Shown here: positions 1 through 64,000 of the stretch, one piece after another
Layout: each line of letters begins with the position of its first letter
Numbering within the stretch: the first letter of the stretch is position 1
Assembly: GCA_963825525.1 (NCBI GenBank)
Contig: CAWGTN010000002.1
Location: 640,001-704,000, forward strand
From: an uncultured Chloroflexia bacterium
GTDB lineage: Bacteria > Chloroflexota > Limnocylindria > QHBO01
DNA: 64,000 bases
Reading direction: 5' to 3'
Position numbers and translations under genes: made by a program
The notes under the pieces: model-generated
What the model saw: only the letters and a program-made list of their open reading frames with translations
What the model was told of the DNA's origin: nothing
Database searches by the model: none

Positions 1-2
1 CG

Positions 3-362
3 GTCGGCGACCGGATTGCGGACCGGGTCGTGGGTGAGCGGCGGACGCGGCGCCTCGAGGCGTCCGCCATCGTCGTCCCCGGGCACGGGGGCCTGTCGGG
101 ATACCTCGGGACGCTGAAAGCCCACACAGATGACTTCATGGCGTGGGACGGTCGCGTGGTCGCGTTCGAGTCGGACGGCGAGCCGGAACATCGGGTCGTG
201 GTGATCGATCGTTACGGCCAGGTCTACGAGGCCGTCACGTCCGGCGACGCCTCGGATCTCCCATCGGCACATGCACTCGAAGAGTGGTTCCGGTTCCTGG
301 CCACGGCCTGCCCGGAATGTGGGGTGCTCGACGACCCGCGCAGCCGGGACTGGACGCCGTAG
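3..362 (+). CDS. Redoxin/thioredoxin-like fold protein, 5' partial at window edge
   Basis: Frame open from window start; 'VVVIDRYGQVY' and C-terminal 'ACPECG' resemble AhpC/TSA-like proteins. Confidence 0.5.
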   Translation, partial: VGDRIADRVVGERRTRRLEASAIVVPGHGGLSGYLGTLKAHTDDFMAWDGRVVAFESDGEPEHRVVVIDRYGQVYEAVTSGDASDLPSAHALEEWFRFLATACPECGVLDDPRSRDWTP

Positions 363-445
363 AGGCTCGCTTCGCTGTTCATGGCGCGACGACGGTTACC
401 CGATGGCCGACACGCCGGCCAAGGATGGCCGCGCCGACCGGAGAG

Positions 446-718
446 TCAGCGGAGTCGAGTGCCGTGGGCTCTGCGCGCCACGCGCCCGAGAAGGGACATG
501 GCTTCGGCAAGATCGACACCGAGTGGCTCGAGTGCCCTCCACGCCGCCAGGTACGGTGAGCGGTCCGCGCCCAGGGTCGGGCCCGACTCGATGTCGACCG
601 ATGCGAGCCAGCCGCGGTCGAAGGCCACGAGCCGCATCACGCGCTCCTGGCCTCCAACCATGATCGTTCGGTGCTGTGAGCGCCAGGTGGGCTGTTGAAC
701 GGTCAGGTTGCCGGTCAT
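446..718 (-). CDS. Hypothetical protein (90 aa)
   Basis: ATG at 718 overlaps gdh stop (ATGA), implying translational coupling. Confidence 0.6.
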   Translation of the reverse strand: MTGNLTVQQPTWRSQHRTIMVGGQERVMRLVAFDRGWLASVDIESGPTLGADRSPYLAAWRALEPLGVDLAEAMSLLGRVARRAHGTRLR

Positions 719-1995
719 GGGTAGCGTCCCCGGATCTGGCTTGCCTCGGCGACCCGGGCCACGGCGATGGAGTGAGCGGCCAGTCGGGCGTCGATTCCCT
801 GTCGACGCTGAAGGTCCGCCACCTCGTCGTAGGCGTGGCCGATGACGCGCTCCAGCTGCTCGGCGACCCGTTCCGCGGGCCACGCGAAGGACTGGAGATT
901 CTGCACCCACTCGAAGTAGCTGACGATGACGCCACCCGAGTTGCACAGCACGTCCGGCACGACGATCACGTTCCGCTGGTTGAGGATCGGATCGGCGTCA
1001 GGCGTCACGGGGCCGTTCGCGCCTTCGGCGATCACGCGGGCACGAACCTCGTGCGCGTTGTCGCCGGTGATCTGTCCCTCGAGAGCGGCGAGCACAAGCA
1101 GGTCGACGTCGAGTGCCAGCAGCGCCTCGTTGTCGATCGGCGTCGTGCCGGGAGCCCCGGCAATCGAACCGGTCGAGGCCAGGTGCTGCTTGAGCGCCGC
1201 GTGGTCGATCCCCTGGGGGTTGGCCACGCCGCCACCGATGTCCGTCACGGCCACCAGGCGGCCTCCCCGGGCCTGGATCAGTCGCGCCGCTGCCTCGCCG
1301 ACGTTGCCGAATCCCTGCACCGCGAAGGTGGCACCGCGCATGTCGATGCCGGCCTCTCGCAGGGCTCGTTCCGACGTGAACATGACGCCCATGCCCGTCG
1401 CATCGGCGCGCCCCTCGGAGCCGCCAAGGCCGACCGGCTTGCCGGTCACGACGCCGGGAACCGTGTATCCGGCATGCATGCTGACCGTGTCCATGATCCA
1501 GGCCATGGTCTGCGCGTTGGTCCCCACGTCAGGCGCCGGGATGTCGATCTCGGGGCCGATCACTCCCTGCAGCTCGGTCGCGAAGCGTCGGGTCACGCGC
1601 TCAAGCTCGTGGATGGACAGCTCACGCGGGTCAACCGTCACGCCGCCCTTGGCACCGCCGAACGGAACGTTGACGAGTGCGCACTTCCACGTCATCCACA
1701 TGGCAAGAGCCCGGACTTCATCGATGTCGGTGGCCGGGTGGAATCGGATGCCGCCCTTGGCCGGCCCTCGCGCCATGTTGTGCTGGACGCGATAGCCGGT
1801 GAAGACGCGCGCGGTGCCATCGTCCATGGTCACGGGGAAGTTGACGGTCCACTCGCGCTTCGGCACGCGGAGGAGCGCCCGCGTCTCGTGTGAGAGCTCA
1901 AGGTGATTGGCCGCGCGATCGAACTGGGCCAGGGCCGACTCAATCGCGTTCGGCGTGTGTCCCGTGGTGGCGCGCGGCGCTTCGCTGATTGCCAT
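715..1995 (-). CDS. gdhA: Glu/Leu/Phe/Val dehydrogenase (glutamate dehydrogenase)
   Basis: GPAKGGIRFH, PFGGAKGG, DIPAPDV, QGFGNVG, EGANGP, SYFEWVQN motifs. Confidence 0.95.
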   Translation of the reverse strand: MAISEAPRATTGHTPNAIESALAQFDRAANHLELSHETRALLRVPKREWTVNFPVTMDDGTARVFTGYRVQHNMARGPAKGGIRFHPATDIDEVRALAMWMTWKCALVNVPFGGAKGGVTVDPRELSIHELERVTRRFATELQGVIGPEIDIPAPDVGTNAQTMAWIMDTVSMHAGYTVPGVVTGKPVGLGGSEGRADATGMGVMFTSERALREAGIDMRGATFAVQGFGNVGEAAARLIQARGGRLVAVTDIGGGVANPQGIDHAALKQHLASTGSIAGAPGTTPIDNEALLALDVDLLVLAALEGQITGDNAHEVRARVIAEGANGPVTPDADPILNQRNVIVVPDVLCNSGGVIVSYFEWVQNLQSFAWPAERVAEQLERVIGHAYDEVADLQRRQGIDARLAAHSIAVARVAEASQIRGRYP

Positions 1996-2075
1996 GAATT
2001 ACGGACGTCTCCAAGTTTCGTGGTGTCGTGACCGGCCCGGTGGACCGGCAACCACACGCACGATGCACCCCGTCC

Positions 2076-2113
2076 GTGACAGAACGGGTTGTGCTCCATG
2101 AACGGGACGTAAA
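2076..2113. promoter_or_regulatory. Putative OmpR-family tandem binding boxes (11-bp period)
   Basis: On minus strand TTTAC-n6-TTCAT-n6-CAACC-n6-GTCAC between divergent gdh and TCS. Confidence 0.35.
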
Positions 2114-2131
2114 CGCCGCTATGCTCCAGCC

Positions 2132-3118
2132 ATGTCGCGACCCGAATCCATCGACGACCTGCTGATCCTCCCGATCGTGGCGCTGCTCACCGATGCATCG
2201 GATGCCGCTGAGCTGGCCGCCTCACTCGACAGGCAGGGGCTTCAGATCTCGCCCTCCCGCGTTGAGGACCTGATGGATCGGGCGACGCGTCTGGGCCTGG
2301 CGAACGTCGTCGGATACGAGCGAGGGGCGGCTCGGTACGTGACCACGGCCCTTGGCGAACGCTCGGTTCGCGCATTGCTTGCGAACGACCCCGAGGTGCG
2401 CGTCGGGCTCGAGGAACTGGAGCGGCTCCGGACGGAACTCCTGGCAACGGTCGGCCACGAGCTGCGCACGCCGCTGACAGCCATCCGGACCAGCGCCGGT
2501 CTGCTGCTCGACCCAGGGCTCTCGCCATCCGACGAGCAGCGGCAATCTCTCCTCGCCACCATCGGACGAAGCGCGGATCGGATGCAGCGCCTTCTCTCGG
2601 AGCTGCTCGACCTGGCGCGTCTGCGGTCCGGCAAGGTCGAACTGAAGCGACGGCGCTTCGATGCACGTGAGGTCACGCGCGAGGTCGCATCGGCACTGGA
2701 ACCGATGGCGCATGCGCGCGACCAGCGCGTGACGGTCGACATTCCACTCACCCCGCTGCCGATCCGTGCGGATCGCGCCCGCATCGAGCAGGCCGTCCTC
2801 AACCTCGCCGCCAACGCCCAGAAGTTCTCTCCCGCCGCGGCGGAGATCCTCCTCCGAACGGCGATTGACGCCGATGACCGCGTGCGCTGGACGGTCACCG
2901 ATCACGGTCCCGGGATCGCGAAGGTGGAGCAGGAACGGCTGTTCGAGCGCTTCTTCGTCGGCACCTCGGACCGGCATGGCGCCGGTGACGGTTCGGGCAT
3001 CGGCCTCCCGACCGCGCTGGCGATTGCCCAGGCGCATGGCGGAACGATCGAGGTCGAGAGCACGGTGGGCGAGGGCAGCACCTTCCACCTGGTCGTCCCC
3101 ACGGGCATGAACCAATGA
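2132..3118 (+). CDS. Cytoplasmic sensor histidine kinase (wHTH-like N-terminus, HisKA, HATPase)
   Basis: H-box GHELRTPLT, N-box NLAANAQKF, DHGPGI, GSGIGL; no TM segment. Confidence 0.92.
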   Translation: MSRPESIDDLLILPIVALLTDASDAAELAASLDRQGLQISPSRVEDLMDRATRLGLANVVGYERGAARYVTTALGERSVRALLANDPEVRVGLEELERLRTELLATVGHELRTPLTAIRTSAGLLLDPGLSPSDEQRQSLLATIGRSADRMQRLLSELLDLARLRSGKVELKRRRFDAREVTREVASALEPMAHARDQRVTVDIPLTPLPIRADRARIEQAVLNLAANAQKFSPAAAEILLRTAIDADDRVRWTVTDHGPGIAKVEQERLFERFFVGTSDRHGAGDGSGIGLPTALAIAQAHGGTIEVESTVGEGSTFHLVVPTGMNQ

Positions 3119-3825
3119 AGCTTCTGCTGGTCGACGACGATCCGGAGATCCGTGCCTCGTTGCGCGTGGGTTTCGAGCTGCAATGGCGAGATGTGCACCT
3201 CCTCGAAGCCGCCAACGGTGCCGATGCCCTTCACGCCATCGAATTCGAGCGGCCTGACATCGTGTTGCTTGATGTGGGCCTGCCGGACATCGATGGCTAT
3301 GCGGTGCTCCGCGAGATTCGCGCCTTCTCCGAGGTGCCGGTGATCATGCTGACGGCACGAGACGAGCCGATCGACAAGGTGCGGGGCCTCGAGGCCGGAG
3401 CCGATGACTACGTCGGCAAGCCGTTCGACCACCTCGAGCTCATGGCCCGCGTGCGGGCGGTCCTGCGGCGCATGGATGTGAAGGCGCCGCTGTCCGGGGT
3501 TGCCACGTACCGGCGAGGGGAGCTCGAGATCCACTCCGATGCACGCGAGGCTCGCGTCGGCGGCGCTCGCATTGCCCTCACCTCGACCGAGTGGCGCATC
3601 GTCGAGATTCTCGTCGCCAACGCCGGCTGGATCGTTCCGTACGATCGGATCGCGAACCGGGTCTGGGGGAGGGATGAGCCCTCCGACCTCGACTCACTGC
3701 GGGTGTTCATCCGTCGCCTCCGATCGAAGTTCGGTGATGACGCATCGGCCCCCCGCTACATCGAAACAGCCCGCGGGGTCGGGTATCGGCTTCTCAGCGG
3801 CGACCAGGACCAGCCCGATGGATGA
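3115..3825 (+). CDS. OmpR/PhoB-family response regulator
   Basis: LLVDDD, LLDVGLP, GADDYVGKPF, C-terminal IETARGVGY; ATGA overlap with kinase. Confidence 0.95.
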   Translation: MKLLLVDDDPEIRASLRVGFELQWRDVHLLEAANGADALHAIEFERPDIVLLDVGLPDIDGYAVLREIRAFSEVPVIMLTARDEPIDKVRGLEAGADDYVGKPFDHLELMARVRAVLRRMDVKAPLSGVATYRRGELEIHSDAREARVGGARIALTSTEWRIVEILVANAGWIVPYDRIANRVWGRDEPSDLDSLRVFIRRLRSKFGDDASAPRYIETARGVGYRLLSGDQDQPDG

Positions 3826-3849
3826 CCAGGCGGAAGTTCACGTTAGCCA

Positions 3850-4407
3850 TCAGGGCGCACCGAGATCCAGGTCAACACCCACAATGAGCCCTCCTTCGGT
3901 CACGAAGATGTCGACCGCCCACCATTGCATGCACGTCGTCACCTCGCCCCGATCGGGTTGGATACTCACGACGTGGAGGTCGACCAGCTCGCGAGGCGGG
4001 GGCAACGGCTCATCGGGCGCGGCGCAGCCGCCGTGCCGACCTGCGATGGCCGTGACCGCGCCGGCGTCAGCGACCACGTCGAGAGCGGAGAATGGGCCAA
4101 CCCGTTCCCGAAACCCCTCCGCCCCAGCGTGGATGCGCCAGGCATTCGGGTCCAGCAGCTCAGCGGCCGCCTTGCTCCGGCGCACGTCGCCACCGAGCGC
4201 CAGAGTGATGTCGGGTGCGAGGGGCAGATCAGCGAACGACACCTCGTCACGCGCGACGGCGAACACCATGAAGGCCGATGCGATCGCTTCCGCATCAGGA
4301 GGAGTGACATCGTCCGACGGGCTCGAGTCTGAAGGGCCGCACGCGACAATGACCCCGGCGAGCGCACCGCTGGTGATGATCGTACGGACCTGCCGCATCA
4401 ACGTCAT
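3850..4407 (-). CDS. Hypothetical lipoprotein
   Basis: Signal peptide with lipobox-like IVA-C-G; start could be 4407 or 4398. Confidence 0.6.
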   Translation of the reverse strand: MTLMRQVRTIITSGALAGVIVACGPSDSSPSDDVTPPDAEAIASAFMVFAVARDEVSFADLPLAPDITLALGGDVRRSKAAAELLDPNAWRIHAGAEGFRERVGPFSALDVVADAGAVTAIAGRHGGCAAPDEPLPPPRELVDLHVVSIQPDRGEVTTCMQWWAVDIFVTEGGLIVGVDLDLGAP

Positions 4408-4448
4408 TGTTGCATGGGAACGGGGCGGCGACTCATTGCCAGCTGCCG

Positions 4449-4913
4449 CTATGGGACGATCCCGATCCCGTCCAGCCCTCCAGTCCACGGGTCGAGGCCA
4501 ACGAAGATCATCGCATTGCCGCATGGCAACGGGTCATCGAACACGATGATTCCGTCAAGCGCCTTCCCGTCGGACGAACGCAAGAACTCGGGCGTGGCGT
4601 CCGGATCGGCCAGCTCGAGGCACACCCTGCACGCGTACCCTTCGTCACACCGAATGGTCTCAGTGGCGGCAACATCGAATCCATCCAGTTGAGCCGAGAC
4701 GGACCTTACTGCCTTCTCATACGCGTCGTAGTCAGTCCAGCCCCCGGTCCGATCGATGAGAGACCAGCCGTAGTCGCCCTCGTCCGATGCGAGCGCCTCG
4801 AAGTAGCGCCGAGCCCCATCAAGTGCCATGGCACGGCGCTCCGACGTATCGGCTCCGCCGCATGCCGCGAGCGTTGCGGCGATCGCGAGTGCGGTGGCCG
4901 TTCGGATCAACAA
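4449..4913 (-). CDS. Hypothetical lipoprotein
   Basis: Lipobox LAA-C-G after hydrophobic stretch; start uncertain (TTG assumed). Confidence 0.55.
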   Translation of the reverse strand: MLIRTATALAIAATLAACGGADTSERRAMALDGARRYFEALASDEGDYGWSLIDRTGGWTDYDAYEKAVRSVSAQLDGFDVAATETIRCDEGYACRVCLELADPDATPEFLRSSDGKALDGIIVFDDPLPCGNAMIFVGLDPWTGGLDGIGIVP

Positions 4914-5038
4914 CGGGCGGTCGTTTGGAGCACTGTGCGCAGATCGTACTGGGCAACCACGACTCAAGCCTCTGGAACATCGCGACTTCGTCGACGGGCC
5001 ATGAGGACCGGCGTCATCGGCGACCGGCGAGCGTGAGG

Positions 5039-5115
5039 TGGGGTGGCCTACGGGGCTTGAACCCGTAACCTTCGGAGCCACAATCCGATGCTCTACCGAT
5101 TGAGCTAAGGCCACC
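5039..5115 (-). tRNA. tRNA-His (GUG)
   Basis: GGTGGCCTTAGCTCAATCGGTAGAGCATCGGATTGTGGCTCCGAAGGTTACGGGTTCAAGCCCCGTAGGCCACCCCA: cloverleaf, G-1:C73, encoded CCA. Confidence 0.97.
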
Positions 5116-5206
5116 ACGAAGGCCGCGCGTGGTCACAGCGCGGCGGGCGCTATCGTCGCCGAAACCGATGCGCGGCGCAACCGGACGCACGATCGCCCGC
5201 TGGCCG

Positions 5207-5467
5207 TCAGTCGCGGCGCATCGAACGCAGGACGAACAGGACGAGGATCGAGCCGATCGTCGCGAGGACCAACGCGCCGAGCCACCCCGACGCCTCGTTC
5301 TGGTTGAGCACGTTGACCCACAGGAAGCCGCCGATAAAGCCGCCGACGATGCCCACCAGCATGGTGCCGATGCATCCCATTCGCTCCCGCCCCGGGACGA
5401 AGAAGCCCGCCAGCGCGCCGGCGAGCAGGCCGATGATGATCCAGCCAAAGATCCCGAGATCAGGCAT
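5207..5467 (-). CDS. GlsB/YeaQ/YmgE family stress-response membrane protein
   Basis: WIIIGLLAGALA...GIVGGFIGG, 3 TM pattern; RBS GAAGGAGAG. Confidence 0.9.
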   Translation of the reverse strand: MPDLGIFGWIIIGLLAGALAGFFVPGRERMGCIGTMLVGIVGGFIGGFLWVNVLNQNEASGWLGALVLATIGSILVLFVLRSMRRD

Positions 5468-5515
5468 ATGTCTCTCCTTCAGATGCTGTGCCTCGATGGA
5501 GGCCTGCGCGCAGGA

Positions 5516-5532
5516 TTGCACGGCGTGTGCCG
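5516..5532 (-). promoter_or_regulatory. sigma54-type -24/-12 promoter candidate (CGGCACACGCCGTGCAA)
   Basis: GG-N10-GC about 50 nt upstream of glsB/yeaQ start. Confidence 0.55.
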
Positions 5533-5560
5533 TTGCGGCGCCGCGTTCCGCCGCGATGAG

Positions 5561-6046
5561 CTACGGAGCCGGCGCAGGACCGGTCATGTCGAGGACGATG
5601 CTCCCGGACACCACGTCGGTGGCGATGCGCTCGAGCGCAGGATCGCTGGGGTCGAGCGGGAATCCGCTGAAGTCCCAGGCGCGGCCGTCGCAGTCCAGGA
5701 GGCGATCCGCGCCGATCTCGACGGGGCAGCCTTCACGTCCAGGGCTCGCGGCATTCACCGCGCTGAACGCGCCGGTCGCCGAGGGCGCGACGATGACCGA
5801 CACCTGGACCCGTCCCGACCCGGCCTCGCGCTCGCCGGACCATCCCCCGGACCGGCTCAGGACGAGGTCGCGACGAATCGGTCCGCCGGCGAGCTGGGTC
5901 ACGGATGCCACCGTGACGACGGCGTCGTCACGGGGCGGGGCAACGCTGAAGATCGCTGGCCGCACGAGGAGCGCCACGGCGACGACGGCCAGGGCCACGA
6001 ACAGGCAGCCGACGGCCGCTCGGCGAAACGGAGGCGGATCATCCAT
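5561..6046 (-). CDS. Membrane-anchored Rieske-like protein lacking Fe-S ligands
   Basis: N-terminal TM; AVNAASPGREGCPV...LLDCDGRAWDFSG parallels Rieske boxes I/II. Confidence 0.6.
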   Translation of the reverse strand: MDDPPPFRRAAVGCLFVALAVVAVALLVRPAIFSVAPPRDDAVVTVASVTQLAGGPIRRDLVLSRSGGWSGEREAGSGRVQVSVIVAPSATGAFSAVNAASPGREGCPVEIGADRLLDCDGRAWDFSGFPLDPSDPALERIATDVVSGSIVLDMTGPAPAP

Positions 6047-6725
6047 CGACGTCGGCAGGCACGAGCTCGATGAGGGTCGACCCGGTGCAGTTGTAGAACA
6101 GCGTGCCGTTGAGCCGAGCCGTCCGGTCGTCGATCCCGCGACGAACGAGGGCGGTGTGGCCGTGCAGCCAGAGCGGTGGCGAGAGCCGATCCGCCAGCCA
6201 GCGGAAGGCGGTGAATCCACGATGTGCCCGGTCGTGGTCGTCGTTGACGTCGCGCGGCGGCGCGTGGGTGACCAGGATTACCGGCCGTGCCCGTTGCGCG
6301 GCGCTCCATGCGCCGATGACGCCGGCCCACATGCCGAGCGCCGACACCTGCATGCCGCGACGGTTGTAGATCGGCGAGCCGGAGAACCCGAGAAGGCGCA
6401 GGCCGGCCTCCTCGACCAGGCGGCCATCGGGCATCGGCTCCGGCAGCAGGGCGCGGCCGCTGGCGGTCCACGCCGGCCCATGGTCGTGGTTGCCGCGGAT
6501 GAATCGCAGCGGGGCATGGAACGCATCGGCCACGAACGAGAGGTAGTCCGGCTCGAGGTCACCGGCCCCGATGACGAGGTCCACCTTCCCGATTCCTTCC
6601 CGAGTGGCCGCCGAGTCGAGCGTCGGGTCCGGCTCGTCCGAGATGGCAAGGATGCGAATCGAGCTCCGCGCGGGATCAGTGAACGCCAGCGGGTCCGGCC
6701 ATGGGACCGTGAGCCGATCCGTCAT
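6039..6725 (-). CDS. Calcineurin-like metallophosphoesterase
   Basis: AISD, GAGDL, RGNHD, THAPP, HGH motifs. Confidence 0.9.
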   Translation of the reverse strand: MTDRLTVPWPDPLAFTDPARSSIRILAISDEPDPTLDSAATREGIGKVDLVIGAGDLEPDYLSFVADAFHAPLRFIRGNHDHGPAWTASGRALLPEPMPDGRLVEEAGLRLLGFSGSPIYNRRGMQVSALGMWAGVIGAWSAAQRARPVILVTHAPPRDVNDDHDRAHRGFTAFRWLADRLSPPLWLHGHTALVRRGIDDRTARLNGTLFYNCTGSTLIELVPADVDG

Positions 6726-7342
6726 CGGTCGGGGTCCGTCGCCGCGGGGATGTCGCGCCTCGGAACGTCCTCGGTCGCGCTGCGCTGCTCGACGGTGCGC
6801 GACCGGCGGCCCTGGCCCGCCTGGCGGACCTCGTCCGTGCCGATCAGCGACCCCGCGTCGAGCATGGCGCGACCCGGCTGCGTGCCGGGCAGCAGGAGCT
6901 GGGTCACATCGGCGTCGATCTCGATGCCGCCGTTGACGAGCGCAGCGGCGACCCGGTTGTGGCCGTCGACGACGTAGTAGTCCTCGCCCGCCTGGATGAG
7001 CTCGATCGGCGGCAGCACGTCGAGACGGTCGGTGGCCCTGATGATCCGCTGCCATCGGCCGCGCCAGTTCGCGCCTCGCAGCCGAGGCAGCGGGCGAAAG
7101 TCACGCGTGTTCTGCGATGGATGGCGCACCGTCCCGACGATCCGATCCAGCGGAACGATCTGGAGGCCCAGGCGCCGGCGGGGTGCGCTGCGAGCCGCCG
7201 GATGCACGTCGCCGAGCGACGGCAGAGTGCCGCTCGGCTTGGCGTCACGGCGCCGGCGGAACGAATTCCGCGCACGATCGAAGACCGCTGCCGCCACTAC
7301 GAGGACGGTCAGGCGACTGACGAGGCGACGGAACATCGGCAT
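6722..7342 (-). CDS. ParB/Srx-like N-terminal-domain protein with N-terminal hydrophobic segment
   Basis: VPLDRIVGT...LPPIEL...YYVVDGHNRV motif. Confidence 0.75.
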   Translation of the reverse strand: MPMFRRLVSRLTVLVVAAAVFDRARNSFRRRRDAKPSGTLPSLGDVHPAARSAPRRRLGLQIVPLDRIVGTVRHPSQNTRDFRPLPRLRGANWRGRWQRIIRATDRLDVLPPIELIQAGEDYYVVDGHNRVAAALVNGGIEIDADVTQLLLPGTQPGRAMLDAGSLIGTDEVRQAGQGRRSRTVEQRSATEDVPRRDIPAATDPDR

Positions 7343-7467
7343 GACGTGGATTTCCAGCGGGTCCGATACGGAGCAGCGCGGGTTGCGCACCGTACTATGA
7401 TGCCTTCCCGAGCTTGGGCCATCAGGCCGCCTCTGGCCTGCCGTTGATTCAGGGAGCGTGCTATTCG

Positions 7468-8559
7468 ATGGCAACCGTCACGTTCGACCATATGTACAAG
7501 CGGTACGGCGACGACGTGATCGCCGTCAACGACTTGAACCTCGAGATCGCCGACGGCGAGTTCCTGGTCCTTGTGGGTCCGTCGGGTTGCGGGAAGACGA
7601 CCGCACTTCGCTGCGTGGCCGGCCTCGAGGACATCAGCGACGGTCGGCTCCTCATCGGCGACCGGGTGGTCAACAACGTCGCCCCCAAGGACCGCGACAT
7701 CGCCATGGTCTTCCAGAGCTACGCGCTGTATCCGCACATGACGGTGTACGACAACCTCGCCTTCGGGCTCAAGCTGCGCAAGATGTCGAAGAGCGATATC
7801 GACGCGCGAGTGAAGCAGGGTGCCGGCATCCTGGGCCTGGAGCGCTTCCTGGATCGCAAGCCGAAGGCACTCTCGGGCGGCCAGCGACAGCGCGTGGCGC
7901 TCGGTCGCGCCATCGTCCGCGAGCCGTCGGTGTTCCTCATGGACGAGCCTCTCTCGAACCTGGACGCCAAGCTCCGCGTCCAGACGCGCGCCGAGATTGC
8001 TCGACTCCATCAGAAGCTGGGCACCACCACCGTCTACGTCACGCACGACCAGGTCGAGGCCATGACCATGGGCGACCGGATCTGCGTCATGCGCGACGGC
8101 CTGCTCCAGCAGGTCGGGTCACCGCAGGATCTTTACGACAACCCGGTGAACATCTTCGTGGCCGGCTTCATCGGCTCGCCGTCCATGAACTTCGCCGCCA
8201 CCAAGGCGGAGGGCAAGGACCTCATGTTCGGCGGCGCCAAGCTGGAGCTCAGTGGAGCCCAGGCTCAGGCCGCGGAGTCCCGCCCGGCCGGCGCCGAGGT
8301 TCTCATCGGCTTCCGGCCCGAGCACGTCGAGTTGGCCAACGGCCAGGTCGGTGGCTCCGTTCGATTCCCGGCCAAGGTCGACGTGGTCGAGTACCTCGGG
8401 AATGAGGAGCTTATCCACGCCCAGGCGGAGGGCAGCGAGATCGTCGCGCTGCTCCCGTCCGACCGAAAGGTGCAGGTGGGGGACACGGTGGACCTCGCGG
8501 TTCCCATGGAAAAGCTCCACCTCTTTGATCCCGAGTCGGAGAAGACGCTGGTCGCCTAG
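7468..8559 (+). CDS. Carbohydrate ABC transporter ATPase (MalK/MsmX/UgpC family)
   Basis: GPSGCGKT, LSGGQRQR, FLMDEP, FVAGFIGSP, TOBE C-terminus. Confidence 0.95.
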   Translation: MATVTFDHMYKRYGDDVIAVNDLNLEIADGEFLVLVGPSGCGKTTALRCVAGLEDISDGRLLIGDRVVNNVAPKDRDIAMVFQSYALYPHMTVYDNLAFGLKLRKMSKSDIDARVKQGAGILGLERFLDRKPKALSGGQRQRVALGRAIVREPSVFLMDEPLSNLDAKLRVQTRAEIARLHQKLGTTTVYVTHDQVEAMTMGDRICVMRDGLLQQVGSPQDLYDNPVNIFVAGFIGSPSMNFAATKAEGKDLMFGGAKLELSGAQAQAAESRPAGAEVLIGFRPEHVELANGQVGGSVRFPAKVDVVEYLGNEELIHAQAEGSEIVALLPSDRKVQVGDTVDLAVPMEKLHLFDPESEKTLVA

Positions 8560-8722
8560 GCGTCCATGTCCCGGCTCGACTGAAACATCAACCGTACGGA
8601 GTACAGGGAGCGGAATCTCGCCCGCAGCGCAGATCGGTGCCAATAAGGCCCCGGCGCTGAGATGCAGACATCAGACCCGTGGCATCGGCCACGCAATTTG
8701 GCAGTTCACGTGGAGGAAACGG

Positions 8723-10045
8723 ATGATCAAGTTCCGAATGGCAGCCCCATTCATGGTGGCGGTGCTGGCGCTGAGCGCGTGCACCGGAGACAGCGGCAGC
8801 AGCGGCAGCAGTGGTGGCGACGGCAGCGACGCCGATGTGCCCGAGGGCAATGGCAGCATCGTCGTGACGTCGCTGTGGGGCGGCGCCGAAGAGGCGGCCT
8901 TCCAGGCCGTGCTCGACGCGTTCGAGGCCAAGACCGGCATCGTCGCGGAATACGAGGCAAACCGAACCGACTACGCGACCGTGCTCCGCACGCGCATCAC
9001 CGGTGGCGAGCCGCCGGACGTCGCGATCATCCCGGGTATCGGGACGCTGCGTAGCCTGGCACGCGACGGGTCGCTGATCTCGATCGCCGAGCTCGGCCTC
9101 GACCAGTCCTCGTTCGAAGGCAATTACGCCCCGGGCATCCTGGACGTCGGCGTCGTCGACGACGAGCTGTACGGGATCATGGTCAAGCTGAATTCCAAGG
9201 CGACCATCTGGTACAGCCCTGAGCGGTTCACCGAGATGGGCGTCGAGCCGGCCACGGACTTCGAGGGCCTGCTCCAGCTGACCGAGGACATCAAGGCAAC
9301 CGGCGCGACCCCGTGGTCACTGGGTGCCGGCGACAGCTGGACGCTGACCGACTTCTTCGAGGTTGCCTACCTCAAGATGCACGGGCCCGAGGCGTACGAC
9401 ACGCTGTTCAGCCCTGATGGCGACTGGACCGACGCGACGGTGCAGGCCACCATCGACAAGATGACCGAGCTGTACACCGACGACAACGTCGAGGGCGGCA
9501 TCGATGGTGCCATCGCCACGCTCTTCGTGGACGGCATCAGCAAGGTCTTCAGCACGAGCCCGTCGGCCGAGCTGTACTACGAGGGCGGATTCGTCGGCGG
9601 CATCGCCACCGGCGCTGACGTCAACCCCGACCTGGCGGGCCAGGAAGGCGATGCCATCAACTGGTTCGACTTCCCGACCATCGACGGCAACGGCGAAGGT
9701 CTCGTGACCTACGGCGGCGACGTCATGGCGGCCCTGGTGGCGGACACCGACGTCGCGGCGTTCATGGAGTACCTCACCACGGCTGAGGCCGGACAGGTCT
9801 GGGCCGAGGGCGGCACGATCATCTCGCCGATCGTCGACGTCGACACCAGCGTGTACCCGACCGTGCTGATCCAGGCCGAGGCCGAGCAGGTCACGTCCGC
9901 CGAGGCCGTGCGCTTCGACGGTTCCGACCTCCTTCCCGGCACCGACCTGGGAGCGGTGCTGCAGTCCGCGATCCGTGGAGACGACATGGGACCGATCCTG
10001 GAAGAGTTCCAGACCCTGACCGCCGCCGCGTGGGCAAGCGAGTAG
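8723..10045 (+). CDS. Sugar ABC substrate-binding lipoprotein (alpha-glucoside AglE-like)
   Basis: Lipobox LSA-C; SBP1-like sequence; RBS GGAGG. Confidence 0.9.
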   Translation: MIKFRMAAPFMVAVLALSACTGDSGSSGSSGGDGSDADVPEGNGSIVVTSLWGGAEEAAFQAVLDAFEAKTGIVAEYEANRTDYATVLRTRITGGEPPDVAIIPGIGTLRSLARDGSLISIAELGLDQSSFEGNYAPGILDVGVVDDELYGIMVKLNSKATIWYSPERFTEMGVEPATDFEGLLQLTEDIKATGATPWSLGAGDSWTLTDFFEVAYLKMHGPEAYDTLFSPDGDWTDATVQATIDKMTELYTDDNVEGGIDGAIATLFVDGISKVFSTSPSAELYYEGGFVGGIATGADVNPDLAGQEGDAINWFDFPTIDGNGEGLVTYGGDVMAALVADTDVAAFMEYLTTAEAGQVWAEGGTIISPIVDVDTSVYPTVLIQAEAEQVTSAEAVRFDGSDLLPGTDLGAVLQSAIRGDDMGPILEEFQTLTAAAWASE

Positions 10046-10054
10046 CGACCTGAC

Positions 10055-10086
10055 CGAAGGGGAGCGGCGCGTGCCGCTCCCCTTCG
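10055..10086 (+). terminator. Intra-operon stem-loop after SBP gene
   Basis: CGAAGGGGAGCGGC-gcgt-GCCGCTCCCCTTCG perfect 14-bp stem. Confidence 0.7.
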
Positions 10087-10117
10087 ACTCTCTTCCATCG
10101 GCAGCACGAAAGGAGCG

Positions 10118-11074
10118 GTGTCCATGACGGCGGCCAACCCGCCGGCGACGGGATCGGGAACCGACGACGCGAAGAGGCCCGGGGGCGGATTTCCCTGGGC
10201 AGCGTTGATCTTTCTCGGCCCTGCCGGACTGCTGCTCTTGGCGTTCCTCGCGTTCCCGACCGTCTACACGGTCTTCCTGAGCTTCAACCGCGGACGCGGT
10301 GGTGAGTTCAGCAACTGGGTCGGGTTCGACAACTGGGTGCGACTGTTCACCCAGGATCCGAACTTCCTGCGCCTCGGCTTCCCGCCGTCGGGCGCCCTCA
10401 TCAACAACGTCCTGTGGATCGTCTTCTACGTCTCGATCACGGTCCTGCTGGGCCTGATCCTGGCCGTCATGGCGACCCGCGTCCGATACGAGGCGCTGAT
10501 CAAGGGCATCGTCTTCCTCCCGCAGGCCATCGCGGCAACCTCGCTTGCCATCATCTGGCGCTTCGTCTACTCCCCCGACCCGAACACTGGCCTCATGAAC
10601 GCCATCCTCGGGATCGGCAACGTCGGGCCTGTCTCGCTTCTCGGAAACCCCGATACCGTCAACTGGGCGCTGATCGCGGTGGGCATCTGGGGATCCGTTG
10701 GTTTCGCAACCGTGATCCTGTCGGCGGCGATCAAGGGCATCTCCTCGGAGGTCCTCGAGGCGGCGCGCGTCGACGGCGCGAAGGAGACCCAGATCTTCTG
10801 GCGCATCATCGTGCCAATGGTGAGCCTCCCGATCTCGGTCGTGGCCGTGACGCTCATCGTCAACGTCATCAAGCTCTTCGACATCATCTTTGTCATGACC
10901 GCCGGTGGCCCCGGTGCGTCGAGCCGCGTGATTGCGTTCTCGATGTACCAGGAGGCCTTCCCGCAGGGCCAGTTCGGCTATGGCGCGGCCATCGCCGTCG
11001 TCATGCTCCTGCTGCTGGTGCCGGTCATGATCTTCAACATTCGGCGATTCCGAGCTGAGGCGGTGCAGTCATGA
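10118..11074 (+). CDS. Carbohydrate ABC permease (MalF-like)
   Basis: EAARVDGA motif, multiple TM; start 10118 (GTG) or 10124. Confidence 0.93.
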   Translation: MSMTAANPPATGSGTDDAKRPGGGFPWAALIFLGPAGLLLLAFLAFPTVYTVFLSFNRGRGGEFSNWVGFDNWVRLFTQDPNFLRLGFPPSGALINNVLWIVFYVSITVLLGLILAVMATRVRYEALIKGIVFLPQAIAATSLAIIWRFVYSPDPNTGLMNAILGIGNVGPVSLLGNPDTVNWALIAVGIWGSVGFATVILSAAIKGISSEVLEAARVDGAKETQIFWRIIVPMVSLPISVVAVTLIVNVIKLFDIIFVMTAGGPGASSRVIAFSMYQEAFPQGQFGYGAAIAVVMLLLLVPVMIFNIRRFRAEAVQS

Positions 11075-11964
11075 CGGCGCTCGAGGACACCACGGTCCGA
11101 TCAGAGCCACGCACCATGAGCGAGCGGCTCGCTCGCCTGGCCGGCAGCAGTCCGACGCACATCATCCTGGGGATCATCGGCCTCATCTGGCTGGTGCCGA
11201 CGATCGGGATCCTCATCACCTCCTTCCGACCCGGCGCGGACATGCGAGCGACGGGCTGGTGGACCATCCTGTTCGAGCCACGCTTCACCCTTGCCAACTA
11301 CGAGCGTGTGCTGTCCGCGGAGGGCATGGGCGGCGCGTTCCTCAACAGCCTGTTCATCGTGATCCCGTCGACGATTCTGCCGCTCGTCATTGCCTCGATG
11401 GCCGCGTACGCCTTGGCGTGGGTGAAGTTCCCGTTCCGGGACACCACGTTCCTCATCATCGTGGCGATGCTCATGGTCCCGGTCCAGGTCGGGTTCATCC
11501 CGCTCGTGACCGCGTTCCGCGAGAGCGGCACCGGGCTGCTGACGAACTACGGGGCGGTCTGGCTCGCGCACACCGCGTACGCGCTGCCGTTCGGGATCTT
11601 TCTGCTGCGGAACTTCTTCATCACCCTGCCGAAGGACCTCATCGAGGCGGCCCGCATCGACGGCGCGTCGAACGTGGCCATCTTCCGGACCATCGTGGTG
11701 CCGTTGTCCGTGCCGGCCATCGCGGCCTACGGCATCTTCCAGTTCCTGTGGACATGGAACGACCTGCTGATGTCGCTGGTGTATGCCCAGCGCAATTCGA
11801 TTCAGCCGATGACCGTGAAGATCACACAGCTGCTCGGAACGTACGCAACAGACTGGAGCCTGCTGGCAGCCGCATCCTTCCTGGTGATGATCGTGCCGCT
11901 CGTCGTCTTCATCAGCCTCCAGCGGTACTTCGTGCAGGGCTTGCTGGCGGGCTCCGTCAAGTAG
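11071..11964 (+). CDS. Carbohydrate ABC permease (MalG-like)
   Basis: EAARIDGA, FLWTWND, QRYFVQGL. Confidence 0.93.
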   Translation: MTALEDTTVRSEPRTMSERLARLAGSSPTHIILGIIGLIWLVPTIGILITSFRPGADMRATGWWTILFEPRFTLANYERVLSAEGMGGAFLNSLFIVIPSTILPLVIASMAAYALAWVKFPFRDTTFLIIVAMLMVPVQVGFIPLVTAFRESGTGLLTNYGAVWLAHTAYALPFGIFLLRNFFITLPKDLIEAARIDGASNVAIFRTIVVPLSVPAIAAYGIFQFLWTWNDLLMSLVYAQRNSIQPMTVKITQLLGTYATDWSLLAAASFLVMIVPLVVFISLQRYFVQGLLAGSVK

Positions 11965-12782
11965 TGGAGGCGACGCTGCGCGTCGTCAGCTGGAACATTC
12001 GCGCCGCCATCGGCCCGGGACCATTCCCGGACCGGTGGTGGTCCCACATCGACGCCGATCGTCTTCGGGCAATCGGCGCGTTCATTGCCTCGCTGGACCC
12101 GGACATCGTGGCGCTCCAGGAAGTTGCGTCGTTGTCGCGTGACGGCGACCTCGTGGATCAACCGGGCGACCTGGCACGCCAGCTGGACATGGATGTCCGA
12201 TTCGGGGCGGTGCGCTCCTTCTCGGTCATCGACGCGGGCGCAACGAACGGTGCCGGCATCTTCGGCAACGCACTGCTGTCGCGCGCTCCGATCGGTCACG
12301 CGAAGGTCGTGGCCCTCCCGGCGGCCCCGACGGACGATCTCATCGAACCGATCGGCGCGGATCACGCTGCGGCCGGCGTGCGCTGGGCCGATGCGTCACC
12401 CACCATCCGCGAACCAAGGTGCATCGTCCTTGCCGATGTCGCCTGGCTGCGCGTCGGGAGCGCGCACCTCAGCCACGTCGGGTCCGGGGAACGGCGCCTC
12501 CAGGCACAGGCCATCGACGCCGCGTTCGACGGAGCAGCTCCGGCGCTGCTTCTCGCCGATCTGAACGCGCGAATCGATGCGCCGGAGCTCGCCCCGCTCG
12601 CCGGCTGGGACGACGGGTTTCCCGCCGCGGCCGGCGACCCCGCACGCGTCTCCACTGATGACGGGATGTCGATCGACCAGCTCCTGACCCGCAGTGCGTC
12701 CGTGGGCGGGTGTCGGGTCGACCGGCGATCGGGCGAGCTCAGCGACCACTACCCCATCGTCGCCGATATCACGCTCGGCTGA
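11964..12782 (+). CDS. Endonuclease/exonuclease/phosphatase family protein
   Basis: SWNI, DIVALQEV, GNALLSR, ADLN, SDHYP; GTG overlaps upstream stop. Confidence 0.88.
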   Translation: MEATLRVVSWNIRAAIGPGPFPDRWWSHIDADRLRAIGAFIASLDPDIVALQEVASLSRDGDLVDQPGDLARQLDMDVRFGAVRSFSVIDAGATNGAGIFGNALLSRAPIGHAKVVALPAAPTDDLIEPIGADHAAAGVRWADASPTIREPRCIVLADVAWLRVGSAHLSHVGSGERRLQAQAIDAAFDGAAPALLLADLNARIDAPELAPLAGWDDGFPAAAGDPARVSTDDGMSIDQLLTRSASVGGCRVDRRSGELSDHYPIVADITLG

Positions 12783-12844
12783 GCATTCGCACCTACGTCA
12801 ATCGGCGTAGGCGGAGGCCGGCCCGAGCCGCTAGGCTCGGCACG

Positions 12845-15688
12845 ATGACGACCGACGCCGCGCCCCGCGGCCCCGCCACCATCCATCTCGTCCCCCACAC
12901 CCACTGGGATCGCGAGTGGTACCGCCCCTTTCAGAGCTTCCGGATGCAGCTGGTCGACATGGTCGACCGCGTGCTCGACATGCTCGAGGCGGAGCCGAAC
13001 TTCGCCTTCACCCTGGACGGCCAGCTCGCGACCGTCGACGACTACCTGGAGATCCGCCCTGAGCAGACTGAACGGCTGAAGGGACATGTTGCCAGCGGCC
13101 GGCTGGCCATCGGCCCGTGGCTGATCCTCATGGACGAGTTCCTGGTGAGCGGCGAGACGCTGGTCCGCAACCTGGAGATGGGATGGGCGCGCGCCCGAGA
13201 CTTCGGCGAGCCGATGCACGTCGGCTATCTGCCGGACATGTTCGGCCACGTGGCGCAGATGCCCCAGATCCTGCGCCGCGCCGGACTGGCCGATGCCGTG
13301 GTCTGGCGAGGCGTCCCCGCCTCGATTGACAGTCACGCGTTTCGATGGGAGAGCCCCGACGGGTCGTCGGTTCGCGCCGAGTACCTGCCGGTCGGCTACG
13401 GCAACGCGGCCGGCATGTTCGCGGTGCCCGACCGACTCGACGCCGCCGTGGAGCGCTTCATCGCCTGGGGCCGGCCATGGTTCGCCGATGACCCGATGCT
13501 GGCCATGTACGGGGCGGATCACACCGCACCGGTCCCCGAGCTCGCCGCGTTCGTCAGCCGCCTGAACGAGGTCCAGGACGCCAGCCGCATGCAGGTCTCC
13601 ACGCTCGCCGGCTACCTCGACGCTGCTCCAGCGCTATCTCCGGATGCACCGGTCTGGCGCGGCGAGATGCGCTCCGGGGCACGCGCCAACGTTCTCATGG
13701 GCGTGGCCAGCGCACGAATCGACATCAAGCAGGCGGCCGGCCGCGCCGAGACGGCGCTCGAACGGTACGCGGAGCCGATGAGCGCGCTCCACCTGTCGGC
13801 CGAAGGGTGGCCGGCGTCATTCCTGCGACTCGCCTGGCGCCGGGTGGTCGAGAACAGCGCCCACGACTCCATCTGCGGATGCAGCGTGGACCCGGTGGTG
13901 AGCCAGGTGCTCGTTCGCTTCGCCGAGGCCCACCAGGTGGCCGACAATCTCGCTCGCCGGGCAGCGGCGGCGTGCGCGGTGGCCGCCCCAGTCGGCTCCA
14001 TCGTGGCGCTCAACCCCTCACCGGCTCCCCGACGTGACCTCGTGACCGCCGAGCTGCTGGTCCCCGAGGCATGGACCGATGTCGCGCTCGAGCTGGCCGA
14101 CGGCACGCGGGTCGCCACCCAGGAGCTGGACCGCAAGGTTCCGCTGCTGTTCGACGCCGAGATTCGTGGCGACCAAGCGGACGACCTGTTCCGGCGCTTC
14201 CACGGCCGCGAAATCTTCGACCACGCCTGGAACGGGTACCGAATTGACGAGCGCACGATCACGCTCGAGGTGGACGCCGATCCCGATCCCGCGTGGCTGG
14301 ATGTCGACGAGCTGCGCGCCGAGGTCACCGCGGCGATGCGCGCCGCTCCTGACGATGCGTGGCGCGTCCGCATCGTGGCGAGCCCTCGCCGCACGCTCGC
14401 GGCTTCGGTCCCGGCACCCGCCCTCGGCTGGACGGCGGCGCGCGCGGTCCAAGGCTATGGGGACCTCGCGGATGGCGTCCGAACCACGCCGGATGAACGG
14501 ACGCTGGCCAACGGCCTGCTGGAGGTCTCGATCGCGGAAGATGGAACCGTCCGATTGACGACCGCGGACGGCGTGACCGCCGACGGGATCGGCCGCATCG
14601 TGGACGGTGGTGACTTCGGCGACTCGTACAACTACGGTCCGCCACGGGCCGACTCGCTGATCGACACGCCGACCTCCGTTGCGGTGCGGGCTGACCTGCT
14701 CGGACCGGTCCGTGGCCGTCTCGTGGTCACGCGGACCTACGGGTGGCCCTCCGGTCTCGCGCCGGATGGCGGGTCGCGCACCTCCGACAGCCACCTCACC
14801 GAGGTGGTGACCGAGGTGGAGCTGCGCGTCGGCGAGCCGTTCGTGCGCATCGGCATCCGATTCGACAACCAGTCGGACGATCATCGGGTCCGCTTCCACG
14901 TGCCACTGCCACGTTCAGCCGATACGTCCCGGGCGGAAGGCCAGTTCGCCGTCGTCGAGCGTGGAATGACCGGCGAGGGAGGCTACCGAGAGGAGCCACT
15001 GGCCACCTATCCGGCCCACGGCTGGGTCGATGCGGGCGGCATGGCGCTGCTCCTGGGGCACCTATCCGAATACGAGCTGCTCGAGAGCTCGACAGGCTCA
15101 TCGGGTCGCGAGCTGGCCGTCACCCTGCTGCGCTCGACGGGCCTGATCAGCCGCAACGACAATCCGTATCGGCAGGACCCGGCCGGGCCCGAGATGGCCA
15201 TCCCGGCCGCACAGATGCGCGGCCGATGGAGCTTCGAGCTCGCGCTCATGCCACACGGCGGCGACTGGATCGAGGGCGGCGTGGCCGCCGCGGCCGAGCG
15301 CTACCGCCATCCGTTCGTCGTCGCACCCGGGACCTCGGGAGCGGGCGCTGACTGGCCACCCTCGGCGGCCGGGGCCGATGCGCTTCTCCTGACGGGTGAC
15401 CAGGTTGTCCTCAGCTCACTGCGGCGCCGCCCCGATGGCTGGGTCGAGGCGCGGGTGGTGAACCTGGCGTCAGAGCCGCGAGACATCGAGATGGGCCCTG
15501 GTATCCGCGAGGCCCGGGAGGCCGATCTGCACGGGACCGCCGGCGCGACCATCCCGATTTCATCGGGCGCCGCGCTCCGTCTGACACTCGGCGCGGCCGA
15601 GATTCGGACGGTCCAGCTGCGCCGTACCGAGACGGCGCCCTCCAGCGCGGATCTGCTCGACGCGTCCGGACCTCGCCACAGGCCATGA
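12845..15688 (+). CDS. GH38 alpha-mannosidase (MngB-like)
   Basis: HTHWDREWY, LDGQ, GPW, YLPDMFGH, HDSICGCS. Confidence 0.92.
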   Translation: MTTDAAPRGPATIHLVPHTHWDREWYRPFQSFRMQLVDMVDRVLDMLEAEPNFAFTLDGQLATVDDYLEIRPEQTERLKGHVASGRLAIGPWLILMDEFLVSGETLVRNLEMGWARARDFGEPMHVGYLPDMFGHVAQMPQILRRAGLADAVVWRGVPASIDSHAFRWESPDGSSVRAEYLPVGYGNAAGMFAVPDRLDAAVERFIAWGRPWFADDPMLAMYGADHTAPVPELAAFVSRLNEVQDASRMQVSTLAGYLDAAPALSPDAPVWRGEMRSGARANVLMGVASARIDIKQAAGRAETALERYAEPMSALHLSAEGWPASFLRLAWRRVVENSAHDSICGCSVDPVVSQVLVRFAEAHQVADNLARRAAAACAVAAPVGSIVALNPSPAPRRDLVTAELLVPEAWTDVALELADGTRVATQELDRKVPLLFDAEIRGDQADDLFRRFHGREIFDHAWNGYRIDERTITLEVDADPDPAWLDVDELRAEVTAAMRAAPDDAWRVRIVASPRRTLAASVPAPALGWTAARAVQGYGDLADGVRTTPDERTLANGLLEVSIAEDGTVRLTTADGVTADGIGRIVDGGDFGDSYNYGPPRADSLIDTPTSVAVRADLLGPVRGRLVVTRTYGWPSGLAPDGGSRTSDSHLTEVVTEVELRVGEPFVRIGIRFDNQSDDHRVRFHVPLPRSADTSRAEGQFAVVERGMTGEGGYREEPLATYPAHGWVDAGGMALLLGHLSEYELLESSTGSSGRELAVTLLRSTGLISRNDNPYRQDPAGPEMAIPAAQMRGRWSFELALMPHGGDWIEGGVAAAAERYRHPFVVAPGTSGAGADWPPSAAGADALLLTGDQVVLSSLRRRPDGWVEARVVNLASEPRDIEMGPGIREAREADLHGTAGATIPISSGAALRLTLGAAEIRTVQLRRTETAPSSADLLDASGPRHRP

Positions 15689-15720
15689 TCGCGCGGTAGG
15701 ATGTGCCTTCTCAGGCCCAA

Positions 15721-16161
15721 ATGAACGCAAGCGCACGGAGGATCACGTCGGTGGAGCTGGAGCAGCAGCTGGCATCCGTTCCGCTCCTGGCGGGACTCAA
15801 CAACCGCATTCGCCGTCGCCTGGCCGAGACCGGCAAGCGACGCACCTACGCCGCGGGCGACGAGATCGTTCGCGAGGGCTCGAGCGGCACGGCGCTCTAC
15901 ATCGTCCTCAGCGGTGAGGGGCGCGTCGAGCGCGGCGGCGAACGGCTCGGAAGCGTCAGGTCCGGGGACTTCTTCGGCGAGCTGGCGCTCATCGAGGAGC
16001 ATCCGCGATCCGCATCGGTGATTGCCGAGAGCGAGACCGAGTGCCTCCTCTTCCCGGCATGGGAGTTCACCGCGCTCCTCGACGAGCATCCGGAGATCGC
16101 GGTACCCATCATGCGAGCTCTCATCACACGGCTCCACAAGCGCGAGCACCACGGGGCCTGA
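15721..16161 (+). CDS. Stand-alone cyclic nucleotide-binding domain protein
   Basis: FFGELAL...PRSASV phosphate-binding cassette; start 15703 or 15721. Confidence 0.88.
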   Translation: MNASARRITSVELEQQLASVPLLAGLNNRIRRRLAETGKRRTYAAGDEIVREGSSGTALYIVLSGEGRVERGGERLGSVRSGDFFGELALIEEHPRSASVIAESETECLLFPAWEFTALLDEHPEIAVPIMRALITRLHKREHHGA

Positions 16162-16174
16162 TCCGGCCGGACCG

Positions 16175-16879
16175 TTGAGCGAGCGCGTCGTCGTCGAGGT
16201 CGCTGCGAAGCGATCGTTCGCCAGCGCGCTGGATTGGCCCGGCTGGGCCCGCAGCGGTGCATCCGAGGCCGCTGCCATCGAGGCGCTGCTCGGCCACGCG
16301 TCACGCTACGCGCGCGTCGTCGGCCGCACCGACCTCCCGTTCCGGTCGCCTGCCGATGCCACGGCGCTCGAGATCGTCGAGCGGGTCGATGGCGGCAGCA
16401 CCACGGAGTTCGGTGCACCCGGTGCCGTGGCGCTGGCCGACGCGGATGAGCTCAGCAGCGCGGACCTCGAGCGACTCGTCGTCCTGATCCGCGCAGCGTG
16501 GGACGCCTTCGACGCTGCGGCGCAGGCGGCGAGCGGCATCGAGCTGACCACCGGACCGCGTGGCGGGGGCCGCGAGCTCGACAAGATCCTCACGCACGTC
16601 CGCGAGGCGGAGGCCGGCTACCTGGGCATGCTCGGCTCTCGCCCACCCGCCACGAATGACGATCCATCCGAGGCCATGGCCGCAATCCGCGGCGCGTTCA
16701 TCGAGACGCTGACGGCAGTTGCCACCGGCGCCGAGATTCCCAACCCCCGGCGCACCAAGCGTCCGTGGCCCCCGCGCTATGCCGTGCGGCGCGCTGCGTG
16801 GCACGCGCTTGACCACGCCTGGGAGATCGAGGATCGGGCTGGCCTGGCTGCCGACGGCTCTGGGCCACCATCCGACTGA
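16175..16879 (+). CDS. Hypothetical protein, DinB-like C-terminus
   Basis: ASALDWPGWAR, HVREAE, RRAAWHALDHAWEIED; TTG start assumed. Confidence 0.7.
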   Translation: MSERVVVEVAAKRSFASALDWPGWARSGASEAAAIEALLGHASRYARVVGRTDLPFRSPADATALEIVERVDGGSTTEFGAPGAVALADADELSSADLERLVVLIRAAWDAFDAAAQAASGIELTTGPRGGGRELDKILTHVREAEAGYLGMLGSRPPATNDDPSEAMAAIRGAFIETLTAVATGAEIPNPRRTKRPWPPRYAVRRAAWHALDHAWEIEDRAGLAADGSGPPSD

Positions 16880-16891
16880 ACTATCGGATTC

Positions 16892-17684
16892 TCAGGCCAG
16901 CCGGGTGAGGATCGCCTCCCGATCGAAGATCCAGCTGCCGACGGCCAGCACGAGCCCGATGAGCAGCGCGACCACGAGGTCGCCGATGATCACCTGCTGC
17001 ATGGTGAATGACGCCTGCCCGCTGAAGAATCCGGCGATCGCCACCCCGATCACCGGCAGCACGATGAAGCCGCCGATCTGCTGCGCCGTCCGAGCGTCGT
17101 TCACGCGCGACGACACCACGATCCCCAGCAGCACGCTCAGCAGGCAGATGAGTGGCACCAGGGTCAGCATGGCGACCTTCCAGACGTCGTTGAAGATGAG
17201 CTTCGTCAATGCCGGATCCGCGATCGCGCCGTTGACCAGGCCGTACAGGAGGAAGACGATCCAGGTGGCCAGCACGGCCGGCGCCGCGGCGCTGATCGCT
17301 TTGCCCGCGAGGAGCTCACTGACCTCCATCGGCGTCGCCAGCTGCGGCTCGAGAGACCGAGCCGTCTTCTCGCCGATGACCGACTGGGTGGCGATCGCCA
17401 TCGGCACCATGGCCGGGATGAGGAGGAAATAGGCCATGAAGTTCAGTACGATGAAACCCTGGGCCGCCAGCTTGGGCGAGAGGTCCGGGAACTGGCTGAT
17501 GTACTGCTGAATCTGGCCCATCTGCTGTCGGATCGAGCTCGTTGATCTGGATGAATGCCACGATGCCGGTCGGGATCGAGGCGAAGATGAGGGCCGGAAA
17601 GACCACCGCGCCCAGCAGCAGCCGATTGGCGAGGAGGTCGCGAACCTCCTTGCCGAGCACGGCCGCGATCATCCACGGACGCAT
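16892..17684 (-). pseudogene. ABC-2 type exporter permease, one frameshift (~17528)
   Basis: N-terminus KEVRDLL in ORF 17316..17684 and GEKTARSLEPQLATP half in ORF 16892..17521; likely sequencing error. Confidence 0.75.
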
Positions 17685-18631
17685 CAGGCACCTCCCGTCC
17701 CGCGGCGCCGGCCTCGCCGACCAGGTCCAGGTACACCTGCTCGAGGGTGGCCGCCTCCTCGTTGACCGCCACGATCCGCGCCCCTGCCGCCGACAAGCGC
17801 GCGAACGAGCTCCGGATTGTCGCCGCGCGGGTCACGAACCTCGACCCGCAGCGTTCCGTCCACCGCCTGAGCCGCTTCCACGAACGGCAGCTCGGCCAGC
17901 ATGTCCAGGAACGAGGCGGGCCGGCGCGCCCCGACCAGCTCGACGCGGACCTGTGCCGAACGGCCCTGCCGGCGCAGACGGGCCGGCGTGTCCACCAGGA
18001 GCAGCGTGCTGCGCATGATCCCGATGCGGTCGCACAGGCGCTCCGCCTCGTCGAGGTTGTGGGTGCAGACCACGATCGAGCGGCCGGCGTCGCGCAGGGT
18101 GGCCACGAAGTCGCGGACCATCTTGGCCGCCGACGGGTCGAGTGCGCTGGTCGGCTCGTCGAGGTAGACGACCTCCGGCTCGTGGAGCAGGGCGCGGGCG
18201 ATTGCCACCTTCTGCCGCATCCCCTTGCTGAACCCGCCGACCCGGCGGTCGCCGGCATCCGGCAAGCCGACAATCGCCAGGTAGCGATCGACGGCACGAC
18301 GCAGGTTGGCGCCGCGCAGGCCGTAGAGGCGGCCGTAGTACCCGAGGTTCTGGCGCGCCGTCAGCTTGTCGTGCAGGCCGGGGGCCTCGGTGAGGATGCC
18401 GGTCGTCGCCCGGATCCGCTGGGAGTCCGTCGCCGAGCGTCATGCCGTTGATGCGGGCCGGCCCGTCGGACGGCCCGATCAGACCGGCCAGCATGCGCAC
18501 CGAGGTGGTCTTGCCGGCGCCGTTCGGCCCCAGGATGCCGAAGATCTCGCCGTCGCCGACCGTGAAGCTGAGGTCACGCACGGCGGTCGAGCGTCGCGAA
18601 AGCGCTTCGTGAGCCCGATCGACTCGATCAT
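17684..18631 (-). pseudogene. ABC exporter ATPase, multiple frameshifts (~18590, ~18428, ~17790)
   Basis: GPNGAGKT, FSKGMRQK, YLDEPT and TLEQVYL tail distributed over several frames. Confidence 0.75.
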
Positions 18632-19419
18632 CGGACCAGCGCTCGATCCAGGATCCCGCCGAGGCGAGCCCACACGCGTTCGCCGGCGCCGGGCCGCCCG
18701 TCGCCGGTGAGCGCCCGGTCGAAGGCCCGCGTCCCGCGACGTTCGTCCGCCGCCACCACGCCGTCCGAGAGGCGGACCACGCGGTCCGTCGCTCCGGCGA
18801 TGCCGGCGTCGTGGGTCACGATGATGATCGTCACCCCGCGCTCGCGGTTCAGGCCGCGCAGCGTGCTCATGATGCTCTCCGAGGTGGCCGAGTCGAGCTC
18901 GCCGGTCGGCTCATCGGCCAGGACCACCGCCGGGTCGTTCACCAGGGCGCGCGCGATTGCCACGCGCTGCTGCTCTCCGCCGGACAGCTCGGTCGGGCGA
19001 TGGCCGGCCCGGTCGGCGAGCCCGACCAGCTCGAGCAGCGCCACGGCCTCGCGGCGCGCCCCGCGGCGTCGCGGACCGTAGCGCAGCGGCAGCATGACGT
19101 TCTCGATGGCGGTGAGCGTCGGGATGAGGTTGAACTCCTGGAACACGAAGCCGATGCGCTCTCGGCGAATCGTGGCCAACTCGCCATCGGACGCGCCGAT
19201 GACGGTGCGGCCATCGATCGCCAGCTCCCCGTCGGTCGGTCGCAGGAGGCATCCCAGCAGATCCAGCAGCGTCGTCTTGCCCGAGCCGGATCGGCCCATG
19301 ATCGCCATGAACTCCCCCGCCTCGCACCCGAAGCAGATGCCGTCCACCGCGCGGACCTCGCTCGCGCCGCGCCGGTAGACCTTCCTCAGGTCGGCCGCTT
19401 CCAGGATGACGTCGGTCAT
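18628..19419 (-). CDS. LolD/MacB-type ABC ATPase
   Basis: GRSGSGKT, LSGGEQQR, LADEPTGELD. Confidence 0.93.
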   Translation of the reverse strand: MTDVILEAADLRKVYRRGASEVRAVDGICFGCEAGEFMAIMGRSGSGKTTLLDLLGCLLRPTDGELAIDGRTVIGASDGELATIRRERIGFVFQEFNLIPTLTAIENVMLPLRYGPRRRGARREAVALLELVGLADRAGHRPTELSGGEQQRVAIARALVNDPAVVLADEPTGELDSATSESIMSTLRGLNRERGVTIIIVTHDAGIAGATDRVVRLSDGVVAADERRGTRAFDRALTGDGRPGAGERVWARLGGILDRALVR

Positions 19420-19440
19420 CAGGCTGATCGTCCTGCGGCT

Positions 19441-19614
19441 CGATAGATGGAGGGATACGCACGGGAGACGTTCGGGACGTGCGGATCCCGCGATAGATCG
19501 AGTACGTGCTCGCAGGAGCGACCCGCCGGCGCGGCGTCCACGCGTGGCTGCATCCCATATATCGCGGGATTCGCACCCGGGCGCACCGTCACGTGAAATT
19601 CCCGCGATCCGTCG
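19441..19614. repeat. Tandem pair of imperfect palindromes (REP/REPIN-like)
   Basis: Two ~60-bp units: ~22-bp arm, 16-nt spacer, inverted arm; period 114 bp. Confidence 0.7.
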
Positions 19615-19633
19615 AAGCGAGTCAGGGGGCTCA

Positions 19634-20798
19634 TCACGTGCTCCGCAGCGCGGTCACGGGGTCGAGCCGCGCGGCGCGCAGCGCCGGATAGATGCCGGCC
19701 AGTGCACCCAGGATCGTGGCGAACAGGAAGCTCCGCAGCAGGAGCCAGGGGGTGAGGAGGAACACGCTCGTCCCCGATCCGGCCGTCTGCGCGTTGAGGA
19801 TCAGCACGAGCAGCGCCCCGAGCCCCAGCCCGAGGAGCCCGCCGATGGCCCCGAGCAGCGTCGCCTCGATGAGGAACTCGCGCAGGATGGCCCGTGTCGG
19901 AGCGCCGACCGCCTTCTTGATGCCGATCTCGCGCACGCGCTCGCTGACCGTCATCACCATCGTGTTGATGACCGAGAGCCCGCCGACGATGACCGCGATG
20001 ACGCTGGCCCCCACGATGATGAGGTTGAAGACGATGCTGGCCTGGCCGATCTGGTCGGCGACCTCCTCCGGGGTGACGGCACGCACGCCATCGACGGCGT
20101 CGGTGATCGCGGCGGCGATCGCATCGGCCTCGCCAAGGTCCTCGGGGAATACCTCGATCTGGGTCGCCAGGGCATCGGTCCGTTCCTGGAAGGCGTCCGG
20201 CACGGACGCCACGTAGATCTGCTGCGCATCGGCCAGTGGCACGTAGGCGATCTTGTCGGGGAAGGTCAGCGTCCGCTCGAGCACCCCGACGACGTCGAAC
20301 GACTCGTCGCGCATCGTGAACGTGTCGCCGACTCGCAGATCGTAGCGCTCCGCCAGGTCAGCGCCGATCACGGTGACGCCGTGCTCATCGGCCCCCAGCA
20401 GCCGGCCGGCGTCCAGCCGAAGCTCGACCGCCTCGTCGTACCACGTCTCGGGCTCGATGCCGGTGAGGAGCTCAGGGATGTCGAACCCGCCGACCTCGTC
20501 CGGGTTCAGCGAGCGTCTGGAGCACCGGCGTGGCGCGATCGACGCCGGGCAGCTCCTCGATCTTCTCGACCAGGTCGCGCGTGACCGGCCGCGAGCTGGC
20601 CTGGAACCCTGACGCGGCGCCCTCGTCGAACACGAAGATGCGCGTTCGGAAGTACTCGTCGCCACCGTCCACCAGGACGTTGAGCTTCTCGGCCAGCGCC
20701 CCCATCACCGTCAGCGCGAACACGCCGATCACGATCCCGAGAATCGTGAGGGCGGTGCGCAGCGGACGCCGCCAGATATTGCTGATGGCTTCGTTCAT
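19634..20798 (-). pseudogene. FtsX/MacB-type ABC permease, one frameshift (~20510)
   Basis: RRPLRTALTILGIVIG N-terminus; ERVREIGIKKAVGA and YPALRAARLDP C-terminus in another frame. Confidence 0.78.
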
Positions 20799-20886
20799 GG
20801 GCTACGCGGATGCTAGCCGGGATCGGCGCTCGCCGCCCGAGGACCACCGGCGCGATCGATGCGGCCATTCGGATACGCTGGCGGGC

Positions 20887-21415
20887 ATGGAAGAGCACAC
20901 GATCTCAAGCACGCGTCCGTGGAGCGGGCGAACGGGTGCGCGTCCGGGTCGACGCCGTCGAGCGTTCGGACGGGCATCGCACCACCCGCGAGGTGATCGA
21001 ACATCCCGGCGCGGTGGCCATCCTCGCCTGGGACGGCGCGCGGCTGGCGATGGTCCGGCAGTGGCGTCACGCGACCGGTCAGGAGCTGCTCGAGATCCCC
21101 GCCGGCACGCTGGAGCCTGGCGAGCCTCCTGGGGAGACGGCCCGGCGTGAGCTGGCCGAGGAGATGGGCCTGGCCGCCGAGACGTGGGTCAGGGGGCCGT
21201 CCTTCTACACGGCCCCGGGGTTCTGCACCGAGCTCATGCACCTGTTCCTGGCCACGGATCTCCGCGATGCACCCGGCGAAGCCGACGCCGATGAGCGCCT
21301 CGACCCCTCCTGGATGGACCTGGCCGATGCCCTGGCGGCGGTCGACGATGGCCGAATCATCGATGCCAAGACCATGGCCGCGGTCGGCTGGCTGGAGCGA
21401 CGCCTCCGAGACTGA
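20887..21415 (+). pseudogene. NUDIX hydrolase (ADP-ribose pyrophosphatase-like), frameshift ~20931
   Basis: REVIEHPGAV, EIPAG, ARRELAEEMG; MEEHTISS N-terminus in another frame. Confidence 0.8.
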
Positions 21416-21425
21416 ACCCGCGGGG

Positions 21426-21441
21426 TGGCACGCCGGTTGCC
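21426..21441 (+). promoter_or_regulatory. sigma54-type -24/-12 promoter (TGGCACGCCGGTTGCC)
   Basis: Match to TGGCACG-N4-TTGC, 13 nt upstream of ATG 21454. Confidence 0.75.
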
Positions 21442-21453
21442 ATGCAGCGTCAC

Positions 21454-22539
21454 ATGACACTCGAGCTCGACGATCCACAGGCGGCCGCGGAAGACGCGGG
21501 GCTTCGCTACGTGTCCGACCTGATGCCGGGCGTTCGCCGTCGACGCGCCGGGAAGGGCTTCACGTACATCGGGCCGGACGGCAGCAGGATCACCGACGAC
21601 GCTCGGATCGCCTGGTTCCGTCGCCTCGCCATCCCCCCGGCCTGGACGGACGTGTGGATCTCTCCGGTCAAGAACGGGCACATCCAGGCCATCGGACGCG
21701 ACGCGCGGGGACGAAAGCAATACCGCTATCACCCGCGATGGCGCGAGGTGCGCGACCAGGCGAAGTACGGCCGGTTGATCGAGTTCGCGCGGGCACTACC
21801 CCGGATCCGGCGTCGGACCGAGCGCGACCTTCGACGCCGGGGCCTTCCGCGCGAGAAGGTGCTGGCACTCGTGATCCGGCTGCTCGAGGCCTCGCTCATC
21901 CGGGTCGGCAACGACGAGTACGCGCGAGAGAACCGCAGCTACGGCCTGTCGACGATGCGCGACCGCCACGTCGAGGTTCGTGGCGCGCGGATCCGGTTCC
22001 GGTTCCGCGGCAAGTCGGGGAAGGAGCACGAGGTCGAAGTGCTCGACCGCCGGCTGGCCCGCCTCGTCAAGCAATGCCAGGAGCTGCCCGGCCAGGAGCT
22101 CTTCCAGTACCTGGACTCCGACGGGGCTCGGCAGGATGTGACGTCGGGCGACGTCAACGACTATCTGCGCGAGGCCAGCGGTGACGACTTCACTGCCAAG
22201 GACTTCAGGACGTGGGCGGGCACCGTCGCCGCATCCATGGCACTCCAGGAGTTCGTCGAGATCGACGACGAGGCCGGACGAAAGAAGGCGATCGTGCGGG
22301 CAATCGAGGACGTGGCCGAACAGCTCGGCAACACGCCGACCGTGTGTCGGGCCTGCTACGTCCATCCGGACGTGCTCGACTCCTATCTGGACGGGACGTT
22401 GATCGAAGCACTGTCCGAGCGTGCCCGTGGGATCGGGCGCGGGGCCCACGCCCTCCGGCGCGAGGAAGCCGCCGTGCTGGGGCTCCTCCAGGCACGTCTG
22501 GCACGCGAACGCCGAGCGGGACGCCGCGAAGCCGCCTGA
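21454..22539 (+). CDS. Bacterial (poxvirus-like) DNA topoisomerase IB
   Basis: AIPPAWTDVWI, GRKQYRYH, IRVGN, FRGKSGK, KDFRTW, LGNT, CYVHP; catalytic residues intact. Confidence 0.95.
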   Translation: MTLELDDPQAAAEDAGLRYVSDLMPGVRRRRAGKGFTYIGPDGSRITDDARIAWFRRLAIPPAWTDVWISPVKNGHIQAIGRDARGRKQYRYHPRWREVRDQAKYGRLIEFARALPRIRRRTERDLRRRGLPREKVLALVIRLLEASLIRVGNDEYARENRSYGLSTMRDRHVEVRGARIRFRFRGKSGKEHEVEVLDRRLARLVKQCQELPGQELFQYLDSDGARQDVTSGDVNDYLREASGDDFTAKDFRTWAGTVAASMALQEFVEIDDEAGRKKAIVRAIEDVAEQLGNTPTVCRACYVHPDVLDSYLDGTLIEALSERARGIGRGAHALRREEAAVLGLLQARLARERRAGRREAA

Positions 22540-22545
22540 CGTCGA

Positions 22546-22926
22546 TCAGGCGGCGCGGATGACGCGCTCCAGGGCCCGCCGATACGTCTCGTTCTCCGGA
22601 TCGAGCAGGACGGCCATCCGCAGGTGGCGCCGGGCGGCCATGGCGTCCCCCAGCCGCGCGCTCGACAGACCGAGGCCGAAATGCGCGTAGTGGGCAACCG
22701 GGTCGGCGTCCACGATGGCGGCGAACCGCCGGGCGGCGGACGCGTGGTCACCCTGGTTGAAGTACGCCTGGCCGAGAGCTTCCAGGATCGACGCCTTCCC
22801 CGGCTCGAGGGCAAGAGCTCGTTCGAGCAGCACGGCCGCAGCCCCGGGATGGCGCTCGGCGAGCATCCGTGTCCCGCGCTGGAACAGCTCGTAGGCAGAT
22901 TCGCGAGATTCGGGACTGGGTTCCAT
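22546..22926 (-). CDS. Tetratricopeptide repeat protein
   Basis: TPR-like helices (ALGQAYF...AHFGLG). Confidence 0.8.
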   Translation of the reverse strand: MEPSPESRESAYELFQRGTRMLAERHPGAAAVLLERALALEPGKASILEALGQAYFNQGDHASAARRFAAIVDADPVAHYAHFGLGLSSARLGDAMAARRHLRMAVLLDPENETYRRALERVIRAA

Positions 22927-22935
22927 GCGTTCAGC

Positions 22936-23967
22936 CTAGCGCCGCAGGTCGATGCGCTCCAGCCGCGGATTCTCGGTGCGGCCGGGGATCCGCCCGCGCT
23001 TCGCGACCGGGCGACCATCGATCTCCTTGAGATCGCCGGTGAAGTCGATGGGGCTGGCCTTGCTGATGTAGCTGCCGACGGCGTACGAGTCCACCGGCGC
23101 GCCCGCGTCCCTGAAGACGCCGATGCGGTCCACGTCGATCCCACCCGAGACGACGATCTTGACGTTGGGGTGGCCTGCCTGGTCGAGCCGCGCGCGGACC
23201 TCCTTGACGAGCTCGGGCGTGACCCGCCCGCGCTCGCTGGGCGTGTCCAGGCGAACCCCCCACAGCCGATCTCCCAGGGCCTCGGCAACGCGCAGCGACT
23301 CCTCCGCCTCGTCCTTGAACGTGTCGACCAGCACGATGCGCGGCACGTCCGGATCGATGTGGCGATCGAATGCCTCGGCGGCGCGCACGGTGTCACCGAA
23401 GATGAGGACGAGCGCGTGCGGCATCGTCCCGGTCGGCGAGAGCCCCGCCAGTCGCGCCCCGGCCGGCGTCGAGGCGCCGATGCAGCCGCCCACCACGCTG
23501 GCATAGTCCATCTGGTCGGCGACGCTGGGGTGGACGTGGCGCGCCCCGAATCCGATGACCGGAACGGGCGCCGCGGCGTCCACGATGCGCCGAGCGGCGG
23601 TGGCCCAGCCTGATCCCGAGGCCAGGATGCCGAGGATCGCAGTCTCGTACAGCCCGAATGCCGAGTAGCGCGCCTGGATGCGGAGAACGACCTCCTTCGA
23701 ACCGAACCCGTCCCCGTCATGGAGGGACTCGACGATCGGCTCCGTGGCGCCGTTGGACTCCGCGAAGATCTCGCGCAGGTACGCGAGTGCCTCTTCCGCG
23801 CCGCACAGCACGCCCTCGCCGCGCGAGAAGATCTCCATGGTCACGAGCGGATCAAGGTTCTCGGCGGCCAGGATCGTCCGCGCTCGCTCGAAGTAGACGT
23901 CAGCGGTCTCGCCCGACAGCACGTCGGCGGCCGGCAGGAAGTGGGGCGATGGTCGCTCGGCGGTCAT
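22936..23967 (-). CDS. pncB: Nicotinate phosphoribosyltransferase
   Basis: ADVYF, FGARH, GTMPHA, LVDT, GVRLDTP, SGG, KRGR. Confidence 0.9.
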   Translation of the reverse strand: MTAERPSPHFLPAADVLSGETADVYFERARTILAAENLDPLVTMEIFSRGEGVLCGAEEALAYLREIFAESNGATEPIVESLHDGDGFGSKEVVLRIQARYSAFGLYETAILGILASGSGWATAARRIVDAAAPVPVIGFGARHVHPSVADQMDYASVVGGCIGASTPAGARLAGLSPTGTMPHALVLIFGDTVRAAEAFDRHIDPDVPRIVLVDTFKDEAEESLRVAEALGDRLWGVRLDTPSERGRVTPELVKEVRARLDQAGHPNVKIVVSGGIDVDRIGVFRDAGAPVDSYAVGSYISKASPIDFTGDLKEIDGRPVAKRGRIPGRTENPRLERIDLRR

Positions 23968-25898
23968 GGGGCAGTGTAGGCCGCGCGTCGCCGGAAGAGA
24001 ACCACGGCCAGCGCCGCCAGGACGACGACCACCAGGCCGGCACTGATCGCCCGCGCCCATCCACCGGCCTCGGCCGAGTCGATGATGCGCTGCGCCTCGC
24101 CGATGGCCTCGACCGAGCCCCGCAGGTCGCCATCGGCGAACCGGCCATTGGCCAGCGCGAGCTGCTGCGCCGGATCCTGCCCACCGATCAGACCCAGGCG
24201 CTCCAACAGCGAGCGTGGGGCGTTCACGGCGCCTCCCGTCGCAACGTAGGTCCGCACGACGGCGCGCTCGGCCTCGAGCTCGTCCTGCGCCTCCGGGCCG
24301 CCGCCGAACGATCGATAGGCCTGCTGCAGCCGCTCGGGCGCCGAGAGCCCGGCGGCTCGCATCTCTTCGAGCAGCGCATCGCGATCATCGAGCCAGGCGG
24401 CCGCATCGGCGATCCGGCCGCTCGCCTCGTCGAACTCCCACGCAACCATGACCGCGCGGATCGGGTCCGGCGCCCCCCATCCACCGGCGTGCTCGACCAG
24501 CGCGTCGAACTCGTCGCGCGCCTCGCGGCGTGCCGGGAGCAGGGCACGATCAGCGTCGGTGAACACGGACTGTGCAAATCGGTCCGAGACGTCAACGCCA
24601 CTCACGGTCTCGAGCTGGTCGAGGAAGGATCGACTCGTGAGCGGCGTCACGGGCTGAGTTCCCTCGGCCGGAGTATCGGTGCCGATGTCCCGCACTGCAT
24701 ATGGCCCGACCGACGCGGCGACGCGCGCGAGGGTGGCACGCAGCGCATCCGGCCCGACGGCCTCGCCCAGGTCCGCCATGAGCGCCCAGGCGGCGGCGTG
24801 CGCATAGCTCTCGGCGTCCGCCGTCTCGGCCGCGGACCAGGAGTCGAGCGGCAGCGCAGCATCGGCGCGGTCCCTCGCCTCGACCGCGGGATCGTACGGA
24901 AGATCGATCTCCAGGTCCGCGCTGATGCGCGCCGCCGCCTCGCTGGCCATGCCCTCCCGGATCCAGCGGCTCTCGATGAGACTCGGGGACAACCAGACGT
25001 GCGCCGCCTGGTGGACGGCAGTGAACGGCGGCTGGTCGAACGCCACGAGGATCTCGGAGCCGGCGGTCGCGCGCTCGGCGAAGCCGCTCGCGTCGGATGC
25101 CACGGTCTCGGTCACCACCAGGCCACCGACTCGGGAGTACGGCAGGCCGATCTCCGCTTCCAGGAGCGGCAGCGCGCGCTCGAGGAGCGCCAGCGTCCGC
25201 TCGCCCCACGGCTCGTCATCGGCGAATGACCGCACCTGGAGGTCGGCCGTACCCCCGTCGAGCGGGACGTTGGCGTCGAAGGTGGAGTACTCGCCGGGGC
25301 GGATGGCCGTGATCTGGGCGAGCCAGCGCGACGGGTCGTCGATGGGACCGCTGACCAGCCGATCGCCGGACGGGGTCAGCGAGTCTCCGTCCACCCGGAC
25401 CTCGTAGCCGTCCGGAATCGTGACGCTCACCTCGCTCGCCGTCCCGAAGCTCCAGGCCGGGAACACGACGACGGACGGTCGAATCCTCAGGTCGGGATCC
25501 GACCCGTCAGTGAGGAGGTAGTCCAGCTGAATCTCGACGCTCTCCTCGTATCGGAGGTCCTCGCGCAGATCGATGGTGGCGATGCTCACGCCGTCATTGA
25601 CAGCGACCGTGGCGTCCAGCTCACCCTCGGGGTCGCTGGCCGTGACCTCGGTAACCCCATCGTGAACAGCGACCGTGATCGCGCTGAACGTGCTGAATTG
25701 GCCCGCCGGGTCGGGCGTGGTATTCGTGAAGGCGAAGGCAACCGAGACGCCGATCTCCCCGTCGTCGGGCCGCACGTCATAGGCCGCAGTCGACTCGAGG
25801 GTGTACGGCGCCGCGGCGACCGGCGCGGGCGCCACGTTGAGGGCGCCGACGATCACGATGGCCGCGACGAGCGACCTGACGCTGCGACGGACGATCAC
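23964..25898 (-). CDS. Secreted, C-terminally anchored gluzincin (M1/MA)-like protein with HQxxH
   Basis: Signal peptide; AVHQAAHVW...WIREGMA; C-terminal TM + RRR; GTGA overlap. Confidence 0.7.
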   Translation of the reverse strand: MIVRRSVRSLVAAIVIVGALNVAPAPVAAAPYTLESTAAYDVRPDDGEIGVSVAFAFTNTTPDPAGQFSTFSAITVAVHDGVTEVTASDPEGELDATVAVNDGVSIATIDLREDLRYEESVEIQLDYLLTDGSDPDLRIRPSVVVFPAWSFGTASEVSVTIPDGYEVRVDGDSLTPSGDRLVSGPIDDPSRWLAQITAIRPGEYSTFDANVPLDGGTADLQVRSFADDEPWGERTLALLERALPLLEAEIGLPYSRVGGLVVTETVASDASGFAERATAGSEILVAFDQPPFTAVHQAAHVWLSPSLIESRWIREGMASEAAARISADLEIDLPYDPAVEARDRADAALPLDSWSAAETADAESYAHAAAWALMADLGEAVGPDALRATLARVAASVGPYAVRDIGTDTPAEGTQPVTPLTSRSFLDQLETVSGVDVSDRFAQSVFTDADRALLPARREARDEFDALVEHAGGWGAPDPIRAVMVAWEFDEASGRIADAAAWLDDRDALLEEMRAAGLSAPERLQQAYRSFGGGPEAQDELEAERAVVRTYVATGGAVNAPRSLLERLGLIGGQDPAQQLALANGRFADGDLRGSVEAIGEAQRIIDSAEAGGWARAISAGLVVVVLAALAVVLFRRRAAYTAP

Positions 25899-26464
25899 AG
25901 GCGCGCCAGCAACCGAGTGAGAATGCCCCGCCGCGGCGTGCGAGGCCTTGGTGCCTCCCATGCCGGCATGGCCGACGTGACCTCGGCCCGATATCGCTCC
26001 AGCAGCGCTCGATTTCGGGACGCGCGCCCACCCCAATCCGGCAGGACGCCGCGATCGGCGACGGCCGTGGCGGTCTCCTCGAGAAGACGATCGGCAACGA
26101 TCGCGAGGCGAGCAACACCGCGTCCGAGCTCGTCCCGATTGACGGCCGCGGCCGGGAGCTCGGTCATGAGCATCGGTCGGTCGTCATCGGTCATCGCGAA
26201 CTTCACGAACGGGTAATCAAAATTGGCGCGCAGCATTCGGGCATAGATGCGTTTGGGGATCTCCATCGCCTCGAGCCCATAGTATGCCCACAGTGAGCAG
26301 CCGACCCCGTCGACCCACGCCACGGTCAGCCGCAGGTCAAAGCGCCGATCACCATCGACCATCAGATCCCGGCTGAATGCCGGATCGGCGGGGGCGCCGG
26401 CGCTGGCGATGATTTCGAGGCCGAGCTCGCTGAGCCAGCCGTCGATCGACGCTCCGTTGCTCAC
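25895..26464 (-). CDS. YbjN/T3SS-chaperone-like domain protein
   Basis: RMLRANFDYPFVKFAM pattern; coupled to glgC. Confidence 0.6.
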   Translation of the reverse strand: MSNGASIDGWLSELGLEIIASAGAPADPAFSRDLMVDGDRRFDLRLTVAWVDGVGCSLWAYYGLEAMEIPKRIYARMLRANFDYPFVKFAMTDDDRPMLMTELPAAAVNRDELGRGVARLAIVADRLLEETATAVADRGVLPDWGGRASRNRALLERYRAEVTSAMPAWEAPRPRTPRRGILTRLLARL

Positions 26465-27729
26465 CGGGGCGCGGTACCGGCCGTGATCGTCTCGCCCGAA
26501 CGGATGCGCCGGCGGCGCGCGAAGTCATCCTCGTTGGCGCCCGGGTCGATGCGACAGTTGCGACCAATCTCGACGCCGCGCGGCACGCGCGCGCGCTTGC
26601 CGACCAGCGTGATCCCCGCGTACAGGCGTTCGGGCTCGTCTCGGTTCGGGCGCATGTCCTCCCCCACCCCGACCTGTGCGCCGGCGCCGATCACGCACTC
26701 CTTGTCGAGGATCGCGCGATCCAGCACCGCATCGGCCTCGATGACGGCGTCGAACATGACGATCGAGTCGCGCACCACCGCGCCCGCCGCCACCCGCACG
26801 CCGGGTGACAGGATGCTGTGCTCCACCGTTCCATCGATCTCGCACCCGTGGCTGATCATCGAGCGGCTGATACGCGCGTTCGGGCCGATCCGCGCGGGCG
26901 GACGTTCCTCGCTCCGCGTGTAGATCAGCCAGCCGAGGTCGTTGAGCTGGATGTCCGGCTTGTCGCTCAGGAGGTCGAGGCTCGCCTGCCAGTAGCTCTC
27001 GACCGTCCCGACGTCCTGCCAGTAGCCAGCGAACTCGTAGGCGAAGACCTTGCGACCTTCCTTCACCATGGCGGGGAGGATGTCGCGACCGAAGTCGATG
27101 AGGTCGGTGCTCAAGAGATCTCGCAACAACGGCCAGCTGAAGACGTAGACGCCCATGCTGACGAGGTTCGACGGCGGATTCGGCGGCTTCTCGATGAACG
27201 CGGTCACCCGGCCGTCGTCGGCCACGTCCAGGATGCCGAACCGATGGGCCTCCTCGATGGGCACCGTGCGGACGGCGCACGTGACATCGGCGCCGGTCGT
27301 GCGATGCATCTCGATGAATGGCCGGTAATCCATCTTGTAGACGTGATCGCCCGCCAGCACCAGGACGAGCTCGGGATCGCGATCGGCGATGAAGTCGAGG
27401 TTCTGGAGGACCGCATCGGCCGTTCCGCGATACCAGTCACGGGCACGGCCGCGGCCGATGAACGGCTGCAGCAGGGCCGCGCCGCCCCGGCTGCGGTCCA
27501 GGTCCCACGGCCGGCCGACCCCGATGTGGTCGATGAGCGAGCGTGGGGCGTACTGCGTCAGGATCCCGACATCGGTCAGGCCGGAGTTCACCGCATTGCT
27601 CAACGCAAAGTCAATGATCCGGTACTTCCCGCCGAACGGCACGCCCGGCTTGGCGCGTACCTGCGAGAGGATGCTGAGACGCTCTCCCTCTCCGCCCGCG
27701 AGGATCAGCGTCAGGACCGAGCTCGACAC
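26461..27729 (-). CDS. glgC: Glucose-1-phosphate adenylyltransferase
   Basis: LAGGEGERL, RAKPGVPFGGKYR, GDHVYKMDY, YWQDVGT. Confidence 0.95.
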   Translation of the reverse strand: MSSSVLTLILAGGEGERLSILSQVRAKPGVPFGGKYRIIDFALSNAVNSGLTDVGILTQYAPRSLIDHIGVGRPWDLDRSRGGAALLQPFIGRGRARDWYRGTADAVLQNLDFIADRDPELVLVLAGDHVYKMDYRPFIEMHRTTGADVTCAVRTVPIEEAHRFGILDVADDGRVTAFIEKPPNPPSNLVSMGVYVFSWPLLRDLLSTDLIDFGRDILPAMVKEGRKVFAYEFAGYWQDVGTVESYWQASLDLLSDKPDIQLNDLGWLIYTRSEERPPARIGPNARISRSMISHGCEIDGTVEHSILSPGVRVAAGAVVRDSIVMFDAVIEADAVLDRAILDKECVIGAGAQVGVGEDMRPNRDEPERLYAGITLVGKRARVPRGVEIGRNCRIDPGANEDDFARRRRIRSGETITAGTAPR

Positions 27730-27750
27730 ACCGTGAATTCTACGGCCACG

Positions 27751-30514
27751 TCAGCCATCCGACGTCACTAGGGTGCGGGAGCGCGTCGGTACCGGGACGC
27801 CTCCGCCGCCGCCGCCTCCGCCGCCTCCGCCTCCGCCGCCGCCTCCGCCGCCTCCGCCGCCACCGCTCGGCTTGGGGGTCGGCTCGGCGCTCGGCTCGGC
27901 CGATGACGATGGGCTGGGCCGCGGGGTGGCCACGCGCTCACCGCACACCGAGGGGAAGCCTGACTCGCCGTAGATGGGTGCGATCTGGAACAGGACGCGC
28001 TCGTCATCGGCGTACGTGGACGGGTCACCTCGGGCTCCGGTCTGTCCGTTGACGACGCGATCTGCCCAGGTGTCTGCCCCTTCGATCCAGTTCTGCGGAC
28101 GGTCCGGCGTGGCCTGGCCCAAGTACTGCTCGAGGTCCAGGCAGCCCTTGGTGTGCAGGTTGTCGAGGCCAGGCACCGTTCCTTCGAGGAACGGAAGGGT
28201 GATGATCTTCCCGCACGAGTTCGTGGCCGCCAAGCCGGTCCAGCGACAGACGGGCGCCGTGACGATGCCATCCGGCTGCGGGAAGCTGGTCTGCGGGACG
28301 GGAGCCTGGCCGTTCCAGTCCCACGGGTTGTTGAGCGCAAGGTCCATGAACTCGTGCCACAGGAAGAGCGGTCCATCGGCGCTGAAGAGGCCGCCGGAGA
28401 ACTCGTTCGAAAGCGACTCCTGGTTGTTATTGCCCATCCAGACGCCCGACAGCGAGGCTGCCGGGAATGTATCCGAAGCCGGAGACGTCTCGGAAGTCGT
28501 TCGTGGTCCCGGTCTTGAAGCCGGCCGGGCGGCGCTGGCCGTCCGGCGTGATGAGCTGCGCGCGCTCGCCCCACAGCAGGTTCCGGGCGGGGTCGGTATT
28601 GCCCTCGAGGATGTAATGCGGCAGATATGCCTCGGCCGGGGTCATCGGATTCGTGACTGTTGGACCGTTGTCCTCGCGGGTGTAGATCACGCGATTGTCG
28701 CGGTCGCGAATCTCGATGATCGTCGTGGCCGGGTTGAGCTGGCCCTCCTGCGCGAAGGTCGTGTATGCCTGCGTCATGTTCGTCAGGTTGACCGGCACGG
28801 AGCCCAGCGCCAGGGAGAGGCCGGGATCCTGGTCCATGATGTACTCGGCGCTGGCGATGCCCAGCTACTCGCTGAACTCGGCCGTGGTCTGCGACCCGAC
28901 CAGGTACTGCATCATCACTGACGGGATGTTGAGGGAGTAGCGCAGGGCGTCCAGCGCGAGCACCGGACCGTGCTCCTTGATGTCGGCGTTCGTCGGCCGG
29001 TAGGACGTCTCCTCGGTCAGCCCGAACTGGGTCATGGAGTCGACGAACATCGTGGCCACGGTGGCGTCACGTGACTGGAATGCCGAGGCGTACGTGATCG
29101 GCTTGAAGGCTGATCCCGGCTGGCGTCGGCCGAGCCCGGCCACGTCGAACTGGCCCTGGACCCGCGGATCCTCGCGATTTCGATAGTCGACGCTGCCCAC
29201 GTACGAGACGATCTCGCCGGTGGCCGAATCGATGGCAACCAGCGCCGAGTTGTTCACGTTGAAGCCGGCCAAGGTCTCCACCCACTTCGCCACCAGCCGC
29301 TTCGCCTCCTGCTGGAGCGGCAGGTCGAGGGTCGTCTTGATTCGATACCCGCCGGTGAGAACCTCGAGCGCAGGATCCGTCACACCGGGCAGGGTGCCAA
29401 TGATGCGCTCGGCCTCCTTGCGCACCCGGAAGCTGAAATGCGGCTCGCGCAGGAGGCTCGTGAGACGGCTCGGGTTCATCTCGACCCACGAGGTGTTGCG
29501 CGCGACGCGCGCCTCGGCCGCCGTGATGTAGCCCTCCTCGACCATCGCTCCAAGGACGAGGTTGCGCTCGCGGAGCGCATCGGCTGCCCCCGCCTCGGGG
29601 TCATCAAGGGTGGAGTTCGGGTTCTGGTAGGGGTCGAGGAATGACGGCGCCTGCGGCAGAGCGGCGAGGAAGGCGGCCTGAGCGACCGTCATCTGCTCGA
29701 GGTCCTGGAGCCCGAAGTAGTTCGCGGCGGCGGCCTTGATGCCGTACGAGCCATTCCCGTAGTAGATGAGGTTCAGGTATGTCTCGAGGATCTTCTCCTT
29801 GCCCTCACGGCCCGGATACGCCGCGGTGACCTGCATCGCCAAGATGTTCTCGCGAATCTTGTCCTCGATGGCGGTCGAGTTATTGGGCTCGGGCGGCTGG
29901 CAGACATCGGTCTCCTCCTCGGCCGGATCCTCCTCGGTCACCGGAGCATCGGGATCGATCTCGCCGACGCTGGCCTCAGGTGTCGCGCTGGGGTCGACCT
30001 GGTTGACACCCTCCTCCTTCAGGACGCGGGCGTAGTCGATGACCTGCTGGGTGATGGTCGATGCGCCCTGCACGATCCGTCCCTCCTCGAGGTTGCGGAG
30101 CGCGGCGCGGACAATGCCCTGGAAGTCGACCCCGTTGTTGTCCCAGAACGTTCGGTCCTCGCTGGCGACGGTCGCCTGCCAGATGTGGTCGGGCAGGGTG
30201 GCGAACGTGACGGCCTCTCGGTTCTGGCACTCGAAGCGTGCCAGCAGCTCGTTGCCGGTGCGGTCGTAGACGTAGGTCGACTGCTGGGGCTCGATGCCAT
30301 CCAGGACATTCGGGGCGGGGAGGTCCGACGCGAAGTAGTTGTAGGCGGCCAGCATGCCACCCGCCGTGCCGAGGATCGATCCGGTGAACATCAGCCCGAA
30401 CACGCCGAGCGTGACGAGCATGAAGGTTGCAAGCCCACGGCGCTGCCCGCCGCGTCGCGTGGTGCGGCGCGTCATCATCAGATGACGTCGGCGCCGCTGG
30501 AGAGCCGGATGCAT
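27751..30514 (-). pseudogene. Class A penicillin-binding protein (PBP1A), in-frame TAG at 28865-28867 and frameshift ~28446
   Basis: SEDRTF, GASTITQQ, QPGSAFKP, SLN, KTGT motifs across three ORFs. Confidence 0.85.
27800..27865 (-). repeat. GGC/GGA trinucleotide run encoding poly-Gly tail of PBP
   Basis: About 22 consecutive Gly codons. Confidence 0.9.
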
Positions 30515-30561
30515 CGGGCGAAGGGTACCAGTCGTGCGGGGCGCGGTCGAATGCGCGCCGC

Positions 30562-31200
30562 TCAGCGGATGACGCGAAGGACTCGTTCGTCGAGCAGCAT
30601 GATCAGGACGGCGCCACCGACCAGGAATGGCCCGAACGGGATGTACGTGCGCAGCCCCACCCGACGGGTGGCCAGCAGCACCAGGCTGGTTCCTGCCGAC
30701 AGAAATGCGGCGGCGAACAGGGCGCTGAAGATCGACGGCCAGCCGAGCATGAGCCCGATGGGCGCCACCAGGTACAGGTCACCGAGCGCAAGCCCCCCGC
30801 GGACGATGAGCGCCAACGCCCCGAGGAACCCCACGGCGGCCGCCGCACCGACCAGCGCCATCACGGGGTCGACCGCCGGATTGAACGGCACGAAGGCGAA
30901 GCCCAACAGGATGAGCGGATCCAGGACGAGATGCGGGAGGCGCCGCTGCTCGAGATCCGTGGCCGTCAGGACGAGCAGCAGGCCGAGGAGGACGAGGTAG
31001 GCTGCGGTGGCCCACCACGGCAGCGCGGAACGTCCCGCGATTCCGGCCGCCACCAGTCCACTCACCAGCGCCAGCACGACGGTGCGCCAGCCAGGCGACC
31101 GCCGCCGCGCTTCGTCACTCGGCCACACGCTGGCGAGGCGTTCGGCCAGCGCACCGGCAACCGCAAAGGCCGCCCCGATGCCGATGATCGCCGGATTCAC
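30562..31200 (-). CDS. A24 prepilin peptidase
   Basis: ATDLEQRRLP, ALGDLYL, IPFGPFL; multi-TM. Confidence 0.85.
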   Translation of the reverse strand: MNPAIIGIGAAFAVAGALAERLASVWPSDEARRRSPGWRTVVLALVSGLVAAGIAGRSALPWWATAAYLVLLGLLLVLTATDLEQRRLPHLVLDPLILLGFAFVPFNPAVDPVMALVGAAAAVGFLGALALIVRGGLALGDLYLVAPIGLMLGWPSIFSALFAAAFLSAGTSLVLLATRRVGLRTYIPFGPFLVGGAVLIMLLDERVLRVIR

Positions 31201-31321
31201 GCTCGTCTTCGCCCTCGCTGCGTTCGGTGGCCACGCGCCCGGTGCGTCGCGGCACCGCCCATCGTACGAGCCATGCGGGGGGCGGCCATAGCCCGATCGT
31301 CCACCTCGCACAGCGCGAATC

Positions 31322-31337
31322 TGGCACGCCGGATGCG
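31322..31337 (+). promoter_or_regulatory. sigma54-type -24/-12 promoter (TGGCACGCCGGATGCG)
   Basis: GG-N10-GC; shares TGGCACGCCGG with the topIB promoter. Confidence 0.65.
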
Positions 31338-31389
31338 ATGCGTTGCTGCGCCGGCACAGGCCGGCTCACCGCATGGGAGGAACACCATC

Positions 31390-31575
31390 GTGGACAGTGA
31401 CCGCGTCGAGGGCCCCCTCAAGGAGGCCGGAGGCAAGATCAAGGAAGAGTTCGGCGACCTCACCGACAATGCCGACACCGAGGCCGAGGGCAAGGCCGAC
31501 CAGGTCGAAGGCAAGGTCCAGAACGAGTGGGGCGAAGCCAAGGACGACGTGCGCGACGCGACCGACGATCGCTGA
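31390..31575 (+). CDS. csbD: CsbD family general stress protein
   Basis: DRVEG..KEAGGKIKEEFGDLTD...EGKADQVEGKVQ; RBS GGGAGG, GTG start. Confidence 0.9.
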   Translation: MDSDRVEGPLKEAGGKIKEEFGDLTDNADTEAEGKADQVEGKVQNEWGEAKDDVRDATDDR

Positions 31576-31585
31576 GCAGCCGATG

Positions 31586-31617
31586 ACGAAGCCCCGGCCG
31601 CGCGGCCGGGGCTTCGT
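31586..31617. terminator. Stem-loop between convergent csbD and pepA
   Basis: ACGAAGCCCCGGCC-gcgc-GGCCGGGGCTTCGT. Confidence 0.8.
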
Positions 31618-31635
31618 GCTCTCGTCATCCGGAGC

Positions 31636-33111
31636 TCAGCCCCCTTCGAAGGCGAGAGCCAGCGCAACGAGCGCGGCGACCCCCGAGCCGGTTGCTCCCT
31701 TCGGCCCGTAGGGCTTCTCCGTGCTCAGGTAGGCGGTCGACGCGATGTCGACGTGCACCCACGGGACGGTGACGAACTCGGAGAGGAAGACGGCGCTCTT
31801 GATGAGCGACCCGTCGCGACCGCCGGAGTTGACGATGTCGGCGTGGGGAGTGTCGTAGGCCGCCCGATACTCCGCGGCGAGCGGCATCTCCCAGAACCAC
31901 TCCCCCGCTCGCTCCGCCGCCGCCCCGATCCGCTCGCCCCATTCGCGGGGTCGGGCGAAGTAGGCACTGATGTGCTCTCCGAAAGCGATGGCCTGAGCGC
32001 CGGTCAGGGTCGCCACGTCCACGATGTGGGTCGCTCCCTGGCGCTCGGCCCAGGTCATGGCATCGGCGAGGATGAGGCGGCCCTCGGCGTCGGTGTTGGT
32101 GACCTCGACGGTCATGCCGTTCATCGCCTTCACGACGTCGCCGGGTCGTTGCGCGTTGCCGCCCGGCATGTTCTCGACCATCGGCGCCACGGCCATCAGC
32201 GGGGTCTCCGGCGCCAGGCGCGCCACGGTCCGAGCGGCCGCGATGACTGCCGCGGCACCGGACTTGTCGTGCTTCATGTCCCCCATGTTCTCGGCCGGCT
32301 TGATGCTGATGCCGCCGGAATCGAAGCACACGCCCTTGCCGACGATCGCCAGCCGCTCGCCACTCGCGGCGGCTTCCCAGCCCGGCAGCTTGATCGCGAT
32401 GAGGCGCGGCCCGTGGGTGGCGCCCTGCCCGACGCCGAGGATCAGGTTCATCCCCAGCTTCGCCATCTCGTCGGGATCCAGGATCTCGACCGTGCACCCA
32501 TCGGCCTCGAGGGCACGCGCCTCCTCGGCCATGCGCTCGGGGTAGAGGTCGTTCGCCGCGCGGTTGGCGAGGTCGCGGCCGAATGCCACACCGGCACCGA
32601 TCTCGGCCCCGCGGTCCAGGGCTTCCTGGGAGCCGGCGCCGACGCACAGGACCTCCTCCACCGAGCGCTTCATGGCGTCGGTGTCCCGCACCCGCCCATA
32701 GACGTCGGTGGAGCGGTAGGTACCGGCCACGGCACCGGCCGCGGCCGCCGCCCACGCGTCATCATCCTCGCCGTCGCGCAGCCAGAGCGCCAGGATCCGC
32801 GCCGCGCGGCCATTCAGCCGTCGCGTGGCCGCCGCCGCCATGCGTCGCGCTCGCCACGGCCCGCGCCCGCGAGATCCCGCGTTGATCAGAAGCAGGTGGT
32901 CGACTGACAGGTCGCCGGCGTCGACCAGGGCCACGGGGTGCTCGATGGGGTTGAACTCACCCCAGCTGATGGCGCGCGAGATGGCGCCGCCGGAGGCCGT
33001 GTCGAGCTCAGCCAGGTCCGCGGCCATGTCCGTGTCCTCTCGGTAGATCGGGACAGCCAGGACGTCTGCCTCGACCGAGGCGGGCGGGCCGGAAATTGCG
33101 CGCAGCCGCAT
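31636..33111 (-). CDS. pepA: Leucyl aminopeptidase (M17)
   Basis: VGKGVCFDSGG, MKHDKSG, NTDAEGRL, ATLTGA. Confidence 0.95.
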   Translation of the reverse strand: MRLRAISGPPASVEADVLAVPIYREDTDMAADLAELDTASGGAISRAISWGEFNPIEHPVALVDAGDLSVDHLLLINAGSRGRGPWRARRMAAAATRRLNGRAARILALWLRDGEDDDAWAAAAAGAVAGTYRSTDVYGRVRDTDAMKRSVEEVLCVGAGSQEALDRGAEIGAGVAFGRDLANRAANDLYPERMAEEARALEADGCTVEILDPDEMAKLGMNLILGVGQGATHGPRLIAIKLPGWEAAASGERLAIVGKGVCFDSGGISIKPAENMGDMKHDKSGAAAVIAAARTVARLAPETPLMAVAPMVENMPGGNAQRPGDVVKAMNGMTVEVTNTDAEGRLILADAMTWAERQGATHIVDVATLTGAQAIAFGEHISAYFARPREWGERIGAAAERAGEWFWEMPLAAEYRAAYDTPHADIVNSGGRDGSLIKSAVFLSEFVTVPWVHVDIASTAYLSTEKPYGPKGATGSGVAALVALALAFEGG

Positions 33112-33164
33112 GCTGGTAGTGCTCCTCTAGAGTCTTCACTCGGGTGGCGCCGAGTATAGGTCGC

Positions 33165-34547
33165 CTATCGGCAGTCGGAGATGCGTGCGGAGAACATCGT
33201 GAATCTGCTCCCGGGCGGTACCGTCGTGCCGGCCGCAGGTTCCTGGCCGATGATCCCTTCCGGCCGGTCGGGATCTTCGGCACACTGGACGGTCCAGTTC
33301 AGCCCCGCTTGCTGCGCGGCCGCAATGGCGTCCGGGGTCGAGCGGCCGACGAGATCCGGCACCGTGACGCGCCCGGGCACCGCCGACGCCGTGGGCTGCG
33401 CGGACGCGCTCGGGGAGCCGTCACTCCCGCCATTCCCCTGCCCGATGAGCAGCTGAGCCACCAGCACCAGCACGACAGCCACAGCCGCAAGAATCACCAG
33501 GCTGCCGGCGCTCCGGGCCAGCCACGGACGCCGGCCGGGGCTCCCACCACGACGAGGGCGCGGCGCCGATGCGACCGACCGTGGTCGGGGCACGGGCGGC
33601 TCGGGCGGTGCCGCCGGTGGCACGTACCCGGCCCCCATGGCCGGTCGAGGCGCCCGGAGCTCGGCCCGGGCGATGACCCGGGTCTCATCGGCCTCGTTTG
33701 CGGGCGCCGACGGTGTCGGGACCTGCTCAACCACGGACTCGAGCGCTCGGTCCATGGCTTCAGCCGACCCGAAGCGCGAGGCTGGTTCCCGGCGCAGTGC
33801 CTGAAGAATGGCGTCGTCCAGGCGTCCGGGCAGGCCGCCGACAAGCTCGGACGGGCGCTGGACCGCTCCGGCAAGGTGGGCGGCGTCGATCTCCTCCGGA
33901 GTTCGGCCGACGTAGGGCTGGCGACCCGTGAGCGCCTCGTACAGAACCACCCCCAGGCTGAACAGGTCGCTCGCCCCCGTGAGCGCCTCGCCATGAAGTT
34001 GCTCCGGCGACATGTAGGGCAACGATCCGATGCTCGTGTCGCCGGCGAGTGCCTGGTTCGGCGGACGCGCGATGCCGAAGTCGATGAGCTTGGCGGGACC
34101 GGGGCCCAACATCACGTTCCCCGACTTCACGTCGCAATGGACCAGGCCGCGAGCGTGCACCACGCGCAATCCGGCCAGGAGCTCTCGGCCGATGGCCAGG
34201 ACGCGTTCAGCCGGCAGCGGCCCGTCGGACTCGAGCAGCTCTTTCAGCGAGCGGTGCTGATCCAGGAGCTCCATGACGATGTAGTGGGCATCGCCGTCGG
34301 ATCCGGAGTCGTAGACGTGGACCAGGCTGGGGTGCGAGAGCGATCCTGCGGCCCGTGCCTCCGCCAGGAACTGGTCGACAAAGGCAGGGTCGTCCGCGTA
34401 CGGGGGCGAAAGGACCTTGACCGCGACGTCGCGCTCGAGGCGCTCGTCCCGCGCACGGAAGACGCGCGCCATGCCACCCCGTGCCAGCGGGGCGACGATC
34501 CGATAGCGGTCCGCCAGGATGCGGCCGTCGAGCGCCTCGCCGTTCAT
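33165..34547 (-). CDS. Hanks-type Ser/Thr kinase with TM and PASTA domain
   Basis: RGGMARV, VAVK, HCDVKSGN, DFG, YMSPEQ, TM, VPDLVG PASTA. Confidence 0.92.
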   Translation of the reverse strand: MNGEALDGRILADRYRIVAPLARGGMARVFRARDERLERDVAVKVLSPPYADDPAFVDQFLAEARAAGSLSHPSLVHVYDSGSDGDAHYIVMELLDQHRSLKELLESDGPLPAERVLAIGRELLAGLRVVHARGLVHCDVKSGNVMLGPGPAKLIDFGIARPPNQALAGDTSIGSLPYMSPEQLHGEALTGASDLFSLGVVLYEALTGRQPYVGRTPEEIDAAHLAGAVQRPSELVGGLPGRLDDAILQALRREPASRFGSAEAMDRALESVVEQVPTPSAPANEADETRVIARAELRAPRPAMGAGYVPPAAPPEPPVPRPRSVASAPRPRRGGSPGRRPWLARSAGSLVILAAVAVVLVLVAQLLIGQGNGGSDGSPSASAQPTASAVPGRVTVPDLVGRSTPDAIAAAQQAGLNWTVQCAEDPDRPEGIIGQEPAAGTTVPPGSRFTMFSARISDCR

Positions 34548-35398
34548 TCGGCCGCGGCCGCGATGCGAGCGTCCTGGATGTCGGCGAGCGCTGAGGCGAG
34601 TCGTTCCAGTGGCGGGGCGAGCACCGACGAACCGCCTTCTCCCATGGCGATGCGAAGCGCACGGTCGGCGCGCGCGGCATCGGCCCCGAGCGCGGCGAAC
34701 TCCTCGGCGGCGAGCTCGGCGGCGGCCGCGTCCCCCTGGCGAACGGCGTCCACGATGTGCTGCACGGCGCTGATCATGGCATCGGTGGTCTCGAGCCACA
34801 CGGGCAGGGTGACGAGATCAACATCCCAGGCCGCAATCGTCGCGTGATCGGAGCGTGCCCGAGCCACGAGTGCCGAACCACCCTCCACGTCCCCATCCGC
34901 GAGGGCCGCGAGCGCCTCATCGAGGATGGTCGGGATCCCGGTCGCGATCTGGCGCATGGCGGCGAAGGCGTCAGCGGCGTCGGCCGACGCACGCATCTGG
35001 GCCGCGATCGACTCCAGCTCACCGACCGCGGTCGGATACGCGGGGAGCGGCCCTCCCGGACGGCGGGCGTCCGATGCGGCAGCGAGGTCGGCCACCGCGC
35101 TGCGAGCTGCCTGCACGCCGTTCTCGGCCTCCGCCGTCAGCTCGGCGGCGGCGTGGACATGGGTCGAGGGAGCCTCGTCACCCGCCACCACGGCCGCCCC
35201 CGCCCGACGAGCCTCATCGAGCGCGATGGTGACCGCGTCCTCGAGCGCGGCGATCTGCTCCTCGGCGTGCGCTGCCCGAACGGCGACAAGCCTGTCGGAA
35301 ACCGCGGCGAGCCCCGGATCGGCGCCGCGCGGTGACAGGGCCACGATCAGGGCCGTGACGGCCAGCGCGACCACCGGGCGCCGTCCCGTTCGTATCAT
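34544..35398 (-). CDS. Hypothetical Ala-rich helical exported protein
   Basis: Signal-like N-terminus; ATGA overlap with kinase. Confidence 0.65.
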   Translation of the reverse strand: MIRTGRRPVVALAVTALIVALSPRGADPGLAAVSDRLVAVRAAHAEEQIAALEDAVTIALDEARRAGAAVVAGDEAPSTHVHAAAELTAEAENGVQAARSAVADLAAASDARRPGGPLPAYPTAVGELESIAAQMRASADAADAFAAMRQIATGIPTILDEALAALADGDVEGGSALVARARSDHATIAAWDVDLVTLPVWLETTDAMISAVQHIVDAVRQGDAAAAELAAEEFAALGADAARADRALRIAMGEGGSSVLAPPLERLASALADIQDARIAAAAE

Positions 35399-35404
35399 GG
35401 GCGG

Positions 35405-36445
35405 ATGTACACGGCCGACGAACTCCGGTCACTGCCCAAGGCGGAGCTGCACCAGCACCTCGACGGATCGATGCGCCCGGAGACCGCTGCCGAGCTGGCG
35501 AACGAGCTCGGTATCGACCTGACCGTGGACGATGCGCGGCGCCGCATGGCCGCGCCCGAGCGCTGCGCGAGCCAGGCGGAGTTGCTGACGTATTTCGACC
35601 TGCCGATCTCGCTGCTGCAGACGGAGCGCGCCCTCGAACGGACCAGTGCCGAACTGGTCGAGGATCTCGCGACCGACGGCATCCGGTACGCGGAGATTCG
35701 ATGGGCGCCGCGACTGCATCTCGATGAGGGCCTGGGGGTCCGTGCCGTCCTCGATGCGGTGGGTGCGGGAGTTGCCCGCGGCATCCGGAACGCCGGCGCC
35801 GAGGCACCCGAGATCGGGCTGATCGTGACCGCCATGCGTTCCCACCCGCCCGCGGCGAACGTGGAGCTGGCCCGCACGGCGGGCGCGGCTGGGGCTCCCA
35901 TCGTCGGGTTCGATCTGGCGGGACCGGAGGAAGCCTGGCCGGCCCCGCCCCACGCTGCGGCCTTCGTTGCCGCGCGGGATGCGGGCTTGAGCCTCACCGC
36001 CCACGCCGGCGAGGTGGCGGGCGCGCAGCGTGTCCGCGAGGTCCTGGACTTCGGTGTTCGCCGCGTCGCCCACGGGGTCACGGCCGCCGGCGATGACACG
36101 CTGCTCCAGCTGCTGCGGGCGCGCGACATCACGCTCGATCTGTGTCCCACCTCGAACGTCCAGGCCGGTGTCGTGGCATCGCTGGCTGACCACCCGCTGG
36201 CAGCGCTCCATCGGGCCGGCGTCAGTGTCACGATCTCCACCGACGACCGCACGGTCACCGGCACCACGCTCAGCGACGAGATCGCGCGTACCGCGGGCGC
36301 GCTGGGGATGTCGCGGGCCGAGGTGGCGGCGGTCGCCCTCAATGCCTTCGCGCGTGCCTTCGGTCCGTCGTCGGCCCTTGCGCCACTCCGAGCCGACGCG
36401 GCGCGAGCGTGGGACACCTGGCGCTCGGTGGGTGACATCAGCTGA
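35405..36445 (+). CDS. add: Adenosine deaminase
   Basis: PKAELHQHLDGS, DLAGPE, HAGE, CPTSN, STDD. Confidence 0.92.
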   Translation: MYTADELRSLPKAELHQHLDGSMRPETAAELANELGIDLTVDDARRRMAAPERCASQAELLTYFDLPISLLQTERALERTSAELVEDLATDGIRYAEIRWAPRLHLDEGLGVRAVLDAVGAGVARGIRNAGAEAPEIGLIVTAMRSHPPAANVELARTAGAAGAPIVGFDLAGPEEAWPAPPHAAAFVAARDAGLSLTAHAGEVAGAQRVREVLDFGVRRVAHGVTAAGDDTLLQLLRARDITLDLCPTSNVQAGVVASLADHPLAALHRAGVSVTISTDDRTVTGTTLSDEIARTAGALGMSRAEVAAVALNAFARAFGPSSALAPLRADAARAWDTWRSVGDIS

Positions 36446-37286
36446 GGCGCGACGCGAGCAGCTCGAGCACCGCCGCGGGATCGGCAGCAACGGCGTCCGG
36501 GCGTCGCTCGCCCGTCAACGCCCCCGCGCTCAGCGCATCGGCGACGCCGGTCAGCACCAGGATCGATCCACAGCCCGCTCGCCTGGCTCCCACGATGTCC
36601 GCGTCGGGGTTGTCACCGACGACCACCGCAGCATCGGCCGGGACACCGCTGGACTCGAGGATCGCCTCGAACATGGCCGGCGATGGTTTGCCGATGACCT
36701 GCGGAACCCTCCCGGTGGCGGTGGCCAGCGCCGCCACGATTGAGCCGGCGCCCGGCAGAAAGCCCTCGGCGGTTGGATAGCGCGCGTCCGCGTTCGTTGC
36801 GATGAGACGAGCCCCGTCGGCCACGGCTCGCATGGCAACGGCCAGCCGGCCGTAGTCGAGCTCCGGGTCGAGGCCAACGATCACGGCGTCGAACCGCTTG
36901 GTCAGGGGTCCTCCGGGCGCGGTCGGCTCCTCATCGGACGCCATGGTCACCGACAGGCCGGCGGTCATCAGCTCCTGTCGCATCCCGTCGGCTCCGATCA
37001 CCAGCACGCTCCGCACATCAGGCTCGTGCCGCCTGAGATGCTCGACGGTCGCCGATGTCGAGGTGACGATCTCCTCGGCGGTGGTCCGTATGCCCATGGC
37101 CGCGAGGCGTTCGACGTATCCCTCGCGGGCAACCATCGAGTTGTTCGTGGCAAAGCGCACCAGGACCCCGCGCCGATGCATCTCCGCCACCAGCTCCGAT
37201 GCGCCGGGCACCGGCTCCGCGCCGCGATAGATCACGCCATCGAGATCGAAGATCACCAGCCGAGCGATGTCGGGAAGCGGGCTCAT
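36438..37286 (-). CDS. HAD-IIA hydrolase (NagD-like)
   Basis: FDLDGV, TNNS, IGKPS, GDNPDADI. Confidence 0.92.
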   Translation of the reverse strand: MSPLPDIARLVIFDLDGVIYRGAEPVPGASELVAEMHRRGVLVRFATNNSMVAREGYVERLAAMGIRTTAEEIVTSTSATVEHLRRHEPDVRSVLVIGADGMRQELMTAGLSVTMASDEEPTAPGGPLTKRFDAVIVGLDPELDYGRLAVAMRAVADGARLIATNADARYPTAEGFLPGAGSIVAALATATGRVPQVIGKPSPAMFEAILESSGVPADAAVVVGDNPDADIVGARRAGCGSILVLTGVADALSAGALTGERRPDAVAADPAAVLELLASRLS

Positions 37287-37323
37287 GCCGCGCGATGATA
37301 CGTGCGCCGGTGCGACCTGGACC

Positions 37324-37352
37324 TTGAGCCTGCGTTGGGCAGGAAGTATGAT
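37324..37352 (+). promoter_or_regulatory. sigma70-type promoter of nucleoside ABC operon
   Basis: TTGAGC-N17-TATGAT. Confidence 0.65.
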
Positions 37353-37446
37353 GCCGCAGATTCTGCGCCAGGTGCCCATGGCCCGAGCGCACCGGAGGCG
37401 CCGCGCGATTTGCGGCAGTACGCACCAGTTGGTGTGGAGGAAACAG

Positions 37447-38583
37447 ATGCGGAAGTCCCCCAGCTCAATGATGGCCATCCTGGCCGTCCTGATGCTGATT
37501 CTTGCGGCCTGCACGGGTGGCGGCGAAAGCCCCTCAGCCAGCGCCGAGTCCCAGGCACCGGAGTCGACGGCTCCCCAGAGCGAGGCTCCGAGTGAAAGCG
37601 CGGCGCCCGAAGCCGATTACAAGGCCTGCATGGTGAGCGACACCGGCGGCATCGACGACAACAGCTTCAATGAGAATGCCTGGAAGGGCATGCAGGATGC
37701 GGAGGCCGATCTCGGCGTCGAGGTCAAGTTCCTCGAGTCCCGCAGCACCGAGGACTATGCCCGCAACATCGACCAGTTCGTCAGCGAAGACTGCGACCTG
37801 ATCGTGACGGTCGGCTTCCTCCTCGGCGACGCCACGGCAGCGGCCGCGGCCGCGAACCCCGACACGCGGTTCGCGATCGTCGACTTCGCCTACGACCCGG
37901 CGCTCCCGAACGTCGAGGGCCTCGTCTACAGCACCGCCGAGGGCGCAATGCTCGCCGGCTATGCCTCGGCCTCGTGGTCGAAGACCGGCATCGTCGGCAC
38001 CTTCGGCGGCATCAATATCGGCCCTGGCGTGACCGACTTCATGGACGGCTTCATCGCCGGCGTGAACTACTGGAACGAGCAGAAGGGCGAAGACGTCCGC
38101 GTGCTCGGTGGCCGCGTTCCGACCGATCCCGAGTCGGGCACCTTCACCGGTAACTTCGACAGCACCGACGATGCGAAGAACGTCACCATCGCCATGCTGC
38201 AGGAGGGCGCCGACGTGATCCTCCCGGTCGGTGGCCCGATCGGCGGCGGCACCTTCGCGGCGATCGAGGAGCAGGCAGCTGACGCGGTCGGCCTCGGCGT
38301 CGACGTGGACTGGACGGAGAGCGCTCCGCAGTTCACCGAGCTGCTGCTCACCAGCGTGATCAAGCGGATCGACAACTCCGTCTACCAGGCGATCGAGCGG
38401 GCACTGAACGGCGACGCACCGCAGCCGGTGTTCGTCAGCACGCTCGAGAACGAAGGCGTCGGGATCGCTCCGTTCCACGATTACGAGGACCAGATCGACC
38501 AGGAGGTCAAGGACGAGATCGCAGCCCTCTCGGAGGCGATCATCGCCGGCGACATCGTGCCGTCGGACTTCTACGGCGAATAG
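37447..38583 (+). CDS. BMP-family nucleoside-binding lipoprotein
   Basis: Lipobox LAA-C; GGIDDNSFN, GADVI, GVDVD. Confidence 0.93.
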   Translation: MRKSPSSMMAILAVLMLILAACTGGGESPSASAESQAPESTAPQSEAPSESAAPEADYKACMVSDTGGIDDNSFNENAWKGMQDAEADLGVEVKFLESRSTEDYARNIDQFVSEDCDLIVTVGFLLGDATAAAAAANPDTRFAIVDFAYDPALPNVEGLVYSTAEGAMLAGYASASWSKTGIVGTFGGINIGPGVTDFMDGFIAGVNYWNEQKGEDVRVLGGRVPTDPESGTFTGNFDSTDDAKNVTIAMLQEGADVILPVGGPIGGGTFAAIEEQAADAVGLGVDVDWTESAPQFTELLLTSVIKRIDNSVYQAIERALNGDAPQPVFVSTLENEGVGIAPFHDYEDQIDQEVKDEIAALSEAIIAGDIVPSDFYGE

Positions 38584-38612
38584 GGGAACCTGACCACAGG
38601 GTCAGCTAATGT

Positions 38613-38645
38613 GAACGGGCGGCGTCCACCAGGCGCCGCCCGTTC
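38613..38645 (+). terminator. Intra-operon stem-loop after BMP gene
   Basis: GAACGGGCGGCGT...GCGCCGCCCGTTC. Confidence 0.65.
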
Positions 38646-38668
38646 TGTACACCGGAGCAGGGATCCAC

Positions 38669-40249
38669 GTGAAGCTCGAGCTGCGGGGAATCACCAAGCG
38701 CTTTCCCGGCGTTGTCGCGAACGAGGACGTCGATCTCGTCGTGCAGCCCGGGGAGATTCACGCGCTGCTCGGTGAGAACGGCGCCGGCAAGTCGACCCTC
38801 ATGAACGTGCTCTACGGCCTGTACCAGCCTGACGAGGGCGAGATCCTGATCGACGGAAAGCCAGTCAGGTTCGGCGGTCCCGCCAATGCGATCGCGGCAG
38901 GCATCGGCATGGTCCACCAGCATTTCATGCTCGTCCCGGTGTTCACGGTGACCGAGAACATCATGCTCGGGGTGGAGTCGACAAAGATGCCGTTCGGCCG
39001 GCTCGACAAGGCGGCGGCCCGGCGCAGGCTCATGGACATCTCGGACCGCCACGGGCTGAAGGTTGATCCCGACGCCGTGGTCGAGGACCTGTCGGTCGGG
39101 GTCCGGCAGCGCGTCGAGATCATCAAGACGCTCTATCGCTGGTCGGACGTTCTCATTCTCGACGAGCCCACCGCCGTCCTCACGCCCCAGGAGACCGACG
39201 AGCTCATCGAGGTCATGCGCTCGCTGATCGAGATCGGAACCTCGATCATCTTCATCACCCACAAGCTCAACGAAGTGCTCGAGATCGCCGATCGCATCAC
39301 CGTGCTGCGACGCGGCAAGGTGGCTGGCACCACCACGCCCGCGGAGACGACCGAGGAAGAGCTGGCGGCCATGATGGTCGGCCGTGACGTCCAGCTGACC
39401 GTCGATCGAGAGCCGGCGAAGCCCGGCGAGCCCGTCCTCGAGGTGCACGATCTCGTCGTCCGAGACGAACGCGGCCACCCGGCGGTCGACCACCTGGACC
39501 TCGTCGTCCACGCGGGCGAGATCCTGGCGATCGCCGGTGTGCAGGGCAATGGACAGAGCGAGCTCGTCCAGGCGCTGACCGGCATGCGCGAGCCGGACAG
39601 CGGAAGCGTCACGCTGAACGGCGAGCCGCTCGGCAAGGACCCGCGCACGGTCTACCGGGCCGGTGTCGCGCACGTGCCGGAGGATCGGATGGAGGACGGG
39701 CTGATCTCGGACTTCACGATCGCGGATAACCTCGTGCTCAACGGGTACTGGAACGAGCCGTTCTCGAATGGGCTCGCGCTGAACGGGGCGGCGATTGCCG
39801 AATCGGCCACCAAGCTGGTGGCCGAATTCGACGTCCGCACCCCGTCGATCTTCAACAGCGTCGGGAACCTGTCGGGCGGTAACCAGCAGAAGGTCATCGC
39901 CGCGCGCGAGTTCTCGCGACCGAACAAGCTCATCGTCGCAGCCCAGCCGACGCGTGGCCTCGACGTCGGTTCGATCGAGTACATCCACCGCCGCATCGTC
40001 GAGAAGCGCGATGAGGGGGCGGCCGTGCTCATCGTGTCGAGCGAGCTCGACGAGGTCCTGGCCCTCGGCGATCGGATCGCCGTCATGTACCAGGGCCGGA
40101 TCGTCGACATCCTCTCGCCGCAGGAGGCGACCATGGAGCGCCTGGGCCTGCTCATGGGCGGGGCAACGCCGAAGGATGCCGATGGCGCAGTCGCAACGCC
40201 ATCGCGGGCGGCCGAGCCCGTGGAAACAGGAGCATCCGATGACAGCTGA
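38669..40249 (+). CDS. Nucleoside/CUT2 ABC ATPase (tandem domains)
   Basis: GENGAGKST, LDEPTAVL, LSGGNQQK. Confidence 0.95.
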   Translation: MKLELRGITKRFPGVVANEDVDLVVQPGEIHALLGENGAGKSTLMNVLYGLYQPDEGEILIDGKPVRFGGPANAIAAGIGMVHQHFMLVPVFTVTENIMLGVESTKMPFGRLDKAAARRRLMDISDRHGLKVDPDAVVEDLSVGVRQRVEIIKTLYRWSDVLILDEPTAVLTPQETDELIEVMRSLIEIGTSIIFITHKLNEVLEIADRITVLRRGKVAGTTTPAETTEEELAAMMVGRDVQLTVDREPAKPGEPVLEVHDLVVRDERGHPAVDHLDLVVHAGEILAIAGVQGNGQSELVQALTGMREPDSGSVTLNGEPLGKDPRTVYRAGVAHVPEDRMEDGLISDFTIADNLVLNGYWNEPFSNGLALNGAAIAESATKLVAEFDVRTPSIFNSVGNLSGGNQQKVIAAREFSRPNKLIVAAQPTRGLDVGSIEYIHRRIVEKRDEGAAVLIVSSELDEVLALGDRIAVMYQGRIVDILSPQEATMERLGLLMGGATPKDADGAVATPSRAAEPVETGASDDS

Positions 40250-41519
40250 CACGCCGGAGGCGGCAGTGGCGCCGGAGCCACCAGAGGCACCGGAGCCACC
40301 GGATGCAGCGACCGTGACGGCGCAACGGAGCCGCTGGTCGGCACTGAGCGGAATCCTTCTGCCGGCGCTGGCACTCCTGACGGCGTTCATCGTGGGCGCG
40401 ATCATCCTGATCGCCACGGACTTCGAGCTGCTGGGCCTGTGGACGTCGGATCCGGCGAGCGCGGTGGGTGCGTCATGGAATGCCGTGACCGACACCTATG
40501 GCGCGCTCCTGCGGGGCTCGATCGGCGATCCGGGGCGACTCATCGGGGCACTCCTGGCACTCGATTGGGACGGAGTCCGGTCGGCGTTCGGACCGCTGTC
40601 GGAGACCATTGTCTCGACCACGCCCCTGATCTTCACCGGCCTGTCAGTCGCGCTCGCCTTCCGCGTGGGTCTCTTCAACATCGGCGCCGAGGGCCAGCTC
40701 TACCTCGGAGGCCTCACCGCGGTCATCGTGGGCTTCAGCCTTGTCGGGCTCCCGTGGTTCGTGCATCTGCCGCTGGCCATCCTGGCGGGCTTCGCAGGTG
40801 GGGCCCTGTGGGGTGCCATCCCCGGCATCCTCAAAGCTCGCACCGGTGCGCACGAGGTGATCGTGACGATCATGCTGAACTTCGTCGCGTACAACCTCAT
40901 CAACTGGTCCCTGCGCACCGCACTGGTCCAACGCGAGGGCCGATCCGATCCGATCTCGAAGATCGTGCAGGAGAGCGCGGTCATCCCGTCGCTCATCAAC
41001 GGCCTGCGGGCGAACTGGGGCATCGTTCTGGCCCTGGCAGCCACGCTCGCCGTCTGGTGGCTACTCTTCCGGTCCACCAAGGGCTTCGAGTTCCGGGCCG
41101 TCGGGTTCAACCCGCGCGCCGCGCGCTACGCGGGCATCAGCATCGCGTGGTCGACGGTCATGTCGATGATGATTGCGGGCGGCCTGGCCGGACTGGCTGG
41201 CACCGTGGTCATCCTGGGCGGCTCGGGCAGCCTCTCCCCGGGCTTCTCGCCCGGATACGGGTTTGACGGCATCGTGGTGGCGCTGGTGGGCGCAAATCGG
41301 CCGCTCGGGGTCGTGGCGGCCGCCTTCCTGTTCGGAGCGCTCCGTGCCGGCGCAACGCCGATGCAGGCCGCCACCGGCACGCCGATCGACATCGTGGTCG
41401 TGATCCAGGCGCTCGTGATCATGTTCATCGCCGCCCCGGCCCTGGTCCGCGCGATCTACCGCATCCGGGCCGAGCGGCAGATGAGTGCTGAAGTCTTCGC
41501 GAAGGGATGGGGATCGTGA
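40239..41519 (+). CDS. Nucleoside ABC permease
   Basis: FNIGAEGQ, HEVIVTIMLN, GFDGIVVAL. Confidence 0.93.
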   Translation: MTADTPEAAVAPEPPEAPEPPDAATVTAQRSRWSALSGILLPALALLTAFIVGAIILIATDFELLGLWTSDPASAVGASWNAVTDTYGALLRGSIGDPGRLIGALLALDWDGVRSAFGPLSETIVSTTPLIFTGLSVALAFRVGLFNIGAEGQLYLGGLTAVIVGFSLVGLPWFVHLPLAILAGFAGGALWGAIPGILKARTGAHEVIVTIMLNFVAYNLINWSLRTALVQREGRSDPISKIVQESAVIPSLINGLRANWGIVLALAATLAVWWLLFRSTKGFEFRAVGFNPRAARYAGISIAWSTVMSMMIAGGLAGLAGTVVILGGSGSLSPGFSPGYGFDGIVVALVGANRPLGVVAAAFLFGALRAGATPMQAATGTPIDIVVVIQALVIMFIAAPALVRAIYRIRAERQMSAEVFAKGWGS

Positions 41520-42784
41520 CCGCGGCGACGGCTGTGGGCACGAGCCGAGCGGACCAGCGCACGCGCACCCGCCAGCGCGTCCTGGGGATCGTGTACCTGG
41601 TTCTCGCCGTGCTCATGGTGCTCGGATTCGCGGTCGCCACCGACCTGACCTCGACGTTCACGCTGGCGGCGCCGAACGCCGCGGTCCAGGTTCCGAATCT
41701 CGTCCTGCCATCGGCGGCGACGGTCTACCTGCTGGCGGGCGTGGTGGCGTTCGCCGGTGCCATCCAGCTCACCCGCGGATTCGGCGCACGAACGGCAATG
41801 ATCCTTGGCCTCGTCGCGTTCGCATTCGTCTTCGCATTCCTGACCTGGGTGGCGGCGGGCCAGTCGATGAACCTCACCGGCGTCCTGGAGACCACGGTCC
41901 AGCGATCCGTCCCGATCGCGTTCGGTGCTCTGTCCGGCGTCCTGTGCGAGCGCGCGGGCGTGGTGAACATCGCAATCGAGGGAATGCTGCTGTCCGGGGC
42001 CTTCGTGGCGGCCGTGGTCACCAGCGCGACCGACAACCCATGGATCGGCATCATCGCCGCGGTGGCGACCGGCGGCGTGCTCGCCGCGCTGCTGGCGGTC
42101 CTCGCCATCCGCTATCGGGTGGACCAGATCATCGCCGGCTTCTTCATCAACATTCTTGTGACCGGCCTGACTGCGTTCCTGTCGGTTCGCCTTCTCCAAC
42201 CGTACCAGGCGGAGCTCAACACGCCCGAACGGCTGGGCCCGATCGCCCTGCCGATCCTGTCGGACATCCCGATCATCGGAACCGTGCTCTTCCGGCACAA
42301 CATCTTCGTCTACTCGCTCTTCGTTCTCATCGTGGTGATCCACCTGGGCCTCTTCTACACGCGATGGGGCCTGCGGGTGCGTGCCGTGGGCGAGCATCCC
42401 AAGGCGGCGGACACGGTGGGTATCAACGTCTACTGGGTGCGCTACACGAACGTGATCCTGGGTGGCATGGTGGCCGGCATGGGCGGCGCCTACTTCACCA
42501 TCGGCTCGACCGGAGGATTCGAACGCGAGATGACGGCCGGTCGCGGCTTCATCGGCCTGGCGGCCATGATCTTCGGCGGCTGGAACCCGATCGGCGCATT
42601 CCTGGCGGCACTGGTGTTCGGATTCGCCGATGCCATCCAGTCCCGTCTGTCGATCCTGAGCATTGCCATCCCATCCGAGTTCCTGCTCATGGTGCCGTAC
42701 GTCGTCACCATCATCGTGGTCGCCGGCCTGGTCGGCCGTGCGCGGGCGCCCGCGGCCGACGGGAAGCCGTACATCAAGGAATGA
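41507..42784 (+). CDS. Nucleoside ABC permease
   Basis: ERAGVVNIAIEG, GEHPKAA, GRGFIGLA, PAADGKPY. Confidence 0.93.
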   Translation: MGIVTAATAVGTSRADQRTRTRQRVLGIVYLVLAVLMVLGFAVATDLTSTFTLAAPNAAVQVPNLVLPSAATVYLLAGVVAFAGAIQLTRGFGARTAMILGLVAFAFVFAFLTWVAAGQSMNLTGVLETTVQRSVPIAFGALSGVLCERAGVVNIAIEGMLLSGAFVAAVVTSATDNPWIGIIAAVATGGVLAALLAVLAIRYRVDQIIAGFFINILVTGLTAFLSVRLLQPYQAELNTPERLGPIALPILSDIPIIGTVLFRHNIFVYSLFVLIVVIHLGLFYTRWGLRVRAVGEHPKAADTVGINVYWVRYTNVILGGMVAGMGGAYFTIGSTGGFEREMTAGRGFIGLAAMIFGGWNPIGAFLAALVFGFADAIQSRLSILSIAIPSEFLLMVPYVVTIIVVAGLVGRARAPAADGKPYIKE

Positions 42785-42785
42785 C

Positions 42786-43751
42786 GTGACCGGCCGCCGG
42801 CGCGTCGTCCTGGACTGCGATCCGGGGCACGATGACGCGATGGCCATCCTCCTGGCGGCGGCCTCGCCGGCTCTCGACCTCGTGGCGATCACCACGGTCG
42901 CCGGGAACCAGACGCTCGAGAAGACGACGCTCAACGCTCGGCGCGTCTGCAGTGTGGCGAAGATCGAGAACGTGCCGATTGCCGCCGGCTGCGACCGGCC
43001 CCTGGCGCGCGATCCGATCGGGGCGGCCGATATCCACGGCGAGTCCGGCCTGGACGGCGTGGACTGGGACGAGCCGACGGTCGCCCTCGACCCTCGGCAC
43101 GGTGTCGACCTGATCATCGAGGCGGCCCTGGCGGGGCCGGATCCGCTGACCCTCGTCGCCGTCGGCCCATTGACCAACGTCGCGACCGCGCTGGCTCGCC
43201 GACCCGAGATCGCGCGTCACATCGACCGGATCTCGATCATGGGCGGAGCGATCGGGCTGGGCAACTGGTCCCCGTCGTCCGAGTTCAACATCGTCGAGGA
43301 CCCGGAGGCCGCGGCGGCCGTCATCGGATCCGGCATTCCCATCACCCTGGTTCCACTCGAGGTCACGCACCAGGCCCTGGCCACGCCGGCCGTCCTCGAT
43401 CGGATCCGGGCGCTGGACAGCCCGGTGGCCGAGATGTCCGTGGCGCTCATGCGATTCTTCGCCGAGACCTATGAGCGGGTCTTCGGATTCGATGCCCCGG
43501 CGGTCCACGACCCGTGCGCCGTCGCGGCGGTCATCGACCCATCGATCGTGAGGACGCGGCACATCAACGTCGAGATCGACACGGTGGCGTCGTTCAGCCT
43601 CGGGCGCACGGTCTGCGACGTCCACGGCATCACCGGGCGCACCCCGAACGCGGATGTCGGGCTGGACCTGGACGTTGCTCGGTTCTGGGACCTCATGATC
43701 GAGGCCCTCGATTGCTACTCGGCGGCGCGGCCCGACGCACCGACGCCCTGA
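42786..43751 (+). CDS. Inosine/uridine-preferring nucleoside hydrolase
   Basis: DCDPGHDD, HGESGL, GPLTN, EFNI..DPEAA, HDP. Confidence 0.93.
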   Translation: MTGRRRVVLDCDPGHDDAMAILLAAASPALDLVAITTVAGNQTLEKTTLNARRVCSVAKIENVPIAAGCDRPLARDPIGAADIHGESGLDGVDWDEPTVALDPRHGVDLIIEAALAGPDPLTLVAVGPLTNVATALARRPEIARHIDRISIMGGAIGLGNWSPSSEFNIVEDPEAAAAVIGSGIPITLVPLEVTHQALATPAVLDRIRALDSPVAEMSVALMRFFAETYERVFGFDAPAVHDPCAVAAVIDPSIVRTRHINVEIDTVASFSLGRTVCDVHGITGRTPNADVGLDLDVARFWDLMIEALDCYSAARPDAPTP

Positions 43752-44482
43752 TCGGGCCCAACGTGCGGATGCTGGGACGGCGGAACGCGCAGCAGGTCGA
43801 CTGACAGGCCCTGGGCCGTCATGTCGCGCACCACCGACAGGTGGTCGTAGTCGACCGACCGGAAGCCGATCGCGATCTCCGGATCACCGATGTAGATCAC
43901 TGCGTACCGCGCGCGGGCGTCTCCCTCGGTTCCGCAGCCGACCGAGCCGCAGGCGACGAAGTGCGCCTGGCCCACGACCCGATGGAAGGCTTCATGGGTG
44001 TGGCCGAAGCAGAACAGGTCGTCCGCCTCGTCGCTCGCGATCCGGGCCAGCACGCGCGACGGGCGGTCCGACCACAGGTACTCGTTCGCGCGCAATGGTG
44101 AGCCGTGGAACAGGTGCATCGAGCGCCCGGCGACATCGATCCGCAGGGTCTTCGGGAGCTGACGCAGCCAGGAGCGGTGGTCTTCCAGCATGACGCCAGC
44201 GGTCCAGCGCATCGACGCGTCACCGGTCGCCTCGGCCTCACTGCTGTCCCACGCGGCTCCGGTCTGCTCGCGATCCATGCCCACCGCCTCGTCCCAGTTG
44301 CCCTGCACCGTCGGAATCTCGAGTCCCCGCAGCAGCTCCACGGTCTCGTTGGGGTGTGGCCCGCGACCGACGACATCGCCGGCGCAGTAGATGGCCTCGG
44401 CACCGATCTGCGCGATGTCGGCGAGCACGGCCTTGAGCGCCGGCAGGTTGGCATGGATGTCGGAGATGGCAGCGATCCGCAT
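43715..44482 (-). CDS. Metallophosphoesterase (YfcE/PrpA-like)
   Basis: SDIHAN, GDVVG, GNWD, HGSP, GHTH. Confidence 0.9.
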   Translation of the reverse strand: MRIAAISDIHANLPALKAVLADIAQIGAEAIYCAGDVVGRGPHPNETVELLRGLEIPTVQGNWDEAVGMDREQTGAAWDSSEAEATGDASMRWTAGVMLEDHRSWLRQLPKTLRIDVAGRSMHLFHGSPLRANEYLWSDRPSRVLARIASDEADDLFCFGHTHEAFHRVVGQAHFVACGSVGCGTEGDARARYAVIYIGDPEIAIGFRSVDYDHLSVVRDMTAQGLSVDLLRVPPSQHPHVGPDQGVGASGRAAE

Positions 44483-44580
44483 GTCGGGCAGTTTCGCCGC
44501 GCGGCACGCCGTCCGCAATCCCCCACCGCTAGAACTTCCGTCCGGGGGCCCACGAGCGACCGGATGGGTCGGTCAGCGCG

Positions 44581-45669
44581 TCAGATTGCGCCGCTGCCCA
44601 CCGGGATTGGCGCCGCGAGGACGCTCACCTTGCCTGCGACCGTGCGTGCGACCTCGCGCAGCGCGTTCGCCGCGGCCGAGCTTTCGCCGCCGGGATACTG
44701 GGCCGAGGTGATCGGCACCCCGGCGTCGCCGCCGGACCGAACCGCCGGCTCCAGCGGAATGCGGCCGAGAACCTCGAGATCGAGCTCGCGGGCGATCTTC
44801 TCGCCGCCGCCGGAGCCGAAGATGTCGTGCTCCTCACTGCAGTGCGGGCAGACGAAGCCGCTCATGTTCTCGATCACGCCCAGGGTCCGCACGTTCACCT
44901 TGTTGAACATCCCGATCGCCTTGCGCGCATCGAGCAGGCTGACCTCCTGCGGCGTGGTGACGATCACGGCGCCGGTCAACGGAATGAGCTGACTCAGCGA
45001 CAGGGCAGCGTCACCCGTCCCGGGCGGCAGGTCGATGACGAGGTAGTCGAGCTCTCCCCACTCGACGTCGCGCAGGAACTGGGCGATGGCACTGTGGATG
45101 AGGGGGCCGCGCCAGATGACCGGCGCATCGGCCTGGAGGAAGTACTGAATGCTCATCATCTGCACGCCATGGCTGATGACGGGGTTGGGCTTGCCGCCCG
45201 CTCCGGTCACGTGGGCGCCCTGGGTGCCCATCATCATCGGCACGTTCGGCCCGGTGATATCGGCGTCCAGCAGCCCCACCCGCGCACCGTCGCGGGCCAG
45301 GCTGACCGCCAGGTTGACGGCGACCGTGGACTTGCCGACGCCGCCCTTGCCGGACGCGACGGCGATCGTGTTCTTCACTCCCGGGATGAGATCCGCAGCC
45401 GGACCGCCGAACGAGCGCTTCACGTTGCTCGCCCAATCGACCCGGACCGTGGTGGCGCCGAGGGCCGCCAGCGCGTCCCCGATGTCGCTCTCGATCGTTG
45501 CCTTGAGGGGACAGGCGGGCGTGGTCAGTTCGACCGTGAGGTCGACCACGCTGCCGTCAATCGACACGTTCTTGACCATGCCCAGCGAGACGAGGTCACG
45601 ACCGATCTCCGGGTCCTTGACCTCGCCGAGGGCGGCGAGGATGTTCTCATCTGTCAGCTGATTGGGCAT
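44581..45669 (-). CDS. mrp: Mrp/NBP35 Fe-S cluster carrier ATPase
   Basis: DPEI..LTTPACP, SGKGGVGKS, DLPPGTGD, ENMS..CPHC. Confidence 0.95.
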   Translation of the reverse strand: MPNQLTDENILAALGEVKDPEIGRDLVSLGMVKNVSIDGSVVDLTVELTTPACPLKATIESDIGDALAALGATTVRVDWASNVKRSFGGPAADLIPGVKNTIAVASGKGGVGKSTVAVNLAVSLARDGARVGLLDADITGPNVPMMMGTQGAHVTGAGGKPNPVISHGVQMMSIQYFLQADAPVIWRGPLIHSAIAQFLRDVEWGELDYLVIDLPPGTGDAALSLSQLIPLTGAVIVTTPQEVSLLDARKAIGMFNKVNVRTLGVIENMSGFVCPHCSEEHDIFGSGGGEKIARELDLEVLGRIPLEPAVRSGGDAGVPITSAQYPGGESSAAANALREVARTVAGKVSVLAAPIPVGSGAI

Positions 45670-45766
45670 GGCTCGGCTCGGAGTTCCTCCATACGGGGCC
45701 GAAGCGGCAGTGTGAGCGTAGCAGGTGCGGTCGCACCCTTCACGCGGGCCACCCGCGCGCCCTGAA

Positions 45767-46621
45767 TCAGGTCAGCCCGTCGAACAGCGAGCGCTCCCCA
45801 TCGACCGCTGCCGGCAGCGCCGATGCGGCCAAGCGGTAGTGCTCGGTCGCCAGCCAGGCGCCGCGCGCATCCGCCCCCCAATCATGGAATGGGCCGGCCG
45901 AACCGGTCTGGGACACGTGGCGGCTGATGGCCGCCAGCTTGAGCTGCGCGAGCTCGCCGAGCTCGAGCGCGAGGGTGGGCTCGCTGGATGACCCGTATCC
46001 CTCCTGTGGCAGCCGTTCCCCAAGCGCGGAGACTACGCTGGGCGGCACCACCAGGTCGTACAGCTTTGCGGCGCGCCACGCCACCTGGTCCTCGTCGAGG
46101 TCGTCCTCGAAGGCAAGCGGCTCGGCTGCTCGATCGTAGGCGGCCCGGACGGCTCGCGACAGGACGACGTGGTCGGTGTCGCCGGTGACTCCATCCGGGC
46201 CGAAGGACAGGATCACCTCGGGTCGGTGCATCCGGATCGGCTCCACGATTCGCCCGACCAGCTGGTCGAAGTCCTGGCGGTCGAGCTCGCCCTCCGCGTA
46301 GTCGAGCATGCGCACGACCCGGACGCCCAGGAGGGCGACCGAGCGACGGAGCTCGTCCTCGCGAACGGTGTCGAGGTTGCGCCACGTCACGGCGCCCAGC
46401 TTCACATCGCGGTTCTTGCCGCCCGGAGCGGGCGACGACACGGCGACGCGGGTGTCGAACCAGCCCCTCGTGACGCACACGACCACCACGTAGGCGCCGC
46501 TCGCGGCGGCCGATGCGATGGCACCGCCGAAGCCAAATGACTCGTCGCCCGGATGGGCGACCACGACCATCAGGCTTCTCGCCGGGGCACGCTCACGAAC
46601 CGGTCGCCAGATCGATGACAC
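45767..46621 (-). CDS. PIG-L family deacetylase-like protein (degenerate motifs)
   Basis: AHPGDES, VCVTRG, R..EL, GDTDH, HVSQ. Confidence 0.8.
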   Translation of the reverse strand: MSSIWRPVRERAPARSLMVVVAHPGDESFGFGGAIASAAASGAYVVVVCVTRGWFDTRVAVSSPAPGGKNRDVKLGAVTWRNLDTVREDELRRSVALLGVRVVRMLDYAEGELDRQDFDQLVGRIVEPIRMHRPEVILSFGPDGVTGDTDHVVLSRAVRAAYDRAAEPLAFEDDLDEDQVAWRAAKLYDLVVPPSVVSALGERLPQEGYGSSSEPTLALELGELAQLKLAAISRHVSQTGSAGPFHDWGADARGAWLATEHYRLAASALPAAVDGERSLFDGLT

Positions 46622-46639
46622 GGCCGGCAGTATACGAGC

Positions 46640-47713
46640 CTAGCCGCCCACCTCGACGGGGATCGGTGCGCCCGGTCGCGCTTCGCTCGACCGCCCCGAG
46701 ACGGACGTCTCGATGGTCGGTGCACGATCCAGGAAGCTGGCCTGCATGCCGACCTCCATGACGCGCTCCACCTCGTCCATGTCCAGGATGTCCTGGCTCA
46801 TGAGCCGGTTGAGCTCGTCGCGCAGATAGGTTCGCAGCATTTCCGGCCCATCGGTGCTGATGGTGAACCTGACCTCGTGCTCGATGAGGGCGCGAACGAC
46901 GCGCTTCACCTCGGCCAAACTCTTCAGCACGCGGGTGCTGAGATTCGAGGTTGGGCAGACCTCGAGGACCGTCCCGCGCTCGCGCAGCATCGCCAGCACG
47001 CGCGGGTCCTCGGCGCTTCGCACGCCATGCCCGATGCGATCCGGCTCGAGCGCCTCGAGCGCATCACGCACCTCGTCGGCGCCTCCGGTTTCACCAGCAT
47101 GGACCGTGAGCCCCAACCCGGCCCGGCGGCACTCGGCGAAGATGTTCGCGTAGTCGGCGAAGCGGAAGCTCGCGGTGACCGGGCCGGCGATGTCGACCCC
47201 GATCACGCCGCGGCTGCGCCAGCTGATGGCCTTGGAGGCGATGATCTCGTTGAGGGCCGGCGCGAAGGACCGATCGAGACAGAAGATCAAGCCCGCCCGA
47301 ACCTGCGGGTACTCCAGGATCGCGCGGTCCATGCCTCGCACGGCCGCCGCGATGATGTGGTCGAGGTCCTGCTCACCACCGCGGTTGCGCTTCATCGGGT
47401 TGAAGCGGAGCTCCAGTCCGGTGACGTTATTCCGGCGGTAGGCGCCCCCGATGACCTCGTAGACGCTGCGTTCGACCGCGATGGGGCTCGACTGGATCAG
47501 CTCGGTCCAATGGAAGAGATCCAGGTACGCCTCGAAGCTGCGGCGGCGGCGGCCGACCGTGATGAGATCGCGGAACGCCCAGTAGTCCTTCGTCGGGAGC
47601 CGGATGCCCTGCGCGTGCGCAATGCCCCACATGATGGCCGGGGTGACCGCGGCCCCTAGGTGCACGTGCAGGTCGGTGAGCGGTGAGCGGCGGTCGAGGC
47701 GTGGACGTTGCAT
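46640..47713 (-). CDS. Adenosine deaminase family protein (second paralog)
   Basis: DLHVHLG, DIAGP, HAGE, RIGHG, CPTSN, STDGP. Confidence 0.88.
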   Translation of the reverse strand: MQRPRLDRRSPLTDLHVHLGAAVTPAIMWGIAHAQGIRLPTKDYWAFRDLITVGRRRRSFEAYLDLFHWTELIQSSPIAVERSVYEVIGGAYRRNNVTGLELRFNPMKRNRGGEQDLDHIIAAAVRGMDRAILEYPQVRAGLIFCLDRSFAPALNEIIASKAISWRSRGVIGVDIAGPVTASFRFADYANIFAECRRAGLGLTVHAGETGGADEVRDALEALEPDRIGHGVRSAEDPRVLAMLRERGTVLEVCPTSNLSTRVLKSLAEVKRVVRALIEHEVRFTISTDGPEMLRTYLRDELNRLMSQDILDMDEVERVMEVGMQASFLDRAPTIETSVSGRSSEARPGAPIPVEVGG

Positions 47714-47773
47714 CGGCAGGTTGGTTCGCTGGCGTGTTCGGCGGAGTGTAGCCGATGCTAGAATCGCCCCGCC

Positions 47774-48181
47774 ATGGACCTGATTCGCGATGTCACCGAC
47801 TGGTTAGCCACCGATTGGGGCAACCGGCTCGGCTTCTTCTTCCCACTGGCTCTCGCCGGCCTGCTCGGCCTGTACCTGTTGTGGCTGATCGTCGGATATC
47901 TCCGCGTCAGCCAGGTCGGCGTCGCGGAGCGAGCGCAGGGCGAGCCCGCGGTGGCGCTCCCGTCGGGCGGCGCGGCCGATGCCACCGATCTCCCGCGGGG
48001 CGTTCCGTACTGCGCGTTCGATCGGCTGCAGTACCCGATCGGCGCCAGATTCTGCACGCAATGCGAGCGCGACCTGTCGCTCGACTGCACGAACTGCGGC
48101 GCAACCCTCTCCGCCGGCGACGCGTCCTGCTATCGATGCGGTACGCGAACCGGTGTCGCGGACACCGCCCTCCTGAGCTGA
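47774..48181 (+). CDS. Membrane-anchored double zinc-ribbon protein
   Basis: TM then CAFD/CTQC/CTNC/CYRC. Confidence 0.75.
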   Translation: MDLIRDVTDWLATDWGNRLGFFFPLALAGLLGLYLLWLIVGYLRVSQVGVAERAQGEPAVALPSGGAADATDLPRGVPYCAFDRLQYPIGARFCTQCERDLSLDCTNCGATLSAGDASCYRCGTRTGVADTALLS

Positions 48182-48203
48182 CGACCACCGTTCGGCACGA
48201 ACG

Positions 48204-49070
48204 ATGACCGGGCTCGTGTCGATCCTCGTCATCGGTTCCCTTGCGGCCCTGCTGGCATCGGCCGCCAGTGGCTTTGGCGCCGTGCTCATCGGCATCGCCG
48301 CGAGGCCACGGATCGCCGACGGGCCGGCTGCCGGTGTCGTCGGCGATTCGTCTCTGGGTCGTGCGTCCACGGTCGCCCTGCTCACCGCGTTGACGTTGCT
48401 CGTGGCCGCGCTGGTCGTGCGATCCCTGCTGATCGGACACGCGCCGTGGTCGAACCTTCACGAGTTCAGCCTGGCGTTCGCCGCGGCCCTGGTGGGCACC
48501 CACGTCGTCCTCGGCCGGTCAGTGTCGCTCGGCGGCCTCTCGGCGGTCACCGCGCTCCTGGCGGCCGGCATCGTGATCTTTGCCCTTGGTCTGGACGATC
48601 GCGTCGACCCCCTCGTCCCCGCCCTCCAGCAGCCACTCCTGCTCACCGTTCACGTCGGCATGGCTGTGCTCGCCTACGCGGTGAGCGGCGTCGCATTCGT
48701 CGCCGCTCTCGGAGAGATCGCGCAGAACCGCGCCGCCGACCGCATTTCCGTGCTCCCGTCGGCGAGCGCCGCGCGGGCGGTCGGCCATCGGGCCGTGCTC
48801 ATCGCCTTCCCGATCCTGACGATTGCCATCGTCCTGGGCTCGGTGTGGGCCAATCTCGCGTGGCGCTCCTACTGGAGCAACGATCCAAAGGAGCTCGCCG
48901 CGGCGGCCACCTGGCTGGTGTTCGGTGCCTACCTGCACGTTGCCGGGCGTCGCGACCGATGGGAGCGCGCCGCGCCGTGGCTCATCGTGCTCGGGTTCGC
49001 CGGCGTGCTGTTCACGTACATCGGGGCAGGGCTGTTCTTCATCGGCGAGCACAGCTACGCGGCTCCCTGA
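48204..49070 (+). CDS. ccsB: Cytochrome c biogenesis CcsB/ResC-type protein
   Basis: PWSNLHE, PALQ..LTVHV, WRSYWSNDPKE, GEHSY. Confidence 0.88.
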   Translation: MTGLVSILVIGSLAALLASAASGFGAVLIGIAARPRIADGPAAGVVGDSSLGRASTVALLTALTLLVAALVVRSLLIGHAPWSNLHEFSLAFAAALVGTHVVLGRSVSLGGLSAVTALLAAGIVIFALGLDDRVDPLVPALQQPLLLTVHVGMAVLAYAVSGVAFVAALGEIAQNRAADRISVLPSASAARAVGHRAVLIAFPILTIAIVLGSVWANLAWRSYWSNDPKELAAAATWLVFGAYLHVAGRRDRWERAAPWLIVLGFAGVLFTYIGAGLFFIGEHSYAAP

Positions 49071-49074
49071 TTCG

Positions 49075-49488
49075 ATGGAGCACCGCGAGATCGACGTGAC
49101 GACCGGCGGCCAGCCCACGCTGGTCGATCTCACACCCACATGCATCGAGTTCCTCGCCGAGGTCGCCGAGACCGGAGATGGCCTGTTGACCGTGTTCGTG
49201 CCGCACGCGACCGCGGGTGTCGTGATCGTCGAGCTCGGGGCCGGATCGGACTCCGATCTGCTCGCCGCGCTGGATCGCCTTCTGCCGCGCGACGAGCGAT
49301 GGCGTCATCGCCATGGCAGTCCGGGACACGGGGCGGACCACGTCCTTCCGCTCCTCGCCTCGCCCTCGGTGGTGATCCCGGTGATCCAGGGCCGGATGAC
49401 GTTGGGGACGTGGCAGTCGGTGGCCCTGCTGGATCCGAACGGCGACAACCGCAGCCGGCGCGTCCAGCTCGCCTTCGTTGCCGGCTAG
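49075..49488 (+). CDS. yjbQ: YjbQ family protein
   Basis: VPHATAG, HRHG..GHGADH, LGTWQ. Confidence 0.9.
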
Positions 49489-51530
49489 TCCCGCCGAATC
49501 GCCAGCTCCGAGACCTGCGCGCCCAGTCGATCGGGGTCGTGGGTCGGTTCATCGCAGGCGTAGCCCCGACACGCGTACGCCGTCGCGTCAGCACCGCGCG
49601 CGTCCTTGCCGGCGTACAGCGGCCATCCGGCGTGCGGATCGCCGGTCGCCACCGACGTGAGCACGAGGTCCGGGGCGAACGGTCGCATCGCGGATTCGCG
49701 GAGCATGCGCGACCCCGCGCTGCCGGCCTGGCCCGCCACCACCACGTCGACCGGGTCGCCCAGCAAGCGATCGGCGGCGCTCAGCATCCGGCCGAACGCG
49801 CTCGGCTGACGCTCGAGTGCCGTGGCGACCGCACGCAGGATCGACCGTGCCCGGCGCGACAGCACCTCGTCGCCCGTCAGCAGGGCCAGGCGCTGCATCA
49901 CGTCAGCCCCGAGGCTGTTCGCCGATGGCGTGGCGTTGTCCACCACGCCGCGGGGCTGAGCCACGGTGCGATCGTGCTCGGCCGAGGTGTCGTTGAACGT
50001 GCCCGACTCCTCGTCCCAGAAGTCACGGAGTGCTGAATCGACCAGGCTCCTCGCGTCGAGCAACGAGGCGGAATCGCCCAGGGCTCCGTGTGCGACCAGC
50101 AGGCCATCGGCCAGCGACAGGTAGTCCTCGCAGAACGCCGGGGTGTGCGAGCGGCCGTCACGCGCGGTACGCCACAGGCGGTCGCCGTCACGTCGCAGCT
50201 GCTCGTTCACGAACGCGACGAGCTCGCGGGTTGCGTCGGCGTATCGCGGCTCCCGAAGCACCAGCGCCGCATGGCCCATGGCGCGTAGGGCATATCCGTT
50301 CCAGGCGGCGAGCTGCTTGTCATCGCGACCAGGTCGCACGCGGCTCGCGCGCCGAGCCAGGAGCGCCCTGCGACCGCGCTCCACCAGATCGTCGGGAGCA
50401 TCCGACGGACCGGGGCGATGCAGGATGTTGGTGCCCTCCCAATTGCCCGCCGGCAGCACGCCCCAATGGGCCGCCAGCGACGCGACGTCATCGCCGGAGA
50501 TTCCTGCCGCCCCGAGCGCTTCGCTGAACTCGTCGTTGTCCCAGACGTAGAACTTGCCCTCGACCCCTTCGCTGTCGGCGTCGAGCGCGGCCGCAAAGCC
50601 CCCATCGGGCGTTCGCAGCTCCTCGAGCATGAAGTCCAGCGTCGCGCAGGCCACGGTGGCGTATCGCTCCGCTCCGGTGGCCCGATAGGCCTCGAGGTAG
50701 GCGTGGGCCAGGAGGGCGTTGTCGTACAGCATCTTCTCGAAGTGCGGTACCAGCCACTCGGCGTCGGTGCTGTACCGCGAGAAGCCGCCGCCGATCTGGT
50801 CGTTGATGCCGCCGTCGGCCATGGCGTCCAGGGTCCGCACGATCATGTCGAGGAGCTCCGCGTCGCCTGACCGACGCCACGAGCGGAGGAGGAACTCGAT
50901 GGCCATGGGTGCCGGGAACTTCGGGGCGCCACCGAAGCCGCCGTGTGCGGCATCGAACGAGGCGGTGATGCGGCGAGCTGCCGCATCGAGCTGTGCCCTC
51001 TCGGGGTCGCGGTCACCGGCCGGGATCGTCAGCTGCGCCTGGAGGTGGCCCGCCAGCAACCCGGCCTGCTGGTCCACCTCCGATCGGCGCGTGGCGTACG
51101 CGTCGGCGACGGCCGCCAGCACGCGGGGGAACCCTGCCATTCCGTGGCGGTCATCGGGCGGAAAGTAGGTGCCGCCGAAGAACGGACGCAGGTCCGGCGT
51201 GAGGAACACGCTCATCGGCCAGCCGCCGGATCCCGTCATGGCCTGGACTGCCGCCATGTACACGTCGTCGAGATCCGGGCGCTCCTCGCGATCGACCTTG
51301 ATGGACACGAAGTGCTCGTTCATGAGCGCCGCGATCTCCGGGTTCTCGAAGCTTTCGCGCTCCATGACGTGACACCAGTGGCACGCGCTGTAGCCGATGG
51401 ACAGAAAGATCGGCCGGTCGTCCCGGCGTGCCTTCTCCAGGGCTTCAGGACCCCACGGGTGCCAGTCGACCGGGTTGTGAGCGTGCTGGAGGAGGTACGG
51501 GCTCGTCTCGTCGATCAGGCGGTTGGGCAT
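49485..51530 (-). CDS. YyaL/SSP411 thioredoxin-domain protein
   Basis: [25 protein letters not shown]. Confidence 0.93.
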
Positions 51531-51619
51531 GGTTCCAGTGTGGCAGCCGTTGGTGGTCCGCGCACCAGGCTCGCCAGCCGGGGTAGGCTGGGTCCCCCAC
51601 CCAGGACCAGGAGAACGAC

Positions 51620-51811
51620 ATGGATCAGTTGGTGAAGATGGTGTCAGAGCGAGCCGGCATCGACGAAGGCGCGGCTTCGACGGCAGTTGACACGGTCATC
51701 GGGTTTCTCAAGGACAAGCTTCCGGGCCCCATCGCGGCACAGCTCGATAGCGCGGCGAAGGGCGAGAAGATCGATGCGGGCGATGCGCTGGGCGGCCTCT
51801 TCGGCGGCTGA
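51620..51811 (+). CDS. Small hypothetical protein (63 aa)
   Basis: RBS AGGAG; [11 protein letters not shown]...[11 protein letters not shown] pattern. Confidence 0.75.
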
Positions 51812-51817
51812 CGGCTC

Positions 51818-53734
51818 CTAGGGCCGTTCCGCGCTGAACTGCTCGGCTGACAGCTTGGCGTACAGGCCTTCCTGGCGGATCAGCTCGGCGTGGGTGCCTC
51901 GCTCCACGATCCGGCCGCGCGACATCACGAGGATCAGGTCGGCGCGCAGGATCGTCGAGAGCCGATGCGCAATGGCGATCGTCGTCCGACCCTCCATCAG
52001 CTTCTGCAGGGCGGACTGGATGAGTCGCTCGCTGACCGTGTCGAGCGCCGAGGTGGCCTCGTCAAGGATGAGCACCCGGGGGTCCTTGAGCAGAACGCGG
52101 GCGATGGCGACCCGCTGCTTCTCGCCGCCGGACAGCTTGTAGCCGCGCTCGCCGACCACGGTCTCGTAGCCATCCGGGAGCTCGGCGATCCGATCGTGAA
52201 TCGCCGCGGCTCGCGCGGCCTCCTCGATCTCGTCCATCGTGGCGTCCGGCTTCGCGTACTGGAGGTTGGCCAGCACAGTGTCGTGGAACAGGTAGGTCTC
52301 CTGCGTCACGAAGCCGATGACCCGCCCGAGCGACGCGAGGGTCACTCCGCGAACGTCGTGGCCGTCGATGCTCACCGACCCGCGATCCACGTCGTACAGG
52401 CGCGGGATCAGGTACGTGGATGTCGTCTTCCCACTGCCTGACGGACCGACAAGCGCGACGAGCTGGCCGGGCTTGGCGTCGAACGAGATCTCCTCGAGCG
52501 CAAACGGCTGCACGGTCGTCGGGACCGCCCGGCCATCGGCCTCGGCCTCCGCCGCCTCGGGTGCCACCGCCAGCTGGGCCTCTGCCACCGGGTAGCGGAA
52601 TGAGACATCGTCGAAGCGGACGCCGCCCCGCATCACGGTCGGTGACAGATCCACCGCATCGGGGGCATCGGTGATCTCGTGGTCCATCTCGAGGTACTCG
52701 AAGATGCGGTCGAACAGCGCCAGCGCACCCTGGATCTCGACCTGCACGTTGAGCAGCTGCCCCAGCGGGAAGAAGAGCCTGCTCTGGAGGGTGGTGAAGG
52801 CCACGATGGTGCCGATGCTGACGTTCGTGTCGCCGCCGATGATGAGCGACCCGGCCAGCAGGTACACGAACGCCGGCATGATGCTGAAGAAGGTGCCGAT
52901 GAGGGCGAAGAACCAGCGACCGATCATCTGGCCCCGCACCTGGAGGTCGCCCAGGCGCACCGACTCGGCACGGAAGCGCTCGACACTCGCCTCCTGCTGG
53001 CCGAACGTCTTGCTGAGCAGGATGCCCGATACCGACAGCGACTCCTCGGTGATGGCGCTCATCTCGGCCATCGAGCGCTGGGTCAGGGTGCTCACCTCGC
53101 GGCGGACCTTGCCGACGCGGTACGTGATGTAGGCGAAGAACGGCATGAGGCCCAGGCTGAGGAGCGTCAGCCGCCAATCGAGAATCCACATGGCGATGAC
53201 GGTGGTGGCGACCGTTGCGAAGTTCGACAACAGCGAGGACGCGGTGTCCGTCACGACCGACTGCACGCCGCCCACGTCGTTGGCGATCCGGCTCTGAATC
53301 TCGCCGGTGCGCGTCTCGGTGAAGAACCGGAGCGGCATCCACTGCAGGTGGGTGTAGAGCGCCAGGCGCAGGTCGTTCATCACGCGCTGCCCGACGACGT
53401 TCGAGAGGTAGCTCTGCCAGACGCCGATGGCGCTGGTGACGATCGGGAGCACGATCATCAGCCCCGCCTGCAGGTACAGAAGGCCGAGGTCCTGTGGCCC
53501 GGTCAGGTTGTCGATGATGAGCTTGAGCAGGATCGGGTTGACCACGCCCACGCTCACCGTGATCACGATGAGGACGGCGATCAACGACAGCCGGACGCGG
53601 TACGGCGCGAAGAAGCCCCCGATCAGGCGCAGCGTCTTTCTCCCGGTCCCCGGGCGTCGGGTCAGATCCGGGTCCGAGCCACCGCCGAACGGCCCCGACC
53701 AGCCGCCCCGCCCACCGCCGCCGCGTCGCATCAC
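51818..53734 (-). CDS. ABC exporter (fused TMD + NBD)
   Basis: 6 TM; GPSGSGKT, LSGGEKQR, LDEATSALD. Confidence 0.93.
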   Translation of the reverse strand: MMRRGGGGRGGWSGPFGGGSDPDLTRRPGTGRKTLRLIGGFFAPYRVRLSLIAVLIVITVSVGVVNPILLKLIIDNLTGPQDLGLLYLQAGLMIVLPIVTSAIGVWQSYLSNVVGQRVMNDLRLALYTHLQWMPLRFFTETRTGEIQSRIANDVGGVQSVVTDTASSLLSNFATVATTVIAMWILDWRLTLLSLGLMPFFAYITYRVGKVRREVSTLTQRSMAEMSAITEESLSVSGILLSKTFGQQEASVERFRAESVRLGDLQVRGQMIGRWFFALIGTFFSIMPAFVYLLAGSLIIGGDTNVSIGTIVAFTTLQSRLFFPLGQLLNVQVEIQGALALFDRIFEYLEMDHEITDAPDAVDLSPTVMRGGVRFDDVSFRYPVAEAQLAVAPEAAEAEADGRAVPTTVQPFALEEISFDAKPGQLVALVGPSGSGKTTSTYLIPRLYDVDRGSVSIDGHDVRGVTLASLGRVIGFVTQETYLFHDTVLANLQYAKPDATMDEIEEAARAAAIHDRIAELPDGYETVVGERGYKLSGGEKQRVAIARVLLKDPRVLILDEATSALDTVSERLIQSALQKLMEGRTTIAIAHRLSTILRADLILVMSRGRIVERGTHAELIRQEGLYAKLSAEQFSAERP

Positions 53735-54459
53735 TCGAGGATGATCGAGGCGAACGCCTGCGCCAGGCCGATCCCCTGCGGCTCCCCGACGATCTCGGCC
53801 CGCTCGCGCATGCGCTCCCCGACCGTCTCCGGATCGACCTGGCTCTCATGGGCGAGGATCGCGCGGATGCCGATGTCGAAGGTGTCGGCGATGTCGATCC
53901 ACAGGTTGGGCTCCTCGACTCCGAAGAGCAGCACCTGGCGGACCTTCCACGGCTCGAGGTGCTCCTCGCGCCACAGTTCGGGGAAGTTGAGATGATCCCG
54001 GGCGGCGGGATAGACCGCAGCCAGGGTCGCCTCGCCCGTGGCGAGATGGTCCGGGTGCCCGATGAACGGGTTGTAGTCCAGGCGTCTCTGGGGATTCTGG
54101 GTGATCACGAGGTCGGGCCGGAAGCGACGGATCTGGCGCACGATGTCGCGACGCAGGTCGAGTGACGGTTCGAGGTATCCGTCTGGATAGCCGAGATGGA
54201 CGATGTCCCCGACCCCCAGGATGTCGGCGGCGGCCCGCTGCTCCGCGACGCGTGTCGACGAGAGATGCTCAGGGGTCACGGCCGGGTCCTCGGTTCCCTT
54301 GCTGCCGTCCGTGGTCACCACGTAGTCCACCCTGGCCCCGGCGGCCACGAGCGTGGCGATCGTCGACGCGGCGCCGAATTCTGCATCGTCAGGGTGGCTG
54401 ACGATGACCAGGGCGCGCTCGAGAGGCGTGATCAGCTCATGCCGGTCGTGGGGACTCAC
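53731..54459 (-). CDS. PIG-L family deacetylase
   Basis: SHPDDAEF, GHPDH, HESQ intact. Confidence 0.92.
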   Translation of the reverse strand: MSPHDRHELITPLERALVIVSHPDDAEFGAASTIATLVAAGARVDYVVTTDGSKGTEDPAVTPEHLSSTRVAEQRAAADILGVGDIVHLGYPDGYLEPSLDLRRDIVRQIRRFRPDLVITQNPQRRLDYNPFIGHPDHLATGEATLAAVYPAARDHLNFPELWREEHLEPWKVRQVLLFGVEEPNLWIDIADTFDIGIRAILAHESQVDPETVGERMRERAEIVGEPQGIGLAQAFASIILE

Positions 54460-54533
54460 CCGGCCATGCTACTGCGATTTGCCGGACGGCAGATTGACCG
54501 TGCTCGGATGCGGCGCGCATACTGCCCACCAGT

Positions 54534-54863
54534 ATGACATCCGATGCACTCCACTTCCGACACAGCTACACCAAGGACAAGGGGTCGCTGGTCACCCGCC
54601 TTCGCCGCATCGAGGGCCAGGCTCGCGGCATTCAGCGCATGGTGGACGAGGAAGCGTACTGCCTCGACATCCTGCAGCAGGTCGAAGCACTCACCGCCGC
54701 GGCCGACCAGGTCGCACTCCTTCTGCTCGAGGACCACATCGACGGCTGCCTGACGCATGCCGTCGAATCCGGGCAGGGACAGCCGTACGTGGATGAGGTC
54801 ATGTCGGTCGTGCGTCGGACGATGGGCCGGCGCGGTCCGCGGAGAACGGGCTCGGGCAGCTGA
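54534..54863 (+). CDS. csoR: CsoR/RcnR metal-sensitive repressor
   Basis: RLRRIEGQARGI, YCLDILQQ, HIDGC. Confidence 0.9.
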   Translation: MTSDALHFRHSYTKDKGSLVTRLRRIEGQARGIQRMVDEEAYCLDILQQVEALTAAADQVALLLLEDHIDGCLTHAVESGQGQPYVDEVMSVVRRTMGRRGPRRTGSGS

Positions 54864-54883
54864 GCCGCTCCGCACTCTGGCAA

Positions 54884-54916
54884 GGGAGTGCCGCAGGGGG
54901 GAACCACGGCACTCCC
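54884..54916 (-). ncRNA. Candidate small RNA with C-rich loop (core hairpin)
   Basis: GGGAGTGCCG-TGGTTCCCCCCTG-CGGCACTCCC begins 7 nt after TTGTTC-N17-TAGACT. Confidence 0.45.
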
Positions 54917-54923
54917 GCCTGCG

Positions 54924-54952
54924 AGTCTAGCCGTCGCTCACCCGGCGAACAA
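54924..54952 (-). promoter_or_regulatory. sigma70-type promoter with no downstream ORF
   Basis: TTGTTC(54952-47)-N17-TAGACT(54929-24). Confidence 0.5.
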
Positions 54953-54960
54953 GCCTCTCC

Positions 54961-57702
54961 TCACTCCCCGAACATGGTCAGCTGGTCGCCTCCGCGCTCG
55001 ATCAGCGGGTCGAGGCCAAGCACCGGCTCCAGCCACTCGAGTCGCGCACCCTGACGCTCGACCAGCGTGTCGAGGTGCTGCCACTTCAGGACGTGCCAGT
55101 TCTGCCGCTCGAGCTCATCTCGCAGCCACGGTGATCGCTGCATCTTCAGTCGCAGCAGCTCGGCGCGCTCAGCCGGAATCACGAGAAAGCGCGCCTGGTC
55201 CTTCCCGACCGGGATCGCGGCACCGCGCCGAAGGACCGCCTCGCCGACCATCGCGGTCCAGTCGACCTCGAACAGGAACGCAAGGCGGCCGCGGACATAC
55301 CACAGTGCGTCGACCTGGCCCAGGAGGTCCGCCGGCGCGCGGATGACCAGCGGGAGGTAGACCCGCCGCTCGTCGTCGGTGAGCCGATCGTCGAGCCGGC
55401 GACCATCAACGACCCGATCGTGCTCTCGCGCGGCCACCCACGCCCGCAGGCCAAGCCGATGGCCGTAGTCGACCAGGGTGGCGATGACGCGCGCATGGTC
55501 GGCGGTCCGGTGCGACAGGTCGTCCTCGGTCGCCAGCGAACCGAGCTCACCCGGGCCGACGTACGCGGCGAGGCACGCCCGCACCAGCTCCTCGTCCGGC
55601 GCCTGGAGCCCGGGAAACAGCCGATACACGCGGTCGAGGAAGCCGGCTTCGTCGATGCGGCCGGCGGTCGAGAGGATCGACCACGTGGCCCACTCGACGC
55701 GATCGGCGAGCGGTCGTTCGGCCAGCTCCGGCTGGCGCAGCCACCACTGCGGCTGGGCGTCGTCTCCCACGCGGACCAGGGACGGATGGTCGTCGCGCCA
55801 CAGCTCCTCGCGGATGAGGCTGGCGACCATCTGCGGTCCGCCCGACTCCAGCCGATCCGGTGTCTCGCTGCCCGCTTCTTCGCGGCCGCCCACCAGCCGC
55901 CCCAGGATGCCGGACGAAGCGAGCTCGTTGACCACGCAGGCAACGACCCGGGTCAGCCCGGCCGGCTCGCCACGGTCGCGCAGCAGGGACGTCACCGAGC
56001 GCTCGATGGCGGATGCCAGGTCCGGGTAGGTCAGATGCCCCGCATCGGCCCCGAGCCGCAAGGGTGCGTCGGGTGTGACCGCGTGTCGCAGCCGGTCCTC
56101 GGCCGAGCGGCGTCGAAAGTGGAGGGCGATCGCGTCGCCCGATCGTCGCGATTCGCGGTGGATGACGGCATCGAGGTCCAGGCCCGCCGCAGCGCCCGCC
56201 ATGGCCACCGCCAGCATCCGCTCTGGCTCCGCGTCTTCGAGCAGCAGCACGCACCATCCACCTGGCTTGAGGGCACCGACGGCCGATGCCATCCCGTGCC
56301 GCAGCGCCGTGATCTCAGCGCCCTCCGGGTGGCCGCTGCCGCCGAAGATCGGCTCGAGGCGCAGGGTCTCCGCCGCCTCCCGCCCCAGGACGACCGCGGT
56401 GGCAAGGTACTCAAGCGCCAGCTCGTCGAGCGTGTGGCTGGCACTCGGCGCCGACAGGACGAGGTCCACGCCATCAGCGGGGAGATACTGGCCAACCACC
56501 GACGCGCGCGCGCGCAGCCAGAGGACATTGGCGGCGGTCATGCCGCCCAGTTCGCCGAAGTCGGCGGCAAACCGCACCGGATGCCGTTCGCCGAGCGCAC
56601 CGATGATGGTCCGGACCTCCCGGTACGCCGTCTCGAACTCCTGCCACAGGTTGACCTCGCGCTGGTGGCGGCTGGCGGGCTGTCGCACGTGACCCGAGGT
56701 GATCCGCAGCGATGCCACTCGCCCGGGGTAGCCATTCAGGCGGCTGCCCGGGAGGAGGCACGACGCGAGTGCCAGGCGCATGACGGCCGCCCCGGGCGAG
56801 TCTCGGAGCTCGCTGTCGATCTTGGTCAGAATCGCGTGGATCGCGTACAGGTTGCGGGGGGTATAGAGCTCGAGGAGCTCGTCCACGAGATCCTCGCGCC
56901 CGTCGAGCACCGGGAAGCGCGCGCGGAGATCCTGGTAGGCCGGACTCTGTCGGACGCCGTCGGCGGCCGCGACCGGGAGCGGATCCGGACGCACCGTTGA
57001 CGCGAATCGAGGCCGCTCCTCGATCGACGTCGGCGGGTCGACCGGCAGGGGCGCCGGCGGCGGTCCTCCCCCCTCGCCGAGATCAAGGTCGGACTCGCCG
57101 GCGGGCGCAATGCCGACCACCGGGTCGACGGGTGGCGGTTCCGCCGGCCGATCGGGAACCGAGATGCCGAGCTTGGCGAGATCCACGTCGTCAACCGGCG
57201 CTGAACGCTCGTCGGGACCGCCGCGGGTGAGGTCGCAGGCAGGGCATCGGTAGATCTTGCGGCCGGGGGCGTCGCCGTCGCGCGGCCAGATGAACTGCTC
57301 GGCCACGACCGGGCTGCGGCACGTGGCACAGCGCGTGGCGTACAGCTCCTCGATGTGCTGGCGGAGTGGCACGTCCACGCGACGCGATGCCGCGAGCTGG
57401 GCGAAGGCGCTGTCGAGCACGGCCGGATCGGGTGCCGTCATCAGGGCGATCGCTGCCATCTGGGCCAGCGGGCTGGCGTCCGCTGCCACGCTCCGCATCC
57501 CGGCGGCCACCGCGCGTCGCGCGGTCCAGCCGGTCCCGGCCCAGGGGTCGAGAACCGTATCGCCCGGCTGTGCGAACGCCGCCAAGGCGGCATCGAGCTG
57601 GTTATCGGCCGGTGACGGATGGGAGCGGTCGAAGAATGCCAGTCCGGGGAGGCGTCGCGGCAGGATGACGTGATCGAGTCCTGTCCGCTCCGCCTCGGTC
57701 AT
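54961..57702 (-). CDS. DNA methyltransferase-like protein with Zn ribbon and C-terminal PD-(D/E)XK-like domain
   Basis: VLDPWAGTG (motif I), CATC..CPAC, VDLVLSAPS (degenerate motif IV), LKPGG, QVDALW...FEVD. Confidence 0.75.
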   Translation of the reverse strand: MTEAERTGLDHVILPRRLPGLAFFDRSHPSPADNQLDAALAAFAQPGDTVLDPWAGTGWTARRAVAAGMRSVAADASPLAQMAAIALMTAPDPAVLDSAFAQLAASRRVDVPLRQHIEELYATRCATCRSPVVAEQFIWPRDGDAPGRKIYRCPACDLTRGGPDERSAPVDDVDLAKLGISVPDRPAEPPPVDPVVGIAPAGESDLDLGEGGGPPPAPLPVDPPTSIEERPRFASTVRPDPLPVAAADGVRQSPAYQDLRARFPVLDGREDLVDELLELYTPRNLYAIHAILTKIDSELRDSPGAAVMRLALASCLLPGSRLNGYPGRVASLRITSGHVRQPASRHQREVNLWQEFETAYREVRTIIGALGERHPVRFAADFGELGGMTAANVLWLRARASVVGQYLPADGVDLVLSAPSASHTLDELALEYLATAVVLGREAAETLRLEPIFGGSGHPEGAEITALRHGMASAVGALKPGGWCVLLLEDAEPERMLAVAMAGAAAGLDLDAVIHRESRRSGDAIALHFRRRSAEDRLRHAVTPDAPLRLGADAGHLTYPDLASAIERSVTSLLRDRGEPAGLTRVVACVVNELASSGILGRLVGGREEAGSETPDRLESGGPQMVASLIREELWRDDHPSLVRVGDDAQPQWWLRQPELAERPLADRVEWATWSILSTAGRIDEAGFLDRVYRLFPGLQAPDEELVRACLAAYVGPGELGSLATEDDLSHRTADHARVIATLVDYGHRLGLRAWVAAREHDRVVDGRRLDDRLTDDERRVYLPLVIRAPADLLGQVDALWYVRGRLAFLFEVDWTAMVGEAVLRRGAAIPVGKDQARFLVIPAERAELLRLKMQRSPWLRDELERQNWHVLKWQHLDTLVERQGARLEWLEPVLGLDPLIERGGDQLTMFGE

Positions 57703-57703
57703 C

Positions 57704-58537
57704 CTATGGCTCTTCTGCCGGCTCCTCTTCGAGCTCGGGCTCACCGGAGTATTCGGGAAGGCTTGTGTCGAGCTCCTCGACCTCCTCCGAGTCCTCGTCG
57801 GTCTCCTCGACCTCTTCGTCGTCATCGTAGCGAAGAGCAGAGCCCTTCATATACGGTCTGACGCTCGTTGCGGCCTGTCCCTGCGTCGGGAAGGAGACCT
57901 TTCCGAAGTTATTCGGGTGGGTGAAGACCTCCCGAATGATGATGAGCAGCTCTCCGCCGCCCTCGTGGATGGTCGTGATGGCCCCCTCGTAGCGGTTGCC
58001 GGCGGCCATCAGCTTGGTGAGGCGAGCGGCAACCCGGGGTTCGACCATGCCGATCTCGGTGGCTCCCACGCTCGCCACGAGCTCATCTCCCCTGGCCTGC
58101 AGCGCAACCGCGTCGCCGGCAGACAACGGGGCGAGCGCACGCGGCGCAGCGAGGTTGATGAGACGCGCGCGACCCGTCTTGCCCATCTCTTCGATGAACA
58201 GCGTCACCGGGGCCTTCTCGGGGCGACCCTTGCCGTTGGCGGCGGGTCGGCTGGCGGCCATCATCACTCGGAGCCGCTCGATGTTCCGCTGAGCGATCCG
58301 GTTGGTGGCGTCGCGCTCGAGCGCCTGCTCGTAGGCCGCGATGGCCTCCGCGTGACGGCCTAGCTCAGCGAGCGCCTTTCCCAGGCGATTCGAGGCATCG
58401 ATATCGGGCCCCAGCTCGAGAAGCTGGCGGTTCGCCGTGACCGCTTCCTCCCATTCGCCCCGCGTCGCATGCGCGATCGCGGCGTCCGCAAGCTGTCGTC
58501 GTTGTCGTGTCGTTGTTTCAGCTTCTCCAAGCGCCAT
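57704..58537 (-). CDS. TPR protein with HIRAN-like domain and acidic tail
   Basis: N-terminal TPRs; GDAVAL...IGMVEPRVAARL..LM..GNRYEGAI; D/E-rich C-terminus. Confidence 0.8.
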   Translation of the reverse strand: MALGEAETTTRQRRQLADAAIAHATRGEWEEAVTANRQLLELGPDIDASNRLGKALAELGRHAEAIAAYEQALERDATNRIAQRNIERLRVMMAASRPAANGKGRPEKAPVTLFIEEMGKTGRARLINLAAPRALAPLSAGDAVALQARGDELVASVGATEIGMVEPRVAARLTKLMAAGNRYEGAITTIHEGGGELLIIIREVFTHPNNFGKVSFPTQGQAATSVRPYMKGSALRYDDDEEVEETDEDSEEVEELDTSLPEYSGEPELEEEPAEEP

Positions 58538-58597
58538 GAGCGTTGTGAGCTTCTCCGAGTAGCGGGATTCGCGGCCGAGGCTGGCCGAAAGCGCCCT

Positions 58598-58626
58598 CTT
58601 GTACCACCGGCCCCCAAGGGTGTCAA
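58598..58626 (-). promoter_or_regulatory. sigma70-type promoter of TPR/methylase-like operon
   Basis: TTGACA-N17-TACAAG with TG extended -10. Confidence 0.6.
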
Positions 58627-58648
58627 CGCGACGCCCGCTCGGTGCTCC

Positions 58649-59425
58649 TCAGCCGCGATACAGGAACAGGCCGACGATCAGGCCGATGATGAGCAGGGAG
58701 CCGAATTCGACCGCCACGCTGCGACCGGATGAGCCCTCGCGGAGTGCGTCGACTGCGCCTCCCCACGTGTAGAACGCCAGGGCGATGAGCGCGGCCGAAG
58801 CGATGATCGGGATGTTCAGCAGGGCCACCCCGACACCCACCTGGACGACCACCAGGACGTGGAGCAGCGCCTGGCCCACGCCCTCGACCCCCATCGTCTC
58901 GCGGGCCTCCGCGGCCCGCATGGCAAGCGGGAGCGCGATTGCCGCCACGAGCAGCAGCGGGGTGGGCCAGCTGCGCGAGCCGAACAGGACCAGCAACCCG
59001 GCCGCGGCGCCGAACAGGATGCCGGTGAGCAGCAGGCCACCCACGGTCCGCCCGCCGGTTCCCCGTTCCAGCCGCAGCTCGAGATACGTCACGGCCCACA
59101 GGAGGACGGCGACGATCGGCACCAGGAGGAGGCTCAGCCCGCCGGGAATCAGCCGTCCGAAGACCGTGGCCGAGATGCCCGCCGTGGCGGGAATGGCATA
59201 CCGCGCGAGCCCGAGGTCCGAACGCGCCGGCCCGATGACCCGCACCGCCACGATCCCGCCCAGCACGAGCTGCGCCGCGACCGCCACGGCCAGCCACAGC
59301 GGATCGACGAACCAGCCGACGGCGGCAACCACTGCCTGCACGATCGCCAGGACGGCGGCAGCGGGCCGATCGACGCGACGGAGGATGGCCAGCCGTCGCC
59401 GATCGCCGAAGAGGCGCGCAATCAT
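58649..59425 (-). CDS. Hypothetical integral membrane protein
   Basis: About 8-9 hydrophobic segments; ATGA overlap with polX stop. Confidence 0.75.
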   Translation of the reverse strand: MIARLFGDRRRLAILRRVDRPAAAVLAIVQAVVAAVGWFVDPLWLAVAVAAQLVLGGIVAVRVIGPARSDLGLARYAIPATAGISATVFGRLIPGGLSLLLVPIVAVLLWAVTYLELRLERGTGGRTVGGLLLTGILFGAAAGLLVLFGSRSWPTPLLLVAAIALPLAMRAAEARETMGVEGVGQALLHVLVVVQVGVGVALLNIPIIASAALIALAFYTWGGAVDALREGSSGRSVAVEFGSLLIIGLIVGLFLYRG

Positions 59426-61173
59426 CGAAGCAGCTCGAGCAGATCGTCGGCGCCGAGCGTGGCCAGGACCTGATCGGATCGCAGCCAGGCGCGCCGAGCG
59501 AGTTCCACCGCGTACCTCTGCTGCCCGAGCTCCTCCGTGCGATGCGCGTCCGAGGCCACCGTGAGCATGGCCCCGGCCTTCCCCGCCGCACGTGCGAGCG
59601 AGTCATCGAGATCCAACCGTGGACTGCCATTGATTTCGAGGGCCGTGTGATGCCGAGCCGCGGCCTCGAACACGCGCGGCCAGTCGAGCGGCAGCGGGTC
59701 GCGACGATTGACGATCTGGCCCGACGGGTGGGCCAGGATGTCGACGTGAGGGTGCTCGATGGCCGCAAGCGCGCGGCGGGTGAGCTGCTCGCTCGTCTGA
59801 CTGCGGCCGGTGTGGATGCTCGCGATCACGACATCGAACCGCGCCAGCAGCTCGTCCGGGTAGTCCAGGGTGGCATCGGCGCGGATCTCGAGCTCCGTTC
59901 CGTGAAGGATCCGGAACGGGGTGAGCTCCGTGTTCAGTCGATCGATCTCAATGCCCTGCTCCGTGACCCGCTCGGGCGACAACCCACGGGCGATCCCGAG
60001 CGACGGTGAGTGGTCAGTCAGCACGATGTACTCCAGGCCGCGATCGCGAGCGGCCCGCGCCATCACCTCGATGGTGTCGACCCCATCGGTCCAGTTCGAA
60101 TGGGTGTGGGTGTCGCCCCGCACGTCGTCGAGCGTCACGAGGTCCGGCAGCGAGCCGGACCGGGCCGCCTCGACCTCGCCATCGCCCTCCCGCATCTCTG
60201 GCGGAATCCACGGCAGGTCGAGACGGCCGTAGGCCTCCTCCTCATCGGCCGCAAGCAGCAGCTCGCCGGTCTCGATGACCTTGAATCCCTTCTCGGACAG
60301 GGACCAGCCGCGATCCAGCGCCATGCCTCGCAGCGCGATGTTGTGGTCCTTGTTGCCCGTGAAATGCACCAGGTGGGTTCCCCACGCGGCGGGACGGCAG
60401 ATCATGAGGTCCACCTGCGGGCCGTCCCGCAGGACGATGCTCGACTTGTCGATGCCCGCACTGAGGACCTTCTCCACCTCCGCCATCCCGTCCAGGGCGG
60501 CGATCAGGCCAGCCGGATCGTCCGCCGCCGCCAGGAGGTCAAGGTCGCCGATGGTGGAGCGACGACGGCGCAGGGACCCTGCAGGCTCGATACGACGCAC
60601 GCCGCGCACCGTCCGAAGCCGATCGACGAGCCCGGAGACCAGGACATCGGCGTCGTGGATGAGGAGGCGACTCTCGCGACGCTCGATCCTGCCGATTGCC
60701 TCGAGCACGTTCTGCTCGGTCCGCTGCGAGAGCCCCTTCACGCCACGCAGGCGACCCTCCTCGGCCGCTGCGCGCAGTGCGTCAACCGAGTCGATCCCGA
60801 GCTCGCCATGGACCAGGCGGACGGTCTTGGGGCCGATGCCCGGAATGCGCAGCAGCCCCAGCACGCCGTCGGGGACCTGCGCCCGCAGCCGGTCGTGGTA
60901 CTCGAGCCTTCCCGTCTCGGCGAGCTCCGCCAGCTTGGCCGTCAATGCCGCACCGGCCCCGGGCAGCTTTGGGGGATCGCCGCGCCGATAGAGGGCTGCC
61001 ACGTCATCGGGATAGCGCTCGACGGCATCGGCGACGCGGCGGTAGGCGACGGCCTTGTACACCACCTCTCCGAGGATCTCGAGCATGTCGCCGATCTCGT
61101 TGAAGATCCGCGCCAGCTCGGCATTGCTGATCACCGTGTCGTCCGTTCGCGACACGCTGCGGGGTCGAGGCAT
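59422..61173 (-). CDS. polX: DNA polymerase X / PHP 3'-5' exonuclease
   Basis: AGSLRRR, GDLDLL, QVDL, HFTG, DTHTHS, TDHS, HP, SDAH. Confidence 0.95.
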   Translation of the reverse strand: MPRPRSVSRTDDTVISNAELARIFNEIGDMLEILGEVVYKAVAYRRVADAVERYPDDVAALYRRGDPPKLPGAGAALTAKLAELAETGRLEYHDRLRAQVPDGVLGLLRIPGIGPKTVRLVHGELGIDSVDALRAAAEEGRLRGVKGLSQRTEQNVLEAIGRIERRESRLLIHDADVLVSGLVDRLRTVRGVRRIEPAGSLRRRRSTIGDLDLLAAADDPAGLIAALDGMAEVEKVLSAGIDKSSIVLRDGPQVDLMICRPAAWGTHLVHFTGNKDHNIALRGMALDRGWSLSEKGFKVIETGELLLAADEEEAYGRLDLPWIPPEMREGDGEVEAARSGSLPDLVTLDDVRGDTHTHSNWTDGVDTIEVMARAARDRGLEYIVLTDHSPSLGIARGLSPERVTEQGIEIDRLNTELTPFRILHGTELEIRADATLDYPDELLARFDVVIASIHTGRSQTSEQLTRRALAAIEHPHVDILAHPSGQIVNRRDPLPLDWPRVFEAAARHHTALEINGSPRLDLDDSLARAAGKAGAMLTVASDAHRTEELGQQRYAVELARRAWLRSDQVLATLGADDLLELLR

Positions 61174-61244
61174 CGCGGGCAATTCTAGGGCCGGTTCGAC
61201 TCGCGGTCAGTTGGCTGCCGGCGGACGACCGCACGCTGGATAGA

Positions 61245-62279
61245 ATGGGCGGCCCAATCGCCACGATCGAGCGACCGATGAAGGCCATTCCCCGACTTCG
61301 ACGCCGCCAGCACCCCGGCCCGACGCTCGCCATCCCCGGCGAGGAGTCGCGCGGAGAGCCGCGCGTGGAGAGCGTCGAGACCCACGCGCTGCGGTGGCTC
61401 AACATCGACGAGCCACGCCTGGTCGATCGCGCCTACCTCAGCGACACCTTCGGGTTCCACGAGCTCGACCTCGAGGACGTGGCCAGCCACAACCAGCGCC
61501 CGAAGGTCGACGAGTACGACGAGTATCTCTTCCTCGTCATGCAGTTCCCCCGCTTCGACCGCGAGTCGGGCAGGCTCCACGCCGCCGAGCTGGATATCTT
61601 CCTCGGGCCTGACTACATCATCACGCTGCCGAACGAGGAGATCCTTCCCCTGCCCGCCCTGTTCGAGCGCGCCCAGATGCGCGAGGACGTGCGTGAGCAG
61701 CTGATGACGAAGGGATCCGGCTACCTGCTGTACCAGATCCTCGACCGCTGCGTGGATGCCAGCTTCCCGATCCTCGGGCAGCTCGGGAGACGGCTGCGGC
61801 GGCTCGAGGACGACATCTTCGAAGGGGGACGATCGTCGGAGATCGTCCGCGACATCAGCAACGCGAAACAGCAGATCATCAACTTCCGCGCGGTGATTCG
61901 GCCGCAGCGTGCTGTCTTCCGCTCGCTCGAGCGGGCGAAGCAGCGCTACCTGACCGACGACCTGGACATCTACTTCGATGACCTGACCGATGCCTCCGAA
62001 CGCATCTGGGACGTGCTCGAGAACTTCATGGAGATCGTCAACGGTCTCGAGAGCACGAATGAATCGGTCCTCTCGCATCGGCTCAACGACGTGCTGCGCA
62101 TCCTCACGGCCGTGACCGTGATCCTGCTGCCGCTCACCCTGCTGACCGGGTTCTTCGGGATGAACGTCGACTTCCCGGGGCAGGAGCACGGAGCACTCTA
62201 CTTCTGGGGCATCGTGGTCACGATGCTCGCGATCCTCATCGGCATGGTCGCCTTCTTTCGGCGGCGTGGCTGGCTGTGA
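61245..62279 (+). CDS. corA: CorA Mg2+/Co2+ transporter
   Basis: QRPKVDEY, FFGMN signature, two C-terminal TM; start may be 61278. Confidence 0.92.
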   Translation: MGGPIATIERPMKAIPRLRRRQHPGPTLAIPGEESRGEPRVESVETHALRWLNIDEPRLVDRAYLSDTFGFHELDLEDVASHNQRPKVDEYDEYLFLVMQFPRFDRESGRLHAAELDIFLGPDYIITLPNEEILPLPALFERAQMREDVREQLMTKGSGYLLYQILDRCVDASFPILGQLGRRLRRLEDDIFEGGRSSEIVRDISNAKQQIINFRAVIRPQRAVFRSLERAKQRYLTDDLDIYFDDLTDASERIWDVLENFMEIVNGLESTNESVLSHRLNDVLRILTAVTVILLPLTLLTGFFGMNVDFPGQEHGALYFWGIVVTMLAILIGMVAFFRRRGWL

Positions 62280-62286
62280 CCGCTCC

Positions 62287-63267
62287 TCAGGCGCCGATGG
62301 GGTGCCAGACGGTCTTGATCTCGACGTACTCGCCGATGAGATACGGCGACTGCGCCGTCGCCGACAGCCAGTCGTAGCGCTCCAGACCGGCGGTCGGTGG
62401 TCGGACGAAGCGCTTCACGTTCTCGACCGCCACCTCCTCGAGCACCGCCGCGTCCTCGGCTGACGCGCCGAACGCGTCAAGGGCGTTCACGTCCATGTGG
62501 CCGGCGAGGTGCCCGGAGAGCTCGCGTCGCAGCCCCGTGATCAGGTTGACGACGCCTCCGGGAACATCCGATGTGGCAAGCACCTCGGTCAGTGTGACAG
62601 CCGGCAGGGGCCGCGCCTCCGACGCGAGAACCACCGCCGCGTTGCCGCTGACGATGACCGGCGCCAGGCGGCTCACGAGGCCCAGAAGGCTCGACGTCTC
62701 GGGAGCAATCACACCGACCACGCCGGTCGGCTCGGGGATGCTGAAGTTGAAGTAGCTGCCGGCCACCGGGTTCACGGTGCCGATCGACTGCGCGTACTTG
62801 TCGGCCCATCCGGCGTACCAGACCCAGCGGTCGACGGCCGCATCGACGATCCGGGTGGCTCGCGCGCGGCCCACGCCCTCGGAGATCATCACCTCCGCGA
62901 TGAACTGGTCCCGTCGGCCCTCCATCAGCTCCGCGATTCGGTACAGGATCTGACTGCGGTTGAAGGCCGTCTTGGCGGCCCAACCCGGCTGGGCCTTGCG
63001 CGCCGCGCGGACCGCCTCGCGGACGTCCTTGCGGGTGCCGCGGCAGGCATTCGCCAGCAGCTCGCCCCTGGCACCGAAGATCTCGTAGGAACGGCCCGAT
63101 TCGGTCCGGGGAAACGCGCCGCCGATGTAGAGCTTGTACGTCTTGCGCACGCCGATGCGATCGCCGCGGGTCCCCGCGCCGTTGGTCGTCGCCAGCGGCT
63201 GCGCTGCACGCTGGTCGAGGACGGATGGGCGCTTCGCGCGCGAGGCGGTCTTCGTCCGGGGGCTCAT
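62287..63267 (-). CDS. Truncated aldehyde dehydrogenase-like subunit (NAD-binding part only)
   Basis: KTYKLYIGGAFPRTESGR, EPTGVVG, PGGVVNL, EIKTVWHP; no ELGG or catalytic Cys. Confidence 0.85.
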   Translation of the reverse strand: MSPRTKTASRAKRPSVLDQRAAQPLATTNGAGTRGDRIGVRKTYKLYIGGAFPRTESGRSYEIFGARGELLANACRGTRKDVREAVRAARKAQPGWAAKTAFNRSQILYRIAELMEGRRDQFIAEVMISEGVGRARATRIVDAAVDRWVWYAGWADKYAQSIGTVNPVAGSYFNFSIPEPTGVVGVIAPETSSLLGLVSRLAPVIVSGNAAVVLASEARPLPAVTLTEVLATSDVPGGVVNLITGLRRELSGHLAGHMDVNALDAFGASAEDAAVLEEVAVENVKRFVRPPTAGLERYDWLSATAQSPYLIGEYVEIKTVWHPIGA

Positions 63268-64000
63268 CGGCCGTTCGACCCGTTGCCCGACAGATCCAGG
63301 TACGCCCCGAGTCCGTGGATGCCGCCCTCGCGCCCGTAGCCGGACTCCTTGTAGCCGCCGAACGGGCTCGTCGGATCGAAGCGATTGAACGTGTTCGCCC
63401 ACACCACGCCGGCGCGCATGGCGTTGATCATCTTGAAGATGCGGCTCCCCTTTTCGGTCCACACCCCTGCCGACAGGCCGTACGGCGTGTTGTTCGCCTT
63501 CTCGATCGCCTCGTCCGGGGTTCGGAACGTCAGCACGGACAGCACCGGGCCGAAGATCTCCTCCTGCGCGATGCGATGGCTCTGGCTCACCCCGGTGAAC
63601 AGCGTGGGCCGGAAGAAGAACCCGCGCGTGGGAAGCTCGCAGTCGGGCTGGAAGATCTCGGCCCCCTCGGCGATGCCCGATTCGACGAGCTCCTGGACCT
63701 TGGCCAGCTGGCCGGCGGAGTTGATGGCGCCGACGTCGGTGTTCTTGTCGAGTGGGTCGCCGACTCGGAGCGTGCCCAGCCGCGCCTTGAGCTTGTCGAT
63801 GAGCTGGTCATACACGCTCTCCTGGACGAAGAGCCGCGAACCGGCACAGCACACCTCGCCCTGGTTGAAGTAGATGCCGTTGATGATGCCCTCGATCGCC
63901 TGGTCCAGCGGTGCGTCGTCGAACACGATGTTGGCTGCCTTGCCGCCCAGCTCGAGGGTCACCTTCTTCCCTGATCCGGCCAGCCTGCGGGCAATCATCT
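63264..64000 (-). CDS. Aldehyde dehydrogenase, 5' partial
   Basis: LELGGK, NQGEVCCAGSR, EEIFGPV, PFGGYKESG. Confidence 0.95.
   Translation of the reverse strand, partial: MIARRLAGSGKKVTLELGGKAANIVFDDAPLDQAIEGIINGIYFNQGEVCCAGSRLFVQESVYDQLIDKLKARLGTLRVGDPLDKNTDVGAINSAGQLAKVQELVESGIAEGAEIFQPDCELPTRGFFFRPTLFTGVSQSHRIAQEEIFGPVLSVLTFRTPDEAIEKANNTPYGLSAGVWTEKGSRIFKMINAMRAGVVWANTFNRFDPTSPFGGYKESGYGREGGIHGLGAYLDLSGNGSNGR

Follow-up and report, generated by a model that had tools for sequence, protein, structure and literature searches.

A probable sigma-54-type promoter next to the topoisomerase IB start codon, and a second before csbD, in a Limnocylindria genome

What controls the topoisomerase IB gene (topIB) of this uncultured Chloroflexota bacterium, and does the same control reach other genes of the locus? 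The first-pass annotation of the window, by which we mean the whole 64,000-nt stretch of DNA that was analysed, had drawn attention to three strings resembling the −24/−12 promoters of sigma-54 (RpoN), one before topIB, one before a csbD-family gene and one, on the minus strand, before a yeaQ/glsB-family gene. It had read them as the outward sign of a sigma-54-driven general stress regulon. All three strings are present as described, and the GG-N10-GC spacing is exact at each. We estimate a probability of roughly 70% that the topIB element is a sigma-54-type promoter, with the csbD element as a second and the yeaQ/glsB element as a possible third. This reading is based on the motif itself and its conservation, on the constant geometry between motif and start codon, and on the finding that such a motif precedes topIB in many phyla.

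The topIB element, TGGCACGCCGGTTGCC, occupies positions 21426–21441 of the plus strand and has the form TGGCACG-N4-TTGC, with the GG at 21427–21428 and the GC at 21439–21440. It agrees with TGGCAC-N5-TTGC at 10/10 positions and is the top-scoring match of the window when both strands are scanned. The topIB coding sequence (21454..22539, plus strand; Pfam PF01028 and PF21338) opens with an ATG 13 nt past the −12 GC, and the 13-nt spacer between the GC and this ATG, CATGCAGCGTCAC, is free of any GGAGG-like string. Directly 5′ of the element lies a NUDIX hydrolase gene (20810..21415, plus strand; PF00293), whose TGA is separated from TGGCACGCCGGTTGCC by 10 nt. Any activator site would therefore fall within the NUDIX gene. 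A second possible topIB ATG is located at 21442, overlapping the −12 element. The topIB site of the window also forms a palindrome (TGGCA-N6-TGCCA), its other strand scoring 8/10.

The window is syntenic with four MAG loci of the Chloroflexota class Limnocylindria, L057, L013, L066 and L040. In L057, 15 of the 18 queried window proteins are matched, at 59–88% identity, and the NUDIX–topIB arrangement is found in all four loci. Conservation of the motif in orthologs holds at the topIB site in 4/4 syntenic loci, with diverged flanks. In L057 the 16-mer is identical to the topIB element of the window despite differing flanks, whereas L013 and L040 have an 8/10 match directly ahead of topIB. L066 has an 8/10 match right after the NUDIX stop, ahead of two inserted small genes 5′ of topIB.

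The csbD element, TGGCACGCCGGATGCG, is located at 31322–31337 on the plus strand, with the form TGGCACG-N4-ATGC and a score of 9/10. The csbD-family gene encodes 61 aa (31390..31575, plus strand; Pfam PF05532, E = 2.9e-18). It is preceded by a GGGAGGA ribosome-binding site and starts with a GTG at 31390, 53 nt past the GC of the element. The motif is retained, again amid diverged flanks, in 2/2 other loci holding csbD, as TGGCACGGACCCTGC in L057 and TGGCACGTGATCTGC in L066, and the start codon follows the GC by 53 nt in the window, 55 nt in L057 and 54 nt in L066. A conserved 17-nt block, CCATAGCCCGATCGTCC (31286..31302, plus strand), is found 20 nt 5′ of the csbD −24 element. The window has a single copy of it; the L066 sequence is identical, and that of L057 departs from it at 3 positions. 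This block may serve as an activator site, or it may be where the divergent prepilin-peptidase gene has its 5′ end.

Taken together, the invariant GG and TGC, the fixed spacing, the retention of the motifs in syntenic relatives amid diverged flanks and the preserved distance to the start codon support the view that the elements of topIB and csbD behave as functional −24/−12 promoters would. A search for more sites scoring at least 8/10 in L057, L013, L066, L040 and L019 gave nothing new that was convincing (the gene caller over-extends open reading frames, and coding labels are unreliable).

The topIB element is not confined to Limnocylindria. We compared 80 TopIB loci from many phyla (81 sequences with the window), counting matches that score at least 8/10 in the 150 nt preceding topIB. 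Such matches precede topIB in 20/80 loci (fewer than 20 independent events, since the loci are related in groups), against 3.5 expected from the background density. The opposite strand gave 5/80, and 200 dinucleotide shuffles gave a mean of 3.2 and a maximum of 8. Matches of at least 9/10 were found at 6 loci, where 0.36–0.43 would be expected, and matches of 10/10 at 3 loci, where 0.01–0.03 would be expected. In the other 60/80 loci, these 150 nt contain nothing that reaches 8/10, and the same is true of all six isolate genomes in the set (L002, L003, L014, L052, L074 and L077). The arrangement of motif and ATG before topIB also appears in loci labelled Betaproteobacteria, Planctomycetaceae and Solibacteraceae.

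The position of the start codon relative to the motif was examined in the same 81 sequences by looking for matches of at least 8/10 with an ATG 11–16 nt further on and counting the three frames separately. An in-frame open ATG 12–16 nt past the −12 GC was found in 12 sequences (11 loci and the window), and the two remaining frames gave none. Full-length TopIB proteins begin at these ATGs. When distances of 12–17 nt are considered, 13 sequences from several phyla have the in-frame ATG, and the start codon is ATG in 13/13; in their alignment, the GG and the TGC are the sole invariant positions. The recurrence of this in-frame ATG in 12 sequences points to a leaderless topIB transcript. The suggestion of the first-pass annotation on this point is supported by the comparison, and the topIB mRNA is predicted to be leaderless or near-leaderless, a leaderless transcript being defined in PMC12754779 as one with at most 5 nt between the start site and the start codon. 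The situation resembles that of the leaderless mRNAs of Deinococcus-Thermus, which have a −10 box next to the open reading frame (PMC12340547). As in those mRNAs, the topIB promoter is placed for a start at or within a few nt of the AUG, without a Shine-Dalgarno sequence, but it would be of the sigma-54 type. The literature found, much of it in excerpts, contains no description of leaderless sigma-54 transcripts.

Canonical sigma-54 promoters follow the consensus YTGGCACGrNNNTTGCW (PMC13207237; cf. PMC2831329). The present elements share with them the invariant GG and TGC at 10-nt spacing, the extended TGGCAC and TTGC, the expectation of an activator and the stress-related genes downstream. 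Conversely, the topIB element abuts the start codon, the ATG following the GC by 12–16 nt, which would make its transcript leaderless. Neither a gene for an activator nor a site for its binding is found near the sites in the window, and the host belongs to a Chloroflexota class for which the literature found describes no use of sigma-54. Nor did that literature hold anything direct on topIB or csbD in connection with sigma-54.

Which protein would read these elements? The first-pass annotation had reported that the window encodes neither RpoN nor an enhancer-binding protein, and Pfam searches of 66 open reading frames, a six-frame motif scan and tblastn agree with it; the tblastn search with an enhancer-binding protein matched only a receiver domain at 3124–3528. 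No 12-mer is convincingly common to the three upstream regions of the window, so no common activator site was found. Across the window and the 80 loci, searched by regular expression and tblastn, the RpoN box was found nowhere and activators were found only in six loci of Acidobacteriota. In these six loci, an NtrC-type enhancer-binding protein (REC-Sigma54_activat-HTH_8) and a HisKA kinase are encoded divergently from topIB. Motifs scoring 9/10 stand before the kinase–activator operon and also before genes for BON (4 loci), DUF892 (3), OtsA-like GT20 (3) and DJ-1/PfpI (2) proteins in the Acidobacteriota loci, and short-chain dehydrogenases lie behind 9/10 motifs in L059 and L080.

It is conceivable, though unlikely, that the elements are real but are read by something other than sigma-54, either as operators of a DNA-binding regulator or as promoters for a different sigma factor, in a lineage possibly without rpoN. 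The gene content of the class is relevant here, as represented by K03092, which we take to be rpoN, and K07714, presumably an NtrC-family regulator. Both identifiers are listed for the Limnocylindria lineages P2-11E and QHBO01 in supplementary file 2 of PMC13212565. In the same source, the list for CSP1-4 holds K03086, K03088, K03091, K03098 and K03100, with K03092 missing among the entries listed. Because K03092 occurs only twice there, against seven occurrences of K03086 among the entries listed, two of the four Limnocylindria lineages (CSP1-4 and, by count, Limnocylindraceae) appear to be without sigma-54. In favour of sigma-54, the factor and its activators have been reported in "some Chloroflexi" (PMC3162934), and RpoN in 4 of 13 Chloroflexi species (PMC3372290). 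A different reader would also fit the failure to find an activator in the window or in any of the four syntenic loci, or a shared activator-binding motif in the upstream regions of the window, as well as the palindromic form of the topIB site. However, the palindrome is not retained in L057, L040 and L013, and the only invariant positions are the GG and the TGC, which stand at the spacing of sigma-54 promoters. The distance of 12–16 nt to the ATG fits a promoter and not an operator. The same architecture is found in the loci labelled Betaproteobacteria, Planctomycetaceae and Solibacteraceae, whose phyla usually possess sigma-54 (PMC3162934), and in Acidobacteriota a Sigma54_activat protein adjoins topIB.

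Less likely still, the elements may be relics, that is, ancestral or horizontally acquired sigma-54 promoters that fell out of use after the loss of rpoN, with expression now maintained by read-through or by weak sigma-70 promoters. The apparent lineage specificity of sigma-54 within Limnocylindria, among the entries listed in PMC13212565, would agree with such a loss. The best TopIB relatives are spread across many phyla at 52–64% identity, which suggests horizontal transfer, and there is no terminator between the NUDIX gene and topIB. Against this, the 16-mer is identical in the window and in L057 although the neighbouring proteins are only 59–88% identical and the flanks differ, and the motif persists in L013, L040 and L066 as well. 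Conservation of this kind implies ongoing selection on the element.

Chance resemblance is a very improbable explanation, even though the window taken by itself would hardly argue against it. The combination of GG-N10-GC with GGCAC and TGC is common in DNA of 69% G+C, and three instances could have been picked out simply because they precede genes. The loose patterns do occur at the expected frequency: GGCAC-N6-TGC is present 5 times against 4.1 expected, TGGCAC-N5-TTGC with at most one mismatch 3 times against 3.0, and the 11-mer common to the topIB and csbD sites, again with at most one mismatch, 7 times against 5.0. The two strands together hold 22 matches of at least 8/10 (one of 10/10, at topIB; two of 9/10; nineteen of 8/10, including the yeaQ site), most of them intragenic. 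The 9/10 match other than that of csbD is antisense and intragenic, at 9498–9512. With so many matches, a score of 8/10 alone is not distinctive, and the yeaQ site has no comparative support. The 11-mer said to be common to the topIB and csbD sites is indeed present as an exact copy twice, against 0.14 expected, and only 1 of 100 shuffles reached two copies. Within the window, the evidence for sites beyond chance is weak, and since the loose patterns are at chance level, the claim cannot rest on enrichment there. The case for the topIB and csbD sites is therefore carried by conservation in relatives. At both sites, the motif persists in all syntenic relatives examined amid diverged flanks, 20/80 loci have it against about 3.3 expected, and 12/12 downstream ATGs are in frame. 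For these two sites, syntenic conservation, cross-phylum enrichment and the frame test refute the chance reading. Nor did a rival promoter signal emerge, as a strict scan for the sigma-70 consensus between 20600 and 32000 gave 0 sites against 0.7 expected.

An RNA-level role, as a NUDIX hairpin, a terminator or attenuator, or a structured leader, is the least credible of the alternatives: TGGCAcgccggtTGCCA can form a 5-bp stem, the topIB site follows the NUDIX stop by only 10 nt and the csbD leader folds somewhat better than its shuffles (z = −1.85), but the topIB site folds no better than shuffled sequence (z = 0.46, with 132/200 shuffles at least as stable), has neither a T-run nor a terminator-like match and loses its stem complementarity in orthologs. 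The RNA explanations were ruled out on the absence of any Rfam family match at the sites and on ordinary folding, which is not unusual at any of them (z = 0.46, −1.85 and −0.61).

Returning to the elements as sigma-54 promoters, we propose that sigma-54 RNA polymerase would sit on the GG and TGC as a closed complex and would fire only once a signal, presumably stress, switches on an AAA+ enhancer-binding protein encoded outside the window. Transcription of topIB would then start about 12 nt past the GC, at the ATG at 21454 or 1–2 nt before it. The resulting mRNA would lack a leader, and its translation would not involve a Shine-Dalgarno sequence. The csbD and yeaQ transcripts would have leaders of roughly 40 nt with ribosome-binding sites.

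The wider claim of a sigma-54 stress regulon fared less evenly. CsbD and YeaQ/GlsB-type proteins are typical members of the general stress regulons governed by SigB, RpoS or EcfG. To our knowledge, Chloroflexota and Acidobacteriota are not known for any of these three systems. The Acidobacteriota loci, where the motif and an activator occur together, lend support to a role of sigma-54 in driving stress-type genes, whereas the window itself offers only two verified sites and one candidate. For the Limnocylindria lineage, a sigma-54 general stress regulon is accordingly put forward as a hypothesis, and the comparisons hint at an undescribed stress-control circuit in this class. Such a regulon would resemble those of SigB, RpoS and EcfG in placing CsbD, Transgly_assoc, BON/OsmY-like, YciF-like DUF892 and DJ-1/PfpI proteins under one promoter type. 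It would differ from them in its promoters, which are of the −24/−12 type and not the −35/−10 type of the sigma-70 family, and in requiring an ATPase activator rather than the release of a sigma factor. Sigma-B and Sigma-S are the factors named in the general-stress background of PMC3162934.

A comparable system is the PexR/sigma-54 peroxide-stress regulon of Myxococcus xanthus, in which stress-defence genes are under the control of sigma-54 and an enhancer-binding protein (PMC12754779). Its conserved promoters adjoining the activator gene recall the kinase–activator–topIB cluster of Acidobacteriota. The targets differ, being ahpC and katB for PexR (PMC12754779) and topIB, csbD, BON, DUF892, PfpI and otsA-like genes here. 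A link between topoisomerase IB and RpoN is also found in Bradyrhizobium sp. DOA9, where DNA topoisomerase IB is among the genes whose expression differed in the double rpoN mutant alone (PMC13207237). This organism is an alphaproteobacterium, the evidence is from the transcriptome only and the relevant passages of that paper describe no topoisomerase IB promoter.

More broadly, and only as a tentative and rather doubtful extension, sigma-54 might act, with a dedicated enhancer-binding protein, as master switch for a regulon of the general-stress or desiccation type in phyla without SigB, RpoS or EcfG (Limnocylindria, other Chloroflexota and Acidobacteriota). The regulon would comprise TopIB, CsbD, YeaQ/GlsB, BON/OsmY-like, YciF-like, DJ-1/PfpI and OtsA-like proteins and YdaD-like dehydrogenases, and its activator in Acidobacteriota would be an NtrC-type two-component regulator. 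The leaderless cassette of promoter plus TopIB ATG would be conserved, and perhaps moved horizontally, across at least six phylum-level groups.

Stress control in Chloroflexota and Acidobacteriota, both abundant soil phyla, is largely obscure, and sigma-54 promoters would offer a testable candidate regulator. In Acidobacteriota, the kinase–activator pair adjoining topIB is a further candidate. If the reading is correct, it would give a regulatory context to bacterial topoisomerase IB, whose cellular role is poorly understood. It would also mean that a conserved leaderless transcript arises from a sigma-54 promoter, a combination that was not found in the literature searched, part of it available as excerpts, and that an activator-gated promoter is tied to Shine-Dalgarno-independent translation.

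The candidate third element, CGGCACACGCCGTGCAA, is located on the minus strand at 5516..5532, in the gap that separates the stop of the preceding gene (5561) from the gene for a yeaQ/glsB-family (Transgly_assoc) small membrane protein (5207..5467, minus strand; Pfam PF04226), and scores 8/10. It sits 50 nt before the yeaQ ATG at 5467, ahead of which is the ribosome-binding site GAAGGAGAGA. As one of the 22 matches of at least 8/10 in the window, it is not significant by itself, and a tblastn search of the 80 TopIB loci yielded no ortholog of yeaQ. In L066, a DUF6766 gene adjoining topIB has an almost identical string, CGGCACGCGCCGTGC, in front of it.

The -24/-12 elements before the topoisomerase IB gene (topIB) and csbD are probably functional sigma-54-type promoters, a reading to which we give a probability of about 70%, and the site before yeaQ is a candidate promoter only. 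The three strings that the first-pass annotation had proposed as a shared sigma-54 promoter were found in place, with GG-N10-GC in all three. The topIB site, TGGCACGCCGGTTGCC (21426-21441, + strand), starts 10 nt past the stop codon of the NUDIX hydrolase gene, and 13 nt separate its GC (the -12 dinucleotide) from the ATG at 21454, whose product contains both bacterial TopIB Pfam domains. The csbD site, TGGCACGCCGGATGCG (31322-31337, +), is located 53 nt ahead of the csbD start codon, a GTG at 31390; the encoded CsbD protein has 61 aa (PF05532, E = 2.9e-18). The yeaQ site, CGGCACACGCCGTGCAA (5532-5516, -), precedes a Transgly_assoc (YeaQ/GlsB) ATG by 50 nt. A tRNA gene just 3' of the yeaQ-family gene (5042-5114, -) is the sole Rfam match in the window (RF00005, 70.5 bits).

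The window taken alone does not prove much about the motif. For GGCAC-N6-TGC, 5 copies were counted and 4.1 expected; for TGGCAC-N5-TTGC with one mismatch, 3 and 3.0; and for the shared 11-mer with one mismatch, 7 and 5.0. The exact 11-mer is present twice against 0.14 expected, and two copies were reached in 1 of 100 shuffles. When every GG-N10-GC on both strands was scored against TGGCAC-N5-TTGC, one match reached 10/10 (the topIB site), two reached 9/10 (the csbD site and an antisense match at 9498-9512) and nineteen reached 8/10, the yeaQ site among them. Thus, the best two matches before genes are the first two sites of the original proposal, and the yeaQ site alone is undistinctive. The antisense match, TGGCACCATCGATGC (9498-9512, -), lies within a solute-binding-protein gene and is probably due to chance.

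The conservation of the element was illustrated by its relatives. With the TopIB protein as query, species-representative genomes yielded 80 loci (designated by L numbers) from many phyla, at 52-64% identity, and tblastn of neighbouring window proteins identified four of them as syntenic: L057, L066 and L040, labelled Candidatus Limnocylindria, and L013, labelled uncultured Chloroflexia. The source of the window is therefore related to the Chloroflexota class Limnocylindria. In L057, 15 of the 18 queried window proteins were matched at 59-88% identity, and the topIB site is the same 16-mer as in the window, with different bases on both sides. The topIB sites of L013 (TGGCATCGCTCCTGC) and L040 (CGGCATACCGCTTGC) have their ATG 14 and 16 nt downstream, respectively, and that of L066 (CGGCACGCGCCGTGC) lies directly past the NUDIX stop, ahead of two small genes that separate it from topIB. 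Upstream of csbD, sites are found in L057 (TGGCACGGACCCTGC) and L066 (TGGCACGTGATCTGC), where the distance from GC to start codon is 55 and 54 nt, close to the 53 nt in the window, and TGGCACG and TGC stand out as identical amid diverged sequence. The motif is therefore kept before orthologs, near topIB in all four loci and before csbD in two; yeaQ orthologs were found in none of the 80 loci. The inserts between NUDIX and topIB differ, consisting in L066 (1635-2210) of a DUF6766 membrane protein gene, with its own 8/10 -24/-12 match ahead, and then a tiny ORF, and in L013 (9450-9968) of a YetF/DUF421 protein gene.

The recurrence of the motif extends across phyla. In the 150 nt upstream of the aligned TopIB start, 20 of the 80 loci have a forward match of at least 8/10, compared with 3.5 expected from background density, 5 on the opposite strand, and a mean of 3.2 and a maximum of 8 in 200 dinucleotide shuffles; since the loci fall into related groups, these 20 matches represent fewer than 20 independent events. 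Matches of at least 9/10 number 6 (0.43 expected from background density; opposite strand 3; shuffle mean 0.36), and those of 10/10 number 3 (0.03 expected; opposite strand 0; shuffle mean 0.01). Part of the opposite-strand matches are real divergent promoters in Acidobacteriota. The matching loci carry labels that include Limnocylindria, Chloroflexia, Thermomicrobia, Ardenticatenaceae, Betaproteobacteria, Planctomycetota, Acidobacteriota and Kapaibacterium. No match of at least 8/10 is present within 150 nt in 60 of the 80 loci, including all six isolate loci. Matches of 9/10 also precede an Hsp70 gene in Verrucomicrobiia (L076, 755-769, -), a pirin gene in Betaproteobacteria (L030, 11767-11781, +) and an isochorismatase gene in Telluria (L003, 2711-2725, -).

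The spacing between motif and start codon is likewise conserved. In 81 sequences (the 80 loci and the window), 12 ATGs were found 11-16 nt past a motif scoring 8/10 or better; every one of them is in the TopIB reading frame, which stays open, and the other two frames have none; L021 provides a thirteenth in-frame case with a spacing of 17 nt. The ATGs tested with this architecture yield full-length proteins with both TopIB domains, and only GG and TGC are invariant among the 13 aligned upstream regions. By definition, -24/-12 elements have their start site about 12 nt past the GC (PMC13207237; PMC2831329), which would place the topIB ATG at +1 to about +6. Under a leaderless criterion of 5 nt (PMC12754779), the data support a topIB transcript that is leaderless or nearly so from this predicted start site. 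The leaderless sigma-54 transcript suggested by the first-pass annotation is thus supported by 12 of 12 in-frame ATGs and by the lack of a Shine-Dalgarno sequence in the window spacer between the topIB site and its ATG. The sole other candidate topIB start in the window, at 21442, is an ATG overlapping the -12 element.

Searches for enhancer-binding proteins by tblastn and by motif scanning in all six frames were positive for six loci (L038, L044, L047, L048, L061 and L071) and negative for the other loci and the window. The activators of the four loci run against Pfam (L038, L044, L047 and L071) contain REC, Sigma54_activat and HTH_8 domains. In these Acidobacteriota loci, a HisKA kinase gene lies upstream of the activator, and topIB runs divergently from these two genes across an intergenic region containing -24/-12 elements placed back to back; the cluster spans 5296-11065 in L038 and is conserved in the other five. 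Genes behind 9/10 motifs in these loci encode BON-domain lipoproteins (4 loci), DUF892/YciF-like proteins (3), DJ-1/PfpI proteins (2) and GT20/OtsA-like enzymes, the last ahead of the kinase and activator (3); in L059 and L080, 9/10 motifs near topIB precede short-chain dehydrogenases. Elsewhere, protein families such as these are members of SigB or RpoS regulons. The proposal that this lineage may run general stress through sigma-54 gains some substance from these stress-family genes, although they occur in other phyla. An imperfect palindrome, GGGAGGATGTATACTCCC and variants, is situated just past the activator gene and upstream of the BON gene's -24/-12 element (L038, about 5760-5780, -; same place in L044, L047, L061 and L071). 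It is a candidate activator-binding site; no such palindrome was noted ahead of the DUF892 or PfpI genes.

The main weakness of the sigma-54 reading is that rpoN seems to be lineage-specific within the class. As the first-pass annotation had remarked, the window holds no rpoN or activator, none being detected among the 66 ORFs scanned. We take K03092 to be rpoN (sigma-54), K03086 rpoD, and K07714 and K07713 NtrC-family regulators. Sigma-54 and its activators have been reported in "some Chloroflexi" (PMC3162934), and RpoN in 4 of 13 Chloroflexi species (PMC3372290). In its supplementary file 2, a 2026 study covering 236 genomes of Limnocylindria (PMC13212565) gives KO lists per lineage; among the entries listed, K03092 appears for P2-11E and QHBO01 (2 occurrences, versus 7 for K03086), K07714 for these two only, and K07713 under P2-11E. 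The CSP1-4 list in that file contains K03086, K03088, K03091, K03098 and K03100, without K03092. Sigma-54 therefore exists in Limnocylindria but seems to be confined to some lineages, which suggests a loss in the CSP1-4/Limnocylindraceae branch. If the lineage of this genome were without rpoN, the conserved element would need another reader. A different DNA-binding protein is a less likely reader; it would have to recognise exactly the sigma-54 invariant positions, in the place before this gene that they also take in phyla where sigma-54 is usual. Chance resemblance is excluded by the comparative data at topIB and csbD, but may explain the yeaQ site. An RNA element is unlikely: although the csbD leader folds marginally better than its shuffled versions (z = -1.85, equalled by 9 of 200), the sites have no Rfam match, folding at the topIB site is no better than in shuffles (z = 0.46), and its palindrome in the window is not retained in relatives. 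A sigma-70-type promoter was not detected in a strict consensus scan of window 20600-32000, a scan that is insensitive in high-G+C DNA.

For the proposed sigma-54 promoters, no activator site common to the upstream regions of the three window sites was found. Because the topIB promoter begins 10 nt past the upstream gene, any activator site would lie in coding sequence; we speculate that an activator might act without binding DNA.

The element belongs to a known kind, and three of its aspects appear to be new. The first is its recurrence before bacterial topIB, for which one line in a Bradyrhizobium rpoN transcriptome (PMC13207237) is the only literature trace found. The second is the conserved promoter-ATG spacing implying leaderless sigma-54 transcripts, of which the searched portions of the literature yielded no description. 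The third is that the element is used in Limnocylindria ahead of stress genes of the CsbD type, and that Acidobacteriota have a parallel stress cluster plus an activator; nothing on either was found in the searched literature. The main text of PMC3162934 leaves topoisomerase, trehalose and osmY unmentioned.

Several further features were observed in the window. The csbD -24 element is preceded, at a distance of 20 nt, by a 17-nt block, CCATAGCCCGATCGTCC (31286-31302, +), which is a single copy in the window, identical in L066 and nearly identical in L057. This block may act as an activator site, or may instead belong to the divergent prepilin-peptidase gene, as its 5' end or its ribosome-binding region. 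The predicted csbD leader contains a perfect 6-bp hairpin, GCCGGC-acag-GCCGGC (31350-31366, +). Two long ORFs with good coding signal, 23964-26036 (-, 690 aa) and 54961-57825 (-, 954 aa), match no Pfam family at the applied thresholds, and homologs of the 690-aa ORF are present in the syntenic loci.
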